Shown here one piece after another: positions 1-64,000 of a stretch of 64,000 nucleotides of DNA. The position numbers were made by a program, and so were the translations under genes. The notes under the pieces were generated by a model. The model searched no databases. It saw only the letters and a program-made list of their open reading frames with translations, and was not told where the DNA came from. Location of the stretch: positions 48,986-112,985 of the forward strand of contig CAWFFH010000008.1 of assembly GCA_963815095.1 (NCBI GenBank), read 5' to 3'. Every line of letters starts with the position of its first letter. The stretch's first letter is position 1. The DNA comes from Candidatus Bathyarchaeota archaeon (GTDB lineage Archaea; Thermoproteota; Bathyarchaeia; Bathyarchaeales; Bathycorpusculaceae).

Positions 1-2
1 AA

Positions 3-386
3 CTTGGGAAAAAACATACGGGCGCTTTTACTAAAAATGTAGTTGAAGCTTTGATTAGCCAAGGTGAGCGGTGGCTTGAGGCTGGAGCCGTTCAGTTGGT
101 TGTAGAGGCGCGGGAGAGTGCGAAGGGCGTTGGGTTGTTTGATGATGAAGGGAATCTTAATGTTGGTTTCGCTGATCGTTTCGCAAATGCGTTTGGCCAC
201 AGTGTGGTCATGTTTGAAGCACCTAACAAGCCAAGTCAATTTGCTCTGTTAGATCACTTCGGTCGCCACGTTCATCTATGCAATGTTCGCCTTGAAGAGT
301 TGTTGCGGGTGGAAATTTATAGGCGAGGCCTTCACTCAGATGCTTTTAACAAAGAGAATTTGCGTCCCCATCTTCCGGTGGAATGA
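3..386 (+). CDS. comA: Phosphosulfolactate synthase, 5'-truncated by window edge
   Basis: Motifs LGKK, VVEARES.KGVGLFD, VMFEAP.K.SQ, V.L.NV and EIYRRGL match the ComA C-terminal half; directly upstream of comB. Confidence 0.85.
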   Translation, partial: LGKKHTGAFTKNVVEALISQGERWLEAGAVQLVVEARESAKGVGLFDDEGNLNVGFADRFANAFGHSVVMFEAPNKPSQFALLDHFGRHVHLCNVRLEELLRVEIYRRGLHSDAFNKENLRPHLPVE

Positions 387-411
387 AGCGGTATTAAGGA
401 GAAGAGAGGTT

Positions 412-1125
412 ATGAGCAGAAAATCAGTTGCTATAGATTGTCTAAGCGAGAGTCTATGTCATTATGATGAAAGATGTGCGGTCATAGTTATCGATGTTAT
501 TCGTTCAATAACTGTAGCATCCACGATAGTTGAATCTGGAAGAAGATGTTTTTTTGCTCCTTCGATTGAGGCGGCATTTCTTTTTGCAAAACAGTTTGAC
601 AATCCGTTGCTGATTGGTGAAATGGGCGGGAGCATGCCCTATGGTTTTGACATTAATAATAGTCCGGTGGAAATTGAAAGCCGCAAAGATATTTTGCGAC
701 CTGCAATTCTGGTTTCTTCATCGGGGATACCGCTGCTTTATTCGTTGAGAGATTGCAATTCAGTTTACGTTGCTTGTCTTCGGAATTATAGTGCAACCAT
801 CAAGCATCTCGCTGGACTTTACAATCGAGTAATAGTTCTTGGTGCCCCAACCCGGGGAGAGTTTCGTGAAGAAGATAAACTGTGTTGCGCACGGATTGCA
901 GCTGGCCTCATCAAAGCTGGATATGCTTCTGAAGATGAAAAAACCACGGAGATTGTAAATCGTTGGGCAGAAAAGCCAGTTACGGTTTGTGGTGAAGGGA
1001 AAAGTGCTGAGTATCTCCGAAGATCTGGTCAAGCAAAAGACCTTGATTTTATTCTCAGCCACGTGAACGACCTTAACTCGCCACTTAAGATTAAGAACAA
1101 TGAGATTGTTAAAACACCGGTTTAG
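412..1125 (+). CDS. comB: 2-phosphosulfolactate phosphatase
   Basis: IVIDVIRS.T, L.GE.GG..P.GFD.NNSP, SSSG, ACLRN, EED.LCC motifs; ATG at 412 after GGAG-like RBS. Confidence 0.85.
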   Translation: MSRKSVAIDCLSESLCHYDERCAVIVIDVIRSITVASTIVESGRRCFFAPSIEAAFLFAKQFDNPLLIGEMGGSMPYGFDINNSPVEIESRKDILRPAILVSSSGIPLLYSLRDCNSVYVACLRNYSATIKHLAGLYNRVIVLGAPTRGEFREEDKLCCARIAAGLIKAGYASEDEKTTEIVNRWAEKPVTVCGEGKSAEYLRRSGQAKDLDFILSHVNDLNSPLKIKNNEIVKTPV

Positions 1126-2380
1126 TCGCGGAGTGGAAAAGACGGTTAAACGTGAAAAGGTTACTGCAGAAGATACGAGCGTTCCAGTTGTCGTATTGTA
1201 CACTTACCACTATGGTCAATTAGGCGTCTTGCGTAGTTTTGGAAGGCTCGGCATTGTAGTTCATGGTGTTGATCCAAATCCGCGGTCTCCCGGTCTGTTT
1301 TCCAGATATTGTCAGAAAAAATTCTTGTTTGATATAGACGCTGCACCCTCCCGCGCTTCTGTTCAATACTTATTAGATGTTGCCAAGAAAATTGGAAAAC
1401 GTTCACTTCTGATTCACACAACCGATAGTGGTGCAGGGTGGCTTGCAGACAACGCTGAAGCTTTGAGTGAAGGATACATTTTTCCGAAGCTATCTTCTCA
1501 GCTTGTTTTAGCTCTTGCCAACAAAAAAGAGATGTATTTTCTTGCCAAAAAGTATGGTGTTCCAACTCCCGAGGCGTGCTTTCCACTTTCGCTAAGCGAT
1601 GTTGAAGAATACGTGAAGGATGCAGTTTTTCCGGTAGTTTTAAAGGAGCTTTATCGTGGAGGGTCACCCCGAGTTGGAAAAAGAATGTTCGTGGCAAAAA
1701 CGAAAGCTGAACTTCTCAAGTTTTATAGCCAATGCGAAGATTCTTCGAACCCAAATTTTATGTTACAAGAGTATATTCCAGGTGGGGATGATTCGATTTG
1801 GATGTTTAACGGTTATTTCGATGAAAAATCGGATTGCCTTTTTGGAATGACTGGACGAAAAATTCGTCAATCTCCCATTCATACTGGTGTGACCTCGCTT
1901 GGTGTTTGTTTGAAAAACCCATTAGTTGATGAAATGACGAGGCGCTTTATGAAAAGTATTGGTTACAAGGGGATTCTTGACATCGGATACAGGTACGATT
2001 TGAGAGATGGAAAGTACAAGGTTCTCGATATTAATCCTCGTATAGGTTCAACTTTTCGGCTCTTTGTAGGCGCTAATGGGTTAGATGTTGCCCGCGCCCA
2101 ATATTTAGATCTCACTGGTCAATCAGTTCCTTCAAGTGAGCTTATTGAGGGGCGAAAATGGTTTGTTGAAGACAGAGATTCTGTTTCGAGTTTTCGGTAT
2201 CACTATGAAAAAAGTCTAACCTTTAAACACTGGTTAGCATCATTTCGTGGCGTCCAAGAGAGTGCTTGGTTTGCTTGGGATGATCTTTTGCCGTTTTTCA
2301 TGATGTGCGCCAAGTCTTCAAGAAAAGTGCTTTCTAAAGCAGACAATAATGCGTTAAATCCGTACAAACTTACTCCTTAA
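1100..2380 (+). CDS. ATP-grasp carboxylate-amine ligase (D-aspartate ligase/YfcC-like)
   Basis: LANKKEMY, GVPTP, FPVVLK, MLQEYIPG, GYKGILDIGYRYD.RDGKYKVLDINPR; overlaps comB end; true start may be slightly downstream. Confidence 0.8.
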   Translation: MRLLKHRFSRGVEKTVKREKVTAEDTSVPVVVLYTYHYGQLGVLRSFGRLGIVVHGVDPNPRSPGLFSRYCQKKFLFDIDAAPSRASVQYLLDVAKKIGKRSLLIHTTDSGAGWLADNAEALSEGYIFPKLSSQLVLALANKKEMYFLAKKYGVPTPEACFPLSLSDVEEYVKDAVFPVVLKELYRGGSPRVGKRMFVAKTKAELLKFYSQCEDSSNPNFMLQEYIPGGDDSIWMFNGYFDEKSDCLFGMTGRKIRQSPIHTGVTSLGVCLKNPLVDEMTRRFMKSIGYKGILDIGYRYDLRDGKYKVLDINPRIGSTFRLFVGANGLDVARAQYLDLTGQSVPSSELIEGRKWFVEDRDSVSSFRYHYEKSLTFKHWLASFRGVQESAWFAWDDLLPFFMMCAKSSRKVLSKADNNALNPYKLTP

Positions 2381-2526
2381 ACTCTAAGGAAAACTCGCGA
2401 ATCCTTTCTAAATGCTATAATTTAAGTTCTCTGTTTTCCTAATCTCTTCTTCTTATCAATTAAAGAACAAAAGTTATAATCCTCAACTAAGAATAATCTT
2501 TAACTTCAATTTATCTGGTGATTAAA

Positions 2527-3147
2527 ATGGTATTTGCAAAAAAAGTTGTGTTGGCGGTGGGAGCCCATCCTGATGATATTGAATTAGGGTCTGGCGGGAC
2601 AATCTATAAAGCGGTGCAAGCAGGGGCGCATGTTATTGCTTTGTATATGACAAGGGGCGGAAAAATCACTGACACTAATGTAAGAATGAGAGAAAGCACT
2701 GAGGCCATGAACGTTTTGGGCGTTAATGAAGTCTTTTTTGAGAATTTCCCTGACACGGAGATTCCAGATTCATTTGAAGCCATAAACTGTTTAGAACAAT
2801 ACGCCCTCAAATACCAACCCGATATCGTGCTAACACACTCAATTAACGATATACATCAAGATCACCGAAGAGTAGCTTGGCTTGCAATGTCTTCATTTAG
2901 GAACATACCGAAAGTTCTTGCTTTTGAAACCCCTAGAGTAAGACCTGCGGCTTTCTTGCCTACTTACTTTGTAAATATAACGGGCAGTGTTGACAAGAAA
3001 TGGGAAGCCCTGCGATGCCATGTTTCTCAAAACGAGAAAAGATATCTAGCATACGAATCCACAGTTAATCTTGCTTCTTTTAGAGGGAGCCAGGTTGGTA
3101 TTGCTGCGGCAGAAGCCTTTGAAATTGTAAAATATGTAGAAGGCTAA
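2527..3147 (+). CDS. PIG-L/LmbE family N-acetylhexosamine deacetylase
   Basis: AHPDDIELG and D.HQDH metal-binding motifs, C-terminal AEAF. Confidence 0.9.
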   Translation: MVFAKKVVLAVGAHPDDIELGSGGTIYKAVQAGAHVIALYMTRGGKITDTNVRMRESTEAMNVLGVNEVFFENFPDTEIPDSFEAINCLEQYALKYQPDIVLTHSINDIHQDHRRVAWLAMSSFRNIPKVLAFETPRVRPAAFLPTYFVNITGSVDKKWEALRCHVSQNEKRYLAYESTVNLASFRGSQVGIAAAEAFEIVKYVEG

Positions 3148-3486
3148 ATAACATAGAAGACTATCGTAATGATGATTTTTTAATTCTCAATACAGAAGGT
3201 ATTTCTTTCTTCTTGACAATTTTCTATAGGTTTCATACTACCCTCTTGAGATGCCTTGCATAGAAAAAAAATGATGATTGGCGGAAAATTAATCTCTGAG
3301 TGTGGATCTCTTTACGCATCTGCTCCTGTCAGGGAGGGATTTCAGAGAGATGAGCTCGGATTCCAGAGTTATATTTAGGGATTCGGGATCTTCAGTTTTT
3401 ATATACATTGATCATGATTTGATTAAGATGGCTAATTTGTTATTTGGTGTTGGTTTTCTTTAAATTAACTGATTGAGGTCTCATGT

Positions 3487-4482
3487 TTGCAAACGAATAA
3501 GTTGAAAGTGGCAGTGGTTGGAGTAGGTAAGATGGGCTTAGTGCATGCTAGTATTTTTAACACTCTGCCCAATGTTGAACTTGTTGCATTATGTGATAAG
3601 AGTACTTTGATACGTAAATTCTGTAGTAAACTATTGTCTGGAGTTCATATAGTGGATGATATAACGAAAATATCTGACTTAGACATTGACATAGTTTGTG
3701 TAACTACCCCCATTCCTTCTCATTACTCAATTATCAACAGCTTCTGTTCCACCAAAAAGGCACCAAATATGTTTGTTGAGAAAACCCTTTCTTCTTCCTA
3801 TTCAGATTCTGCAAAACTGTGCGAATTGGTTCGGAATTCAGTAAGCGTTAACATGGTTGGTTATATGAAGAGGTTCGCCGTTACGTTCATAAAAGCTAAA
3901 GAACTGTTAGAACAAGGTGCTATAGGATCTACGTATTCTTTCGAAGCACATGCTTATTCATCAGATTTTTTTGGCCTAAAAAATAATCCTTCACATGTGA
4001 CGTCGAGCCGGGGAGGCGTTCTTAGTGATTTGGGTTCACATGTTATTGATCTTAGTTTATGGTTTTTCGGAGATTTACAGGTTCAAACCGACCAGATCGA
4101 TGCAAATGATATTCAAAACGCAGTAAAGTTTAAAGTCGCAAGCGGTGCCTCTGTTGATGGAATTTTTGATGTATCTTGGTGCAAGGAAGGTTATCATGTG
4201 CCAGAATTTGGGTTATTAATCACCGGTTCTAAGGGTAAAATAGAGGTCGATGATGATGTAGTTGAGTTGTCGCCCGCTTCAGGACAATCAATCCGTTGGC
4301 ATAGACATGACCTTAATGATAATGTAGGTTTCTTACTCGGTGCTCCGGAATATTTCCGAGAAGATGATTATTTTGTTAAATCAATTTTGAATGGCGCTAC
4401 TGCTGAACCTAGTTTTGCTACCGCTTCAAAAGTTGATTATGTAATCGAAAAGGTATTTGATGGAGCTAAAAAAAATGAGTAG
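3487..4482 (+). CDS. Gfo/Idh/MocA family oxidoreductase
   Basis: VAVVGVGKMG Rossmann motif, EK motif, GGVLSDLGSHVIDL. Confidence 0.9.
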   Translation: MQTNKLKVAVVGVGKMGLVHASIFNTLPNVELVALCDKSTLIRKFCSKLLSGVHIVDDITKISDLDIDIVCVTTPIPSHYSIINSFCSTKKAPNMFVEKTLSSSYSDSAKLCELVRNSVSVNMVGYMKRFAVTFIKAKELLEQGAIGSTYSFEAHAYSSDFFGLKNNPSHVTSSRGGVLSDLGSHVIDLSLWFFGDLQVQTDQIDANDIQNAVKFKVASGASVDGIFDVSWCKEGYHVPEFGLLITGSKGKIEVDDDVVELSPASGQSIRWHRHDLNDNVGFLLGAPEYFREDDYFVKSILNGATAEPSFATASKVDYVIEKVFDGAKKNE

Positions 4483-5368
4483 GAAACAACCGATTTTGCT
4501 GGTCGGGGACAATCCATTTCATGGTATTAGCCATCTTTCTCAACAAAATGTTAAAAATAGAGGAACTGACGTTACCAGGGCAAAATACGCTTCTGACATT
4601 GTTAAAACCTCAATCGAAAATGGCGCCAATGGATTCATGTTTTCAGTAAGCGAAACAACTCTCTCAATACTAAATATGCTCCCTGAAAAGGAGCCGAAAA
4701 AACGGCTGCATCTTTATGCACTTGTCCCTTATGCTTACGAATATGTTAGACTGGCCACTCATGAAGGGGGTCTTCCAGGATTGGCAAAGCGCTTTGCTAA
4801 AGAGGTATTGCGATCGGGAAATTTGAAAACTGTTGGTGTTGGATTAAAGGGTGTCTTGACGTCTGATCCAATTGATGTTATGAAAGCCTATCTTTCATAT
4901 GAAATTATTAGAGTTAAAGCTTCTGCAAAGAATCGAGGTGTTTTGCGTTCTGTTTTGCTTCACGAAGTAATTACTGATATGGCTATAGCTCTCAATCTTG
5001 AAAGCTTGGTTAAGTCCTACATTAAGTTTATGAATGACCATGGAATAGAACCTGGATTTGAGACGCGCAATTTTTCCTATCTTGTGAAGAAGTTTAAAGA
5101 ATGGGATATAGATTTTAAGGGAATAGTTCTGGCAGCTCCGTTTAACAAAATAGGTTTCTACATGAACCCTTCTAAGGATGAGTGTGAAAAGTCGCTTGCC
5201 GATGTTTCTGGGGGCACTGTGATTATGATGAGTATTCTGGCGGCAGGTTACTTGAAACCCAAAGAGGCTATAGATTACGTTCTTGGGCTTCCAAATGCTA
5301 ATGCAGTTGTTGTAGGCGTATCTAATGAGAAGCAGGCGCGTGAAACATTCAGTCTTCTTGGAACCTGA
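4475..5368 (+). CDS. Conserved hypothetical protein (possible TIM-barrel/aldo-keto-reductase-like), coupled to the oxidoreductase
   Basis: Intact 297-aa ORF overlapping the upstream stop; GDNPFHGISH, PFNKIGF.MNP, MSILAAGYL motifs. Confidence 0.6.
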   Translation: MSRKQPILLVGDNPFHGISHLSQQNVKNRGTDVTRAKYASDIVKTSIENGANGFMFSVSETTLSILNMLPEKEPKKRLHLYALVPYAYEYVRLATHEGGLPGLAKRFAKEVLRSGNLKTVGVGLKGVLTSDPIDVMKAYLSYEIIRVKASAKNRGVLRSVLLHEVITDMAIALNLESLVKSYIKFMNDHGIEPGFETRNFSYLVKKFKEWDIDFKGIVLAAPFNKIGFYMNPSKDECEKSLADVSGGTVIMMSILAAGYLKPKEAIDYVLGLPNANAVVVGVSNEKQARETFSLLGT

Positions 5369-5457
5369 ACAGAAATAGTTTCAAGGTCTCATTTGCTTAG
5401 AAATAATTTTACCATAAAAGAAGAACAATTAACTTTACTAACATGTGATTTTTTCAA

Positions 5458-6684
5458 ATGACCTCTATTACTCTTTGCATGCTTGCTCCAGAATTTATTC
5501 CTGTCTGGGGCGGAACAGGATCATATACTGTTGAATTGGTTAAGTCTCTCCCAAGCACTATGGATATTCATGTAGTTACACTGAAGCGTGACGTAGGTCT
5601 CTCCGCAAGAAACTCTTCTATCGATAATAATGTAGATGCAATAGTGAAAAGGTCTCTCAAAGTCCATTATTTGACCAAGTCTAGTGAGACATTTTTCTAT
5701 AATCTTCCTTTTCAACTTGCTTGTACCGCAAAAATTCCGGTACTTCACAAGAAGTTCGGCTTTGACATTATGCATTCGCATATGTGTCAGATGCCTGATG
5801 TATATTTAAAACTGCTAAATCAGCTGAAAATTCCGACTGTTGTTACTATTCATGGAACGATTCAAATGCTAAGAGATCATGCGATAATTGCACGCGATTT
5901 GTTTCATGATTTGGAATCTGGTGAGAAATCTATTCTGCGTTTCTATCCAGTAATTAGTCAACTACAACAATTATACGTAAAAAGGGTATCCCGGTTTATT
6001 GCAGTTTCCAAAAAAACTAAGGAGTTAGCTGTGGAACATTTTGGCGTTGACCCGAGCAAAATTAGTTTAGTATACAATGGTGTTGATGTTAATCTATTTC
6101 GAATGCCTGATGAATCTGAACTTCTCAACAGGTATTCAAGCCCAAAAATTGTATACGTTGGGCGAATCATTTCCAAAAAAGGTATAGATATCCTCATCAA
6201 AGCGATGCCTGAGACTTTGAAATCTTTTCCACATGCCTGTTTTGTATTTGTTGGAGGCGGTAACATTTCCCTCTACAAAGAAATGATAAAAAATAAAGGC
6301 ATATCTGAGAAAAACTATCTGTTTACAGGTCATATGGGTTATCTCGAACGAGCAAAAATATTCCGTGAAGCAACAGTATTTGTAAATCCTTCTTTTTTTG
6401 AGAACTGTTCCATTAGCATTCTTGAAGCAATGAGCAGCGGTTGTGCAGTCGTAGCAAGTAATGTAGGTGGCAATCCAGAGCTTATCCAATCTGGAAAGAA
6501 TGGTTTATTGGTACGTGCATTTGATGATAAAGAGTTTGCAAGAGCGATAATTTCACTTCTAAAAGATGAGCATCTGAATAGAATAATTGGAGAGGAAGCA
6601 AGAAAAACCGTCGAAAGATCTTTTTCATCAACAAAATGTGCAAAAGACACATATGAAGTCTATAGACAAACCCTTGATTCATGA
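5458..6684 (+). CDS. GT4 glycosyltransferase
   Basis: PVWGG, YNGVD, VGRI...KG, ENCSISILEAM (EX7E). Confidence 0.9.
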   Translation: MTSITLCMLAPEFIPVWGGTGSYTVELVKSLPSTMDIHVVTLKRDVGLSARNSSIDNNVDAIVKRSLKVHYLTKSSETFFYNLPFQLACTAKIPVLHKKFGFDIMHSHMCQMPDVYLKLLNQLKIPTVVTIHGTIQMLRDHAIIARDLFHDLESGEKSILRFYPVISQLQQLYVKRVSRFIAVSKKTKELAVEHFGVDPSKISLVYNGVDVNLFRMPDESELLNRYSSPKIVYVGRIISKKGIDILIKAMPETLKSFPHACFVFVGGGNISLYKEMIKNKGISEKNYLFTGHMGYLERAKIFREATVFVNPSFFENCSISILEAMSSGCAVVASNVGGNPELIQSGKNGLLVRAFDDKEFARAIISLLKDEHLNRIIGEEARKTVERSFSSTKCAKDTYEVYRQTLDS

Positions 6685-6772
6685 TTTAAAAGTAATACAA
6701 TAGAAATACTTTCGAAATTTGTCAATTTTGTAACAAAAACTCCGTAACATCCTGTAATTAGAATCCAATTAT

Positions 6773-7786
6773 GTGAGTAAATTAGTTATGGCTGAAAACA
6801 ATAGCAATTCTCTTGAAACTCCAGCCATAAGCGTCATTGTGGCAACGAGGGGCGACAAGTTAGATTTCTTGAAAAACTGTCTTTTGTCACTTAAAAATCA
6901 GAAGTTCAGAAACTTTGAAATTATTGTAGTTTCAAAAAGGTTTCCAAAAGAACTAGAAGATTTGTTTGAAACCGAGAATATCAGATTTATTGAGGAAAAA
7001 GGATCGACATTAGGCGCCGCCAGAAATTTAGGGGTTATAAACGCTAAAGGCGAACTGGTTTCATTCATTGATGATGATGCAGAAGCCTCGGTTGACTGGC
7101 TTGGAAAAATATCTAAAACTTTTTCATCTTTCCCTTCATTGACTTCCTTAGGCGGACCACACTTTACACTCCAAGAAAAAACCAAAAAAAGTCCTTTAAA
7201 TTATTTTGAAGGTTTGTTTTTTGAAGGTAATTCCCAAGTAACATATTTTGATAAATCAGCAATTGGGAAGATAGCTGGCTGCAATGTGACGTACAAGAAG
7301 TCTGTCTTTCTAGAAACGGGCTGTTTGAACGAGCAATTGCGAACTTGTGAAGATTGGGATTTTAATAGACGGCTAGTTGAAAAAGGATACAGTTTACGTT
7401 ATGATCCAGAAATTTGGGTTTTGCATCGTAGACAGGGCCTAAAGCATGCCTTCCAAGGCAGTTCAAGAAGTGCGCCGTTTTTCTTGTCAAGGAAGACTCT
7501 TAAACTTGCAAGATACGAATCAATGATTGCCTACTTCTATGTAACGAATTTTCTTTTTATTTTGCTTCTTGTTATTCTGATCATTTCGCCATTGTTTTTT
7601 GTCTTGTTTTTCCTTACAATTTTAGGTGGATATATAATATTTAATGCAGTGAGAACACATACTTATAACCGTAAAATTTTGTATTTTCCGTTAGTAATTT
7701 TATTTACAGGCGCGAGAATATTAGGTTTCTATTTTGGCTTGATCAAGTATGTGGCCTCAAAATTGCGTACTTCTTTTAAGCGATGA
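6773..7786 (+). CDS. GT2 glycosyltransferase with C-terminal TM helices
   Basis: SVIVAT, AARNLG, FIDDD, EDWDF; hydrophobic C-terminus. Confidence 0.9.
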   Translation: MSKLVMAENNSNSLETPAISVIVATRGDKLDFLKNCLLSLKNQKFRNFEIIVVSKRFPKELEDLFETENIRFIEEKGSTLGAARNLGVINAKGELVSFIDDDAEASVDWLGKISKTFSSFPSLTSLGGPHFTLQEKTKKSPLNYFEGLFFEGNSQVTYFDKSAIGKIAGCNVTYKKSVFLETGCLNEQLRTCEDWDFNRRLVEKGYSLRYDPEIWVLHRRQGLKHAFQGSSRSAPFFLSRKTLKLARYESMIAYFYVTNFLFILLLVILIISPLFFVLFFLTILGGYIIFNAVRTHTYNRKILYFPLVILFTGARILGFYFGLIKYVASKLRTSFKR

Positions 7787-7902
7787 TCTTCCCACAAATA
7801 AAATTTTTCTTCAAATCGATAGTAAAAATTTCCAAGAGTTCTATTAATTAAAGAAATCCGACCAACGTTAATTTCTCCTTAAACTACATTAGTTGATCTC
7901 AC

Positions 7903-9030
7903 ATGCACGTTTGTATGATTTCACGAGAATTTCCTCCTGTGACAGGTGGAATAGGCTATTTTGTTTATAATCTCTCAAAAGGGCTAGTCAAAAGGGGTCA
8001 TAACGTTTCGATTATTACTCGTGGATCTACTGGTAAAGTCGAGAAAAAATTGATAGACGGAATTAATGTATATAAAGCTACTTTCTTTCCGTTATATCCT
8101 TTTCATATGGCGTTGCATGGGTTCTTTGTTAATTCTCTTCTTAATTCTTTAAGTCCTGAGGTAAGCTTAGTTCATTTACACTCACCTTTAACTCCAAAAG
8201 TTAAGACTTCTTTACCGGTAGTTATGACTGTTCATACCGCTATGAGGATTGACTCGAGGTATCATGAGGTAGTAGATCCTTACTCATTGGCGGAAAAAGT
8301 GCAATCGATGTATTTTTCGCCCCTTCTTGAATCTCAACTGTTAAGAATTTCAGATATAGTGACTGCTGTTTCTCCTTCCGTTGCTAATGAATTGACCGAA
8401 TACGGAATAGATTCCAGTAAAGTTAAAGTAATGTGGAATGGTGTTAATGAAAAATCTTTTCCAACCAATAAAAATGAGAAATTGGAAAAATATGTATTGT
8501 ACACTGGTGTATTGCGTGCTCGAAAAGGGCTTTTTGATTTAATTAAATGTGCAATCATAGTAAGTAAAATAATACCTGATGCAAAATTTGTTATTTGTGG
8601 TACCGGTCCTCTTCTTCAAAAGTTAAAGGAACAAGTTAAGAGCGCTGGGCTTGAACAGAAAGTAGTTTTCTTAGGTCGCGTAGATAGAAAGAAACTCATT
8701 AAAATATATCAAGGTGCTACGATATATGTTGTGTCTTCTATTTATGAAGGTCTTCCAACAGTTATTCTAGAAGCGATGGCTTGCGGTTTACCAGTTGTAG
8801 CCACTGATATAGGAGGCAATCGCGACTTGATTTCTTCTAATGTAAATGGGCTATTAGTTCCCCCCAGATCTCCTGAGATAATGGCACAAATGATAATGGA
8901 ATTGTGGAATGATGAAAAATTGAGGAAGAAACTCGGCGATTGTGCTAGGAAAACTATTATGAAAAAGTACACATGGGATATGATAACTGACAATTTCATA
9001 AACGTTTACGAGTCCCTTCTCAAAAAATGA
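7903..9030 (+). CDS. GT4 glycosyltransferase
   Basis: EFPP..GG, NGV, RKG, EGLPTVILEAM. Confidence 0.9.
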   Translation: MHVCMISREFPPVTGGIGYFVYNLSKGLVKRGHNVSIITRGSTGKVEKKLIDGINVYKATFFPLYPFHMALHGFFVNSLLNSLSPEVSLVHLHSPLTPKVKTSLPVVMTVHTAMRIDSRYHEVVDPYSLAEKVQSMYFSPLLESQLLRISDIVTAVSPSVANELTEYGIDSSKVKVMWNGVNEKSFPTNKNEKLEKYVLYTGVLRARKGLFDLIKCAIIVSKIIPDAKFVICGTGPLLQKLKEQVKSAGLEQKVVFLGRVDRKKLIKIYQGATIYVVSSIYEGLPTVILEAMACGLPVVATDIGGNRDLISSNVNGLLVPPRSPEIMAQMIMELWNDEKLRKKLGDCARKTIMKKYTWDMITDNFINVYESLLKK

Positions 9031-9124
9031 ACTCTTATTGATTCCAAATGCATTATAAAATAAGACCTCACAGTAAAATGTTGAAATTTAGGATTCTTTT
9101 TTATATTTTGGTTGTGAAAATAGA

Positions 9125-9735
9125 ATGATTAAATCCAAAGAAGATTACGCATTCTATTTTGGCCCAGATCGACTTGCTCTAACTATAAAGCATAAGCGTC
9201 CACGGATATTTCAAGATGAAATTTGGAAATTTGAACGTTTACTTCGAAAAGTCGAATATTTAGAAAACTGTGGAAATAATCGTTTAGATGCGATTATTCG
9301 TTTGCAGGCAAAATATAGCCTTCAAAAGTTAAGTACACAATTTGGGTTTGCGATACCACGTAACGTGTTTGGGCCGGGCTGCAATTGCGCATGGAGGTCC
9401 CATAATAGTGCATTCAAAAGCCTTGGTAGGTGAAAATTGCAGGATTGATCGGTGCGTTTCTAGGTAGTATTCATTACCCTGCAGCTGCCCCCCAGATTGG
9501 TGATAATGTGTTTATTGGACCCGGTGCGGTTATAGATGGTGATATTGAAATTGCAGCTGGAATAGCAATTGGAGCAAATTCGTATGTTAATAAATCTTTT
9601 AGAGAACCCGATATTACAATTGCAGGTTGTCCAGCACGCAAGATATCCGATAAAGGTTCGCGCGAATGTTGGTTTCGATCTACTGAAATTTTGCGAAAGT
9701 TACGTTCAGAAGGTCAAATTAATAAGTTTAAATAA
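9125..9735 (+). CDS. Serine-acetyltransferase-like hexapeptide O-acyltransferase (frameshifted)
   Basis: GFAIPRNVFGPG, AHGGPIIVH, GENCRI, PQIGDNVFIGPGA, IGANSYV, GCPAR spread over three frames; breaks near 9380 and 9460. Confidence 0.75.
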
Positions 9736-9973
9736 TTGCTTTGTTCGTAAAAGATTTGATGTATCTTTGCCCAGGTAAACATCAAATAATAATTGCAGAT
9801 ATCTAAAAACTATTAAATCAACTGTAAATTTATGTAATACATTATGTTGTCCCTCATTGAGAATGTTGGCGATTTTGTCCGCTTTTGAATTTTTGTTTAA
9901 CAAAAAGAAACTAGTTACTATTAATACATATCGTTTATATTGAGGGTTAAGATATGAGATGCAAGTGTGTTGA

Positions 9974-11248
9974 ATGGCCAAAAAGCTATCGCTTGCATTG
10001 TGCATTTGTTTGATGGTCTGCTATTCATTTAATATGTATTATACTGAGGCGTCAGCTCAACTCAATCAACAATATCCTCTTTCGGAATTGTTTCGATCAC
10101 CTCCGCTCCAACTTCTTTTATTTTTGGAAATTCAATAATCGGCACAAATCTCGGGCAAAACGATGCTAACGCTCAATCTATCTCGTACTTCACATGCACT
10201 GCAACGGGATCAATTACTGACATAATAGCATATCAATGGAGTGTCATCAGGCAGTGCGATAGCAGCATTATATGCAGTTAGCGGAGGGTCAGCAGGAGTT
10301 TTACTGGTACAACCCATCCCCTAAACGTAAGCACCGATTTTTCATGGAAAGACTTCCAACTACAAACACCGTATACTGTAACATCAGGCACGACCTACGG
10401 ACTCGCAATAATGGGCAACATTGCCCTAAACATTATGGAGGGTGCAACAGGTCAACGAGACCACAATGCTGTCAGTTCCTACGTAAATGGCTTCAAAAAT
10501 CCTTTCGGAACCATATGGGGAACCGATAACAGTGGCGCTATGAGCATTTATGCAATAGGCGCTACTTTGTCTCCGACTCCAACGCCTACTTTGTCTCCGA
10601 CTCCAACGCCTACTTTGTCGCCGATTCCAACGTCCAAACCATCTTCGGTAAACCTGGAACCTCTTAGCGCTTTCACCGAACAAGCCACTGATTACAGTTA
10701 CTCACACGTTGACTACTCGGTTACTCATAATGGGAATCCGAGCATTTACACTTCTTTGCCATCTATTCCTTTAGTGGTCGTGCCAACGGTGAAATTGATG
10801 GTGCTTGGGTTTTAGTTAATCCCGGGGACCATATAGATTTTGGATGTTGGATTTATGCACCAGACGATGCGCCTTATATTCGTGATCCAGCCTATTCAGG
10901 GGCAAGAACAGGCGTTGACTTCTATGTTTCCAGCGGATCAGCTAATTTAGGCATTGGGATTCCTTATTACAATGCTATTCATGCTGGAGGGCATCCTGAT
11001 AATTACGTGGGTGAACCAACCGCTCGGATGTGAATATTCAGTTTGGTACTGCTGGGTGGCAATATGTAGAGTGGGACTTCTACATTCCAACCGACACATT
11101 CACTTTGATGTATGGAGGAAATCCATGGGCGTTGCATACTATTCCTTCAACGCAAATCCAAAGTATTGTGCCTTGGTTAGACCTTTCAAATTATGATGAT
11201 GCTTGCCATGCATGGTTCTTAGAGCCAACTTTATACATCAATCCATAA
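9974..11248 (+). CDS. Secreted two-domain protein with Pro/Thr linker and CBM-like C-terminal domain (several frameshifts)
   Basis: Signal peptide MAKKLSLALCICLMVC, TLSPTPTP linker, C-terminal domain homologous to 41961-42533. Confidence 0.65.
10562..10633 (+). repeat. 3 x 24-bp tandem repeat encoding TLSPTPTP
   Basis: ctactttgtctccgactccaacgc twice exactly, third copy slightly degenerate. Confidence 0.9.
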
Positions 11249-11480
11249 TACTTTTTCTTTTGAGTGAACTTCAAAAATTATAGCCAATTTTAGACTCGAC
11301 AAATAGATAAAATAACAATCGACCAATTTGGAGACCTAAGACTGAGCCTGGACTTAACCGAAGCACGCAGATATGCTAAGTAGCGTGGGGATTGATATGT
11401 CTTTTTCAATTCATTGATATTAAATTAGTTTAGGCGATTTCTGAAATGGTTAGTTGATAATCTTCAGCAAGGCGTAGACT

Positions 11481-13057
11481 ATGGAAAAAAATAAGCTCCT
11501 CTTAATCCCTTTTTTTTGTAGGCCTTGCGCTTTTAATATATTCATGGTACTTGAGTTTTCCTTTATCGGTTGATTTTGTCAGTGACTCAATTTTTAATCA
11601 TATTTCAATTTTGTATTGGTTCAGTATTCCTTTATTGTTTACGTCGATGTTTCTGATTTCTATTAGTTTCAAAAACAAGTATTGGATATGGATAGTAACT
11701 ATCAGCTTTGTATTTGTACTCTATTCATTATCGTACTTCTATTTCACAATGTCAACCGCCGATGCAGCTTTTTTCAGAGGGCTGACAGAAAATTTCATTA
11801 AAACGAATAGTTTGAACGCTTCACAATATATCCATAGTTATTACCAGTGGCCTTCTTTTTTCCTTTTAGCTGGAATAACCACATTAATCAGCGGATTAAA
11901 TTTGGCTAATTATGAATTCATACTCTATGCAATTTTAGGGTTTCTACTTGCAACTGCTTTGTATATTTACTGCTTCAAAGGCATACAATCGCGGTGCTTT
12001 TTTCGCTGTTTCGGCCTTCTTTGTTGTAATGTTTTTGTTCTTGAATTATCAAGCCGTTCCATTCTCGCTTGCATTTGCGCTTCTGCTTGTCATGTTAGTT
12101 TTGGAGACAAGAGAAAAGGGTGCTGGTACCATATTGGCAATGTTCGTCTTGTATGTAAGTACAGTAATTACGCATGCTTTTGTTCCCCTTTTTTTTGTAA
12201 TCTATTTACTCATTCGGAGCATTATAGGCAGAAGTAGACAGTATTTCGAATTTTTTATGTTGACATTAATCATCTATGTCTTAGCGCAAATAACATTTGT
12301 TGTATTTTCTTTTAAGAGTAATATTATTAGCGTTTTTGCCGCACCGAGCGAATATTCCAATGTCGCGGGGGCTACTCTTGCATCAACTTCCGTTGAGATT
12401 GATGCAATCCCCCATTTCTTTTCTAGATGGATAACAATTGCATTTGCAATTTTATGTATTGCAGGTTTCGTTTTCCTATTATATAGAAGAAAGTTAAGGA
12501 AAATAGACACTGCTATTTTTTTAACGGGAATTGTTTATTCGGGTTTAGGTGTTGTTCTTAATGTCTTAGGAACACGTGCAATATCACTACTCTTTATTCC
12601 AATCACATTGGGGGTAGCTTATCTTTTTCAAAGCAAGTTTAGAAAATACCTTAAATTTTTGTTTGTTATCCTGTTAGTTTTTGTTGTTTTCATTCCAATG
12701 CATCCTTCATTTAGTAGTTATCCAATAACTTTTCAAACAAAAGAGGATATTGCGACATCTAACTTCATGATCGAGAAATACGATTGGGCATCCAAAAGCA
12801 TAGTAATTACTGATTCTTATAGGAGTTGGTATATACTTCCACAAGTACAGGGAAATACAGAAATCGATTCCAACCTCATTTCGCGCTTTGGGATATTAAA
12901 CATTACTAAGTATGATTCCATAGTATATTCGGTGGGTTTGGCAGAAAGTCTATACGCGTCTAATATTTCAATTGAAGCTACATCTCAACAAATAATGGAT
13001 AAATTTGATATAGTTTATAATTCAGGTTTCTCTTACATTGCAACCAAAAGCAGGTAA
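11481..13057 (+). CDS. Multipass membrane protein, candidate GT-C/Wzy-like polymerase (frameshifted)
   Basis: >10 hydrophobic segments, DAAFF and YYQWPSFF loop motifs; breaks in T-runs near 11515 and 11967. Confidence 0.55.
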
Positions 13058-13150
13058 AGTAATACTATAACAAATCTGTATCATCACTGATTTGTTAGAA
13101 ACTCCATAGTTGAATTTACGTACGATTATTCATAGCTTGGTTGGTCAAAT

Positions 13151-14233
13151 TTGAACATTCTGTATTATGGTGAGCCTAATTTAGCAAAAGGGGGCGGCGT
13201 AAATAAAGTCGCTTACTACCTTCCCGAAGCTTTGAGAAAAAAAATAGGTGTCACTTACTTGCCAAGTATTAAGTCAAATAAAAATTTTCTAGAAATTTAC
13301 TTAAAAGTATTTAGCCAGTTTGTCAAAAAAGAATTCGATATTATTCATTTCAATGCTAATCCTGCCTGGATTAATGGAAGTTCTATGTTGTTGAGATTTG
13401 CAAAGTTGACCCAAACTCCCACGATTCTCAATATTCACGGTATTCCTCAGTTAGAACGGATAGCTGAAAAGGTTAATGATTCTGTTTCATTTTCTGATTG
13501 GATGCCTACTTTAATCTATTGCAACTTGGCAGACCGAATAGTTGTCAACTCAGAATTTATGCGAAATAATGTTGTTGCATGGTATAGAGTAAATCCCCAA
13601 AAAGTTGTAGTTATCCCTAATGGTGTGGATCAAAAGATATTTACCAACTGTGATAATAGAATGCCCTTAGACGGTGATCCTTCTGTGTTGTATATTGGAC
13701 ACTTTTCAACGCTAAAAGGCGTTGATATCTTAATTCAATCGATAGCCCACCTTAAGTCTCAATTTCCAAATATTAAACTGCATCTCGTTGGGAGTGGCAA
13801 TGATCACTATTTTTCGCTTATTGCGAAGAAGGAAGGAATTGAAAAAAATGTGGTTTTTCACGGTTGGGCAAAGCAACCGGTGGCAGCTTGTTACTATAAA
13901 TCTGCGGATATTTGCGTTTTTCCTTCAAGGCATGAAGGTTTTGGGTTAGTTGTTCTTGAAGCTATGGCTTCAGGAATACCCATAATAGCTTCGGATATTC
14001 CAAGTTTTAGGGAAATAATCTCTGATGGAGTAGATGGCAAGCTATTCAAAACCGAGGATTCTGGTGCCTTGTCAAAGGCAATAGTTAATTTAAGCCAAGA
14101 TCCTCAACTGAGAAAAGAATTATCTCTTAATGCATATCAAAAAGCTTCACAATACAGCTGGGAAAACATAGCCGACAAATACATTCTGTTGTACAAATCC
14201 TTACTCAATTGTGCTTCTATAAATTACAATTAA
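13151..14233 (+). CDS. GT4 glycosyltransferase
   Basis: GGG, IPNGVD, LKGVD, EGFGLVVLEAM. Confidence 0.9.
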   Translation: MNILYYGEPNLAKGGGVNKVAYYLPEALRKKIGVTYLPSIKSNKNFLEIYLKVFSQFVKKEFDIIHFNANPAWINGSSMLLRFAKLTQTPTILNIHGIPQLERIAEKVNDSVSFSDWMPTLIYCNLADRIVVNSEFMRNNVVAWYRVNPQKVVVIPNGVDQKIFTNCDNRMPLDGDPSVLYIGHFSTLKGVDILIQSIAHLKSQFPNIKLHLVGSGNDHYFSLIAKKEGIEKNVVFHGWAKQPVAACYYKSADICVFPSRHEGFGLVVLEAMASGIPIIASDIPSFREIISDGVDGKLFKTEDSGALSKAIVNLSQDPQLRKELSLNAYQKASQYSWENIADKYILLYKSLLNCASINYN

Positions 14234-14337
14234 AGAGGGCCAAAAGGAAGTTTTCTGTTTTAATAATAGTTGGCTGACCTAAATGGTGCTTTTTCCTCAA
14301 AGAGAACCTGCGTTTGATTTTTTGGGAGTTTTAAGTA

Positions 14338-15206
14338 ATGGGAATAAATGTTAGCATTTTAATTACTGTTAGGAACGTTGAGCAATACATTGATCGATGT
14401 TTAAAATCTATATTACAACAGACATTTACTGATTTTGAGGTTATTTTGATCGATGATTTGAGTAATGACAAAACGAAGGATATAATAGAAAAATTCACAG
14501 ACAAACGAATAAGATATTTTAGAAACAAAGAATTACTTGGACTATCTCAGAGTAGAAATGAATGTGTGAAGCAGGCAAGAGGCGATTTTGTTTTCTTCAC
14601 TGATGGTGATTGCGTAGTTTCCCAAATTGGCTTCAGGAAGGAATAACATATCTCAAAACCGCGGGTTACGTTGGTGTTGAAGGGAAAACTTACTACATTT
14701 CAAAAGAATACAAACCCACTCGTTCAGATGATGTGGTTGAAAATAAGACCGGCGAATTATTCATGACCTGCAATATTGCCTACAAGAAAGCAATTTATCG
14801 AAAGGATCGGTGGTTTTGATAAAAGATTTACTTACCATGAAGATCGAGATCTTGCCCTTAGAGCACTTAAGCAAGGCCGAATCTTTTTTAACCCTAAAAT
14901 GGTAGTGTATCATCAGAAAAAAACCTTAACACCCATACAGTTTTTAAAAAAAGGCAAAATACTTAGAAACAATGTATTGCTCTATAAGAAATCTAAAGAA
15001 AGACCTCTTTTCATCGGAAGAATCGTTTATCCAAAAGACTTGCTGGCAATAATTTTTCCTCCCTCTAATATTCACAAGTCTTTTTAGAAATGTGAATAAA
15101 ACAAAAAGAAGATTTTGCTTTATTCTCCTTTATTTACATAAAACTAGTTTATGAACGCCTTACATTATGGGATATGTGCGCAAGAGAACGAGTTTTTCTA
15201 ATTTAA
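14338..15206 (+). CDS. GT2 glycosyltransferase (frameshifted)
   Basis: SILITVRN, IDDLSND, SRN, FTDGD, CNIAY, GGFD, HEDRD across 4 fragments. Confidence 0.8.
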
Positions 15207-15375
15207 AAAGCAATAACTAAAATAAGGTAATTTCAACTCAATAATGAGCGTTTTCCAATTTGACAAAAAACCTTATGCAATTAAAAAGTGTCTTTTTAAC
15301 ATTAAATAAACAAAATAAATTAGAGTTTCCTTTTCATCACACAGTAAAGTAATAGATCATTACAATAGTTTTAAA

Positions 15376-16860
15376 ATGCCTTAACTATTCAAGAGGGATT
15401 TGATATTATCTTAATTGTCGGGTTACTTTCTTTCATCTTTTCCTTTATTGTCCTTTTTTTTATTTGGATTTACCTTACTAACGGCAAAGTTTACAGTGGT
15501 GATACTTTTTTTCATCTACTTATAAGCGAGCACATACGCGAACATGATTGGAAATATCCTTCATCACTAGAAAATGTTAAGTTTATTGAAGGCGAAAAAA
15601 GATACAAATACTTGGCATATCCTCCTCTTCTTCATTATATTACTGCAATATTTCCAGTTAATTCTCATCTAAAATTAACAAAGATTCTTAATCTTATTAT
15701 CCTCTCAATCTTAAGCAGTTTGGCGGCAGCATTTCGTATATGATCTTACAACAAATCTTATTCTGGCAATTTTTGCAAGTTTCATAGCAATTTTCAACTT
15801 CTCAGTTTTTGAGCTTGTTACAATGTGGACGCCGCCGAGACCGTTAGGTGTGCTCTTTTATTCGCTTATTGTTCTTGGAGCGATTTTCTCTCCTCAAAGC
15901 GTTTTTTCAATAATAGCAATCACAGTGCTTGTTACGTTAGTCATTCTGACACATAAATTCGCATTGCAAGTTTTAGCATTCGGACTTATTCCATATGCCA
16001 TATTATTTAACACACCTTATCTCCTCTTGTCATTTGCCCTGGGTTTCTTGTTGTCAATAATTGTAAGCAGAGGTACCTACATAGAAATTTTTAAAGAGCA
16101 CCTCAGTTGGCTCTACTTTTACTCTAGAGTTAGGTTTCATTTTGAGAGATGTTTAAGAGAAAGTTAATGAGAATTTTTAATAAAAATTTCTGGTACTTAA
16201 CAATTGGCACATTAATCATAATTCTTCTTTTCCAAAATAATTTAAGTCTCTTGATATAATTCAGGTTTAGATTCACGCATACTTTTCTGGGCATTTGTTC
16301 CTATAGTAATTGCTCTTTTTGTTTCTCTTCCTAGGCTGTCCTTTTTAGGTGAAGAATACAGGTACGTTGAGTACGGTGTGGTTCCAGTTGCAATTCTTGT
16401 TTCAATTTTGGTGACAAGCGCAAATAACTTTTCTTGGTTGATATTGTTGGTATCTTATTTTTATATGCATCGTCTTGTGTTTTATTATTTTGTTGAAGTA
16501 CAAAGAATACCTTTGCAATTCAAGAGCTTTGGTCAATTCAGATGATATAATATCATATCGTTCTTTGGCTTCTTATAGATTAAGCAATTTACTAATATTT
16601 CCGCCAACAAGGACTCTGGAAGTTAGGTATTTTACAAAATTAAATGTTGTTCATCAGGTTCGTAAGGCATCAGGGTTTAAATCTGATTCTGAATACGGAA
16701 TACCTATTAAGCAAAGGCAATGTTCAATACGTTTTGAAATTTAAAGGCACTGACCCATTCCAACTATTCATGCGTCTATCAAACATTGTGAAAATGAAAA
16801 AAATTTGCAGATTTTACGAATTTTGAATTATTCGAATTACTGCCCGAAAATTCTGATTAA
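15376..16860 (+). CDS. Multipass membrane protein, GT-C-fold-like (multiple frameshifts)
   Basis: N-terminal TM then GDTFFH and YPPLLH loop motifs, many TM segments, GEEYRY; boundaries approximate. Confidence 0.5.
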
Positions 16861-16942
16861 AGTTCTTTTGCATTTTTTAGATTAAACCTTAATTTGATCT
16901 ATCAACAAAAGTTGGTAAAATACTATTTAGTCTTTTAGATGG

Positions 16943-17263
16943 TTGTCTTATCACCAAAGAATATTACACGAAAACCAACTAAATTTCATAAAATGGGTCG
17001 ATATTTTAACTATTTTCACCCCAAAAGTCTTTTTGTACAAAGAATCTGGCGAAACACCTTTTTCTCTTTGGCGTATTGGTTGGCCGCTTAACTTTGCGCC
17101 CGTCATTTTTCCGCCTTTATTTTTGACGATATTATTGTTCAAATTTCACATCATTTATAACAATTGGAGAGCTAAGTTTGTTATATTCTTGTTAGTCAAC
17201 GCAGTTTTCGAACGCTTGCAAATATCGAAGACATGTGCCCGAGGAAAAGTCTTTTTGAATTAA
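16943..17263 (+). pseudogene. Orphan C-terminal fragment of a GT2 paralog
   Basis: YHQ..LYK..RI..P..IFPP..ERL..CAR.KVFL aligns to the C-terminus of 14338-15206; no catalytic domain. Confidence 0.6.
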
Positions 17264-17401
17264 ATTACTGTCGTCTTAGTATTTTTAACTAAACAATAGT
17301 TAGTTGTCATTTGCAGTTTATGAAATCATTCTGTTTTTCGTTTTTGTCTGTAGACGATGTACGTTGAACCTTGGAAAAATTTTTTTGGGGGTTGATTTTG
17401 T

Positions 17402-18602
17402 TTGTTAGTTGTTATTAGAAACGGGAAAGAGCTTTCACTAAAAACAAATTTCCTTATTAAACTTTATGAATCAAGTTCTTTTACCCAAATACTACTTATT
17501 TATAGAAAAGACGCTGATAAGTATGGTGAAAAATGGGGCGACACCCGAATAGACTTAGGCTCTTCTACTTCAAGTATTTTGGCATATCTGCTCTTAACAA
17601 TCTTGAAGAACCCTCGTGATCTGCGTGACGGAATGCTGAGACGTTTATTCGGGAGGCGGACTGCACCTGTGCTTTCTGAAGAAGGATTTTTGTCAGTCCT
17701 TTCACAAGTCTTGTATTATTATTTTGCGGCTTCATCTCGAACTGATGCGATAGTAAGGTTTTTGAAAAGGGTTGAATCTTCAAAAGTCTTTCTAATAGAT
17801 GAGTTCTGGAGCATAAATACGGTAGATTTGAAAAAACTAAAGCATTTGGGTAGAATAGTTTATGTGTCTCAGGATGTCGCTTTCAATCGTTATGGGTTTC
17901 GAGACAATTTGATTACTAAGGAGTTAATGTATCAGTTTGAGCGGACCGCGATTGATCAAGTGGATGTGGTTATCGCCTGCAGTGAGCGAGACAGACTTAA
18001 ATATGTAGAAATGGGTGCCAAAAAATCAGTTTATTATCCTAATATTTATCCCCTTGAGGAATTTGAGGCAAGTGTAAAAGATCAGTTGCCGAGTATCGTT
18101 ATAGTTTCGCGAGGGCATGGGGATCAAAAGCTGAAAAATCTCTTGAGGAGATTTTCAAAGCTTTGTCGTTTCTAGTAGGACCATCAAGGTTACGGTTATT
18201 GGTGTCAAACCCAAAAAGGTTTCTAAAAACATTAGATTGCAGCATTATGAGTTCATTCCGATCAAATTGGATTATTTACATGTCCTTAGCAAATCTTGGA
18301 TTGGAATAAACATAGGTTTTCATATGGCTGGATCAAATGAAAGAAAATATGACTATGCAATGGCTGGATTAGTAGTTTTCTCGGATACAATGGGTACTCG
18401 GGGAGACTTACTTCCAAACGAGTATACTTATGTTGACAGTCAAGACTTGGCAGCCAAATTAGAGCAACTTTTGCAATTTGGAAAAGATAGAATAGTGGAA
18501 ATGGGCAAACAAAATCGCGATCAAGCTTTATCCTTAGCTAAGAAACAACGTGAAATTCTTTTAAGAACAGTTAATGATTTGGTATTGATAAGAGTTAGTT
18601 GA
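17402..18602 (+). CDS. Divergent GT4-like (GT-B) protein (frameshifted)
   Basis: DVVIACSERD, YPNIYP, GSNERKYDYAMAGLVV resemble GT-B features; breaks near 18118 and 18174. Confidence 0.5.
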
Positions 18603-18669
18603 TTTTGTTGTTGGATCCATCGAGGTTAGTTTTGAATATTTGGGTATCTGAGACAGAAATAGAGGGGTA

Positions 18670-19848
18670 TTGTTTATGCGTATATGTCATATTTGGCAAA
18701 ACTTCATACCAATTGAGTTTGGAGGAGTAGAGCGTTACATACTGAGCTTGTCAGACTTTCTGTCCAATCAAGATCAAAACATGAATTTTCTCATGATTAC
18801 TGACAAAGCCGCTTACGTTCCTTTTTCCCGCGCGATTCGAACATCCAGCTGTCAAAGAATTAACAGTCTCGAAGTACATCGACTGGGACCTAACCTTTCC
18901 AGTTTTCTAAGAAGTTCGTCTTACAAACTTCTTGGTCGACAGTCAAACCTTTTGGACAAAATGTTGATTGCGAGCCTATTTAGAGAAGCTCCACCATAAA
19001 AGGTATTGATAAGGTAGATGTTTTTCATGTGCATGGATTTTGGCAGCCACTTTATCCTACAATAGGGCTTCTTTTAAGTCAACATTTCCATCGCCCCTTA
19101 TGATTACTCTTCATGGTGATTCAGTAAACCCAAACGATCGTTTCGCAATGCCCATAAGAGCTTCAGCAACGCTTGACGTGCTTAGACGAGCTGATGTGAT
19201 TACAACATATTCAGAGGAGACTCTCAATGTGTTGAAAGAACTTGATCTGGGTAAAACAAGTCGGTTAATACCTAATTTTGTAAATACGAAATTATTCAAA
19301 CGTCCAACTTTAATGGAAACGGTTCAGGAAATCGAATAGTGATGGTGACGAGGTTTAGTAAACCCAAGGATCCAATGACTCCAATTCGAGCTTTTGCTAA
19401 AGTTATAAAGGAAATACCTGAGGCAACTTTCACAATTGTGGGGTACGGTCCACTTTATGAAGATGCAAATCGTTTGGTTCAAGATTTGAATCTTGGAAAG
19501 TCGATCACAATGATTGGCATGAAATCAGATGTGAGAAAGTTTTTGTGGAATAGTGATATATCTATTGGAACAAGGGGTAGCTACATAACTACACTAGAAG
19601 CTTGGGCAGCTGGTCTCCCAGTTATTGCTCCAGATTTTGGAATCATGAAGGAAATAATTTCTAACGGTAAAAATGGCTTATTAACTCCCCCTGGCGATGC
19701 CGATCAGTTAGCGTCTGCAATAATAAATCTAATAAGAAACAAAGACCTTCGAGCAATGATCGTAGCAAACGGTATAGAAGCTGTGAAAAAACATGATATT
19801 CAAAAAGTTTCATCTTCCATAGCTGATATTTACAAATCGTTGCTGTAA
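18670..19848 (+). CDS. GT4 glycosyltransferase (frameshifted)
   Basis: PIEFGGVE, TLHG, IPNFV, TRFSKPK, LEAWAAGLPV. Confidence 0.8.
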
Positions 19849-19913
19849 ACTTGTTCAATAAATAGTTTGTAGGTCTTTTGATTTTGATCATTAAGAAACC
19901 CTGATTTTATTTT

Positions 19914-21049
19914 TTGAACTTGGTGTATAAGCAATCTTTAGAGGCAAAATGTAGGTGGAAAGATAAGTTGCTTATTCAAGAAAATACTCCTCTCGTGTCA
20001 GTTATTATTTTAAATTTCAACGGAGAAAACTATTTAGAGAAGTGTCTTTTTTCCGTTTTAGAAACAAAATACCCAAATTTTGAAGTAATTTTCGTAGATA
20101 ATGCATCCACAGATTCGAGCTTGAAAGTGGTTGAAAAAAACTTTGGAAATGACAAACGACTACGAATTTTCAAAAGCAGCGAAAATCTTGGTTTTAGCGC
20201 TGGCAATAATTTTGGTTTTAGACATGCGAGAGGACACTATATTGTTTTTCTAAACAATGATACAATCGCGGATCCTTATTGGCTTGATGCTTTGGTCAGT
20301 ACTATGGAAAAAGATAAAACAATTGGATTAGCTGGAAGTACAATACTATCAATTGATGGGAAGAAACTTCGAGGAGCTGGCGGGCTTTGGAGCGATTATC
20401 TTTTGTTCTTGTGGCCGGTAGGAGCAGGAAAAGAGGCGATTTTAAGTTTATTCCCACTTTTGAAGTTTCGTTTGCCACAGGTTGCTCATTGATAGCCCGA
20501 AAGGAATTTCTCAATGAAATAGGATTATTTGATCCAGATATACCTTACAATTATGACGATACTTTGTTATCAGTGAAAACGTGGCTTGCAGGCAAACGAG
20601 TTGTATCAGTGTCGGGTTCAAGAATATGCCACATTGGCGGAGCCACCACAAAGAAATTTTGGAATAGCCAATCAGTGACTTTCTCTCTTCTTAGAGCCAA
20701 AATGTGTTTGTTATTTGATGTATACTTCAATTTCAAGGATTTAATAAAAGCTTTATTTATTCTTTATTTTTCACTTGCGGTTGAATCGGGTTTTTTTGTG
20801 ATAGCCAAAAATCCTTCAGAAATACTGGGAAGTATTCGCGCTTCCACTTGGCTATTGAAAAATTTTAAACACGTATGGACGAATCGGCTGAACCATTGGA
20901 GCAACCCAAAAATCTCTCCTGAAATGTTAGTTGCAAAAGTAATTCGAATAAAGCTTCCATTTCCACTTTGCGTTGCACATTCTAAACTAACATATTCATT
21001 TTATCGTAATGAATGCTTGAAATACGAAAAAACTCTTTTTTCCAATTAA
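19914..21049 (+). CDS. GT2 glycosyltransferase (frameshifted)
   Basis: SVIILNFNG, VDNASTD, NLGFSAGNN, FLNND, YDDT; start may be ~19968. Confidence 0.85.
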
Positions 21050-21108
21050 CTTGAACTTCAATTATAAATAAAACATACTTAAATGTTGTACTTTAGGAGT
21101 GTAAATAT

Positions 21109-22179
21109 CTGCATAGTTTTTTCTTAACCTTCGATACTGAAGATTTCATAAGTGAAAACTCGGTTTCGAGCCTGCATAATATCTTGGTGCTCTTGAAAAA
21201 ACATGAATTAATCGGTTTGTTCTTCATAACTGGAAGCATGGCTGAAAAACTGTCAGACTTTCCAGATACCGTAGAATTACTAAGTGAGCACCAAATTGGT
21301 TATCACTCTTCCAGCCATTCTATTCACCCTACCCTTTTCGAGTTTACCGATGTAGAAAGTTATGAGGAGGCATATCAAACTTCCTTAATTCGAGAGACCG
21401 CCCATATCAATCCGTTAACAGGCGAGATTGAAGGGTCCGGTGGAATTCAAGCGCTCCAAGGCTTTTCCCCAAAAAACAAATAGTTTCATTTCGGGCACCT
21501 GGTTACTGCTGGACTCCGCCCCATCTTGACGCGATGAAAACCTTTGGCATAAAATATGATTTCTCAACAAACATCTCCATCGATCCGATCAGCTATCATG
21601 GAATCACGTTTTATCCCTTCACAATACTAGAAACAAACTGGCAAGGTGGAATCCGTGAGCACTATTTTCTTCAACGATTTACATTGAAGCGCGAGATTTC
21701 TGTTTTGACAATTCATCCTAGCACAATGGTAAACAAACTCGATTGGGACTTAATTTACTACCATAAACATAACAACTTTAAACTTAATCCTACAAATCTT
21801 GCTCAGCCTCCTGCAAGAAGTCCTGAAGAAATAAAATCTAAATATCGTAGATTCGATTTACTCTTAAGACATCTGGCAACACTTCAGAAGTTTCATCTTT
21901 TGAAAGTAACACCTGAACTTAAAACAACAAATAAAACTCTGCATCCGATCATCAATAGATGTGGAGAAATGTTATAAATTGAGTATTAAATGGGCAGAAG
22001 GGTTTGGATACAAGCCGCATTTTATTTATAATCACTTTATCCGATTTTTCGATAAAGATTCGCAGAATAATGCAACGCCAATTCTTAGTTCACTTAATCA
22101 TCATTATGAAGCAGAAATTTTTCAATCCAATTTTAGCTTATTTAGCGTCCCATTCTGTTGTCCTTCATTTTTGGCGTGA
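21109..22179 (+). CDS. Polysaccharide deacetylase (NodB/CE4-like), frameshifted
   Basis: LTFDTED, LFFITG, IGYHSSSH, SFRAPG, IHP motifs. Confidence 0.7.
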
Positions 22180-23380
22180 TTCTTTGTTGTTCGATAAAAC
22201 AATTGTAAACTCACTTCGTTACAACGCGCGTGTCCGTCCAGGAAGTGCGCTTAGCTCAAGACTTGAGAGACTATCTTCGTGACACTTCGCGTAACGGTAT
22301 TTCGAAATTGATACCAAAGATGCTCATACAATTAGGGTTTCGAATGTCCTAAAGATTGGAGGTGGGTTTTGGAGTGATGTATTCTCCATATCTCTTACTT
22401 ATATGGACGGAACACCCTCAACACCGTAATCTTGTCTTGAAAACTTATCTCGTGAACATCGATCCTGTGATGAAAGCATATATTCATGATGAAGACCTTA
22501 GGAAATGTGTAAGAGAATTTCAGGCTCTAAAAAGTCTTAAGAGAATTGGTTTTCCTGTCCCAGAAGTATACCTTTGTGAGTGTGATTCCCGTTTTCTTGG
22601 TTACCCTTTCGTAATAATGCAGAAAGAAGAAGTGACTCAAAAAAGCATCAATGAGATAGTGGATAGCTTTGCCTCAACACTCGCAAATCTTCATAATCTC
22701 AAAGTGGCCGACTAGGAATAGCTGTTCTTAGAACTCCTAAAGACGGATATGCATTTGCGAGACGTTGGCCAATTCATTTCAAGCACTATTTGAATCTTGA
22801 AACCAAACATCCCAAAAGACTTAAAAAAGATTTTAATCTGGCAGTTCAATGGCTTAATTCAAATGTGCCGAACAACTATTGTCCACAATATTGTTTAGCT
22901 CACGGGGATTACCATCCAGGTAACGTTTGTGTAACCAAGGATTCAAGGATGATTGTATTAGACTGGGACTCAATTGAAATTGGCGACCCAGCTTACGATG
23001 TTGGTTATGCTTATCACTTTGTTAAATTTTTCAGTAACCCCAAAAATCCAAATTCTGCTCAGAGAACTGCCGAACGATTTGTTTCAGAATACAATAAGAA
23101 TTTCGAAGGAGACATTAGCCAGAGACTTGAATATTACAAAATGGTTGGACTCTTAGGGACATCCATTTACTACAGTTCGGGATTATCAAATCCCGTTTAC
23201 GCCTACAAATATCATCGACGCAAAGTTTTACCTACATTTCCTTTTCTCAGTGGGCTATTCATTCTACTCGGATTTCCATTTATTCGATGGCCCTCTGTTG
23301 CTCGGCAATTGGCATCTGAAGGGGATCTTCTTTGGTTAAAATATTATGAAAATTATCTTGAAGAAGCGTTAAAACAATAG
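22106..23380 (+). CDS. Aminoglycoside/choline phosphotransferase (APH) family kinase 1 (frameshifted)
   Basis: LVLK, REFQAL...GFPVP, GYPFVIM, HGDYHPGN, DWD...GDPAYD; start approximate. Confidence 0.75.
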
Positions 23381-23529
23381 ATTAGTCTGCCAAAATACAA
23401 TAATTTTCTCAATACCCATAATCGAAATTACAAAATCGATTAGGATTAAGTGTATGCGAAAAGGGAATCCGCAAAGGATAAGGGTTTATTTTTCTTGAGC
23501 GGAAGAATTGACGCTAAACTGAAATCTGG

Positions 23530-24681
23530 TTGAAAACCATGAGCCATTATTGCCCCATAAACTTAACTTTGGAGAAAAGAAGTCGCCAAAGAGAACTGTT
23601 CATTTCTAAAGCGCTTGAAAAATATTTTTCTTCAATTCTGTTAAATGGCAAATTAGATTTTTTTCCTGACGGAATCAATTTCGTTAGTGTCTCAGATGTT
23701 AGGAGATTAAGCTCGCGTGCTATTGGTAACGACGTTTATTCATTTGTGTTTACTTATCGCGATTTGAGTCGTGAGCGACAGATTAATCTTATTTTGAAAG
23801 CCTATGGCAAGTCTTTAGATCCAGTTTTGAGGGCATCCTCTAATCGCGAAAATTTTGATAGATGTGTAAAAGAATTTCAAGTGTTGAGAAGTCTTGAAAG
23901 TGTTAATTTTCCTGTTCCAAAAGCATACCTTTGTGAGGATGATTTACAAGTTCTTGGTTATCCTTTCATAATAACGCTAAAAGAAGAATTGAACCAAAAT
24001 GTCATTGTCGATATGGATTGTTTTGCCAAAAATCTTTTTCTCCTTCATAGCATAGACGTAGGCACGTTGGGAATTGAAGCCATTAAACCCCCCGGAGACA
24101 TGTATGCATTTGCACGGCAAAATATTTTTTACATTAAAAATTATTTGAATCTTTATCCTATTCATAAAAACAAAGGACTAATGAAAGATTTTGATTTAGC
24201 AATTCATTGGCTTGAGTCGAATGTAACTAAATCTTCTTGCCAAACATACTGTCTTATTCATGGTGATTATCGCGCAGGCTTTAACACATTCTTGACTCGT
24301 GGTTCTGGAATGGTTGTGACAGATTGGGAAGATGCTGCAATAGGGGATCCAGCATATGATGTAGGATCCGCTTATGCTCGTGAGCGAGTAGACTTAGGTA
24401 AAGAAACTGCTGATCGGTTTGTTCAAGAATACTTACGGTATCACGATGGAGATGTTACTGGCAGACTTCTTTTCTATGAACTTATTGCGTATTTGCGTTT
24501 GGCCATTACTCACAACGCGGTTTTGTCGAATCCTCTAAGAGCCTATGAGATTCGTGGGCCAAAAGCGTTTCTTTCATTTCCATTTTTAAATTTACCCTTT
24601 GTCGCTAAAAGGGTGGGAACTGATTTGGATAAAATTTGGGTTAAAAGTTTCAAAGAATTTGTCAGAGAAAATCTGAAGTGA
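23530..24681 (+). CDS. APH family kinase 2
   Basis: LILK, KEFQVL, HGDYRAGFN, DWEDAAIGDPAYD; intact ORF. Confidence 0.8.
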   Translation: MKTMSHYCPINLTLEKRSRQRELFISKALEKYFSSILLNGKLDFFPDGINFVSVSDVRRLSSRAIGNDVYSFVFTYRDLSRERQINLILKAYGKSLDPVLRASSNRENFDRCVKEFQVLRSLESVNFPVPKAYLCEDDLQVLGYPFIITLKEELNQNVIVDMDCFAKNLFLLHSIDVGTLGIEAIKPPGDMYAFARQNIFYIKNYLNLYPIHKNKGLMKDFDLAIHWLESNVTKSSCQTYCLIHGDYRAGFNTFLTRGSGMVVTDWEDAAIGDPAYDVGSAYARERVDLGKETADRFVQEYLRYHDGDVTGRLLFYELIAYLRLAITHNAVLSNPLRAYEIRGPKAFLSFPFLNLPFVAKRVGTDLDKIWVKSFKEFVRENLK

Positions 24682-24702
24682 TACTTGTCAGCGATCGATT
24701 AA

Positions 24703-25045
24703 ATGGCCACAGGTTCGCCTTGGTAATATTTGAGAAAAGAAGTCCTCATATTCAAATTATTACACCCGAGGTTTACCGATAGCGGACTGGCTATGTGATT
24801 GGGTCGGCATGGGTTTTAGTCTTAACGCTTTGGTTATCAGCTTTGACGGAAGATATAAGAACGCGGTTTATCAAAAGATGATTGATCTAAGCTTAAGAGA
24901 AGAAGAAGTGCCCTGTGCAGAGTCTTCTTCTTCTTTTGAACTAAAATTGCCTGCAGACCTCCCAAGCGTCGAAGAAACAATGAAACACCTTAGCGCGACT
25001 CTAACGACTCTCAAACAGCCGGGATTGTGCATAGGCCAAACGTAA
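24703..25045 (+). pseudogene. Truncated relic of a small protein family recalled from integrase-associated elements in Bathyarchaeia
   Basis: MATGSPW...LCDWVGMGFSLNALV...LKLPADLPSVEETMKHL...QPGL, disrupted and truncated; family link is from memory. Confidence 0.4.
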
Positions 25046-25090
25046 GAAGACCTCGCAGATAAAAGGAAACATATCTCTTAAATGGCGGTG

Positions 25091-26199
25091 ATGGCGACGA
25101 AACGGCCCTTTGTTTCTATCATCATAGTGAACTTTAATGGAAAGCGTTTCTTGAAAGAGTGTCTTTCCACTGTCTCGAAACAAACTACCCCAGCTTTGAA
25201 GTTATCTTTGTTGACAATGCTTCCACTGATAAAAGTGTAGATTTTGTCAGTAGTGAATTCAACGAGAACAAATGTCTTACATTAATCAAGAATGGTGAGA
25301 ATGTAGGTTTTGGCCCCGCTAACAATATCGGTTTCAAGCAAGCAAAAGGGGACTACATAGTTTTTCTTAATAACGACACTTCGGTGGAACCTGAATGGTT
25401 AGCAACCTTGGTCGACGCATTGGAGAAAGATGAAACTATAGGTTTGGCCTCAAGTCTGTTTCTCAATATGGACGGTCAAACTGTCCAAACGGCAGGGATT
25501 CTGAAGTGTGACTACATGCTACCTGGATATTGGATTGAAATGAATAGAGATTATTTCAAGGTGGCATTTCCCAAAGTTTTCGAGATATCCTCTGTAATGG
25601 GAGCCGCAATGATTGCTAAACGCAAATTTCTAATGCAAATAGATGTGTTCGATCCAAAATATTTCTATTACTATGACGATGATTATCTTTCTTTCAGAAC
25701 TTGGTTAGCTGGTAAGCGCGTTGTTACCGTTTCAGGATCCAGAGTGCGTCACTTCCTGGGCGGCACTAGTGGACATAATGATTTCTTTAAATTTCGTCAT
25801 GCGTTTATTGGTAGTGTATCTCTTATTTTCGATGTTTATTGGAACCTATTTGATTTGACTAAAGGTCTATTCATCTTTTTTGTGTATAAGTTTTTTTATG
25901 ATTCCCTTTTAAAAAGAAAAATAGTGAGATTCCAGGGAAACATGTCTGGGGTGTTCTGGGTTCTAACGCATCTAAAGTATGTATGGAAAAATCGATTGAA
26001 ATATTGGAGTAAAGCAGTAATCGACGAAAGAACGCTTAGATCTAGAATGATAAAAATAACTATTCCTGCCGCTGTTTATCTCATTCCAAGGTTGTTCAGT
26101 TCTTATTTTAATGAAACTGAAAAGTATAGAAAGAATATTCTTTTGTTAAACCAAAAAGAGCTAAATCGACCTTTAGATATCACGAAGCGGGAAAAATAA
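25091..26199 (+). CDS. GT2 glycosyltransferase, paralog of 19914-21049 (frameshift ~25160)
   Basis: VSIIIVNFNG, VDNASTD, FLNND, YDDD, TWLAGKRVV.VSGSR. Confidence 0.85.
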
Positions 26200-26434
26200 C
26201 ACTATTAATTTAGGCATCGTTACACGAACTATCGTAGTTATTATCGTATCAATAAATGGTTGCTTTGTCTATCGTTAAAAATTTTTGCAAAATGGAATTT
26301 TATTCAATCAGAAAGTACTGTAGGGAGTAAATAATCTCTAAAACCAAAAAAAATTAGTTTCTTACTATTAACAATAAAGATATTGAACTGATAAAATTAT
26401 GAAATACACTTTTTTTTGAAGGAATTACATAGAA

Positions 26435-27627
26435 ATGAAAATTGTCTTTACAGGAGCAATACTGCAGCCTTCTTGGCCAGGAGGTGAACCTGCAATTTCA
26501 CGGATATTAGACCATGCCTTCTCAGCCCAAGGTATTGAAGTATCAAAATTTTTCGTGCCTCGGAATCACCCGCGGAAGTGGAGTTTGAATCCTTTGACCG
26601 CACAATCTATTACCAATCATGAGGCCATAGGTTTATACAGACGTCAAATCGAGAAAATCCGCCCAGATCTTGTTATGACCTGGTCTGATTACGATCTTTC
26701 CGCTTTTTGGGCAAGTGTGCAATCAAAAACACCAACGATTGCTCAGGCTCAGATTCTTTGGCCTGTTTGTCCATCAAGTTGTCTCTTTAATGAAATTGAT
26801 GAGTCTCCTTGTGAAGGCCCAAGCAAGAGTTGTGGTCTTTGTTTGGCAAAGCGAGCGAAAGTGGTTAAAGAAATAGTTCGTGTTCCGTATATTGCATGTC
26901 TCCCTTTTACTCAGCTTTCAATGTTGAGAACTAATAATATTAGGTCCAAACTAAAGCATGCTTCAGCAATCGTTAGTGACAATTTGTTCCTGAAGAAAGT
27001 GATGGCGACCTTACACTTCGATGTTTCAAAAGTCCAAGTGATATACAACGGAGTGGATTTAACGAGGATCAAACCATCGACCTCGTTTAAGAAACCAAAA
27101 ACTATTCTATTTCTTTCTCACCAGACCAATAGGCAAAAAGGTTTTCGTCATTTTGTGCAACTTTCGAAAAATCTGAAACCTGAGTTCCCTGATGTACGAT
27201 TTCTGTGGGTAGGACAAACAGAGGTGCACGGTGATACTTTTGATACTCATGGGTACGTTTGGAATAGGGAAGATTTAGAGGAGGTTTTTAGGTCGAGTTA
27301 TTTGCTTCTTTTGCCGTCTTTGTGGCCTGAGCCGATGAGTTACTCAGTTATACAGGCTATGGCTCATGGAAAACCAGTAGTAGCATATGATGTAGGAGCC
27401 AATAGCGAAGGTATAATCCATGGTGAGACTGGTTTGCTCGCGGAATGGGGAAACATAAGGAGCTTTCATCAAACGTGGCCAAGCTTTTAAGTGATGAAAA
27501 GCTTGCTGCTAAGATGGGGCAAAACGCTATTAGGCGAGCCCAAGAAATGTTTAGCTTAGATCGGATGATAAATAATTATAAAACTCTCATCAAGAAAGTT
27601 TTGCCCGACCAGAAAACAGCCGGATAA
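26435..27627 (+). CDS. GT4 glycosyltransferase with Cys-rich insert (frameshift ~27455)
   Basis: PGGE, YNGVD, KG, PSLWPEPMSYSVIQAM. Confidence 0.85.
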
Positions 27628-27963
27628 TGGGTACAAAATTCATTTAGTCACAAACAGAATGCAAGTAAGTTACTGTAATTGAAAAACAAAATATTAACAA
27701 TCTGCAAATTTGTGGATGAAAGGATTATGTATTTAGAAGAGATTTAAAAGTCCCTCTTCTTATATAGAATAAGATCTCTGTAATTATTGCTAAGCAACAA
27801 TTCGGAAATATTTATTTTTATAACAATTCCATCATCTATGAGAGCTATCGATTTAACCGAGACTTTGTAAAAGAAAAATTCAGAAAGATTTTCGACATAT
27901 TATACTGATGGAAGAAAGATTAAAATAAGTACCTATAGGATAAAGTCAGGAGAATCCGAAATA

Positions 27964-28877
27964 ATGTACACCAAAGAACAGATTCAGAAAGAACTAGATG
28001 AACTTAAACTTAAATACGGCGAATGGAACTTTGACATTCCTCTTCCTTTTGACATCTGGACTAAAGGAAATCAAGGCGTACCGCAGACAAGACTTAGGAA
28101 AATAGTGCAAATTGTTAACGATCTGTCTCAGAAGCCAATTTCTAAATGCCGCATCCTAGATTTTAGGATGCTCGGATGGGATGTTCTCCATCGAATTCGC
28201 ATTACATGGGGCAGACACTGTTGGTGTAGAAGCAAGAGAAGCCAATATTAAAAAAGCTATATTCAGCAAAGAAGTTCTAAACCTGAAAAACTTGGAGTTT
28301 CGACAGGACGATATTAGAAAAATAAATGTTGCGTCTTATGGGAAATTTGATGCAATTATTTGTAGTGGCGTTTTCTATCATTTGCCCGCTATTGACGCAA
28401 TCAATCTTATCAAAACTATGTATGAAATGGTAAATAGACTTATAGTACTTGATGTTCGCGTAGCTCTCGAACCAATCGAGAAGGTAATGCATAACAAAGA
28501 TGAATACTGGGGCACCATATTCCGGGAACACCCTGAAAATGCCACCACAGGAGAAAGAGAAACGTCTCTTTTACTCAATAGATAATATGACTAGTTTCTG
28601 GTTCACACGACCATCCTTAATCAACTTACTCAGCAAAGTAGGTTTTTCTTCAATTTACGAATGCTTTACCCCCGCACACATGAATTTCGGAAAACCCGGA
28701 ATTCATCATCCGGACCATCTTACTTTCGTTGCATTAAAGGGCGAAATCTGTGAACTCAAAACTTCTCCAGATGTCAATAGTCTTCGAGAGAATTTTCCAG
28801 AGGGTAGTCTCACTTATGCTCCTGAAAAGCCAGGGTCTTTGTACAAAAGAGCAATATCTAAACTCAAAGAAAGATAG
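27964..28877 (+). CDS. Class I SAM-dependent methyltransferase (frameshifted)
   Basis: ILDLGC (reconstructed), GVEAR, FDAIICSGVFYHL. Confidence 0.75.
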
Positions 28878-29163
28878 TTTGACATTTTTCGAAAATCAAA
28901 AAAAAAATAATTCTTTTTGCTTTTGTATTTAAAATTTAAAGCTATAAGACTAATTCAAAGTTATTTGATTTGAAGATTGGCGTGGCGGCAGAGCGAAAAT
29001 AAAGTTTAGCAAAATATTCGCGCTTTTAAGATCTTGGTAAGAAAACTCTGCGCTAATCACTAAAACCAATAGTTATGAAAAATTGAACTATATGCACAGA
29101 AAGAATATTAATTTCTGGCGTTGCCACCTTTTGAATTATTATCAAGAGAGGGAGCTCCAAACT

Positions 29164-29945
29164 TTGAAAAAGAAAACATTTTCCATCATTATTACAGTAT
29201 TCCTTTTTACTATACTGATGATTTCCGTGTTTATAGGAACATTAGAAATGGCGAAGGCAGATACTCAAAGCAGTGACTCAAACGGAAACCCCGACACATG
29301 GTCAATGTTCCATAATAATTTAGGTCATACAGGTAATACCACTTCGACCTCTCCAACAACAAACCATGTTTTTGTGGAGTTATATAACAGGTAATGCTGT
29401 TGAATCTTCTCCTGTTGTTGTTGATGGGGTTGTGGATGAAAATGATGGCAAGGTTTATGCTTTGAGTTCTGACACAGGCGCTTTAATGTGGAGTCACACA
29501 ATCGGCCAGAAAGTGGTCTTCTCTTGGCGTTTCAAACGGTGTAATTTATGTCGGACGCGTAAGTCCTGATCTCTCAGGCAGAGGCGCAGTTTTCGCTTTC
29601 GATGCTGCAACAGGCTCTGTATTATGGACTTTTCCAACCGATGATGCTGTTTTCTTCCCCTGCAATTGAAAATGGCGTAGTTTATATAGGCTCTGAAGAT
29701 GGCAAAGTTTATGCTTTAAACGCTTCTACAGGCGCATTGATATGGAGCTTCACGACCGACGATGAAGTAACTTCTTCTCCTGCTGTTGTTAAATGGAGTG
29801 GCTTTCGTAGGTTCACTTGATGGTAAGGTTTATGCTTTGAGTGCTGCTACAGGGGCTATGATATGGAGCTTCGCTACAGGCGATTGGGTTGCATCTTCTC
29901 CTGCTGTCGCTGGTGGTGTGGTTTTTGTAGGGACGCGGATGTAGA
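29164..29945 (+). pseudogene. Secreted PQQ-like/BamB beta-propeller protein, fragmented and truncated
   Basis: Signal peptide, WSMFH.N..HTG, repeated SSPAV..GVVY.GS.DGKVYAL.A.TG.LIW blades; ends just before an IS-end-like repeat. Confidence 0.7.
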
Positions 29946-29971
29946 AATAATTGATTTGCATGAGTGGCGCG

Positions 29972-30028
29972 CTGTTGAATCCGGAATACTTGACCACAAT
30001 CTGTTAATCCGGAATACTTGACCACAAT
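29972..30028 (+). repeat. Tandem duplication of a 28-29 bp unit
   Basis: ctgttgaatccggaatacttgaccacaat followed by ctgttaatccggaatacttgaccacaat. Confidence 0.9.
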
Positions 30029-30098
30029 TTAAGGTCAGAAGTCTCCAGACCATTTTGCAACAACTTCTGCATAATTTGACCGAAAATAAACGGCTACA
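30002..30098. mobile_element. Possible ~100-bp MITE/IS scar with TGT...ACA ends
   Basis: Left TGTTAATCCGGAATACTTGACCACAATT; right end reverse-complements to TGTAGCCGTTTATTTTCGGTCAAATT; weak inverted similarity. Confidence 0.3.
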
Positions 30099-30194
30099 AA
30101 AAGGAATAAAAGTAATTCAGATTCTTGATTATTAAAATTTATTAATATATGTAGTAAGTGTAATCTCAAACAAGTGACATCGGAGCCTTGAAAA

Positions 30195-31352
30195 TTGTTA
30201 GATCCAATTCCTTTATACAAGCCTCAAAATACCATAGGCGCAGAGGTACTAGATTCAATTCGAGAAGTCCTTGAGTCTGGGTGGCTGACCATGGGTCCAA
30301 AAACAATAAAGTTTGAAGAGGTCTTTGCAAAGTATATATCATGTAAATATGGGGTAGCCACTGATTCTTGTACTTCTGCCTTGTACCTGGCTTTGGATGG
30401 CTTAGGAATAAAAAAAGGCAACTCTGTCGTGGTTCCAGTAAATACTTTCGTCGCAACCGCAAATGTAGTTAGGTGGTTAGGGGCTGAAGTCCGCTTCTGC
30501 GACGTAGGAAAAGACGGCGAACTTGATCCAGCAAAATTAGCAACCCAACTCGAACAAGATGATAAAATCAAATGTGTTATCCCCGTTCACCTATACGGTT
30601 TTCCCTGCGATATGAAACAGATCGGTCAATTAGTCAAGAAACATGACTTAGGAATGATAGAGGACTGCGCTCAGTCTGTCGGTGCAACGTTCGGAGATAA
30701 GAAAGTTGGCAGTTTTGGAGATGCAGGTTGTTATAGTTTTTACGCTACAAAAAATATAACAACTGGGGAAGGAGGGATGCTTGTCACAAGTAGCGAAAAA
30801 ATTAAAGACAGAGCTCTCCTAATAAGAAATCATGGTCAAAGCAAGACTCCAAAGGAAAAGTTCGCTCACTGGCGTTACGACGTTACTGATTTAGGCTTCA
30901 ATTTTAGGATGAGCGAAATTGCGGCTGTAATTGGACTTAAACAAATGGAAAAACTTGACCTTATCATTGAATCAAGACGGAAAATAGCAAAAAGGTATAA
31001 AGAAGAGTTAGAAAAAATCGACGGCATCGAAATGCTCCATGATCCAGAATCTCACATCTATCGACAAGGCGTTTTCCATCTGCTAGAAGTCAAGGTTGAA
31101 AAACAATACCCTCTGAAAAGAGACAAACTTTATGATTTTCTAAAAAAAGAAGGGATAACAACCGGAGTTCACTATCCTCCTCTACACATGTTTTCTTACT
31201 ACAAAAAGACCACAAAATATCGAAAAGGAGATTTTCCGCAAGCAGAAGCATTGTATTCAAAGATTCTTTCACTTCCAATGTTTCCATTTATGACGGAGCT
31301 TGAATTTCAGACAGTAATTAACGCTTTAAAGGCAGGAGCTCACGCAACCTGA
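30195..31352 (+). CDS. DegT/DnrJ/EryC1/StrS sugar aminotransferase
   Basis: SCTSAL, TFVAT, PVHLYG, EDCAQ, SFYATKNITTGEGG, GFNFRM. Confidence 0.95.
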   Translation: MLDPIPLYKPQNTIGAEVLDSIREVLESGWLTMGPKTIKFEEVFAKYISCKYGVATDSCTSALYLALDGLGIKKGNSVVVPVNTFVATANVVRWLGAEVRFCDVGKDGELDPAKLATQLEQDDKIKCVIPVHLYGFPCDMKQIGQLVKKHDLGMIEDCAQSVGATFGDKKVGSFGDAGCYSFYATKNITTGEGGMLVTSSEKIKDRALLIRNHGQSKTPKEKFAHWRYDVTDLGFNFRMSEIAAVIGLKQMEKLDLIIESRRKIAKRYKEELEKIDGIEMLHDPESHIYRQGVFHLLEVKVEKQYPLKRDKLYDFLKKEGITTGVHYPPLHMFSYYKKTTKYRKGDFPQAEALYSKILSLPMFPFMTELEFQTVINALKAGAHAT

Positions 31353-31496
31353 TTTTTTTTAACAGCCAACTTAAAGAATTAACTTAATGGTCTTTATTGA
31401 GATCATATTGTTAGTGTCAAACCTTGCATTGGAATTATAACGACAAAAATATGGATTGATTAAGAACATTTATTTTTAAAGGAAACGGCTTAAAGA

Positions 31497-32687
31497 ATGA
31501 AAGTTCTCTTCACGGGTGTAATACTGCAGCCTTCTTGGCCTGGCGGAGAGCCCAGCGTTGCTCGATTATTAGAAAATGTTTTCGCAACCCAAGGTATTGA
31601 GGTATCCAAATGTTTTGTACCGCGAGACCGACCGCGGAAATGGTGTCCAGTAAATCCCTTCACTTCGCAATCAGTTATGAATCAAAAAGCAGTAGGTTTG
31701 TACAAACGTCAGATGGAGAAAATCCGTCCAGACATCGTTATGACTTGGTATGATTACGATCTTTCTGCTTTCTGGGCTAGCGTACTTTCAGGAATACCTG
31801 CGATTGTTCAGGCTCAGATTCTTTGGCCTGTTTGTCCATTAAGTTGTCTCTTTAATGAGATTGATGAGTCTCCTTGTAATGGCCCAAGCAAGAGTTGCGG
31901 TCTTTGCTTAGCAAAGCGAGCAAAAGTTGTAGGAGAAATGCGTTCTGCTATACCCTCTATTGCGTGTTTACCTTTTACTCAACTTTCAATGATGAAAGTT
32001 CATAATCTTAGATCGAAACTAAGTCGTGCTTCCGCGATAGTTAGTGATAGTCTATTTCTAAAGACAATGATGGCACGATTTAAATACGACACCGCGAATG
32101 TCCACGTGATTTATAATGGGACTGATTTTAGCAGCATCGAGCCTGCAATCCCTAGTAATAAACAAAAAATAGTGTTGTTTCTTTCTAACCAAATCAACAA
32201 ACAAAAAGGAGTCTACCATTTTATTCAACTTTCAAAAAACCTTAAACCAGAGTTCCCGGATGTTCGTTTTCTATGGGTTGGTCAAAACGAACTGGAAGGT
32301 GACACTTTTGAGACTCAGGGATACATTCGGAACAAGCAAGACCTGGAGGCTATGTTTAGGTCGAGTTATTTGCTTCTTTTGCCTTCTTTGTGGCCTGAGC
32401 CGATGAGTTATTCAGTTATTCAAGCTATGGCTCACGGAAAACCAGTAGTAGCATACGACATAGGAGCAAATAGTGAAGCGATAGTTCACCGTGAAACTGG
32501 TCTACTTGCCCCATGGGGAAATATTGATCAACTTACATCTCACGTTCGAACGCTGTTACTCGATCAAAGCCTTGCCGCTCAAATGGGCCAAAATGCCCGA
32601 AAGCGAGCAGAAGAAATGTTTAGCATAAAACGCATGACAAACTCTTACATGAACCTTCTAGAAAAAACTCAAAGTCCTCGCGCATAA
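31497..32687 (+). CDS. GT4 glycosyltransferase with Cys-rich insert, paralog of 26435-27627
   Basis: Same motifs; intact ORF. Confidence 0.9.
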   Translation: MKVLFTGVILQPSWPGGEPSVARLLENVFATQGIEVSKCFVPRDRPRKWCPVNPFTSQSVMNQKAVGLYKRQMEKIRPDIVMTWYDYDLSAFWASVLSGIPAIVQAQILWPVCPLSCLFNEIDESPCNGPSKSCGLCLAKRAKVVGEMRSAIPSIACLPFTQLSMMKVHNLRSKLSRASAIVSDSLFLKTMMARFKYDTANVHVIYNGTDFSSIEPAIPSNKQKIVLFLSNQINKQKGVYHFIQLSKNLKPEFPDVRFLWVGQNELEGDTFETQGYIRNKQDLEAMFRSSYLLLLPSLWPEPMSYSVIQAMAHGKPVVAYDIGANSEAIVHRETGLLAPWGNIDQLTSHVRTLLLDQSLAAQMGQNARKRAEEMFSIKRMTNSYMNLLEKTQSPRA

Positions 32688-32829
32688 CGTTCTATTTTTC
32701 GGATTAAGACAAAATTATTCTAACAAATTAGCGGTTTAATACTATGGATAACAAAGTAATAGCACACCGTATTCGCAAACTCTAAACAAACGAACTGCAT
32801 TTTCAAAAGTTGATGGATTTCTGAGAAAA

Positions 32830-33937
32830 TTGTTGGACTCAAAAAAGCTCGAAGACTATTTGCGTGTAAAATCGAATTATGAGGATTCTAGCATAATCCC
32901 TAAAGATGCTACTAACGTCAAGGTTTCTAACATTAGAACGCTTTCAGGAGGCATGACGAATAACACTTGTTCTTTCTTGCTTACATTTTCCCAGAAAGGA
33001 TTTGAGCAACGTTTTGATCTTGTCATGAAAGCTTATTCTGAGAAGGTTGGTTTATGGTCTAAGATTCATCATGCAGACGAAGATATTAGACCATATGTAA
33101 GAGAATTTGAAGCTCTGAGAAGTCTTGAGAGGGCAGGTTTTCCTGTACCACATGCCTATCTTTGTGAATACGATTCATCTTTTTTTGGCTATCCGTTTTT
33201 AATAATGCAAAAGGAAAAAATAATCCAACAAAGCGTTTTCCCGATGGATCGTTTTGCTGCAACACTCGCAAGTCTCCATAATTTGAAGTGAAGGAGTTAG
33301 AGATTAAGTCTCTCAGCTTCCCTAGTGATAGTGGTTCATTCGCCAGAGAACGGCAAATTTGTTTGAAGCAATATCTAAATGAAACTAGACATTATCGGGC
33401 TCTAAAAAAACATTTCAATTATGCAATAAACTGGCTTGAGTCAAATGTTTCCAATAATAATTGTCCTCAATATTGCTTAATTCATGGTGAATACCACCCT
33501 GGTCATGGTTTACTGACAAAAGATAATGTCTTGAAAGTAATAGATTGGGAAAGTGTCCAGATAGGCGATCCCGCGTTTGACGTCGGATATGCATATCACA
33601 TGCTTAAACTGATGTACGACCACAAAAATTTAAACTCAGGTGAAGGAGTTGCTGAACGTTTTGTCTCAGAATACAGCAAAAATTTCAAAGGCGATGTACA
33701 CTCTCGGCTTGAATTCTATAAGTTGGTCGGACTTTTAGGAGTGGCTGTTGTAGTTAGCTCATGGATATCAAACCCGTTGGAGGCGTACAAAAGTTTTGGG
33801 ACAAATCTTTTGCACGTGCGCTTGCATTTCCTTTTTTTCACTCTCAATTTTTTGCAAAGAGTTGGCTAAATTAAGATTTCTTAGTTTCCTATTTACAATA
33901 CAGCCAAGATTACATTAAAACAGCTTTGAGACGATAA
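32830..33937 (+). CDS. APH family kinase 3 (frameshifted; atypical catalytic loop)
   Basis: SGGMTN, REFEAL, GFPVP, HGEYHPGH, DWE...GDPAFD; start may be ~32745. Confidence 0.75.
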
Positions 33938-34005
33938 ATAAAGGTAGCTTGCTCCAATCAACTTATAAAGAAACAGGACTAAACAACGTAAATGGTCGAT
34001 TCTTA

Positions 34006-35152
34006 ATGGTTCGTCAAGAAGAGGTCAGAGTTTTTCAAACTGTAGATGACATCAAAGAGTCGATTGATCAAATTTCGAACGATAGTTTCTTTACATATGG
34101 ATGGTTTAAGACTTTAGAATCCTTTGGAATGCTTCCTGAACCGCTTTACTTAACTGCGAGTTATGAAGGGTCAACAATAGCGATCGCACCTTGCTTCATA
34201 GACAAGATTAACGACTTCTTCAGTTGGGGACCAAATATATTGCCTTATCTTCATGGACTCTTGAATGTTAGTCAAAGACTTGGATTATACAAAAGAAACG
34301 TATTATTGTGTTATTCACCAGCTTGTTGTCGTACTAAAATTTTATTTGACGACAACCATAAAGACAAAACAATTCTAAATTTGTTTTCCAAAAAAATCGA
34401 TGATATTTGCAAGGAACAGAAAATTTTGTTCAGCTCATTTCTTTTTGTTTCAGAATTCGACGAACTTTTAATGAAAAATCTTGAAAGTCTAAATTACACG
34501 AAATTTCCTAATATCGTTACTTTTTATCTTGATGTCAACTGGTCAAATTTCGAGGACTATTTGAACAGCCTGAAACCTGGAATGAGAAAAAAAATTAGAC
34601 GTGAGATCAAAAAATGCTCGGAAAATGGTGTGACTATTAAAGAAGAAACAATAACTGAAAATATTGCAGAAAAACTTTCAGAGCTTGGGGCAAATGTTAC
34701 TTCAAAATACAATCCTACAAGCAATAATAAACTCCCCTTCTTTTTTCTTAACACTGCAGAAATATGCAAAGGATAAAATAAGGTTGTTTGTGGCTAGAAA
34801 GAACGATGAAGTTGTTGGTTTTTCCCTTTCGCTGCAACACAAAGATGTACTTGACGTGTACATGTATGGTTCTGATTATGCAGCTCAGACAAATACATTT
34901 TTCACTTATTTCAATCTTGCTTATTACAAACCAATTCAATTAGCAATCGATGAGAAGATAAAGAAAATATATTTTAGATATCTTAACAAAAAAGTAAGGT
35001 TAGATCGTGGCTGCAGACCTGAACAAACCTACTCATTTATTAAATGTCACAATGTATTCCTTCGGCCTTTTATGAATGCTCTGTTAAAAAGCAGACTTTA
35101 CTATAAATTAAAATCACGTTTTCTTCCCGATTATTTCAAAAGAGATCAGTAG
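34006..35152 (+). CDS. FemAB-like GNAT protein (frameshift ~34730)
   Basis: FFTYGWFKTLE, WSNFEDYL.SL...RKKIRRE, FTYFNLAYY.PIQ.AI, RGC.PE. Confidence 0.75.
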
Positions 35153-35305
35153 CTTTATGATTTTAGGACACAAAGTCTACAAAGATTGATCAATATTTGA
35201 ATTATTCAAAATTTCAATTAAAATTCCTCAAGATTAGAAAGACTATTTTACCTTTCTAATAGTTTTAAAATGGCTTGTAGTCAAAATTAAGTGAGGTGGA
35301 CTGAC

Positions 35306-36419
35306 TTATCAATAAAAACAAGAGTTTTCAAAACTGTCGACGAATAGGCAAGACGCGATTGATTCACTGGTTGACGATGGTTTTTTTACTTATGGTTGGC
35401 TCAAAACCCTTGAAACATCTAAACCTCCAATTAAATTGATCCTTTCTATGTGACCGCTTATTATAAACGCAAATTGGTTGCTTTTGCACCTTGTTTTCGC
35501 GATATTGCAGATCAATATTTCCAATATGGCCCAAAAGTAATTCCTTATATGAAAAGAGTCTTGAATATATATAACCGATTACTATTCGTCAAGATCATGT
35601 TTTACTGTGTTACTCGCCTTGGTGTTTTCGTACCAAAGTCTTTTCGATAAGAATCTCGATGAGGGATTACTTTTAAGCAAATATCTGAAAAAATTGATGT
35701 TATTTGTAAGAAGGAGAAAATATTGTTCAGTTCTTTTTTGTTTGTCTCAGAGTTTGACAAAAATTTGATAACGCATCTTGAAAATCTAGGATATTATAAG
35801 TTCTTTTGGCAATCCACTCTTTACATTGATGTTTGTTGGCGAAGCTTCGAGGATTATCTGAAAAGCCTGAGAACCACTGTAAGACACGAAGTTAGAGAGA
35901 AATAAAAAATTGCATAGAAAACGGAATTACTATAGAAGCGGTAACTGATTTCAAGAAACTCTCAAAGATACTATCTGATTTGTCACTAAATCTTTCTTTG
36001 AAATATAACAAGTGGGCACAAAGACTCGAGCCATTTTTCTTTGAATGCTTAAGCGATTATGCAAAAGCTAATACAGTAGTTTTTGTTGCAAAGAAAAATA
36101 ATGTCATAGTAGGTTTTTCATTGTTTATTCGCAAGGGAGAAACACTTGATGCCTTTATAGGCGGCTTCAACTATGAACTTCATCTAAAACTGATTTTACT
36201 TATTTTAATCTAGTTTACTACGCACCGATCAATTGGGCAATAAAAGAAGGTATTCGAAAAATTTATTATCGATGGGGCTCAGAAAAAGCGAAGTACAAAC
36301 GAGGTTGCAAACCAGAAATGATATATTCCTTCGTTAAATGCCACAATAAGCTTGTGAACTCTCAAATTGGCAATTATTTGAAGCTCAGAAATAAAATAGA
36401 GATGCTTAGTAGCCTTTAA
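35306..36419 (+). CDS. FemAB-like GNAT paralog (many frameshifts)
   Basis: FFTYGWLKTLE, APCF, FSSFLFVSEFD, SFEDYLKSL, RGCKPE. Confidence 0.7.
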
Positions 36420-36487
36420 GTAGCTTATTATTTACGAATATGACTGAATCTTGTCATTAAAACGATTTCAGGATTATTTAGAATAAT

Positions 36488-37387
36488 TTACTTTGCTTTA
36501 GTAAGAAAATAAACGTAATAATCCAGCATATTTGTTGGGTCAAACACTTCTTTGCCACTATTCAAACCATAAGCCTTGGTATTTGAGAACCCGGCATCAT
36601 TTAACTGTTTTAGTTGTTCGCTAGGTGTGCTAAAGTAATCTCTAACAAGAAAATCTTTGTATCTAAAATAGGCCATCATGTGTTGTGTTTTTTTTCCAGT
36701 TTGTTTTATGGTTGGCCATACTTTGTGATTTAACAAGAAATTGTACGTGTTTCGATACAATATTGCTGGGTTTTTTGAAAATCTAAAAGGTGGCTTTAGC
36801 TGCCAAGAATTTAGGTTAAGTGTTGAAAAGCAAAAATAACCGCCCCTTCTAAGTACCCTTCGAATCTCACGCAGAATCGCCAGGCGATCTTCATGTTCCA
36901 CAGCGTCTATCCCATTAAAGCTAAACAAGACAAAGTCAAAATAAGCATCGTCAAAAAGGCTTAGATTTCTAGCATCCGCCCACTCAAGTCTATATTTTGG
37001 AAATTTTTCTCGACAAGCCTTTATCAAAGCGCTTGAATAATCAACCCCTACATATTCTTTAACCAAACCTGCAAAATGCTTGGTAGTGCGCCCGGTCCCC
37101 ACTCCAATATCAAGCATCCTAAAAGAAGGCAGTTCATTCCTCAATTCTTCAAGTATAGTCTTTTCAGGGATTTGTAGTTCAGTTTGAGGCAGATAATCAT
37201 CTACGAAATCGTTGGATTCATACACGCGTTTTACTTGAAAGTTACTCGAGTCATTATGCCTTAAAATTAGCGATGCAATTTCTATATTATACTCGAGAAA
37301 TAGCCTGAACGATTTTTTGCCAATTTTTAACATTGCTTTAATTAATATTAGGCTCTTCCCTAAAATCTTTCTCTGCTTGCAGAACAT
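36488..37387 (-). CDS. Class I SAM-dependent methyltransferase
   Basis: MLDIGVGTGRTT, GVDYS, FDFVLFSFNGID, GGYFCFST; real start probably downstream of the ORF start. Confidence 0.85.
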   Translation of the reverse strand: MFCKQRKILGKSLILIKAMLKIGKKSFRLFLEYNIEIASLILRHNDSSNFQVKRVYESNDFVDDYLPQTELQIPEKTILEELRNELPSFRMLDIGVGTGRTTKHFAGLVKEYVGVDYSSALIKACREKFPKYRLEWADARNLSLFDDAYFDFVLFSFNGIDAVEHEDRLAILREIRRVLRRGGYFCFSTLNLNSWQLKPPFRFSKNPAILYRNTYNFLLNHKVWPTIKQTGKKTQHMMAYFRYKDFLVRDYFSTPSEQLKQLNDAGFSNTKAYGLNSGKEVFDPTNMLDYYVYFLTKAK

Positions 37388-37586
37388 AACAAAAATTTTT
37401 GTTGTTTCGAGAGTAACTCTCCCCTATTATTAAATCTCAATACTGATTATTTGTTTGACTGTTTTGTTGAATCTGAATGATTTGAGAGGTAAACTTGGTT
37501 CCCAAAAGAAAAGCTGAATCACCTTTAATATAATCCAAAAAGCTTAAGAATGTAAAATCACCATTCGTGATTCAGTAGGTATACAA

Positions 37587-38442
37587 TTGCAACTTCTAAA
37601 TTTTGTCAAATCCAGCAAAGAAGTTGTCCAACAAGTTATTACTCAGAACGTCATAACCACTGCTAACAACAAAATTGTCTATGAGTCAGAAGATATTATA
37701 AGATTTTACACAGAACAAAACGACCTCCAAAAACCAGAAACAACGATATTAACAGAATTAAGAAATAAGCTGCCCAAGATGCGTATGCTCGATATTGGTG
37801 TTGGCGGAGGCCGAACCACCACACACTTCGCGTTTTTAGCCAAGGAATATCTTGGAATAGATTACTCCAGCCAAATGATAAACGCTTGCATCAAAAAATT
37901 CCATGGTTCCCCCCAAAAAATTTCTTTCCTTACGGCTGACGCAAGAACAATGAAGAGTTTCAAAGATAATTCATTTGATTTTGTCCTTTTTAGCTTCAAT
38001 GGCATTGATTATATGGATCATGAAGATAGGCTGGCATCTCTGCGTGAAATACGACGACTCATCAGATCAGGTGGTTATTTTTGCTTTTCAACACACAATT
38101 TAAACTTCCTATCAAACAAATGCTCAATTCAATTATCAAAACACCCTTCTATACTTGCATCACGCACGTACAAGCTTTTGCAGATGCGTCTTCTAAACGA
38201 AAAAAGACGCTTGGAAAACAATTAGAGACTCTTCACAAAATCCACGTCATCATATGGTCAATGACGGAGCTCATAATTTTCAGTTGAAGACTTACTACAT
38301 CACACCAATTGAGCAAATCAAACAGCTAAGCGAATTGGGTTTTTCAGATATCAAAATGTATAGCTTAGCGGATGGACAAGAGATTAAGAATCCAAGTAAA
38401 GCAATGGATCACTGGGTTTACTTTTTATCCAAAGCTTCTTGA
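37587..38442 (+). CDS. Class I SAM-dependent methyltransferase, paralog of the divergent neighbour (frameshift ~38205)
   Basis: MLDIGVGGGRTT, FDFVLFSFNGID, GGYFCFSTHN. Confidence 0.85.
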
Positions 38443-38510
38443 AGATGCTGTATATTTTAAATTCGACGCATTATTCGATTTGAAAGTTATTGAAATAATC
38501 GTGTGGGTGA

Positions 38511-39637
38511 TTGAGAATGACAAGAAATCCTTCTAGAGTGTTAGGCAACCAGCAAAAACCCATAGGGCAAAAAGGTGTTTCAATCGTAAGTGTGCGTCCA
38601 GCCTCCATTTCGGAATGGGATCTGATTTGGCATGAATGTGAATATTCAACATATTTCCACTCTAGGGAATGGGCTGAAATATGGAGCAAATACACAAATA
38701 GAAAGATGTTCTTAAGCCCTTTTCTTGTTTCGTTCTCAGATGGCAAAAAAGCTTTACTGCCTTTTTCATGCAGAAAAAACGAAGGATTAACACCAATTTT
38801 AACTGGCTCAACTAGACTGTACATCTCCTCCCCTGAGTGCACTTACGGCGGTTGGATCTCTGCAAATGAACTAGGCACTAATCATGCGATCTTGTTGTTA
38901 AATTTGATAAAAAAGAAATTTAACAATTTGTCTTGGAGGTTAAACCCTTATGATTATACCGCTTTAAATTCAGGAGTTTCTATCACCGATGAGGGTGAAA
39001 CTCATGCAATTAACTTGGAAGAAGGATTTGACGTGATTGCATCAAACATGTCTAAGGGTCATAGAAGTGCTGTGAAACAGGCAATTCGAAGTGGGGTTTC
39101 AGTAAGACGTTCTTCCTCAATTGAGGATTGGTTAAATTATTATCGGGTTTACGAAACCTCTGTTGACAGATGGGGGAATCGGTTGCTAGGTGAGAAATAT
39201 TCCTGGGAACTCTTCCGCGACTTCTTTGCAAGGAATTCGCCGAATGTCGAACTTTGGTTAGCTATTTATCAAGATGCTGTTATTTCAGGGGCACTTTGTT
39301 TTCACTCAAAAAGACATTTTGTTTATTGGCATGGTGCATCAACAGATACTTACTTCACTCTTAGACCAGTGAATCTTCTTTTGTACGAAGTCATTAAGAA
39401 TGCATGCGAAAGAAAGTTTACTTGGTTTGATTTCAATCCAAGCGCTGGGCTTAAAGGGGTAATTGCGTTTAAAGAAAGATTTGGGCACAAGCTTTGAAAT
39501 GTCCTATTGTTAGGTTGAAGCCTAAGAATATGCGCACAGTTGCTATAGCGACAATTGGAGGCAAAATTGGTGAAATCAAAAAGCGAACAAAGTTTGCTTT
39601 GCCCACGCCATTTTTAAAAATCATCTTCAACGACTAA
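38511..39637 (+). CDS. FemAB/FemX-like GNAT protein (frameshift ~39485)
   Basis: STYFHSREW, YGG, YWHGAS, PVNLL, FDFNPS.GL.GV..FKERFG. Confidence 0.75.
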
Positions 39638-39907
39638 AAATTCAAAGATTTGTTAAGCTAAAGAAGGGTTCAAACAATAGTGGGGCACAATTTTTCTACA
39701 ATATCTAATCCCTCGTTCATAAAAGTGCGAACTTTGATTTTAGATGCACCCCTTATTTCATCCTCTCACTTTTTAAACTTTAATTAAAGACTAGATGAAA
39801 ACAGAGTTTTATTGGATTTTTTAAAGGTTAATGTTCAGCCTCAATGGGACCTTAGTAATCGTTTTTAATTGACTTTAAAATTTATTTGAATTTACTCTAC
39901 AATTTGG

Positions 39908-39925
39908 TTTTTTTTTTTTTTTTTT
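39908..39925 (+). terminator. T18 tract, possible archaeal terminator
   Basis: 18 consecutive T in the intergenic region; length may be a sequencing artefact. Confidence 0.35.
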
Positions 39926-40073
39926 ATTTCGTATATCATATCGGGAATTAGAGAGATTTGGGAATAATGTTTTTATTCAAAGTGTTCATTCTCGTTATGA
40001 AATCAGAATTAATCAAGTCAAAAACAAAAACTCGGCGTCATCTTACTTTATAAGGGGGTTATGAGGGAAAATC

Positions 40074-41645
40074 ATGGATAAAGCAACGGAAATGGGTAAG
40101 ACTTCAGCTATTGATAGCTTACAATTGTTCCTTGGCACATCGATTTCTACTATAATTCGGGCGGTAGGAGCGATAGTACTTGGAATATTCATTCTTCCAG
40201 GAGACTATGGATTATATGTTGTTGCATTGATTCCAACAACAACTTTGCTCTATTCCAGGATTGGGGTATAGGTTCCGCTTTGACAAGACACATCGCCAAA
40301 TACAGAGCGACAAATGAAGCAGCGGAACAGCGGAAAGTAATAATTGCTGGATTAATCTTTCGCTTGTAACAGGTTTGGTTTTAACTGTTGTCTCATTTTT
40401 TAGCTAATTTCTTTGCATAACGTCTATAAAAAACCGGCATCTGCTTTCTTGATGACTCTTGCTTCAGTCACATTCTTTCAGGAGCAATATCACTGGGTGT
40501 AGCAAGTGTGTTTACAGGTTTTGAGCAGATGAAGCTCAACAGTTACTTAGCTGTTATCTTATGCAATAGTGTAAAGTTTATTGGCTCCTTTATTAGTATT
40601 TTTGGGTATGGCGCCACGGGTGCTATAATTGGTTATACTTCAGCTTCGGTGGTTCAAGGAGTAATTTCATTGATCTTCCTCTATTTCTTTATATTCAGAA
40701 AACTTCCTGTCTATAAAATAAACAAGTCTGAAATAATTCAAACACTAAAGTCATTACTAAGCTATGGGGTTCCTTTAGGAATAGGTGCCATCGTAGGCAA
40801 TTTAGGCGGTCCAGATTTTCTCTTTTCTTATGGCTTCATACGTTAATGAAGTGATGATAGGAAATTACAAAATTGCAGCTAATTTTATAATTCTTTTGAG
40901 TTTTCTTACAGTTCCCATCAGTACCGTTTTGTTTCCTGCATTCTCCAAATTGGATCCCCGAAAGGAGAAAAGTCTTCTTAAAACCGTATTTGCCTCATCC
41001 GTTAAGTATACAGTTCTTCTTTTGGTTCCCGCCGCTATGGCTATGGTTGTCCTTGCAACACCACTTATCGGAACACTTTATGGAAACAAATGGTCCTTCG
41101 CTCCGCCTTTTCTCGCTGTTAAGGTAGTGTTTTATTTGCTCTCGCTTTTCGGTTTGCGCAGTATGGGTAGCCTCTTATAGGCGATGGGCGAAACAAGACT
41201 GTTAATGGACAAAGTGTTCTGCTAGTCTTATCTTAGGGATTCCTGTGGCTTTTCTTTTAGTTCCTTCCATAGGAATAATTGGGATGATAATCGGTCTCCA
41301 AGTCGCAGCTTTGCCAAGCACATTCATCGGACTATATTAAATATGGAAACACTATGGAGCCAAAGCCGATTTTGGTGCTTCAGCAAAAATCCTTCTTGCA
41401 TCTTTTCTTGCTGCAGGACCGTTTATCTTTTCCTTCCTTTTTTATCCGCTGCCTTTTGGGTCTTATTAATTGCGGGTTTAATTCTATTTTTGGTGGTTTA
41501 TCTAATTTCTGCTCCATTAGTTGGTGCAATCAATCAATCAGATGTTAACAATCTTAAAACAATGTTTTCCAGTTTGGGTCATAATATCAAGACTACTGAG
41601 AATACCGTTGAGGATAATGGAAAAACTATAAAAATACGCAACTAA
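40074..41645 (+). CDS. MOP-superfamily oligosaccharide flippase (Wzx/RfbX-like), many frameshifts
   Basis: L..GDYGLY, DWGIGSALTRHIA, YGVPL, IGNY.IA, TVLFPAFSKL, LIGTLYG.KW; many TM segments. Confidence 0.8.
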
Positions 41646-41960
41646 AACCCGGAAGAAAGTCGATAATGTGACTTTTTTTTTCGCTGTAGTTGACTTTATT
41701 TCCAATTTTGAAAATTTGAAAAACTTTAACACTTTTTTAACTTCCTCAAATACTACTCCATTTCAATAAATATGCACATCAAAATACAGTTCCTTCTACT
41801 ATACTTGAGACTTTAAAATTTGTCTGAATTTTGCTTATCATTCGAGATTTTCTTTTCTTTTTAATTTAAATATCGAAATGTGTAAAGAGATATTTTTTTT
41901 CTTTTCTATAATTATTAATAAATTTTGAAAAAAAAAAAGAAAGGTTGAAATGATTCTACG

Positions 41961-43666
41961 TTAAGGGTTAACGTAGAATGTTGTGTCTGAAAGCCATGCG
42001 TAAGTGTTGTCGGTTAGACTGCGAGCATCAAACCATGGAACCATTGAACTAATCTGCACTGGATTGACAGAGTGAACACCGTAATTGCCTGCTGCACCGT
42101 TCGTGACATATGTGTAGTATGTTGTTGGAACGTAAATATCCCATGTCAGTAATGTCCAACCGTTACCCCATGGAAGACGTGCTACGCCAGCCATGTTCTC
42201 GACATCATTGGGGTGTCCTGCCTGATGGCCAACAGCGTCAATGGTGGCTATTCCGTAACCTTGTGAGCTTTGGATGTAGAAATCCATTCCAATTCGTGCC
42301 CCAGCACAAAGATCACTGCTTGCGTAAGAAGCAGTTTTTACCCATGCTGAAAACACAATGTGGTCTCCTGGTCGTACTTTTATCCATGCTCCGTCTACTT
42401 CTCTTGATCCTCTAACGTAGTCTGGTCCTACTTTGATGCTCGGATTTCCGTTGTGTAATGTGTTGTAGTCAAGTGAAGCGTAAGAAGAAGCGGCGCCTTT
42501 CATGTCCGGATAGAACACACTAAGCGGCATCAAATTAGGAGACGATGAGCCAGTTTGTGTTTGGGGGTTGTTTGTTGGTGTTGGTGTGGGTGTAGGTGTT
42601 TGGTGTTTGTGTTTGAGTTTGGGATTGGGTTGCTGATTGGTAGATTGTTATTTCTACTATGTGGGCTGCTAAGTTTGCTGTGTTGCCGGTTACGGTTATT
42701 TTGACGTATTTTGCTGTTGTTGGGTTGAATGTGTCTGTGACTGTGCTGGCTCCGGTTTTGGTTGATACTATTGTGTTCCAGTTTGAGCCGTCGGTTGATG
42801 CTTGTATGTTGTAGGTGTATGTTCTTGAGTCGCCGTCGTAGAAGTGGGTGGTGATTTGGCTGATGGTGGTTTGTGTTCCTAGGTTGAGTTGTAGCCATTG
42901 TGGTAGTTTGCCGGGTAATCATGGCGTTTGTTCCCCAGTAATTCCAGGTTGTGTCATCTCCGTCTATGGCTATGTTTGGTGTGTGGGTGCTGTCGTATGA
43001 GGAGGCGGTTACGCTTGACACTTCAACTTGGCTAGATGAAGTCGATTGTGTTTGGGGGTTGTTTGTTGGTGTTGGTGTGGGTGTAGGTGTTTGGGTTTGT
43101 GTTTGGGTTTGGGTTTGGGTTGCTGATTGGTAGACTGTTATTTCTACTATGTGGGCTGCTAAGTTTGCTGTGTTGCCGGTTACGGTTATTTTGACGTATT
43201 TTGCTGTTGTTGGGTTGAATGTGTCTGTGACTGTGTTGGCTCCGGTTTTGGTTGATACTATTGTGTTCCAGTTTGAGCCGTCGGTTGATGCTTGTATGTT
43301 GTAGGTGTATGTTCTTGAGTCGCCGTCGTAGAAGTGGGTGGTGATTTGGCTGATGGTGGTTTGTGTTCCTAGGTTGAGTTGTAGCCATTGTGGTAGTTTG
43401 GTAATCATGGCGTTTGTTCCCCAGTAATTCCAGGTTGTGTCATCTCCGTCTATGGCTATGTTTGGTGTGTGGGTGCTGTCGTATGAGGAGGCGGTTACGC
43501 TTGACACTTCAACTTGATTCAATGAATTTGCTGCTTGGACTGCGCTTGATGAGACCGCTAATAGTATACTTATGACGAAAAGTGCGCTGATGAATAGAGC
43601 TGTTGGTTTTGAGAGTTTTCTAAGGCTAATTGAGTGCTGCTTTTTCTTTAAGTTAGTTGTTTTCAC
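41961..43666 (-). CDS. Secreted protein: signal peptide, 2 x F5/8 type C (discoidin/CBM32) domains, QT/PT linkers, CBM-like C-terminal domain (frameshifts in copy 2)
   Basis: VTASS, AIDGD..T.W, PQWLQLNLG, Y.IQASTDG.NW, AKYVKIT, IVEI.VY; linker TQTGSSSPNLMPL is in frame with 41961-42533. Confidence 0.8.
42556..43516. repeat. Near-identical ~470-bp tandem duplication (42556-43029 and 43047-43516)
   Basis: Copies differ by a few substitutions, a 4-nt insertion at ~42911 and a 1-nt insertion at ~42604. Confidence 0.9.
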
Positions 43667-44053
43667 TTTATTTTCTCTCTTCCTGAGTTTTTGAGCTTAT
43701 TTAGAATTGATCTATTTTATAGTTTTTTGAAAAATCTACTAACGTCGATTGTCAATTTCAATCTAAGTTTGCAAAGTCAAGTTAACACAGTTTGTGAAGT
43801 GCAGCTAGATCATGCTTTAAAAGAAAGGTTGCAGATTTTGTATAATTAGAAAAAGCACTACATCTTTAACAACTTTATTTTCAATGCAACACGACATTTG
43901 AGTATCGTTAAAAAGTAAGGCGTATATTCCAATAGCGCTGCGTCGCCCATGATTGCTTTTCTTGTCTTTATTTTTTAGTATTTTCGAAATATTATATTCA
44001 CATAGTACTATTCGAAAGGTCTATGAGTTTCATTCGTAAATTAAGCGTAGAGG

Positions 44054-44548
44054 ATGCCAAGTTTGATAACAAAAATTCTTGTGGGCGTAGATGGTTCAGA
44101 AAATTCGGAAAAAGCGTTAAATTACGCGCTTGAAGTCGCCGAAAAGTTTTCAGCATCCGTTTTCGTAATCAATGTTTTTCAGCTGCCTCCAGAGTTTGAA
44201 TATCAACCGGCAATGGGGCAACAGTTTCCCACGTCCGGGTCCTCTCAAGAGCAAATGGGTAATCAGTCAAACGCGGTCTCTTTTATTAACGATCTTCGAA
44301 GAATACATGAGGCGGTTTTGGTCAGATCTATTGAAAAAGCCACTAACCTAAAGCCTAATCTTGAAATTACATCTGAACTCAAGGAAGGAGACGCAGCATC
44401 GCAGATAGTTGAAACTGCTACAAACGGTCAATTTGACCTGATAGTTTTAGGTCATCGAGGGAATAGTAAAATCAGTGAATTCTTTTTGGGTAGCACAAGC
44501 GAAAAGGTTGCTCATACGGCGAAATGTCCGGTGTTAATTACTAAATGA
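44054..44548 (+). CDS. Universal stress protein (UspA family)
   Basis: KILVGVDGSE.S..AL, DLIVLGHRG, LGSTSEKV...AKCPVL. Confidence 0.95.
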   Translation: MPSLITKILVGVDGSENSEKALNYALEVAEKFSASVFVINVFQLPPEFEYQPAMGQQFPTSGSSQEQMGNQSNAVSFINDLRRIHEAVLVRSIEKATNLKPNLEITSELKEGDAASQIVETATNGQFDLIVLGHRGNSKISEFFLGSTSEKVAHTAKCPVLITK

Positions 44549-44817
44549 AACTTTCATTTCTAAGAAGATTCGGATAAAGCCTAAGCTTCAAGTCGCGTAC
44601 CTGTCAGGATCTTCTTAATTGTTACCTAACAATATTAGTAAAATTGTTGCAAATAAATCTGGAATACTTGCTTTGGGCAAAGAAGAATAAGGTTTAAATA
44701 ATAAACTCAAAACTTTCAGTTTTAAGGTTGAAATAATACATTTAATAGCAATTAGGGTAATTAGGGTAATTAATAAAATCACAAAACCACAAAGATCGGA
44801 GGAGTGTGCATTTTGGA

Positions 44818-45457
44818 TTGTCTAAAATCTTAACGCCCAACGAATCAATAAAAGACGATATAGTCAAAACTTGTGCGAGAGCAAAAACCTGCAACAACAA
44901 GCCAACTAATAGGACTTATCCAAAGTGCAACTAACCTGTCCGAAAAAGAAATTATCAATCTGCTTAATCAACTTGAAGCGGAAGACAAAATTCACTTCAA
45001 CCTAAGACCAGAAGCAACTTCTTTTTCATTTGGATCCTACCTTTTTTCATCCAAGTCATCGTGGTATTGGACTATAATAGTAGTTGCTTTAGTTACAACT
45101 TTAACAGTTTTTGTTGTTCCTCAAGATTGGTATCCTTTGGTGTATGTTCGCAATTTTCTTGGGGTGGTGTTTGTGTTGTTTTTGCCTGGGTATGCTTTTG
45201 TAAAGGCCTTTTTCCAAAAGAAGGTTCCATTCAAGACGTCTTCAGAAAGTTTCGATAATATCGAACGTGTGGTTTTGAGTATTGGATTGAGTTTAGCCCT
45301 CTCGCCCATTGTAAGTTTGGTATTCTATTACACTCCTCTTGGTATGGGTCTTATCCCAATAACTTTGAGTTTGTTGGCTTTGATTTCGTTTTTTGCTACT
45401 GTAGCCGTAGCTCGAGAATACCTATCAAAATCGAATAGTATTCAACGAATTTATTGA
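44818..45457 (+). CDS. DUF1616-like membrane protein
   Basis: R..LG..FVLFLPGYA, IERVVLSIGLSLA, YTP.G; 5' end joined across a 1-nt insertion ~44868. Confidence 0.7.
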
Positions 45458-45536
45458 TAACTTCAAGATGCTTTTTTGTGCAAATTTTTATAAGAACACA
45501 TCCCCCTTTAGTTTCAAAACATAGGAAACAAATCTT

Positions 45537-45785
45537 ATGGTTGCATCCCTAAAACTGATTTTTGTAAAAGTTGTTGGAGAATTTCTTTTCTTATTTGGCT
45601 TGTTAGCATGGATCTACGGAGTACTCATCCAGCTAATCCATCCTGAATGGCTACCTCTTAGTCTATCTCATCTTGTAATGTGGATTCGTGTAGACACTTT
45701 TACAATATTAAGCTTCATTGTTGCTGCTTTTGGTTTCCTTGTATGGAGGATTGCTGAAGAGCTGTTGAGATTAAATAGAAAATAG
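45537..45785 (+). CDS. Small two-TM hypothetical protein
   Basis: 82-aa ORF with two hydrophobic segments; TATA-like TTTTATAA upstream. Confidence 0.6.
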   Translation: MVASLKLIFVKVVGEFLFLFGLLAWIYGVLIQLIHPEWLPLSLSHLVMWIRVDTFTILSFIVAAFGFLVWRIAEELLRLNRK

Positions 45786-45923
45786 TGATGTCTACCAAAG
45801 TTAATTGGAAAATTGTGCGTTGCTAAGGGAAAAAACACTAACGAATACATTCTTAGTGGGAATAAACTTTAAAAATAGGTTCGAGTCTTAAGATGCAATA
45901 AAGTTAAATAAAGGTATCTCAAA

Positions 45924-48134
45924 ATGAAGAAAAAAATATCCTTACTAGCTATTTCGTTCTTAACTATCATTACATTGGTTATTTCAATGAACGCCCTCAA
46001 TGTGGCATCAGCGACCGTAATCTTAAGTGATAATTTCCATAGCGGCAATTTGGATGCTTGGAGCCAATTCCAACCACCGACCACGCTTGCTATAAGTAGT
46101 GCGGTCACAAACAACGGTGAACCTTACAGTGTGGAGGTTACAATTTCCGCAGGTTCAGATAACAATATAGCTTATCAACCGTTACCCCAAGTTACAAATC
46201 CAATACATTTCAGAGAGTACGTTTACATAAGTTCTATAGCAACACCTTCGACTAGTGGCGATTACTATCAAGTTGGCGGCTTTTCTAGCAGTGGCGGCGC
46301 AAACAATGGTGATGGAGAATTAATAGTGACTAATGTCGATGGAACACTCTATTGGGGAATGTTCTATCGTGACGCTACTGGTGGCATCAATCCCTTAGGT
46401 TTTAGCAGGGTAATAAGCTCTACTAATACTACAGGAAATGCACGACCAGTTACAGTTGGATGGACTTGTTTGGAGTTAGAACAAACTACTGGAACTGCAG
46501 GACAGCAAAACGGTATAGAAAAATTATATGTGAATGGACAACTAATTGCAGAGATAACAAATGCGTTAAATGGTGATAGAACTCCGTATAATGCGGTTAT
46601 CGGTGGAAGCCAAACTGTCACTAGCCTAGTCGGTGGCACATTGAAATATTATCTTGCAGACGTAATTGTCAGCGATAGTTACATAGGATTAAATCAAAAC
46701 GCCTTAACTTTAATTACTAACGCAGGCACAGTGACTCCATCTAACGGCTCATCTTACGCTCAAGGTCAAGAAGTAACAATTACTGCAACTCCACCAACGA
46801 CTGTAGCGGGTGAACGGTACATTTTTACTGGTTGGACTGGTTCTGGTATTGGCAGTTATTCAGGACCTAATAATCCTGCTATAGTTACGATGAACAGCCC
46901 AATTACTGAAACAGCCACGTGGGAACATCAGTATCAGTTAACTATAGTTTCTCCTCAGGGTACCGTTACTGGCAACAATACTTGGTATGACGTTGGTACT
47001 ACTGCGACTGCTACGCTCGATAGCGGCACTGTTGCTGGTTCCACTGGAACTCAATATATCTTTGCAGGTTGGACTGGTGGCGCTTCAGGTTCTGCTTTAA
47101 CCTCTAATCCGATTACTATGAGTGGACCTATGACTGCTACAGCGAGTTGGACAACTCAGTATTTCTTGACTACAACTACAACTCATGGTACTGTTACAGG
47201 TTCAGGCTGGTACAATGCTGGCACCTCTGCAACAGCGACATTGAATGCTTTAACTTCACCTGGAACAAGCGGTGTCCAGTACGCTTTTACTAACTGGGCC
47301 ACTGACGCATCAGGTACTGCTTTAACCTCAAATGCCATAACTATGAACGCCCCCAAGACAGCTTCAACTGTTTGGCAGACACAATACAACTTGACCTTAA
47401 CGCAAACTGGCGTAGGTTCTGATTTCACAGGCGACTTGATTATCGTGAATGGAAATGCTTACAATGCAAGTGGTTACTCAACTTGGGCAAATGCAAACTC
47501 AGGATACACATTTAGCTACGCACCTACAGCGACTGTTAGCGATACTACGACAAGATACCTGATTACCGGAGTAACCGGCAACACCACTGCAACATCCATA
47601 ACTGTTGCAGCGCCCACAACTGTAACCGCAACCTATTCAACACAATACTACTTGACTGTCACCTCACAATACGATTCCCCTTCACCGACAAGCCAATGGT
47701 ACGATAACAACACAAGCATAACCGCTTATGTTTCATCTCCTGCCTCTGGATACACTTGTTCAGGTTGGTCAGGTACTGGCAGTGTTCCATCTTCTGGTAG
47801 CTCATCAGTCACGACGTTTGCGATCACTGCTCCTTCGACTATTACTTGGAATTGGTATGACGCTTCAGCTACCCCCAAACCGACTCCAACCGCCGCACCA
47901 ACACCTACCACTCATTCAACAGCAACACCAACTCCTACTCCTACACATACACCAAGTTCAAGCCCTACACCTACTGCAACAGCAAAACCCACCACTGTCT
48001 CGCCAACTCCAAAGACAGAAACAGGTCAAGACTTAACCCTTGCCTACGGAATAGGTATTGTAGTAGTGATTGCAATCTTGGCCGCAGTCGGATTCCTGCT
48101 CTTTAGGAGAACAAAAGCAAAGAAGCTCTCTTAA
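45924..48134 (+). CDS. Membrane-anchored surface protein: jelly-roll-like N domain, beta-rich repeats, P/T linker, C-terminal TM and basic tail
   Basis: Signal peptide; repeated WY..G..A....Y.F.GW.G...I.M..P.T..A.W..QY; TPTP linker; FRRTKAKK. Confidence 0.8.
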   Translation: MKKKISLLAISFLTIITLVISMNALNVASATVILSDNFHSGNLDAWSQFQPPTTLAISSAVTNNGEPYSVEVTISAGSDNNIAYQPLPQVTNPIHFREYVYISSIATPSTSGDYYQVGGFSSSGGANNGDGELIVTNVDGTLYWGMFYRDATGGINPLGFSRVISSTNTTGNARPVTVGWTCLELEQTTGTAGQQNGIEKLYVNGQLIAEITNALNGDRTPYNAVIGGSQTVTSLVGGTLKYYLADVIVSDSYIGLNQNALTLITNAGTVTPSNGSSYAQGQEVTITATPPTTVAGERYIFTGWTGSGIGSYSGPNNPAIVTMNSPITETATWEHQYQLTIVSPQGTVTGNNTWYDVGTTATATLDSGTVAGSTGTQYIFAGWTGGASGSALTSNPITMSGPMTATASWTTQYFLTTTTTHGTVTGSGWYNAGTSATATLNALTSPGTSGVQYAFTNWATDASGTALTSNAITMNAPKTASTVWQTQYNLTLTQTGVGSDFTGDLIIVNGNAYNASGYSTWANANSGYTFSYAPTATVSDTTTRYLITGVTGNTTATSITVAAPTTVTATYSTQYYLTVTSQYDSPSPTSQWYDNNTSITAYVSSPASGYTCSGWSGTGSVPSSGSSSVTTFAITAPSTITWNWYDASATPKPTPTAAPTPTTHSTATPTPTPTHTPSSSPTPTATAKPTTVSPTPKTETGQDLTLAYGIGIVVVIAILAAVGFLLFRRTKAKKLS

Positions 48135-48136
48135 AA

Positions 48137-48163
48137 CCCCTTTTTCCCTTTTTATTTTATTTT
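48137..48163 (+). terminator. Archaeal T-rich terminator
   Basis: cccctttttccctttttattttatttt immediately after the stop codon. Confidence 0.55.
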
Positions 48164-48286
48164 AGAACACTATTCCAAGCAGAACTATTTTTTTTGCTTT
48201 TTAAAATAAAAATAATTATAAAAAATATGTAGAACATAGATAGCAATTTTATGAATATTGCTCTTTTGAAGAAATCAACTTGGCGA

Positions 48287-49387
48287 TTAAATTTCGTGAG
48301 TCTTTATAATTTGTCGAAATCTGTATAATAAAGCCATTATTTCTTTCACGAATAAGTTTGAAATAGAACTTTTGTTAAATGTAAATTTTACTCGAGAAAA
48401 ACGTGTAACATTCCAAGTTTTCATATAAGGCAGATTTGTAAGAAAGTCGATTTTTTCGTTTTCTCTTTTGTTAAATTGTTCTGCTATTATTTCTTGTTGA
48501 ACAAATAACCCAGGACTAAGGTGCCTATATTTCTCAACGAAAGAAGTCTTGGCAAAAAATGCAGTTCCTCTGTATTCTATAATTAACTGGTATGCAATTG
48601 CTTGATTGTTAAGCTCCAGAAACCAGACTTTACACTTAAAATTGGGATTGGTGTTAGCTGCGGAAAGTGATGCATCCCAAATCCACTGCAAATCTTTGTC
48701 AATTGTGCTTCCAGTATTTAATCGCCAATTTTCTTTCCAACTCTTTTTCTCAATTATCATCATTTTGTCATATGCCATTTGGGCATTTTGTAAGTTGTCA
48801 ATAATTATGGTTTTCCAGTCACCTGCTTCGTCTAGATTTCTGGATATGCGTCTAAATTTTTTGTTGAATTGAGCTCTTTGGGTTTTCTCGTACTCAGCAG
48901 AAGAATTTTGAACAAGAATTACACAATGGCTAATTGTGTCTATGATTTGTTTTGTAAATAATAGCTTATAATCTTTGTAAATATTTTCTAAAATGGATAA
49001 GTTTTGTGATTCAACGGGAAAATCCAGATCTATTAGTTTGCACTGCATTTTTTTAACGATAATGTGCAGAAAAATGCGTAGAACCTCTTCTCGGTACTCA
49101 TCAGCAACAACAAAGTCTGGAGAAACATAATAGGGCAAAAGAAAGTTTGCACTCCGAGAAACTAAATTTTTTCTTAATAATAATGGTGCTAACCCTACAA
49201 TTTTTTTGTTAACACTGCTTACTAAAATCACTGGTATAGTGTCTTGGCTATAAACTTGCATGTAGTTCTCGATAAATGGATAAAGATTAAAGGGATTTCT
49301 GCCATAGCTACTTAAAAAAATGTCTAAGTCCTTTTTAATTTTGCTCAATTCACTCGCGTTTGTAAGTATTTTTGTTACTATTTTCAT
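48287..49387 (-). CDS. CelD/BcsL-like GNAT (Acetyltransf_6)
   Basis: VGLAPL, IEKKSWK, TSF...Y...SPG, IDFL....Y.K.W. Confidence 0.75.
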   Translation of the reverse strand: MKIVTKILTNASELSKIKKDLDIFLSSYGRNPFNLYPFIENYMQVYSQDTIPVILVSSVNKKIVGLAPLLLRKNLVSRSANFLLPYYVSPDFVVADEYREEVLRIFLHIIVKKMQCKLIDLDFPVESQNLSILENIYKDYKLLFTKQIIDTISHCVILVQNSSAEYEKTQRAQFNKKFRRISRNLDEAGDWKTIIIDNLQNAQMAYDKMMIIEKKSWKENWRLNTGSTIDKDLQWIWDASLSAANTNPNFKCKVWFLELNNQAIAYQLIIEYRGTAFFAKTSFVEKYRHLSPGLFVQQEIIAEQFNKRENEKIDFLTNLPYMKTWNVTRFSRVKFTFNKSSISNLFVKEIMALLYRFRQIIKTHEI

Positions 49388-49427
49388 TTGGTAGTTGCAC
49401 CGCTAGCTGATGCTTTTTCAGGATCGT

Positions 49428-50600
49428 TTATTTTTTGCAAATTTGATTCTCTTCCTGCTCTCTAAACTCTCTTTTAGAAAGCCGTTGACTCAAGTGAGCA
49501 TAAAGCGGAGTTTTTACGGCTTTATTAATTAAGGGTCCCAGAAGTTGATCATGGCATTTAACAAAAGAATATGTTTTTTCTGGTTTACAACCTCGGTCAT
49601 ACTTTACTTTTTCAGCTTTGCTCCGGTAATATATTTTTTTTATTTTTTCTTCAATAGCCCATTGAATGGGAACATAGTAACATAAGTTGAAATATGTGAA
49701 GTCTGTTTTTGATTGAACCTCATATTTGAAACCCGTTAGCCACCCATCGAGAATGTTTCCCTGCCGTAAAAGCAAGGAAAATCCTATAACTTCGTTGTTC
49801 TTCTTTGCAATGAATAGTTTTGTCTTGTTTTTTGCTTGTCCGCTTAGCGTGTTAAAGAAAGAATTGTTAAAGATGGGTTTTACATTTTTATCGTATTTTG
49901 AAATGAGATTTGACGTTAGCTCAGCTAAGTTTTCTGAGTGATCTTCTAATTCTTGTTCTTCTATTGTGACACCGTTTTCCTTAAATTTTTTTATTTCTCT
50001 TCTAATGTTTTCCCTAGTTTTGTTTTTTAGGGATTTTAGGTAATCTTCGAAACTTGACCATTGAATGTCAAGATAGAGTGAAGTAGTCCCTGCCGATTTG
50101 AGGTAATTTAAATTTTGAAGATTATCCATCAAAAGTCGATCGAACTCTGAAACGAAAAGAAAAGAGCTGAACAAAATTCTCTCTTTCTTACAAATTGTAT
50201 CTATCTCTTTGGCTAACAGATTTAAAATGTTTTTTTTCTCTGGATTTTCTTCGATTAGAACTTTGCTGCGACTGCAAAATGGTGAGTAGCAAACTAACAC
50301 GTTATTTTGGCAATAACCTCTATGATGGCCAATAACCAATAATTTCTGTAATAAAGGCATGATATACCGCACTTGGGGTCCATACTGAAAAAAATAAGAT
50401 AGCTCTACAAAGCAAGGTGCAACTGCAATCACTTTGTCCTCGTCAAAAACCGCTAAGTAGAAAGGCGATATGTGAAATGATTGTTGGGTTTCAAGGGTTT
50501 TGAACCACTCGTAGGTAAAAAAACCATCTTCTGCAAGCGAATTTATTGAATCTCGCCCTATTGCATCTACCGATCGGAAAACTTTGCATTCTAAAGCCAT
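49428..50600 (-). CDS. FemAB-like GNAT, intact paralog of the 34006 and 35306 genes
   Basis: FFTYEWFKTLE, WSSFEDYLKSL...RENIRRE, FTYFNLCYY.PIQWAI, RGCKPE. Confidence 0.8.
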   Translation of the reverse strand: MALECKVFRSVDAIGRDSINSLAEDGFFTYEWFKTLETQQSFHISPFYLAVFDEDKVIAVAPCFVELSYFFQYGPQVRYIMPLLQKLLVIGHHRGYCQNNVLVCYSPFCSRSKVLIEENPEKKNILNLLAKEIDTICKKERILFSSFLFVSEFDRLLMDNLQNLNYLKSAGTTSLYLDIQWSSFEDYLKSLKNKTRENIRREIKKFKENGVTIEEQELEDHSENLAELTSNLISKYDKNVKPIFNNSFFNTLSGQAKNKTKLFIAKKNNEVIGFSLLLRQGNILDGWLTGFKYEVQSKTDFTYFNLCYYVPIQWAIEEKIKKIYYRSKAEKVKYDRGCKPEKTYSFVKCHDQLLGPLINKAVKTPLYAHLSQRLSKREFREQEENQICKK

Positions 50601-50630
50601 TTAGTAATCAAGCCCCATTGTGTTAACATG

Positions 50631-51776
50631 TTAGCTCAGTTTCTTTTGCCCGTGGGATCGTATTAAGAATCGATTGGGCAGTGTACTTGCTGCGTAGAGA
50701 TATGGTAAGGCTGGGTTGTTCGTGGTCCATTTATAGAGCTTGGCTTTAAGGGTTTTTTTCGGAATTCGGTATTCAAGGTTTCTTCGGATCTTCGTTCCCC
50801 AAAGTGATTTGTACGTTTCGTTTCCCCGCAGAAAGTCGAATTCCCTCAGTCCTTTTTCTATCCCATATTTTATGATGTATTTGAAGGTCAAATGACCTGG
50901 TCGATAATAGGAATATTCTGTATCGAATCCTGAGAGGTAGAAATACAGTTTTTTGTTGTATTCATAACAGTAAATGCATGAGACAGGCTCGTCGTTGAAA
51001 GTTAAGAAGAAGAGCGATAACCAACCTTTCTCTGCAAAGGCGTTTGCTACATCCAAATGAAAACTTCTGTTGGCGTTTTGTGCAAATATACCGGCTTCTC
51101 CTGTTTGTGTTTGGCGTTTTTGGTGAAGTTTAAAGAAAATGTTCATCGCTTCTTTGATGGTTCCTATTTTGTCGTACTTTATGAATTCAACTTTGTAATC
51201 TTTCTTGGCTTTGGTTTCGTATCTTTTTAAGCCGCTTCTCATTCCTTGGCCGAGAGTTTGAAGGAATAATTCATTGTTGTTTGGGAGTGTGACGTATGGG
51301 CAGGTGTTGATTACTGAGCGTTTGGTTTCCCCGTCGTTTATGTCGATGTTTTGAAGCAGTTTGGCGGTGTAGGAGTCTTCTGGGATATCTGTTAGGGTGA
51401 AAGAATCTGCATCTGTCAAGTCTTCCATGATGCTTTGGATTAAGGGGTTTACGGCTTGGGTTGCTTCTTGGTAGTTTGTTACTAGAAAAGTGTTGTAGTC
51501 TGAGTCTGGAGTAGCAGCGAATTCTGCTTTTCTGAGTTTTAAGCCTAACCTCCTGTATGATGAATACATAATGGGAGCAATAAGCGAAGTCGCGCCGTCA
51601 CGGCCGTTTGCTGTGAAGAGTTTTAATGTTCTTCCTTTTCCGAATTGTTTCCACCATAATGTGAGCCACTCGTACGTTAAGAACGGATTGTTGTCTAAAC
51701 TGTGCGAGAGAAGCTGATTCCAATCTGTTTCAAAATCGTTAAGTTGACTGATGTGTTGTAATTCCAGGATTGCCAT
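50631..51776 (-). CDS. CelD/BcsL-like GNAT (Acetyltransf_6)
   Basis: PFLTYEWL..WW..F, SDY, YLSGFD..Y..YRPG, FDFLRGNE.YK..W. Confidence 0.85.
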   Translation of the reverse strand: MAILELQHISQLNDFETDWNQLLSHSLDNNPFLTYEWLTLWWKQFGKGRTLKLFTANGRDGATSLIAPIMYSSYRRLGLKLRKAEFAATPDSDYNTFLVTNYQEATQAVNPLIQSIMEDLTDADSFTLTDIPEDSYTAKLLQNIDINDGETKRSVINTCPYVTLPNNNELFLQTLGQGMRSGLKRYETKAKKDYKVEFIKYDKIGTIKEAMNIFFKLHQKRQTQTGEAGIFAQNANRSFHLDVANAFAEKGWLSLFFLTFNDEPVSCIYCYEYNKKLYFYLSGFDTEYSYYRPGHLTFKYIIKYGIEKGLREFDFLRGNETYKSLWGTKIRRNLEYRIPKKTLKAKLYKWTTNNPALPYLYAASTLPNRFLIRSHGQKKLS

Positions 51777-52085
51777 GAATCATAGCATCTCGACATTTAA
51801 GACTTATGACTTATACGGCATAAAAGGGGTATTCCAATTTTAAGCAATATATCCAGAAAAAGTCGGGCGGAAAAACAATTGGGATCAATCAAGCTAAATT
51901 GGCTTCAATTAAGAGCATCTTAATATCGACTGCGTCTAAGTCAATTGCGGCCATTATTTTTGAAAATAGAATGCTTCTCATGAGATTAGCATAGGGCAAA
52001 ATCTTGCATCTTCAAAATCCAAATTCCCTCAAGCCATTCTTTTTCAGAATAATATATTAGTTAAAGTATCCATAGAGGTAACTTA

Positions 52086-52874
52086 ATGCTTAAGAACAAA
52101 AAAACCAAAGTTAACCAAGACATATTCACCGTGCTCATGATAGGAATAGCCCTCATAACTGGTGTAATCTTGGTAGTGCTCTCCGCACTAAATGACTCAG
52201 CATTTCTAGCTGTTCTGGGTGTTTCTATAGCTTTCTGGAGCATGTTGCTTTTATTCTTCACTCCTGCGAAACATGCGTTTCTCGACTTGTTGAAAGCTTC
52301 AGCAAGCGCAAACGCTAGCAACATTGAACGTTCCCTTTTGGAGTTCAATTTGACTGAAAAAGGAGTCTATTTACCCCCCCAAAACCTTCATAACTTCGAA
52401 TCTAGCCTGGTTTTTGTTCCGAAAAAACCTGGGACCGCTTTGCCTACATCCGATGAAACAGTTGATAAGTTGTTTAATGAAAAGAAAACTGGTTTGTTTT
52501 TTACTCCTCCAGGATTGGCGCTTTCATTGATGTTTGAAAAGGAACTTGGTTTGTCTTTTAGGAAAATTTCTCTTCCTCAGATGCAGGATGTGATCAAGAA
52601 GCTATTCTTGGATTTGAAATTTGCAGAGAATGCTCAAATTCGAATCCAAGACAATATAATAATCCTGGAAATAACGGGCAGCATATTCAACACGCTTTGT
52701 CACGAAACCAGAATAAACCAGCCTCTAACGCATGAGCAGGTTGGATGCATTTTAGCGAGTGCTTTCGCGTGTGCTTTTGCTAAAGCTTCAGACAAGCCTA
52801 TAATAATCCAAAAGGATACGTTGGATCCCGAGACAAAGACGCTCATAATAGAATATCGTATGGAAGAAATGTAG
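52086..52874 (+). CDS. Conserved archaeal membrane-anchored hypothetical protein
   Basis: Two N-terminal TMs, YLPP, TPPG..L, GCILASA.ACA.AK. Confidence 0.65.
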   Translation: MLKNKKTKVNQDIFTVLMIGIALITGVILVVLSALNDSAFLAVLGVSIAFWSMLLLFFTPAKHAFLDLLKASASANASNIERSLLEFNLTEKGVYLPPQNLHNFESSLVFVPKKPGTALPTSDETVDKLFNEKKTGLFFTPPGLALSLMFEKELGLSFRKISLPQMQDVIKKLFLDLKFAENAQIRIQDNIIILEITGSIFNTLCHETRINQPLTHEQVGCILASAFACAFAKASDKPIIIQKDTLDPETKTLIIEYRMEEM

Positions 52875-53075
52875 ATGTTGCTTCCTCCAATAACTATCCA
52901 AGATCTGATTATGCTTTTGGCTGTGAGTGCAGTTCTTTTGCTTGTTACTGCTGAGCTTGTTCCTTATGTTTTTGGGGAAAAGACTTTGGTTTCAGAGATA
53001 AAGAAGCTTCGGAATTTGGCGTTGGTGTTGGGTGTTTTGTTTGTGGTTACTGTTGCGGTAGATTTTTTGATGTAG
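52875..53075 (+). CDS. Small two-TM hypothetical protein
   Basis: Abuts the upstream stop; hydrophobic. Confidence 0.6.
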   Translation: MLLPPITIQDLIMLLAVSAVLLLVTAELVPYVFGEKTLVSEIKKLRNLALVLGVLFVVTVAVDFLM

Positions 53076-53239
53076 GTTTAAGTGTTTTAGAGTTTTAGAC
53101 TCAGTTTCCTTAATCGCTTTTTTTGTTTGTCGGCAATCCTGGAAATGTTAAAATGGTGAAGGTTTAGGCGTTTAAAACGGTGTCTTTTAATAGACATTAG
53201 CCCAATCTAAGTTAACAAATAAAATCAGAATGAGAAAAA

Positions 53240-56200
53240 ATGAAGAAACTCCAAATCTTAGTAATTGTCCTTTTCATTTCGATATCCATCTATGCGGTAG
53301 CAAATATTCCAATGGGTTCTGCTTTGACGCCTCAGATCAACTTAAATCCTAGTCGTGGTTTGGTGGGCGCCGTGGTTACCATTTCTGGAACCCAGTTTGC
53401 TTCCGACTCCGCTCTTACGGCAACTTTTGGAGGTTCAACCGTGACTCTGAGTGGTAATCCCACAACTAATCAAATAGGTACTATTCCTGGGGGTGTGACT
53501 TTTACTGTTCCTGCTTCTTCACCGGGCTCCCAAACAGTCCAGGTGACTGACGGCAGCGCCAACACCGCTTCAACAACGTTTACTGTAACTATTCCTTTGG
53601 CTGCTCCAACTATTTCTGCTTCGCATGGTTTATTGGATCAAGGTCAAACTTCAACTTTAACTTCAACTGTTGTTACGAGTGGTATCAGTCCATATAGTTA
53701 TCAGTGGCTTTCGGAGGCTCCGGGAGCGGGTTCTTTTTCGTCGATAGGCGGTGCAACTTCGACTAGTTACGACTTTGCTCCAAAGGTTTCAACTGCGGTG
53801 GGTGTTTGGAGTTTTGAGCTTCGAGTAACAGATTCAGCTTCAGCTGTGGTGACTTCGAATATTGCATCGGTTACGGTGAGTTCGGCTTTGGCTGCTCCAA
53901 CTGTGAGTGCGGCTCCTGGTTCGATTAATCAGGGTCAGACGAGCAGTTTGACTTCTTCAACTGTGACAACGGGTACATCGCCTTATACTTATCAGTGGCT
54001 GCAGAAGGCTCCTGGTGCGAGTATTTTTTCGTCGATTACTGGGGCTACTTCTTCCAGCTACAACTTTGCGACAACAGGTACCACTACTGTGGGTGCGTGG
54101 AGTTTTGAGCTGCAAGTAAGCGATGCAGCTGGATCGTCGGTTACTTCTGCTGCTGCATCTGTCACCGTGAACTCTGCTCCAACTGTTACTTTGTCACCTA
54201 CTTCTTGGACTATGGATGTGGGTCAAATTAAGCCGTTCACAGCATCTGCATCTGGTGGTTCGGGATCTTACTCATCTTATCAATGGTATGTGGATGGGGT
54301 TGCTCAGTCAGGCGCAACTACATCAAGCTTTAGTTTTATTCCTGGATCGGTTGGGTCTTACTCAATTACTGTGACTGTTAGAGACAGTTTAGGCACAACT
54401 TCAGCTCTATCGCTTGCTGCTTCTGTTAGTGTGGCTGCTTCTCCGACTGTAAGTGTTGCTCCTGTTGGTCCTTTGCCGATGGATGTTGGTCAGACTAAGA
54501 CGTTTACCGCGACTGCCGCGGGAGGTTCGGGTGTGATTCATTATCAGTGGTATTTGGGTGCCACAACGGTGGGCACTGATAGTTCGAGTTATACCTATAC
54601 TGCTTCGGGAACTTCAGCCTCCATCACTTGTAAGGTGACTGATAGTGCCTCTACTCCTGTTACTTCTAACCCTTCTAATGCCGTTGTTGTAACGGTGAGT
54701 TCAGCTTTGGTCGCTCCCTCTGTGAGTGCTGCTCCTGGTTCGGTTAGTCAGGGTCAGACGTGCAGTTTGTCTTCGTCCGCGGTGACAACGGGCAGTTCGC
54801 CATATGCGTATCAGTGGCTCTCGAAAGCTCCTGGTGCAGGTTCTTTTTCGTCAATTACTGGCGCTACTTCGTCAAGTTACAGCTTTGCGACAGCAGGCTC
54901 CACTGCAGTTGGCGCGTGGAGTTTTGAGCTTCAAGTAACCGATGCTGCAGGCGCCCAGATAACTTCTGCTGCCGCCTCCGTTACAGTGAATGCTGCACCC
55001 ATGGACCACTTTGTGTTTAGTTCTGTAAGTTCTCAAACTGCGGGGACATCGTTTAGCATAACTGTTACCGCAAAAGACGCATTTGGCAACACGGCGGTAG
55101 GTTATGTTGGTACGCCATCTTTGAGTTATTCTGCCGGTTCAATTAGTCCAACTGTTATGCCTGCTTTTGTTGCTGGGGTTGGGACGGTTTCGGTTTCGGT
55201 TACTGTGGCTGGTTTGGGCGTTTCCATAACTGCAACTGACGGCGCGCATTCTGGAGCAAGTAACTCATTTACGGTTAATGCAGGTGCTGCCACACGCTTG
55301 GTGGTTTCAAGTGGGACTTCCCAGGTTGCCGGTACACCTTTTTCTGTAACGGTTACGGCTAAAGATGCGAATGGAAATACAGCCACGGGTTATGCTCGGT
55401 ACGGTTCATTTCAGCTCTTCGGATTCTGGGACTGGTGTCAGTTTACCAAGCAACTATGCGTTCAAATCGGGAGATCTTGGCACTCACACCTTTACTAGCG
55501 CCGTTACTTTGATGAGCGTTGGGACTCAATCCGTTACAGCCACTGACACGGCAACAAGTTCGATTAGTGGTTCTCAAGCTGGCATAGTGTTGAAGGTTTC
55601 TTCTGGGATTCACTTTGTGGTTACTGGCTTTCCCGATCCGGCAACAGCTGGTTCTGCTGGCACTGTTACGGTAACTGTCAAAGACCAATTTGGTAACGTT
55701 TATTCTGGCTATACGGGTACAGTCAAGATTACTTCCACTGACAGCTCAGCAGTTTTGCCCGCTAATGCTGCTCTTACGAGTGGTGTGGGTTCTTTTGGTG
55801 TTACTTTGAAGACTGCTGGTTCTCAGTCAATCGTTGCTACTGACACGGCGAATAGTGCAATCAATGGTTCTCAGACTGGTTTGACTGTGAATCCGGCTGC
55901 CTTGGATCATTTTGCATTTTCTTTCGTTGGGGATCAGACTGCTGGTTCTGCTTTTAGCGTTACGGTTATTGCCAAGGATAAGTCTGAGAATAACGTTACT
56001 GCCTATGTTGGTACGCCGTCTCTGACGGTTTCCGCTGGGGCCATTAGTCCTAGTGTTATGGGTGCTTTCGTTAATGGTGTAGGGTCAGCTTCAGTTACTG
56101 TGGATACGGCGGGTTCAAGCATTACTATTACAGCTACTGATGGTAGTGCTTCTGGGGTCAGTAACTCGTTTGCTGTGACAAATTCTCCTACCACAGCACC

Positions 56201-56771
56201 TACTCCAGCACCAACGCCAGCTCCCTATTCAACACCAACTCCAACGTCTACTTCTAAATCTACGGCGACGCCAACTCCAACAGCGAAGCCCACACCTACT
56301 CCAACTCCATTAGCACCTCTGCCGGTGAAGACCGATAGCGGCTCAACAGTAGAGTTTGCAATCAAAGGAAACATAACCTCCTCACAAATATCCAACGCTA
56401 AAATCACGTCAAACCAATCCGCCTCAACAACCACCTTGTCTTTCACCCTAACAGGAGCCAGCGCATCAACAGGCTTTAGCAACATAACTATACCAAAAAC
56501 TAATGTACCCTACGGATCAACCCCGCTCATATCCATAGATGGCCAGCAGGCTCCAAGTCAGGGCTACACGCAAGACGCCAACAACTTCTATGTTTGGTAC
56601 ACAACGCATTTCAGTACCCATCAAGTGGCAATACAGTTTGAGGGGGCATCTTCCAAGTCGCAATCAACAATTTTGCCGTTGCTTGCTGTTGGTTTAACTG
56701 TTCCCGAAATCGTTGTGCTCTATGTAGTAATTGCTGTCCGACGTCTAAAACGAAAACCTGAAAATGCTTAA
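53240..56771 (+). CDS. Giant Ser/Thr-rich surface protein with Ig-like repeats and C-terminal TM anchor (one frameshift ~55395)
   Basis: Signal peptide, TIG-like first domain, 3 x QGQT..YQWL..APGA..WSFEL repeats, AG..F..TVTAKD repeats, PT linker, YVWYTTHFSTH domain, TM plus RRLKRK. Confidence 0.8.
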
Positions 56772-56864
56772 GAGGTCATGAAAGTTTAGTTCATTTATCT
56801 TTGCATGTTTTTGGGGACGAAAATGATATTAATCTTAAGTCACAAGAGTTGAGTGAGTATTAAT

Positions 56865-57815
56865 ATGAGCAAAAATAGTGGAAAAGTCCTTGTCACCGGT
56901 GGAGCAGGCTTTATCGGCTCGCACCTGGTTCCCAAGCTACTTGAAAAAGGCTACTCTGTAACTGTATTGGACAATTTATCTAATGGAAAATTGGAAAATC
57001 TCGACGGCGTGCTTGATCACCCGAAATTCGTGTTTAAGCGCGGCGACATACGCGACACTGCCTTGTCCAATGAGGTTTTTGGCGGGGTTGATTTTGTCGT
57101 TCATCTTGCTGCATTAATTGATATTTCGGCTTCTGTGGCTGATCCCGTTCAAAATCATGAAATTAACGTAGATGGAACCTTCAACATGTTGCAGGTAGCT
57201 GCCAAGAATAAGGTGAAGCGGTTTGTTTTTGCTTCTTCAACAGCTGTGTATGGCGATGTAAAAACTTTGCCCGTTCAAGAAACTAATGCTCTAAAACCTA
57301 TTTCTCCTTATGCCGCCTCAAAAGCTGCCGGCGAAGCATACTGTAGTGCTTTCGCGAGTTGTTTTGGGCTTGAAACGGTTGCGTTGAGGTTTTTCAACAT
57401 TTATGGCCTAAGAAGCGGCAACAGTCCCTACAGTGGCGTTATAACAAAGTTTCTGCAAAAAATCGCGGATGGTGAAGACTTAACTATTGATGGTGATGGC
57501 GAGCAGACACGGGACTTCATTCATGTAAACGATATTGTCAGCGCATTGATCTTGGCTTTGGAGCGTGAAGGCTTGAGTGGTGAGGTTTTTAATGTTTGCA
57601 CGGGTGTGCCGACGAGTGTTAATCAGCTTGCTGCTACTTTGAAAGAGGTGACAGGCAAGAACTTTGGTGTTAAGCATGGGGCTGCAAGATTAGGTGATAT
57701 AAGACATAGCTACGGTGACTCTGCTAAGGCAAGTGAGTTGTTGGGTTTTAGGGCTGGTCTTGATTTAGCGGCTGGGTTGAAAATTTTGTTGGATGAAATA
57801 AAAAACAGCAAATAG
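56865..57815 (+). CDS. NAD-dependent nucleotide-sugar epimerase/dehydratase (GalE/WbpP-like)
   Basis: TGGAGFIG, HLAA, SSTAVYG, YAASK, RDFIHV. Confidence 0.95.
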   Translation: MSKNSGKVLVTGGAGFIGSHLVPKLLEKGYSVTVLDNLSNGKLENLDGVLDHPKFVFKRGDIRDTALSNEVFGGVDFVVHLAALIDISASVADPVQNHEINVDGTFNMLQVAAKNKVKRFVFASSTAVYGDVKTLPVQETNALKPISPYAASKAAGEAYCSAFASCFGLETVALRFFNIYGLRSGNSPYSGVITKFLQKIADGEDLTIDGDGEQTRDFIHVNDIVSALILALEREGLSGEVFNVCTGVPTSVNQLAATLKEVTGKNFGVKHGAARLGDIRHSYGDSAKASELLGFRAGLDLAAGLKILLDEIKNSK

Positions 57816-57888
57816 AATGGTTTTTTTCAGAGCCAAAAACTAATTTTCAAACCAGTTTCTAACTTCTTTTTTAAGAAAATTTTTTGTG

Positions 57889-58605
57889 TTAATTTTCTAA
57901 GGACATTTCTAGCATGATCCGTTTGAGGATAGTGAGGCCATCTCTTACCTTCAATTTCTTTTCACCTAAGCGTGCTCTGTAGGCGATGGGGATTTCCTTA
58001 ATCAAAAAGCCCTTTTGCGCAACCAGATGGTTTAGCTCAACTTCAATGTCAAAGCCCTTGGATTTCATATCCCACTCCTTCAAAATCTCTGTGCGAATAA
58101 CGCGCAGTCCAGTTAGGGGATCTTCAAGTGGCACACCATTTAGAACCTTGTGTGTCCAAGCCAGCAATTTATTGCCAATGTGGAAAACCCTGTGTAGGGC
58201 TTTCTTGTCCACTTCTCCTCCGTTGAGCCTGTTGCCGCAGACCATGCCGATAAGTGGGTTTTCATCGAGCATTCTTATCATATCTGGAACATATTCAGCG
58301 GGGTAGGTAAAGTCCGCGTCTGTTAATATGATGTAGGCAATGTTTGAATCGGCATTTTCAAATGCTTTAGTTAAGGCGTCGCCTTTGCCTTTTCCATCTT
58401 GCACAAAAACATTTGCATCCAAGTTCTTTGCAATCTCGACGGTTCTATCTGTGCTATTGCCATCTACCACTAAGACTGGAATCTCGCCTAGGGTGTCTCT
58501 CATTTCAGCTATGGTGAGGCCTATTCCTGGGGCTTCGTTTAGGGCTGCGATTACTAGTTGTGCCGAGTACGGGCGGGTTTGGATCTGTTGGATTAGAACT
58601 GTCAA
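57889..58605 (-). CDS. GT2, dolichol-phosphate glycosyltransferase-like
   Basis: AALNEA, VDGNSTD, GKG, DAD.TY, GNR, GFDIEVE, G.KKL...DG. Confidence 0.9.
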   Translation of the reverse strand: MTVLIQQIQTRPYSAQLVIAALNEAPGIGLTIAEMRDTLGEIPVLVVDGNSTDRTVEIAKNLDANVFVQDGKGKGDALTKAFENADSNIAYIILTDADFTYPAEYVPDMIRMLDENPLIGMVCGNRLNGGEVDKKALHRVFHIGNKLLAWTHKVLNGVPLEDPLTGLRVIRTEILKEWDMKSKGFDIEVELNHLVAQKGFLIKEIPIAYRARLGEKKLKVRDGLTILKRIMLEMSLEN

Positions 58606-58894
58606 AAGCTTATCATCCTTTTTCTGTTGTTTTCAATTGTTAGTTGTTACATGCTATATAAGAGCTATGTTGAAGAAATGGCAGTATATCGGAAGTCGGA
58701 ATAGCGTTGGTTTTTGGGCTGCTTTATACAAATCTGTCATGATAAACAACTTTTACTAAAGTAAGCATTGCAGTGCCTATTATAACATTGTTTATGTGCC
58801 TACACAGTCACAAACTGCTGATTTGTAGATATATTTCGAACCCCGAAATATCGCTTATAAGAGTTTTTTGAGGTGTTGTTTTAGGCGAAGCTGA

Positions 58895-59152
58895 ATGCAG
58901 AAACGTAGCCACGTAACCATCACAATAGACATCTTAGAAGCAACCCTAAAGCCCCAGAAAAAAATGAAAATAATGTACCAAGCAGGCTTGAATTACGTAC
59001 GTTTCAACCGATACCTCAAAGAGTTCCTAAGCAAGGGTTTCATCGAAGCCCTCAAAGATGAAGAAGGCAACGGCTGCTACCGCATAACTTCCCGTGGTAA
59101 AACTCTACTTGTGTTGCTAAGGAAAGTGAATGAACTTGGATATTCGGTTTAG
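58895..59152 (+). CDS. Archaeal winged-helix regulator (HTH_45/COG3432-like)
   Basis: KRS...I..DIL, KIMY.A.LNY, Y.IT.RG..LL. Confidence 0.85.
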   Translation: MQKRSHVTITIDILEATLKPQKKMKIMYQAGLNYVRFNRYLKEFLSKGFIEALKDEEGNGCYRITSRGKTLLVLLRKVNELGYSV

Positions 59153-59639
59153 TGAGTTTTTTTCTGGTTTGATTTTTTAGGTGTCGATGTTGTTTGGTTT
59201 GGGTTTGTCTTTGATTGATGATGCTGTTGTGTGCAAATTGTTTGCGTAATCATCACCATCATTATCTTCTATGGGTCTGAGTCGTGTTACTTTTGATTGT
59301 TGTTGCAACCGGTCTGCAGAATTCAGTTGCAGCAGCATCAACAACAACTTCTCTGGCTCTAATGTTGCTTGAAAAGTTTCAATGTTAATTGTCTATTTCT
59401 TGTAGGCTAAGCTGGGATTGTGGTTTTTTTGTGTGTACCTAAGGGCTCTACTTGTTGCCCTTTATGCTTTATAACATTCAACTGCAGAGTTCTTGATTGC
59501 TAAGCTTTAATGTTCAAGAATTGTCCACTCCGGTCACGGAGGGATTAGTCAGTGGAAACAAATGTGTGACTGACCCCCAACTTTAGAATTTTTGGAAAGC
59601 TTGCGTTTCTTGCATTGTTTAAGCCATGGAGATGTTGTG

Positions 59640-59987
59640 TTGTCTGTCAACGAAAGAAAAGCAACCCCAAAAAACCGCAACAGTCTAGATATCGTGCGGG
59701 AAATTCTATCCGTCGCATCAGCTAAGGTTTGCAAGACTAAAATCATGTATGGGGCCAATTTGAGTTTTCTTCAATTAGAAAAATATTTGAAAGCACTTTT
59801 GGGCAACGCTCTTTTGTCGTTCGATGGCGGTTCAGGTTATTTAACTACTGAGTCAGGGAAAGAGTTTCTTAAGCTCTATGCAGAATATCTGGAGCGTTCC
59901 ACACGTTTAAGGGGGGAAGTTGAGACCCACACAAAAGATCGACAGCACCTTGAAAACTTGTGCGGCTTAGGAAAAGACGCCCAGTAG
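59640..59987 (+). CDS. Archaeal winged-helix regulator (HTH_45/COG3432-like)
   Basis: RNSLDIV.EIL, KTKIMYGANLS, Y.TT..GKEFL. Confidence 0.85.
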   Translation: MSVNERKATPKNRNSLDIVREILSVASAKVCKTKIMYGANLSFLQLEKYLKALLGNALLSFDGGSGYLTTESGKEFLKLYAEYLERSTRLRGEVETHTKDRQHLENLCGLGKDAQ

Positions 59988-60044
59988 AGGAATTTTTTGT
60001 TGCAGGTTTGTTTTTACAAAAATGAGATTTGTGTTGGTGAAAAA

Positions 60045-60275
60045 ATGAAAAAATCCAAAAGTATGGTTATTGTTCGGTGTGAGTGTGGAGATGAAATCTT
60101 GTTGGTGCCCGATTTGAAAGAAATGGGTAAGGCCATAGAGGATCATGTGGAGTTGCATCTTCAAGGTTTGAACGGCCCTGCTTGTACCCCAGCAGAAGCT
60201 GAACGTTTAAAAGACGCTTTAATCGCCCAGGTCATGGATATAGCAAGTGAATTTGGCGATGAAGAAAATCGGTAG
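60045..60275 (+). CDS. Small putative Zn-binding protein (CxCG...HxxxH)
   Basis: CECGDEILLVPDLKEMGKAIEDHVELH; GGTG RBS-like motif upstream. Confidence 0.65.
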   Translation: MKKSKSMVIVRCECGDEILLVPDLKEMGKAIEDHVELHLQGLNGPACTPAEAERLKDALIAQVMDIASEFGDEENR

Positions 60276-60537
60276 ATAACTCTTTTTTTGTTGTATTGTT
60301 TTCTTGATGAAAATGGGGTTCTTAGTGCACTTAAGAATGGTCATGGAAAAGCTAAGAAAAATTGGTCTTTTAGCATTTGTTTTCAGGTAGTTTGTCGATT
60401 TCTGATTTAATTTCTTGCCCGAAAATTCACATTATGTCGTGTTGTGTTTTGAGAATCAGAAAGATAATGAGAACAATGCGTTAGCATGAGTTACAGAGTT
60501 AAATGCATTAATTGCATGATGGTTGTTGGGGTAAAAT

Positions 60538-60801
60538 ATGGTGAAAAGGAAAAAGCGTCAAGTCTGCTTCCGTATTGAAGACTCAATTGTTGTCGAAATG
60601 GAGAATATACGGGAAAAGACTGGGGTTCCAGTTAGTACTCAAATCGAACTTCGACTAAAAGGGTTCACTATAAATAGTGTTAGAAAAGGAGGCAGCCCGC
60701 AAGGAATTTTGCAGTGGTATGAAAGCTTTCACCAAGACGAAAACTACGCAAAAAACCTTGACCAGACAGTCAGTAGAATGCGTGAGATGAAACTTCACTA
60801 A
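60538..60801 (+). CDS. Probable ribbon-helix-helix DNA-binding protein
   Basis: KRQVCFRIE beta-strand pattern, helix, then TGVPVS. Confidence 0.6.
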   Translation: MVKRKKRQVCFRIEDSIVVEMENIREKTGVPVSTQIELRLKGFTINSVRKGGSPQGILQWYESFHQDENYAKNLDQTVSRMREMKLH

Positions 60802-60959
60802 TGGTTTGTTTAGATACAACTTTTTTCGTAGATCTATCTCTGTAAAAGAATCAGACATTTACACAATAAATGGTTAGTTGTTGATTAGATCTAATAGGAT
60901 AAAGTTTAATTGTTTAGGCCTTTATTTGGTGATGAAGCATATGAGAAAGCTACTTAAAG

Positions 60960-60980
60960 AACTGTGTTGATTAGGGCTTG
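60960..60980 (+). repeat. 21-bp direct repeat, copy 1
   Basis: aactgtgttgattagggcttg; 1 mismatch to 62480-62500. Confidence 0.75.
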
Positions 60981-61019
60981 GCTTTGAAGGTTTAAATTTT
61001 ATGTTTAATAATTATTGAT

Positions 61020-61295
61020 GTGGTGGTGTTTGATGTGTCTTTGACCAGTGTTGTTGATGAGTTTCCTTTGTTTAGGGAAAGAGAGGCGAAGGAGCGTTTC
61101 TTGTTGGTTTTGGGTCTTCTTGCTTCTCGAACTGTTACTTTAGGTAAGGCAGCTGAGGTTTTAGGTATGTCTCGGGCAGAGTTTTCGGCAGTGCTTAGGA
61201 GTATTGGTTTTAAATATAGTTATTTGGATGATGAAGAATTGACTATAGAAGCGGTTGCAGGCAAAGATTTGTTGAAAAAGAAGCGGTGTAGTTGA
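61020..61295 (+). CDS. UPF0175 family putative antitoxin
   Basis: VTLGKAAEVLGMSRAEF...L...G. Confidence 0.8.
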   Translation: MVVFDVSLTSVVDEFPLFREREAKERFLLVLGLLASRTVTLGKAAEVLGMSRAEFSAVLRSIGFKYSYLDDEELTIEAVAGKDLLKKKRCS

Positions 61296-61363
61296 AGGCT
61301 GCTATAATTTAAGGGATCTTTTTCTTATTTTTTGAGTTTAGCTTATGGGTGAGGCGTTTTAAG

Positions 61364-61843
61364 ATGAACGGCGATAATAAGGTACCAGAGAGAAAACGAG
61401 ACCTGCCTAGATCAAATAGGAAACCGACGTTATCTTCCTCAACAGAAACCAAACAGAACCTCGAGTTGAGGCTGAAGAGTTTGGATTATACAGTTAATGT
61501 GGCTGAGAAAAACTTGGAAATGCAACTGTATGTTTCGGCTGCTTTCTACATTCATTTGTCGGTTGAAAAAGCTCTTAAAGTAGCCATAGTATCACTAAAT
61601 GAAGAGTTTCCCCAAAAAACGCATCGGTTGCAGCGACTTTATGCTGAAATTCAAGATAAGGTAGTTTTGACTGAAGAGCAAATAGAGTTTCTTGAAGAAT
61701 TGACATCCGTCGCTGTCAGTGCTCGATATGAGGACATAGAGTTGACAGATCCTAGCGAAATCTATACTAAGTCGGTAGTTGAGGAATATATGCAGAAAGC
61801 ATTGCCTATAATAGAGAAGTTAAGGGCTTCTGTTCAAAGTTAG
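61364..61843 (+). CDS. HEPN domain protein (COG2250-like)
   Basis: AAFYIHLSVEKALK, KTH.L..L, ARY. Confidence 0.8.
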   Translation: MNGDNKVPERKRDLPRSNRKPTLSSSTETKQNLELRLKSLDYTVNVAEKNLEMQLYVSAAFYIHLSVEKALKVAIVSLNEEFPQKTHRLQRLYAEIQDKVVLTEEQIEFLEELTSVAVSARYEDIELTDPSEIYTKSVVEEYMQKALPIIEKLRASVQS

Positions 61844-61856
61844 GGGTAGAAAAAAA

Positions 61857-62204
61857 GTGACTCACGCCTTGATAGTTGAGAGCAAGCAGCCGTTGATGGA
61901 TAGACTACTTGATTTCAATGAAAAACTTGATGCTGAAATAGGCGTGACTCAGGTTTTGCTATTCGGTTCAACCGCTAAGGGCGAGCGCCACGAGAATAGT
62001 GATGTTGATCTTATAGTTGTTTCTGAGGGTTTTGAGGGTATGGCGCAGCCGAAGAGGCTTGGTTTTCTTCAGCATAGATGGCGTTACCGTGAGGATTTGG
62101 AAGCCCTTGCTTACACTCCAAGCGAGTTCAAAAGAGTTAAAGATCGGCCTTTGATGCGAAAAATTCTTGCTTATGCGATTGATCTGTGTAAGGCCTCAGT
62201 ATGA
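61857..62204 (+). CDS. Minimal nucleotidyltransferase (MNT), partner of HEPN
   Basis: LFGSTAKG.....SDVDLIVV, YTPSEF. Confidence 0.9.
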   Translation: MTHALIVESKQPLMDRLLDFNEKLDAEIGVTQVLLFGSTAKGERHENSDVDLIVVSEGFEGMAQPKRLGFLQHRWRYREDLEALAYTPSEFKRVKDRPLMRKILAYAIDLCKASV

Positions 62205-62479
62205 CAAGTAGTGTGTTAGAGAGATGTGCTTGATCAAAGTTTTTGTTTAGCTGGGACAATAAAGAATGTGCACATAATTTAGTTTAGAAAGTTTTTTAGG
62301 CACCTGGTTTAAAGGGCTTCGTTGAGGATTCGCGCTAGAATGCCCTTCAAGTGAAGTTAAATTAACAATCTTTTGCAGACAAAACCAAGCGTCGCACTCA
62401 TGAAGCTGAGATTCGTGACGTGAAGTTGTTAATGCCTAGAAGAGCCGGTTTTCAGTAGCTTGGCAAAAAGAACATAATC

Positions 62480-62500
62480 AACTGTGTTGATTAAGGCTTG
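62480..62500 (+). repeat. 21-bp direct repeat, copy 2
   Basis: aactgtgttgattaaggcttg. Confidence 0.75.
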
Positions 62501-62702
62501 TTTGAGATAATTCTATCGCAGAAAGCAAGAAAGCCATAAAAAAGTTCGAGACCACTTTCAAAAAGTCGATATAAAAAACTGTACGAAAACTTTTGCAGCG
62601 CTGCGAAGAGACGATTTTAAGTAAAAGATGGTTAACTTCATTTGAAAAGTTGCTTAGAATAACTTATTATCTTGAGTTTCCTTATCGGTATTGGTGAGTT
62701 GT

Positions 62703-62911
62703 ATGGCTGAAACAGTTTCCATTCCTCGTCCGCTATTAAAAGAGCTCTATGAACATTTTGACCGAATAGAAGAGATTCTAGCACCTTAGAAGAGCTTTCA
62801 GATAAAAAAGGGTTAAAGAGAATTGAAAGAAGTCTTGAAGAATACAAGAATAAAGAATGCGTCACCCTCTCAAGTTCTGAGAAAATAAGAGAAGCCCTCC
62901 TGAAGGACTAA
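62703..62911 (+). CDS. Putative RelB-like antitoxin (1-nt frameshift ~62784; absent from ORF track)
   Basis: MAETVSIPRPLLKELYEHFDRIEEILA/TLEELSDKKGLKRIERSLEEYK...; GGTGAG RBS upstream. Confidence 0.5.
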
Positions 62912-62913
62912 GT

Positions 62914-62970
62914 TTGCAATATAAGACGATTTTCACCAAAAGTTTCAAAAAGGAACGAGATGTTTTCTGA
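62914..62970 (+). pseudogene. N-terminal stub of a RelE/ParE-like toxin
   Basis: MQYKTIFTKSFKKE immediately after the antitoxin, then a stop. Confidence 0.4.
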
Positions 62971-63488
62971 GCTTTATCTTTTAGGTCCCAGTCAAATGGC
63001 TGAAAACTACCCCTATAACATAAGGTTGAAGAGAACTATTCTGTTTATGTAACTGCTGCAAACCAGTTGGGCTCTCCAGCTTCTGATATCAAACCAAGGT
63101 TCTTTGGTGTCTTGATACATTACGATTTTTTGAATATGGGATTATATGCTTTTTTCGTGGTATTGTTTGCTTGATGAGAATGGGCATGGGTGGAGACAGG
63201 AGAAATTGCAAAATTTTTTATTGAACATTACATATAATGTTACTGCATGGTCCAAGAACTCTTTAATAGAGGTTGTACGGACAGTAGCTATAATTCCTTT
63301 AAGGAAGGCGAAAATGTCCTAACATTTAATTCGAGTTGTTTTTGTTTCTGTCCACTTCTGTCAGGAAGGGATTCATTAGTGGTGAGCCCAATTTTTGTTT
63401 TTGAGTTGGGGGCAGTAGGCTGGTTTTTTGCATTAGGTTTTTTTGCGAGATATTTTGGGAGAGTTAGTGTTTGTTGGCGTTTAATGGC

Positions 63489-63603
63489 TTAATTGCCTAT
63501 CCAATATATAATCCAGCCAACAACAAAAACCACCAAGAACAAAGGAGCCAAGCGGAACTAATGCAAGTTTACTGCGTTTTTTTCTACAGGCTGCAGTTAT
63601 CAT
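63489..63603 (-). pseudogene. Small single-TM protein fragment
   Basis: RKKRSKL.../LAPLFLVVFVVGWIIYWIG across a frameshift. Confidence 0.3.
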
Positions 63604-63827
63604 TTCGACACCTGTATTATACTCCTGCTTGACTCTTAATATTTAAGGTTTTGTAATTGTCAGCTATACATGTAAAAAGAAACAACTTTGCAAAATTTCC
63701 ATCAGTTTTTGGGTTGTTGTACAATAGAAGTAACAAGTTAAGATTGAAAATGTTGATATATTATCGTAGCGTCTAAAAGACATTAATAGTCAAAGAGTTA
63801 AGGCCTTTAAAAAAAGGTGTTGAAAGA

Positions 63828-64000
63828 GTGGTTAAAAAAGAAAAGCAAAGTGCCCCTTCGATGCAAGTTTTAATAGCCGCCTTAAACGAGGAAGAAGGCA
63901 TCGGACATACAATATCCGAACTAAAGAGAACTCTTGGAAACACATCTATCCTAGTAGTTGACGGCAGAAGCAAAGACAGAACAGTCGAAGTAGCAAAGAA
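63828..64000 (+). CDS. GT2, paralog of 57889-58605, truncated by window end
   Basis: LIAALNEEEGIG.TI.EL...LG...ILVVDG.S.DRTVEVAK. Confidence 0.85.
   Translation, partial: MVKKEKQSAPSMQVLIAALNEEEGIGHTISELKRTLGNTSILVVDGRSKDRTVEVAK

Follow-up and report, generated by a model that had tools for sequence, protein, structure and literature searches.

Genes at the head of the locus

The window analyzed here is a 64,000-nt stretch of a Bathyarchaeia metagenome-assembled genome (MAG) that is 98.45% complete; the host is a non-methanogenic archaeon from soil. The first genes of the window lie on the + strand and encode a ComA-family phosphosulfolactate synthase, a 2-phosphosulfolactate phosphatase family protein (ComB), an ATP-grasp carboxylate-amine ligase and a PIG-L/LmbE-family N-acetylhexosamine deacetylase, with glycosyltransferase genes downstream, as the original prediction had described. 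comA is cut at the window start, leaving the C-terminal 127 aa (3..386; fragment score 81.8 bits to PF02679); the full gene encodes 277 aa, and its start lies 448 nt before the first letter of the window (G000:C8:48538-49371, equivalent to L001:11553-12386). The longest ORF for comB spans 283-1125, and its likely start is an ATG at 412 that follows a GGAG-rich stretch (412..1125), leaving a 25-nt gap to comA. The ligase gene occupies 1100..2380 if translation begins at the ATG at 1100, in which case it overlaps comB by 26 nt, as predicted. With an alternative GTG start at 1133, which fits the 411-415 aa length of most homologues, the overlap is replaced by a 7-nt gap after the comB stop codon. 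The PIG-L gene (2518..3147) is preceded by a 137-nt AT-rich spacer.

ComA and ComB catalyze the first two steps of coenzyme M synthesis in methanogens, and the Bacillus subtilis proteins YitD and YitC make spore sulfolactate. The pair described here belongs to the same two families, PF02679 and PF04029, and its expected product is likewise sulfolactate. Full-length ComA scores 166.8 bits against PF02679 (cut-off 25.2), and ComB scores 105 bits against PF04029 (cut-off 26.4) and matches solved ComB-family structures with an E-value of 1e-11. Both fall below the cut-offs of the corresponding NCBIfam equivalog models, in which respect they differ from the coenzyme M enzymes: ComA scores 170.1 bits against TIGR03849 (cut-off 280), and the best score for ComB is 73.7 bits (cut-off 235). 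Among structures, ComA aligns with the solved enzyme of M. jannaschii at 121 bits over ~230 residues (query 38-267 to chain 20-250), and much more poorly with B. subtilis structure 1u83 (52.8 bits).

The ligase belongs to an uncharacterized, widely conserved family (PF02786, 25.1 bits, cut-off 19.8). One search returned 3845 homologues, and identity across phyla is 45-97% in the loci that were fetched; many homologues carry the automatic JGI label "D-aspartate ligase." The AlphaFold2 model (pLDDT 91.7, pTM 0.89) confidently shows a three-domain ATP-grasp fold of the carboxylate-amine ligase type. In Foldseek, the model matches biotin carboxylase, PurK, PylC, RizA and PurT at probability 1.00 (TM 0.5-0.6); the best matches are biotin carboxylase, PurK, PylC and the L-amino-acid ligases RizA and BL00235, at 11-18% identity. 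A profile built from 52 ligase sequences gave remote ATP-grasp matches only among solved structures (best E-value 5e-7). Since these relatives are generic and distant, the fold search names neither the acid nor the amine. We propose the ligase as a candidate sulfolactate-activating enzyme on the basis of its genomic association with ComA and ComB.

The genes that follow lead into a glycan island. A GFO/IDH/MocA oxidoreductase gene (3487..4482, + strand; PF01408, PF22725) may encode a sugar 3-dehydrogenase on an amino-sugar route; its match to the NCBIfam UDP-GlcNAc 3-dehydrogenase is weak (76 bits, cut-off 450). Its end overlaps a gene for a conserved 303-aa protein of an unnamed family (4457..5368, + strand), which had no match in Pfam or NCBIfam and retrieved only "hypothetical protein" clusters in an Atlas search. 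This protein accompanies the oxidoreductase in five Bathyarchaeia loci and in one relative where the ligase was not found. The head of the island comprises + strand genes for GT4 (5458-6684), GT2 (6773-7786) and GT4 (7903-9030) glycosyltransferases, with Pfam domains Glycos_transf_1, Glyco_transf_4 and Glycos_transf_2 across the three. The island continues to ~52 kb with more glycosyltransferases, APH-like kinases, FemAB-like genes and a DegT/PseC-like sugar aminotransferase (30195..31352, + strand; PF01041, 389 bits), which scores 361 bits against PseC (TIGR03588, cut-off 423.5). Just upstream of the cassette, outside the window and on the opposite strand, is a class-I methyltransferase gene.

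Testing for coenzyme M synthesis in the host

The presence of enzymes for the two opening steps of the methanogen route, and the occurrence of one related locus in a Methanomicrobiales MAG, raise the possibility that the cassette is a coenzyme M pathway or its remnant. Genome-wide profile searches found no McrA (PF02249), no member of the Ldh_2/ComC family (PF02615) and no sulfopyruvate decarboxylase/ComDE (TIGR03845) in this 98.45%-complete genome; control genomes gave matches with each of the three models. The reported lack of comC and comDE in the window therefore extends to the whole genome, and coenzyme M synthesis is excluded as the role of these genes, as originally claimed, because none of the three could be found. 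Moreover, carriers of the cassette are mainly non-methanogenic soil bacteria. We regard the coenzyme M explanation as close to refuted. The ComA/ComB pair also differs from the methanogen pathway in its partners, an ATP-grasp ligase and a methyltransferase, and in its location in glycan loci.

Conservation of the ComA-ComB-ligase trio

We compared 80 related loci, whose ORFs were filtered on GC3 and clustered at a mutual coverage of 70%. ComA is found in 66 loci, ComB in 67, and both flank the ligase in 64, with a median span for the trio of 2.8 kb. Such an arrangement in 64 of 80 loci is far beyond chance, and the conserved unit is ComA-ComB-ATP-grasp. The three genes are colinear in the order ComA-ComB-ligase in 43 loci and in the order ligase-ComA-ComB in 11. 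The loci come from Bathyarchaeia, Ignavibacteriota, Bacteroidota, Acidobacteriota, Chloroflexota, Actinomycetota, Gemmatimonadota, Pseudomonadota and Calditrichota, as well as from the Methanomicrobiales MAG mentioned above. A methyltransferase accompanies the trio in 27-31 of the 80 loci. The ligase is fused to a methyltransferase in two loci (L020 and L038), to a FemAB-like protein in two others (L037 and L043), and to a CE4 polysaccharide deacetylase in one (L069). A ligase-to-ComA read-through ORF in L023 (71% GC) was discounted as a fusion. Seven loci have a LarA-like gene, for which the closest NCBIfam models are nickel-dependent malate racemases (174 bits), and this is consistent with a pathway that passes through free sulfolactate, malate's sulfonate analogue.

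Starting from ComA instead of the ligase gives the same link. Across 201 Bathyarchaeia genomes, 15 ComA-family loci were found, and ComB and the ligase lie beside only one of these, whose ComA is 64% identical to that of the host. Twelve other Bathyarchaeia ComA-family genes are 24-31% identical to host ComA, and for the other two tblastn returned nothing. A point against the reading preferred below is that a ComA-family gene was found in none of the 27 other sampled genomes of the host's family. The GC content of the host trio, 43.3%, is close to the genome mean of 41.7% (SD 3%) and so gives no sign of recent foreign origin. Among the sequencing runs listed as containing the DNA, none is of RNA, and the 12 DNA runs have small shares (0.19 or less).

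The divergence of the host ComA from most of its Bathyarchaeia relatives, and the scores of ComA and ComB below the equivalog cut-offs, would also fit a ComA-like subfamily that uses a nucleophile other than sulfite on phosphoenolpyruvate, or a different substrate altogether, such that the ligated acid is not sulfolactate. Sulfite supply bears on the same question: no ATP sulfurylase or PAPS-reductase family gene able to provide it through sulfate assimilation was found in the genome. To our knowledge, methanogens likewise employ ComA with no known sulfite source, which weakens this point. A different acid is also hard to reconcile with the much closer match of ComA to the biochemically defined M. 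jannaschii enzyme than to 1u83, with the regular company of a ComB-family phosphatase, and with the sulfotransferases that flank the cassette in Actinomycetota loci, which fit a sulfur theme. Overall, we consider another acid very improbable.

Deacetylases near the ligase

The synteny originally proposed included the deacetylase as a fourth member. While the ComA-ComB-ligase part of that claim stands, PIG-L adjoins the ligase only in Bathyarchaeia, in 9 of 10 archaeal loci compared with 0 of the 70 others. The host protein (PF02585, 93.2 bits, cut-off 28.2) is the single PF02585 match in the genome. It contains AHPDD and HQDH, which we take to be the metal-binding motifs of PIG-L/LmbE deacetylases, and its closest solved relatives are archaeal diacetylchitobiose deacetylases. 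Four related genomes (98-100% complete) where the ligase was not found hold such genes: PIG-L relatives 37-65% identical to the host protein and, in one further genome, a trio of PIG-L (only 30% identical), GFO oxidoreductase and the 303-aa protein of unnamed family. PIG-L is thus not dedicated to the cassette; from its distribution, it appears to belong to the resident glycan machinery, with the cassette placed next to it.

A second, unrelated deacetylase family takes a similar position in bacteria. In 10 bacterial loci, a CE4 deacetylase gene is found no more than 6 kb from the ligase, and in one locus the two are fused; PIG-L is this close in nine loci. This lends indirect support to a scheme in which an amine is freed and then re-acylated.

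Glycan genes around the cassette

The claim that the cassette belongs to a glycan locus is supported in most of the wider set. Counted within 6 kb of the ligase, glycan-type genes are present in at least 53 of the 80 loci, with two or more in 40 and three or more in 26. Glycan-type ORFs make up 149 of 774 in the cassette flanks versus 64 of 2418 in the host's own genome, for a gene panel that was derived from the same 80 loci and a base-rate control that consists of this single genome. In Acidobacteriota, the genes run NusG-like, priming sugar transferase, (methyltransferase), ComA, ComB, ligase, flippase-like membrane protein, APH-like kinase and Wzy_C. In bacterial locus L062, GFO and DegT genes are directly upstream of comA.

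No panel glycan gene occurs within 6 kb in the remaining 27 loci. In L020, the cassette lies among the housekeeping genes truB, infB and nusA; in L045, it is beside an EamA transporter; and ABC transporter genes border several of the Chloroflexota loci. These cases suit a product that is a soluble sulfonated osmolyte, cofactor or signal, in which a common free amine, for example that of an amino acid or a polyamine, accepts the sulfolactate, and the glycan genes are mere neighbors in variable islands. The ligase itself points in the same direction: it is highly conserved across phyla (45-60% identity) while the surrounding sugar genes differ, suggesting a single, universal acceptor, possibly a small metabolite. 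However, re-examination of 14 of the 27 loci revealed genes for envelope polymers (flippase, Wzy_C, CapD-like or LCP) in 4 of them. The Acidobacteriota cassette is inside an operon, between the priming transferase and the flippase/Wzy genes, and the fusions of the ligase to a polysaccharide deacetylase and to FemAB-like proteins, together with the excess of glycan-type ORFs in the flanks, are likewise difficult to explain if the glycan genes are bystanders. We therefore judge a soluble small molecule to be unlikely, although it is the strongest of the competing explanations.

The combination of GT4 glycosyltransferases, a PIG-L deacetylase and a ligase in one neighborhood is also reminiscent of bacillithiol and mycothiol synthesis, where a deacetylase frees the amine of glucosamine and a ligase acylates it. 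BshA glycosylates malate, of which sulfolactate is the sulfonate analogue. By analogy, a GT4 enzyme could place GlcNAc on the 2-hydroxyl of sulfolactate, PIG-L could deacetylate it, and the ligase could add an amino acid such as cysteine, yielding a sulfonated low-molecular-weight thiol or solute. The best NCBIfam match of PIG-L is indeed BshB1 (92.6 bits), both GT4 proteins match BshA and MshA (102-116 bits), and the fusion of a deacetylase to the ligase would suit such a sequence of reactions too. None of the matches reaches its equivalog cut-off, and the shortfall is large (BshB1, 92.6 versus 182.5; BshA, 101.9 and 115.6 versus 273.7). The cassette ligase is an ATP-grasp enzyme rather than a BshC or MshC type, and its setting is a large polysaccharide island. 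Furthermore, no glycosyltransferase family is conserved beside ComB, a position that the ligase keeps in 64 of 80 loci; PIG-L is missing from all 70 loci outside Bathyarchaeia; and the cassette occurs within Wzx/Wzy-type operons. A bacillithiol-like glycoside is accordingly an improbable product.

A possible route to a sulfonated glycan

Our preferred interpretation is that sulfolactate, made from phosphoenolpyruvate and sulfite, would be attached through an amide bond to an amino sugar of a surface glycan, which we consider somewhat likelier to be right than wrong. Based on the established activities of the families, ComA would form phosphosulfolactate by adding sulfite to phosphoenolpyruvate, and ComB would remove the phosphate to give sulfolactate. 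The ligase would then convert the carboxylate of sulfolactate to an acyl phosphate and join it to a free amine, most likely that of an amino sugar in a surface glycan precursor. In the host, the neighboring PIG-L may release this amine, or the GFO oxidoreductase and the DegT aminotransferase of the island may produce it, the aminotransferase being a possible second source. The upstream class-I methyltransferase probably methylates the product or the acid; 2-O-methylation would be a guess. The outcome would be a surface glycan with a carbon-bonded sulfonate, charged even at low pH.

Among known systems, one parallel is Aslfm, the D-aspartate ligase of Enterococcus faecium, in which an ATP-grasp enzyme couples a small acidic compound to the amine of a UDP-linked cell-wall precursor. 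The proposed reaction is of the same kind, with an ATP-grasp carboxylate-amine ligase joining a small anionic acid to an amine on an envelope precursor. The two differ in that the partner of the cassette ligase is a sulfolactate pathway rather than an aspartate racemase, and no NCBIfam or Pfam model for Aslfm matches the cassette ligase, in a comparison made by profile models only. A second parallel is the N-acyl tailoring of amino sugars in bacteria, which includes an ATP-grasp amidoligase domain for the Campylobacter jejuni capsule and a di-O-methylglyceroyl group on pseudaminic acid. There, too, a glycolytic phospho-intermediate is turned into a small hydroxy acid, dephosphorylated, O-methylated and amide-linked, with the genes in a glycan locus; the cassette acid differs in that it would bear a C-sulfonate.

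Sulfate esters on microbial glycans are known. As far as our search extended, a C-bonded sulfonate on an acyl side group of a microbial glycan is new: no sulfolactyl substituent on glycans was found (subscription journals were outside the scope of the search), nor anything relevant tying sulfolactate to ATP-grasp enzymes, or phosphosulfolactate to Bathyarchaeota or glycosyltransferases. Within the searchable literature, where the term "sulfolactyl" did not appear, the modification is thus previously undescribed, as had been supposed. A paper on SAR11 deals with a transporter island (PMC11796062), and another with sulfolactate degradation (PMC6018796).

Implications

A broader proposal is that a horizontally mobile cassette of methyltransferase, ComA, ComB and ligase places a C-bonded sulfonate, as a sulfolactyl group that is perhaps O-methylated, on surface polysaccharides and glycoproteins of many soil and peat bacteria, and that it has crossed into Bathyarchaeia. 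This would constitute a new class of glycan substituent and an unrecognized biological source for the large pool of sulfonate-sulfur in soil. We hold this proposal tentatively, as one with slightly less than an even chance of being correct.

A sulfonate group of this kind would keep its charge at very low pH and resist sulfatases, which is relevant to the acidic peat and soil habitats from which the loci come. The compact cassette is found in at least eight phyla of bacteria and one class of archaea, and it offers a function for a large, unnamed family of ATP-grasp enzymes with thousands of homologues. It also shows that ComA and ComB in metagenomes are unsafe as markers of coenzyme M or methanogenesis. 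Lastly, carbon-bonded sulfur is a major share of soil organic sulfur, and its microbial origins are poorly defined; the cassette would be a possible source.

Gene organization at the locus

The original prediction placed comA, comB, an ATP-grasp ligase gene, and a PIG-L deacetylase gene in a row at the head of a glycan gene island, and these four genes and their layout are confirmed at the locus, all on the forward strand. ComA is represented at 3–386 of the window only by its last 127 aa; the full 277-aa gene (PF02679, 166.8 bits) lies at L001:11553–12386, in a stretch that extends upstream of the window. The comB ORF (PF04029, 105 bits) spans 283–1125, with a likely ATG start at 412, behind a GGAG-rich stretch. 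The ATP-grasp gene (1100–2380) is followed, after a 137-nt AT-rich spacer, by the PIG-L gene (2518–3147; PF02585, 93.2 bits). The predicted overlap of comB with the ligase gene depends on the choice of start codon: it exists with the ATG at 1100, whereas an alternative GTG at 1133 leaves a 7-nt gap and fits the 411–415 aa of most homologues. Just 5′ of comA, outside the window and on the opposite strand, is a class-I methyltransferase gene (L001:10551–11408).

The genes 5′ of this cassette are typical of archaea (GatD/GatE, an Sm/LSM protein, Rio2). The window covers positions 48986–112985 of contig C8 of the source genome (2.69 Mb, 9 contigs, rated 98.45% complete). The nearest public relatives of this genome are Bathyarchaeia MAGs, and the GC content of the ComA–ComB–ligase trio, 43.3%, is ordinary for the genome. 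The genome has a single gene of the ComA family and a single PIG-L gene.

On the 3′ side, PIG-L is followed on the same strand by genes for a GFO/IDH/MocA oxidoreductase, an unknown 303-aa protein, and GT4, GT2, and GT4 glycosyltransferases. Beyond these, the island continues at length with glycosyltransferases, APH-like kinases, a PseC-like DegT aminotransferase, and methyltransferases. It also contains five or more FemAB-like genes (Acetyltransf_6/FemAB_like; 33949–35152, 38511–39497, 48287–51776), including a tandem of three on the minus strand. Many glycan genes between 9000 and 35200 are broken into adjacent or overlapping ORFs, including a GT4 (19040–19339 and 19339–19848), a GT2 (19914–20492 and 20387–21049), APH-like fragments (22790–23380 and 33288–33869), and a FemAB_like gene (33949–34776 and 34664–35152). 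These splits reflect either indel errors from long-read assembly or gene decay; the genes for sulfolactate are unbroken. The island also encodes large predicted surface proteins (42530–43666, 45924–48134, 53240–55498) with F5/8 type C, InlB B-repeat-like, and Ig/PKD-like domains; these proteins may be targets of glycosylation or parts of an S-layer.

Conservation of the trio

Among 8000 candidates scored, 3845 were homologues of the ATP-grasp protein (E ≤ 0.001), many of them carrying the automatic JGI label “D-aspartate ligase”. We took 80 genome loci around ligase homologues 45–97% identical, from Bathyarchaeia, Ignavibacteriota, Bacteroidota, Chlorobiota, Acidobacteriota, Chloroflexota, Actinomycetota, Gemmatimonadota, Pseudomonadota, Calditrichota, and one Methanomicrobiales MAG. 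By tblastn, 66 of these loci contain ComA, 67 ComB, and 64 both; the 11 with neither include L060, L068, and L082, which have <3 kb of upstream sequence. The most common order is colinear ComA–ComB–ligase (43 loci), followed by ligase–ComA–ComB (11) and divergent arrangements (8), with a median trio span of 2.8 kb.

The link between ComA and the ligase also holds in the reverse direction. A ComA-family match occurs in 15 of 201 Bathyarchaeia genomes, and ComB and ligase genes adjoin it only in L097, where ComA is 64% identical to that of the cassette. In the other 14 loci (L083–L096), no ComB or ligase was found within 1.5-kb flanks; 12 of these ComAs are 24–31% identical to the cassette protein and solitary within those flanks, and for the remaining two tblastn returned no alignment. 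Most of the 14 score higher on the Pfam ComA profile (208–298 bits) than does the cassette-type ComA. No ComA-family gene occurs in 27 further genomes sampled from this family, 11 of which belong to the genus of the source organism, so the cassette is accessory in this lineage.

The ligase is well conserved, with a mean column identity of 47% and many invariant or near-invariant arginines in an alignment of 52 sequences. An AlphaFold2 model is confident (pLDDT 91.7, pTM 0.89), and its best Foldseek matches are biotin carboxylases, PurK, PylC, the L-amino-acid ligases RizA and BL00235, and PurT, at TM scores of 0.5–0.6 and 11–18% identity. Profile searching against PDB sequences points to the same class. 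Together, the model and profiles support a carboxylate–amine or carboxylate-activating ATP-grasp enzyme with putative substrates. In a quick tree (alignment A1, SH-aLRT only, paralogue outgroup), the Bathyarchaeia ligases fall inside a clade of Ignavibacteriota, Bacteroidota, and Chlorobiota sequences plus the single Methanomicrobiales one (support 95), which suggests that the gene has moved between domains, in one direction or the other.

Coenzyme M and sulfite supply

ComA and ComB could in principle serve coenzyme M synthesis, a role that the original prediction had rejected. Its rejection is borne out: McrA (PF02249), sulfopyruvate decarboxylase (TIGR03845), and the ComC family (PF02615) have no match in the 98.45%-complete genome, and control genomes were positive in every search.

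Neither ATP sulfurylase (PF01747) nor the PAPS-reductase family (PF01507) was found in the whole genome, the latter being matched in 14 of 14 control genomes. Both ComA and ComB score below the NCBIfam equivalog cut-offs; ComA aligns with the solved Methanocaldococcus jannaschii enzyme over nearly its full length (121 bits). A rival reading is that the ComA-like enzyme uses a nucleophile other than sulfite.

Glycan context

In at least nine Acidobacteriota loci, the order is a NusG-like gene, a Bac_transf priming sugar transferase, in some cases a methyltransferase, then ComA, ComB, and the ligase, followed by a multi-pass flippase-like protein, an APH-like kinase, and then an FkbM methyltransferase, GT4, or Wzy_C. 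In a Calditrichota locus (L062), GFO dehydrogenase and DegT aminotransferase genes lie immediately 5′ of comA, with methyltransferase, FemAB-like, DegT, and GT genes on the 3′ side. Genes for CE4 deacetylases, sulfotransferases, GT2, and GT4 are found in L042 and L078. In Actinomycetota loci, the cassette is bordered by sulfotransferase genes (L066:4864–5874 and 7294–8151; L078:6521–7426 and 9697–10602); the glycans of these loci may bear sulfonates as well as sulfate esters.

Using a BLAST panel of 13 glycan-gene classes, we found at least one panel gene within 6 kb of the ligase in 53 of 80 loci, at least two in 40, and at least three in 26. Panel genes account for 149 of 774 flanking ORFs, compared with 64 of 2418 (2.6%) in the source genome, 22 of these 64 being inside the window; the panel was drawn from the same 80 loci, and the single-genome base rate is a thin control. 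Pfam was run on 14 of the 27 loci that lacked a panel match, and four of the 14 have envelope-polymer genes: a flippase (L055), Wzy_C (L030), CapD-like and FemAB-like genes (L038), and LCP with an ABC-2 transporter (L048). Others do not; in L020, for example, the cassette sits between truB and infB/nusA. A rival product is a soluble sulfolactyl conjugate.

The predicted four-gene synteny proved to be lineage-bound. PIG-L lies 3′ of the ligase in nine of 10 Bathyarchaeia loci, including three (L006, L009, L025) with differing downstream genes, and in none of 70 others. Nine of 40 further genomes from this family carry PIG-L family genes. No ligase was found in the 1.5-kb flanks of PIG-L copies 58% and 65% identical, or in those of a trio in one relative, where a more distant PIG-L (30%) precedes GFO (52%) and a counterpart of the unknown gene (60%); nor was it found anywhere in four PIG-L-bearing relatives that are 98–100% complete, in a search run with a positive control. 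Because their relatives occur without the ligase, PIG-L, GFO, and the unknown gene appear to belong to the resident glycan machinery, next to which the cassette lies. A CE4 deacetylase, unrelated to PIG-L, lies within 6 kb of the ligase in 10 bacterial loci, and in L069 is fused behind it in one shared frame with no stop between the parts; this proximity and fusion give indirect support to a deacetylase feeding the ligase. A further rival is a bacillithiol-like GlcN–sulfolactate glycoside, to which the ligase would add an amino acid.

Accessory enzymes

Clustering of flanking ORFs (GC3 filter, 70% mutual coverage) placed a Methyltransf_11 protein of ~290 aa with the trio in 27 loci; the BLAST panel found it in 31. 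It is present in nine of 10 Bathyarchaeia loci, divergent from comA every time, and the tenth (L004) ends before that upstream region. The ligase is fused to this methyltransferase in L020 and L038. FemAB-like proteins occur in 12 of 80 loci, in two of which (L037, L043) the domain is fused N-terminally to the ligase, which hints at aminoacyl additions on the same glycan. A second, cyanophycin-synthetase-like ATP-grasp protein adjoins the cassette in seven loci, mostly Gemmatimonadota (L027:7151–8386, L035:3081–4289, L042:3194–4408, and four more); in L027, it is beside a PGA_cap capsule gene.

A LarA-like protein adjoins the cassette in seven of 80 loci (e.g., L012:2936–4318, L066:1818–3197). 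Among NCBIfam models, it comes nearest to the nickel-dependent malate racemases, although its 174 bits fall far short of their cut-off of 500. Because sulfolactate is a sulfonate analogue of malate, this protein is a candidate sulfolactate racemase; by this analogy, it points to free sulfolactate as a probable intermediate.

Proposed pathway

The first two steps are established for these families: ComA converts PEP and sulfite to phosphosulfolactate, and ComB yields sulfolactate, which may be racemised by the LarA-like enzyme in some lineages. The ligase would then form the acyl phosphate of sulfolactate and couple it to an amine of a glycan precursor, and the methyltransferase would act on the acid or on the product. 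In this archaeon, either PIG-L or a GFO plus DegT route could supply the acceptor amine.

No description of such a cassette was found in the literature searched, which lay outside subscription journals. In addition to the fusions of the ligase with a deacetylase and with methyltransferases, and a genome with no sulfite-supplying gene found (PF01747, PF01507), the window newly provides an archaeal instance of the cassette, one in which the coenzyme M pathway is excluded genome-wide and PIG-L is a lineage-specific neighbor.
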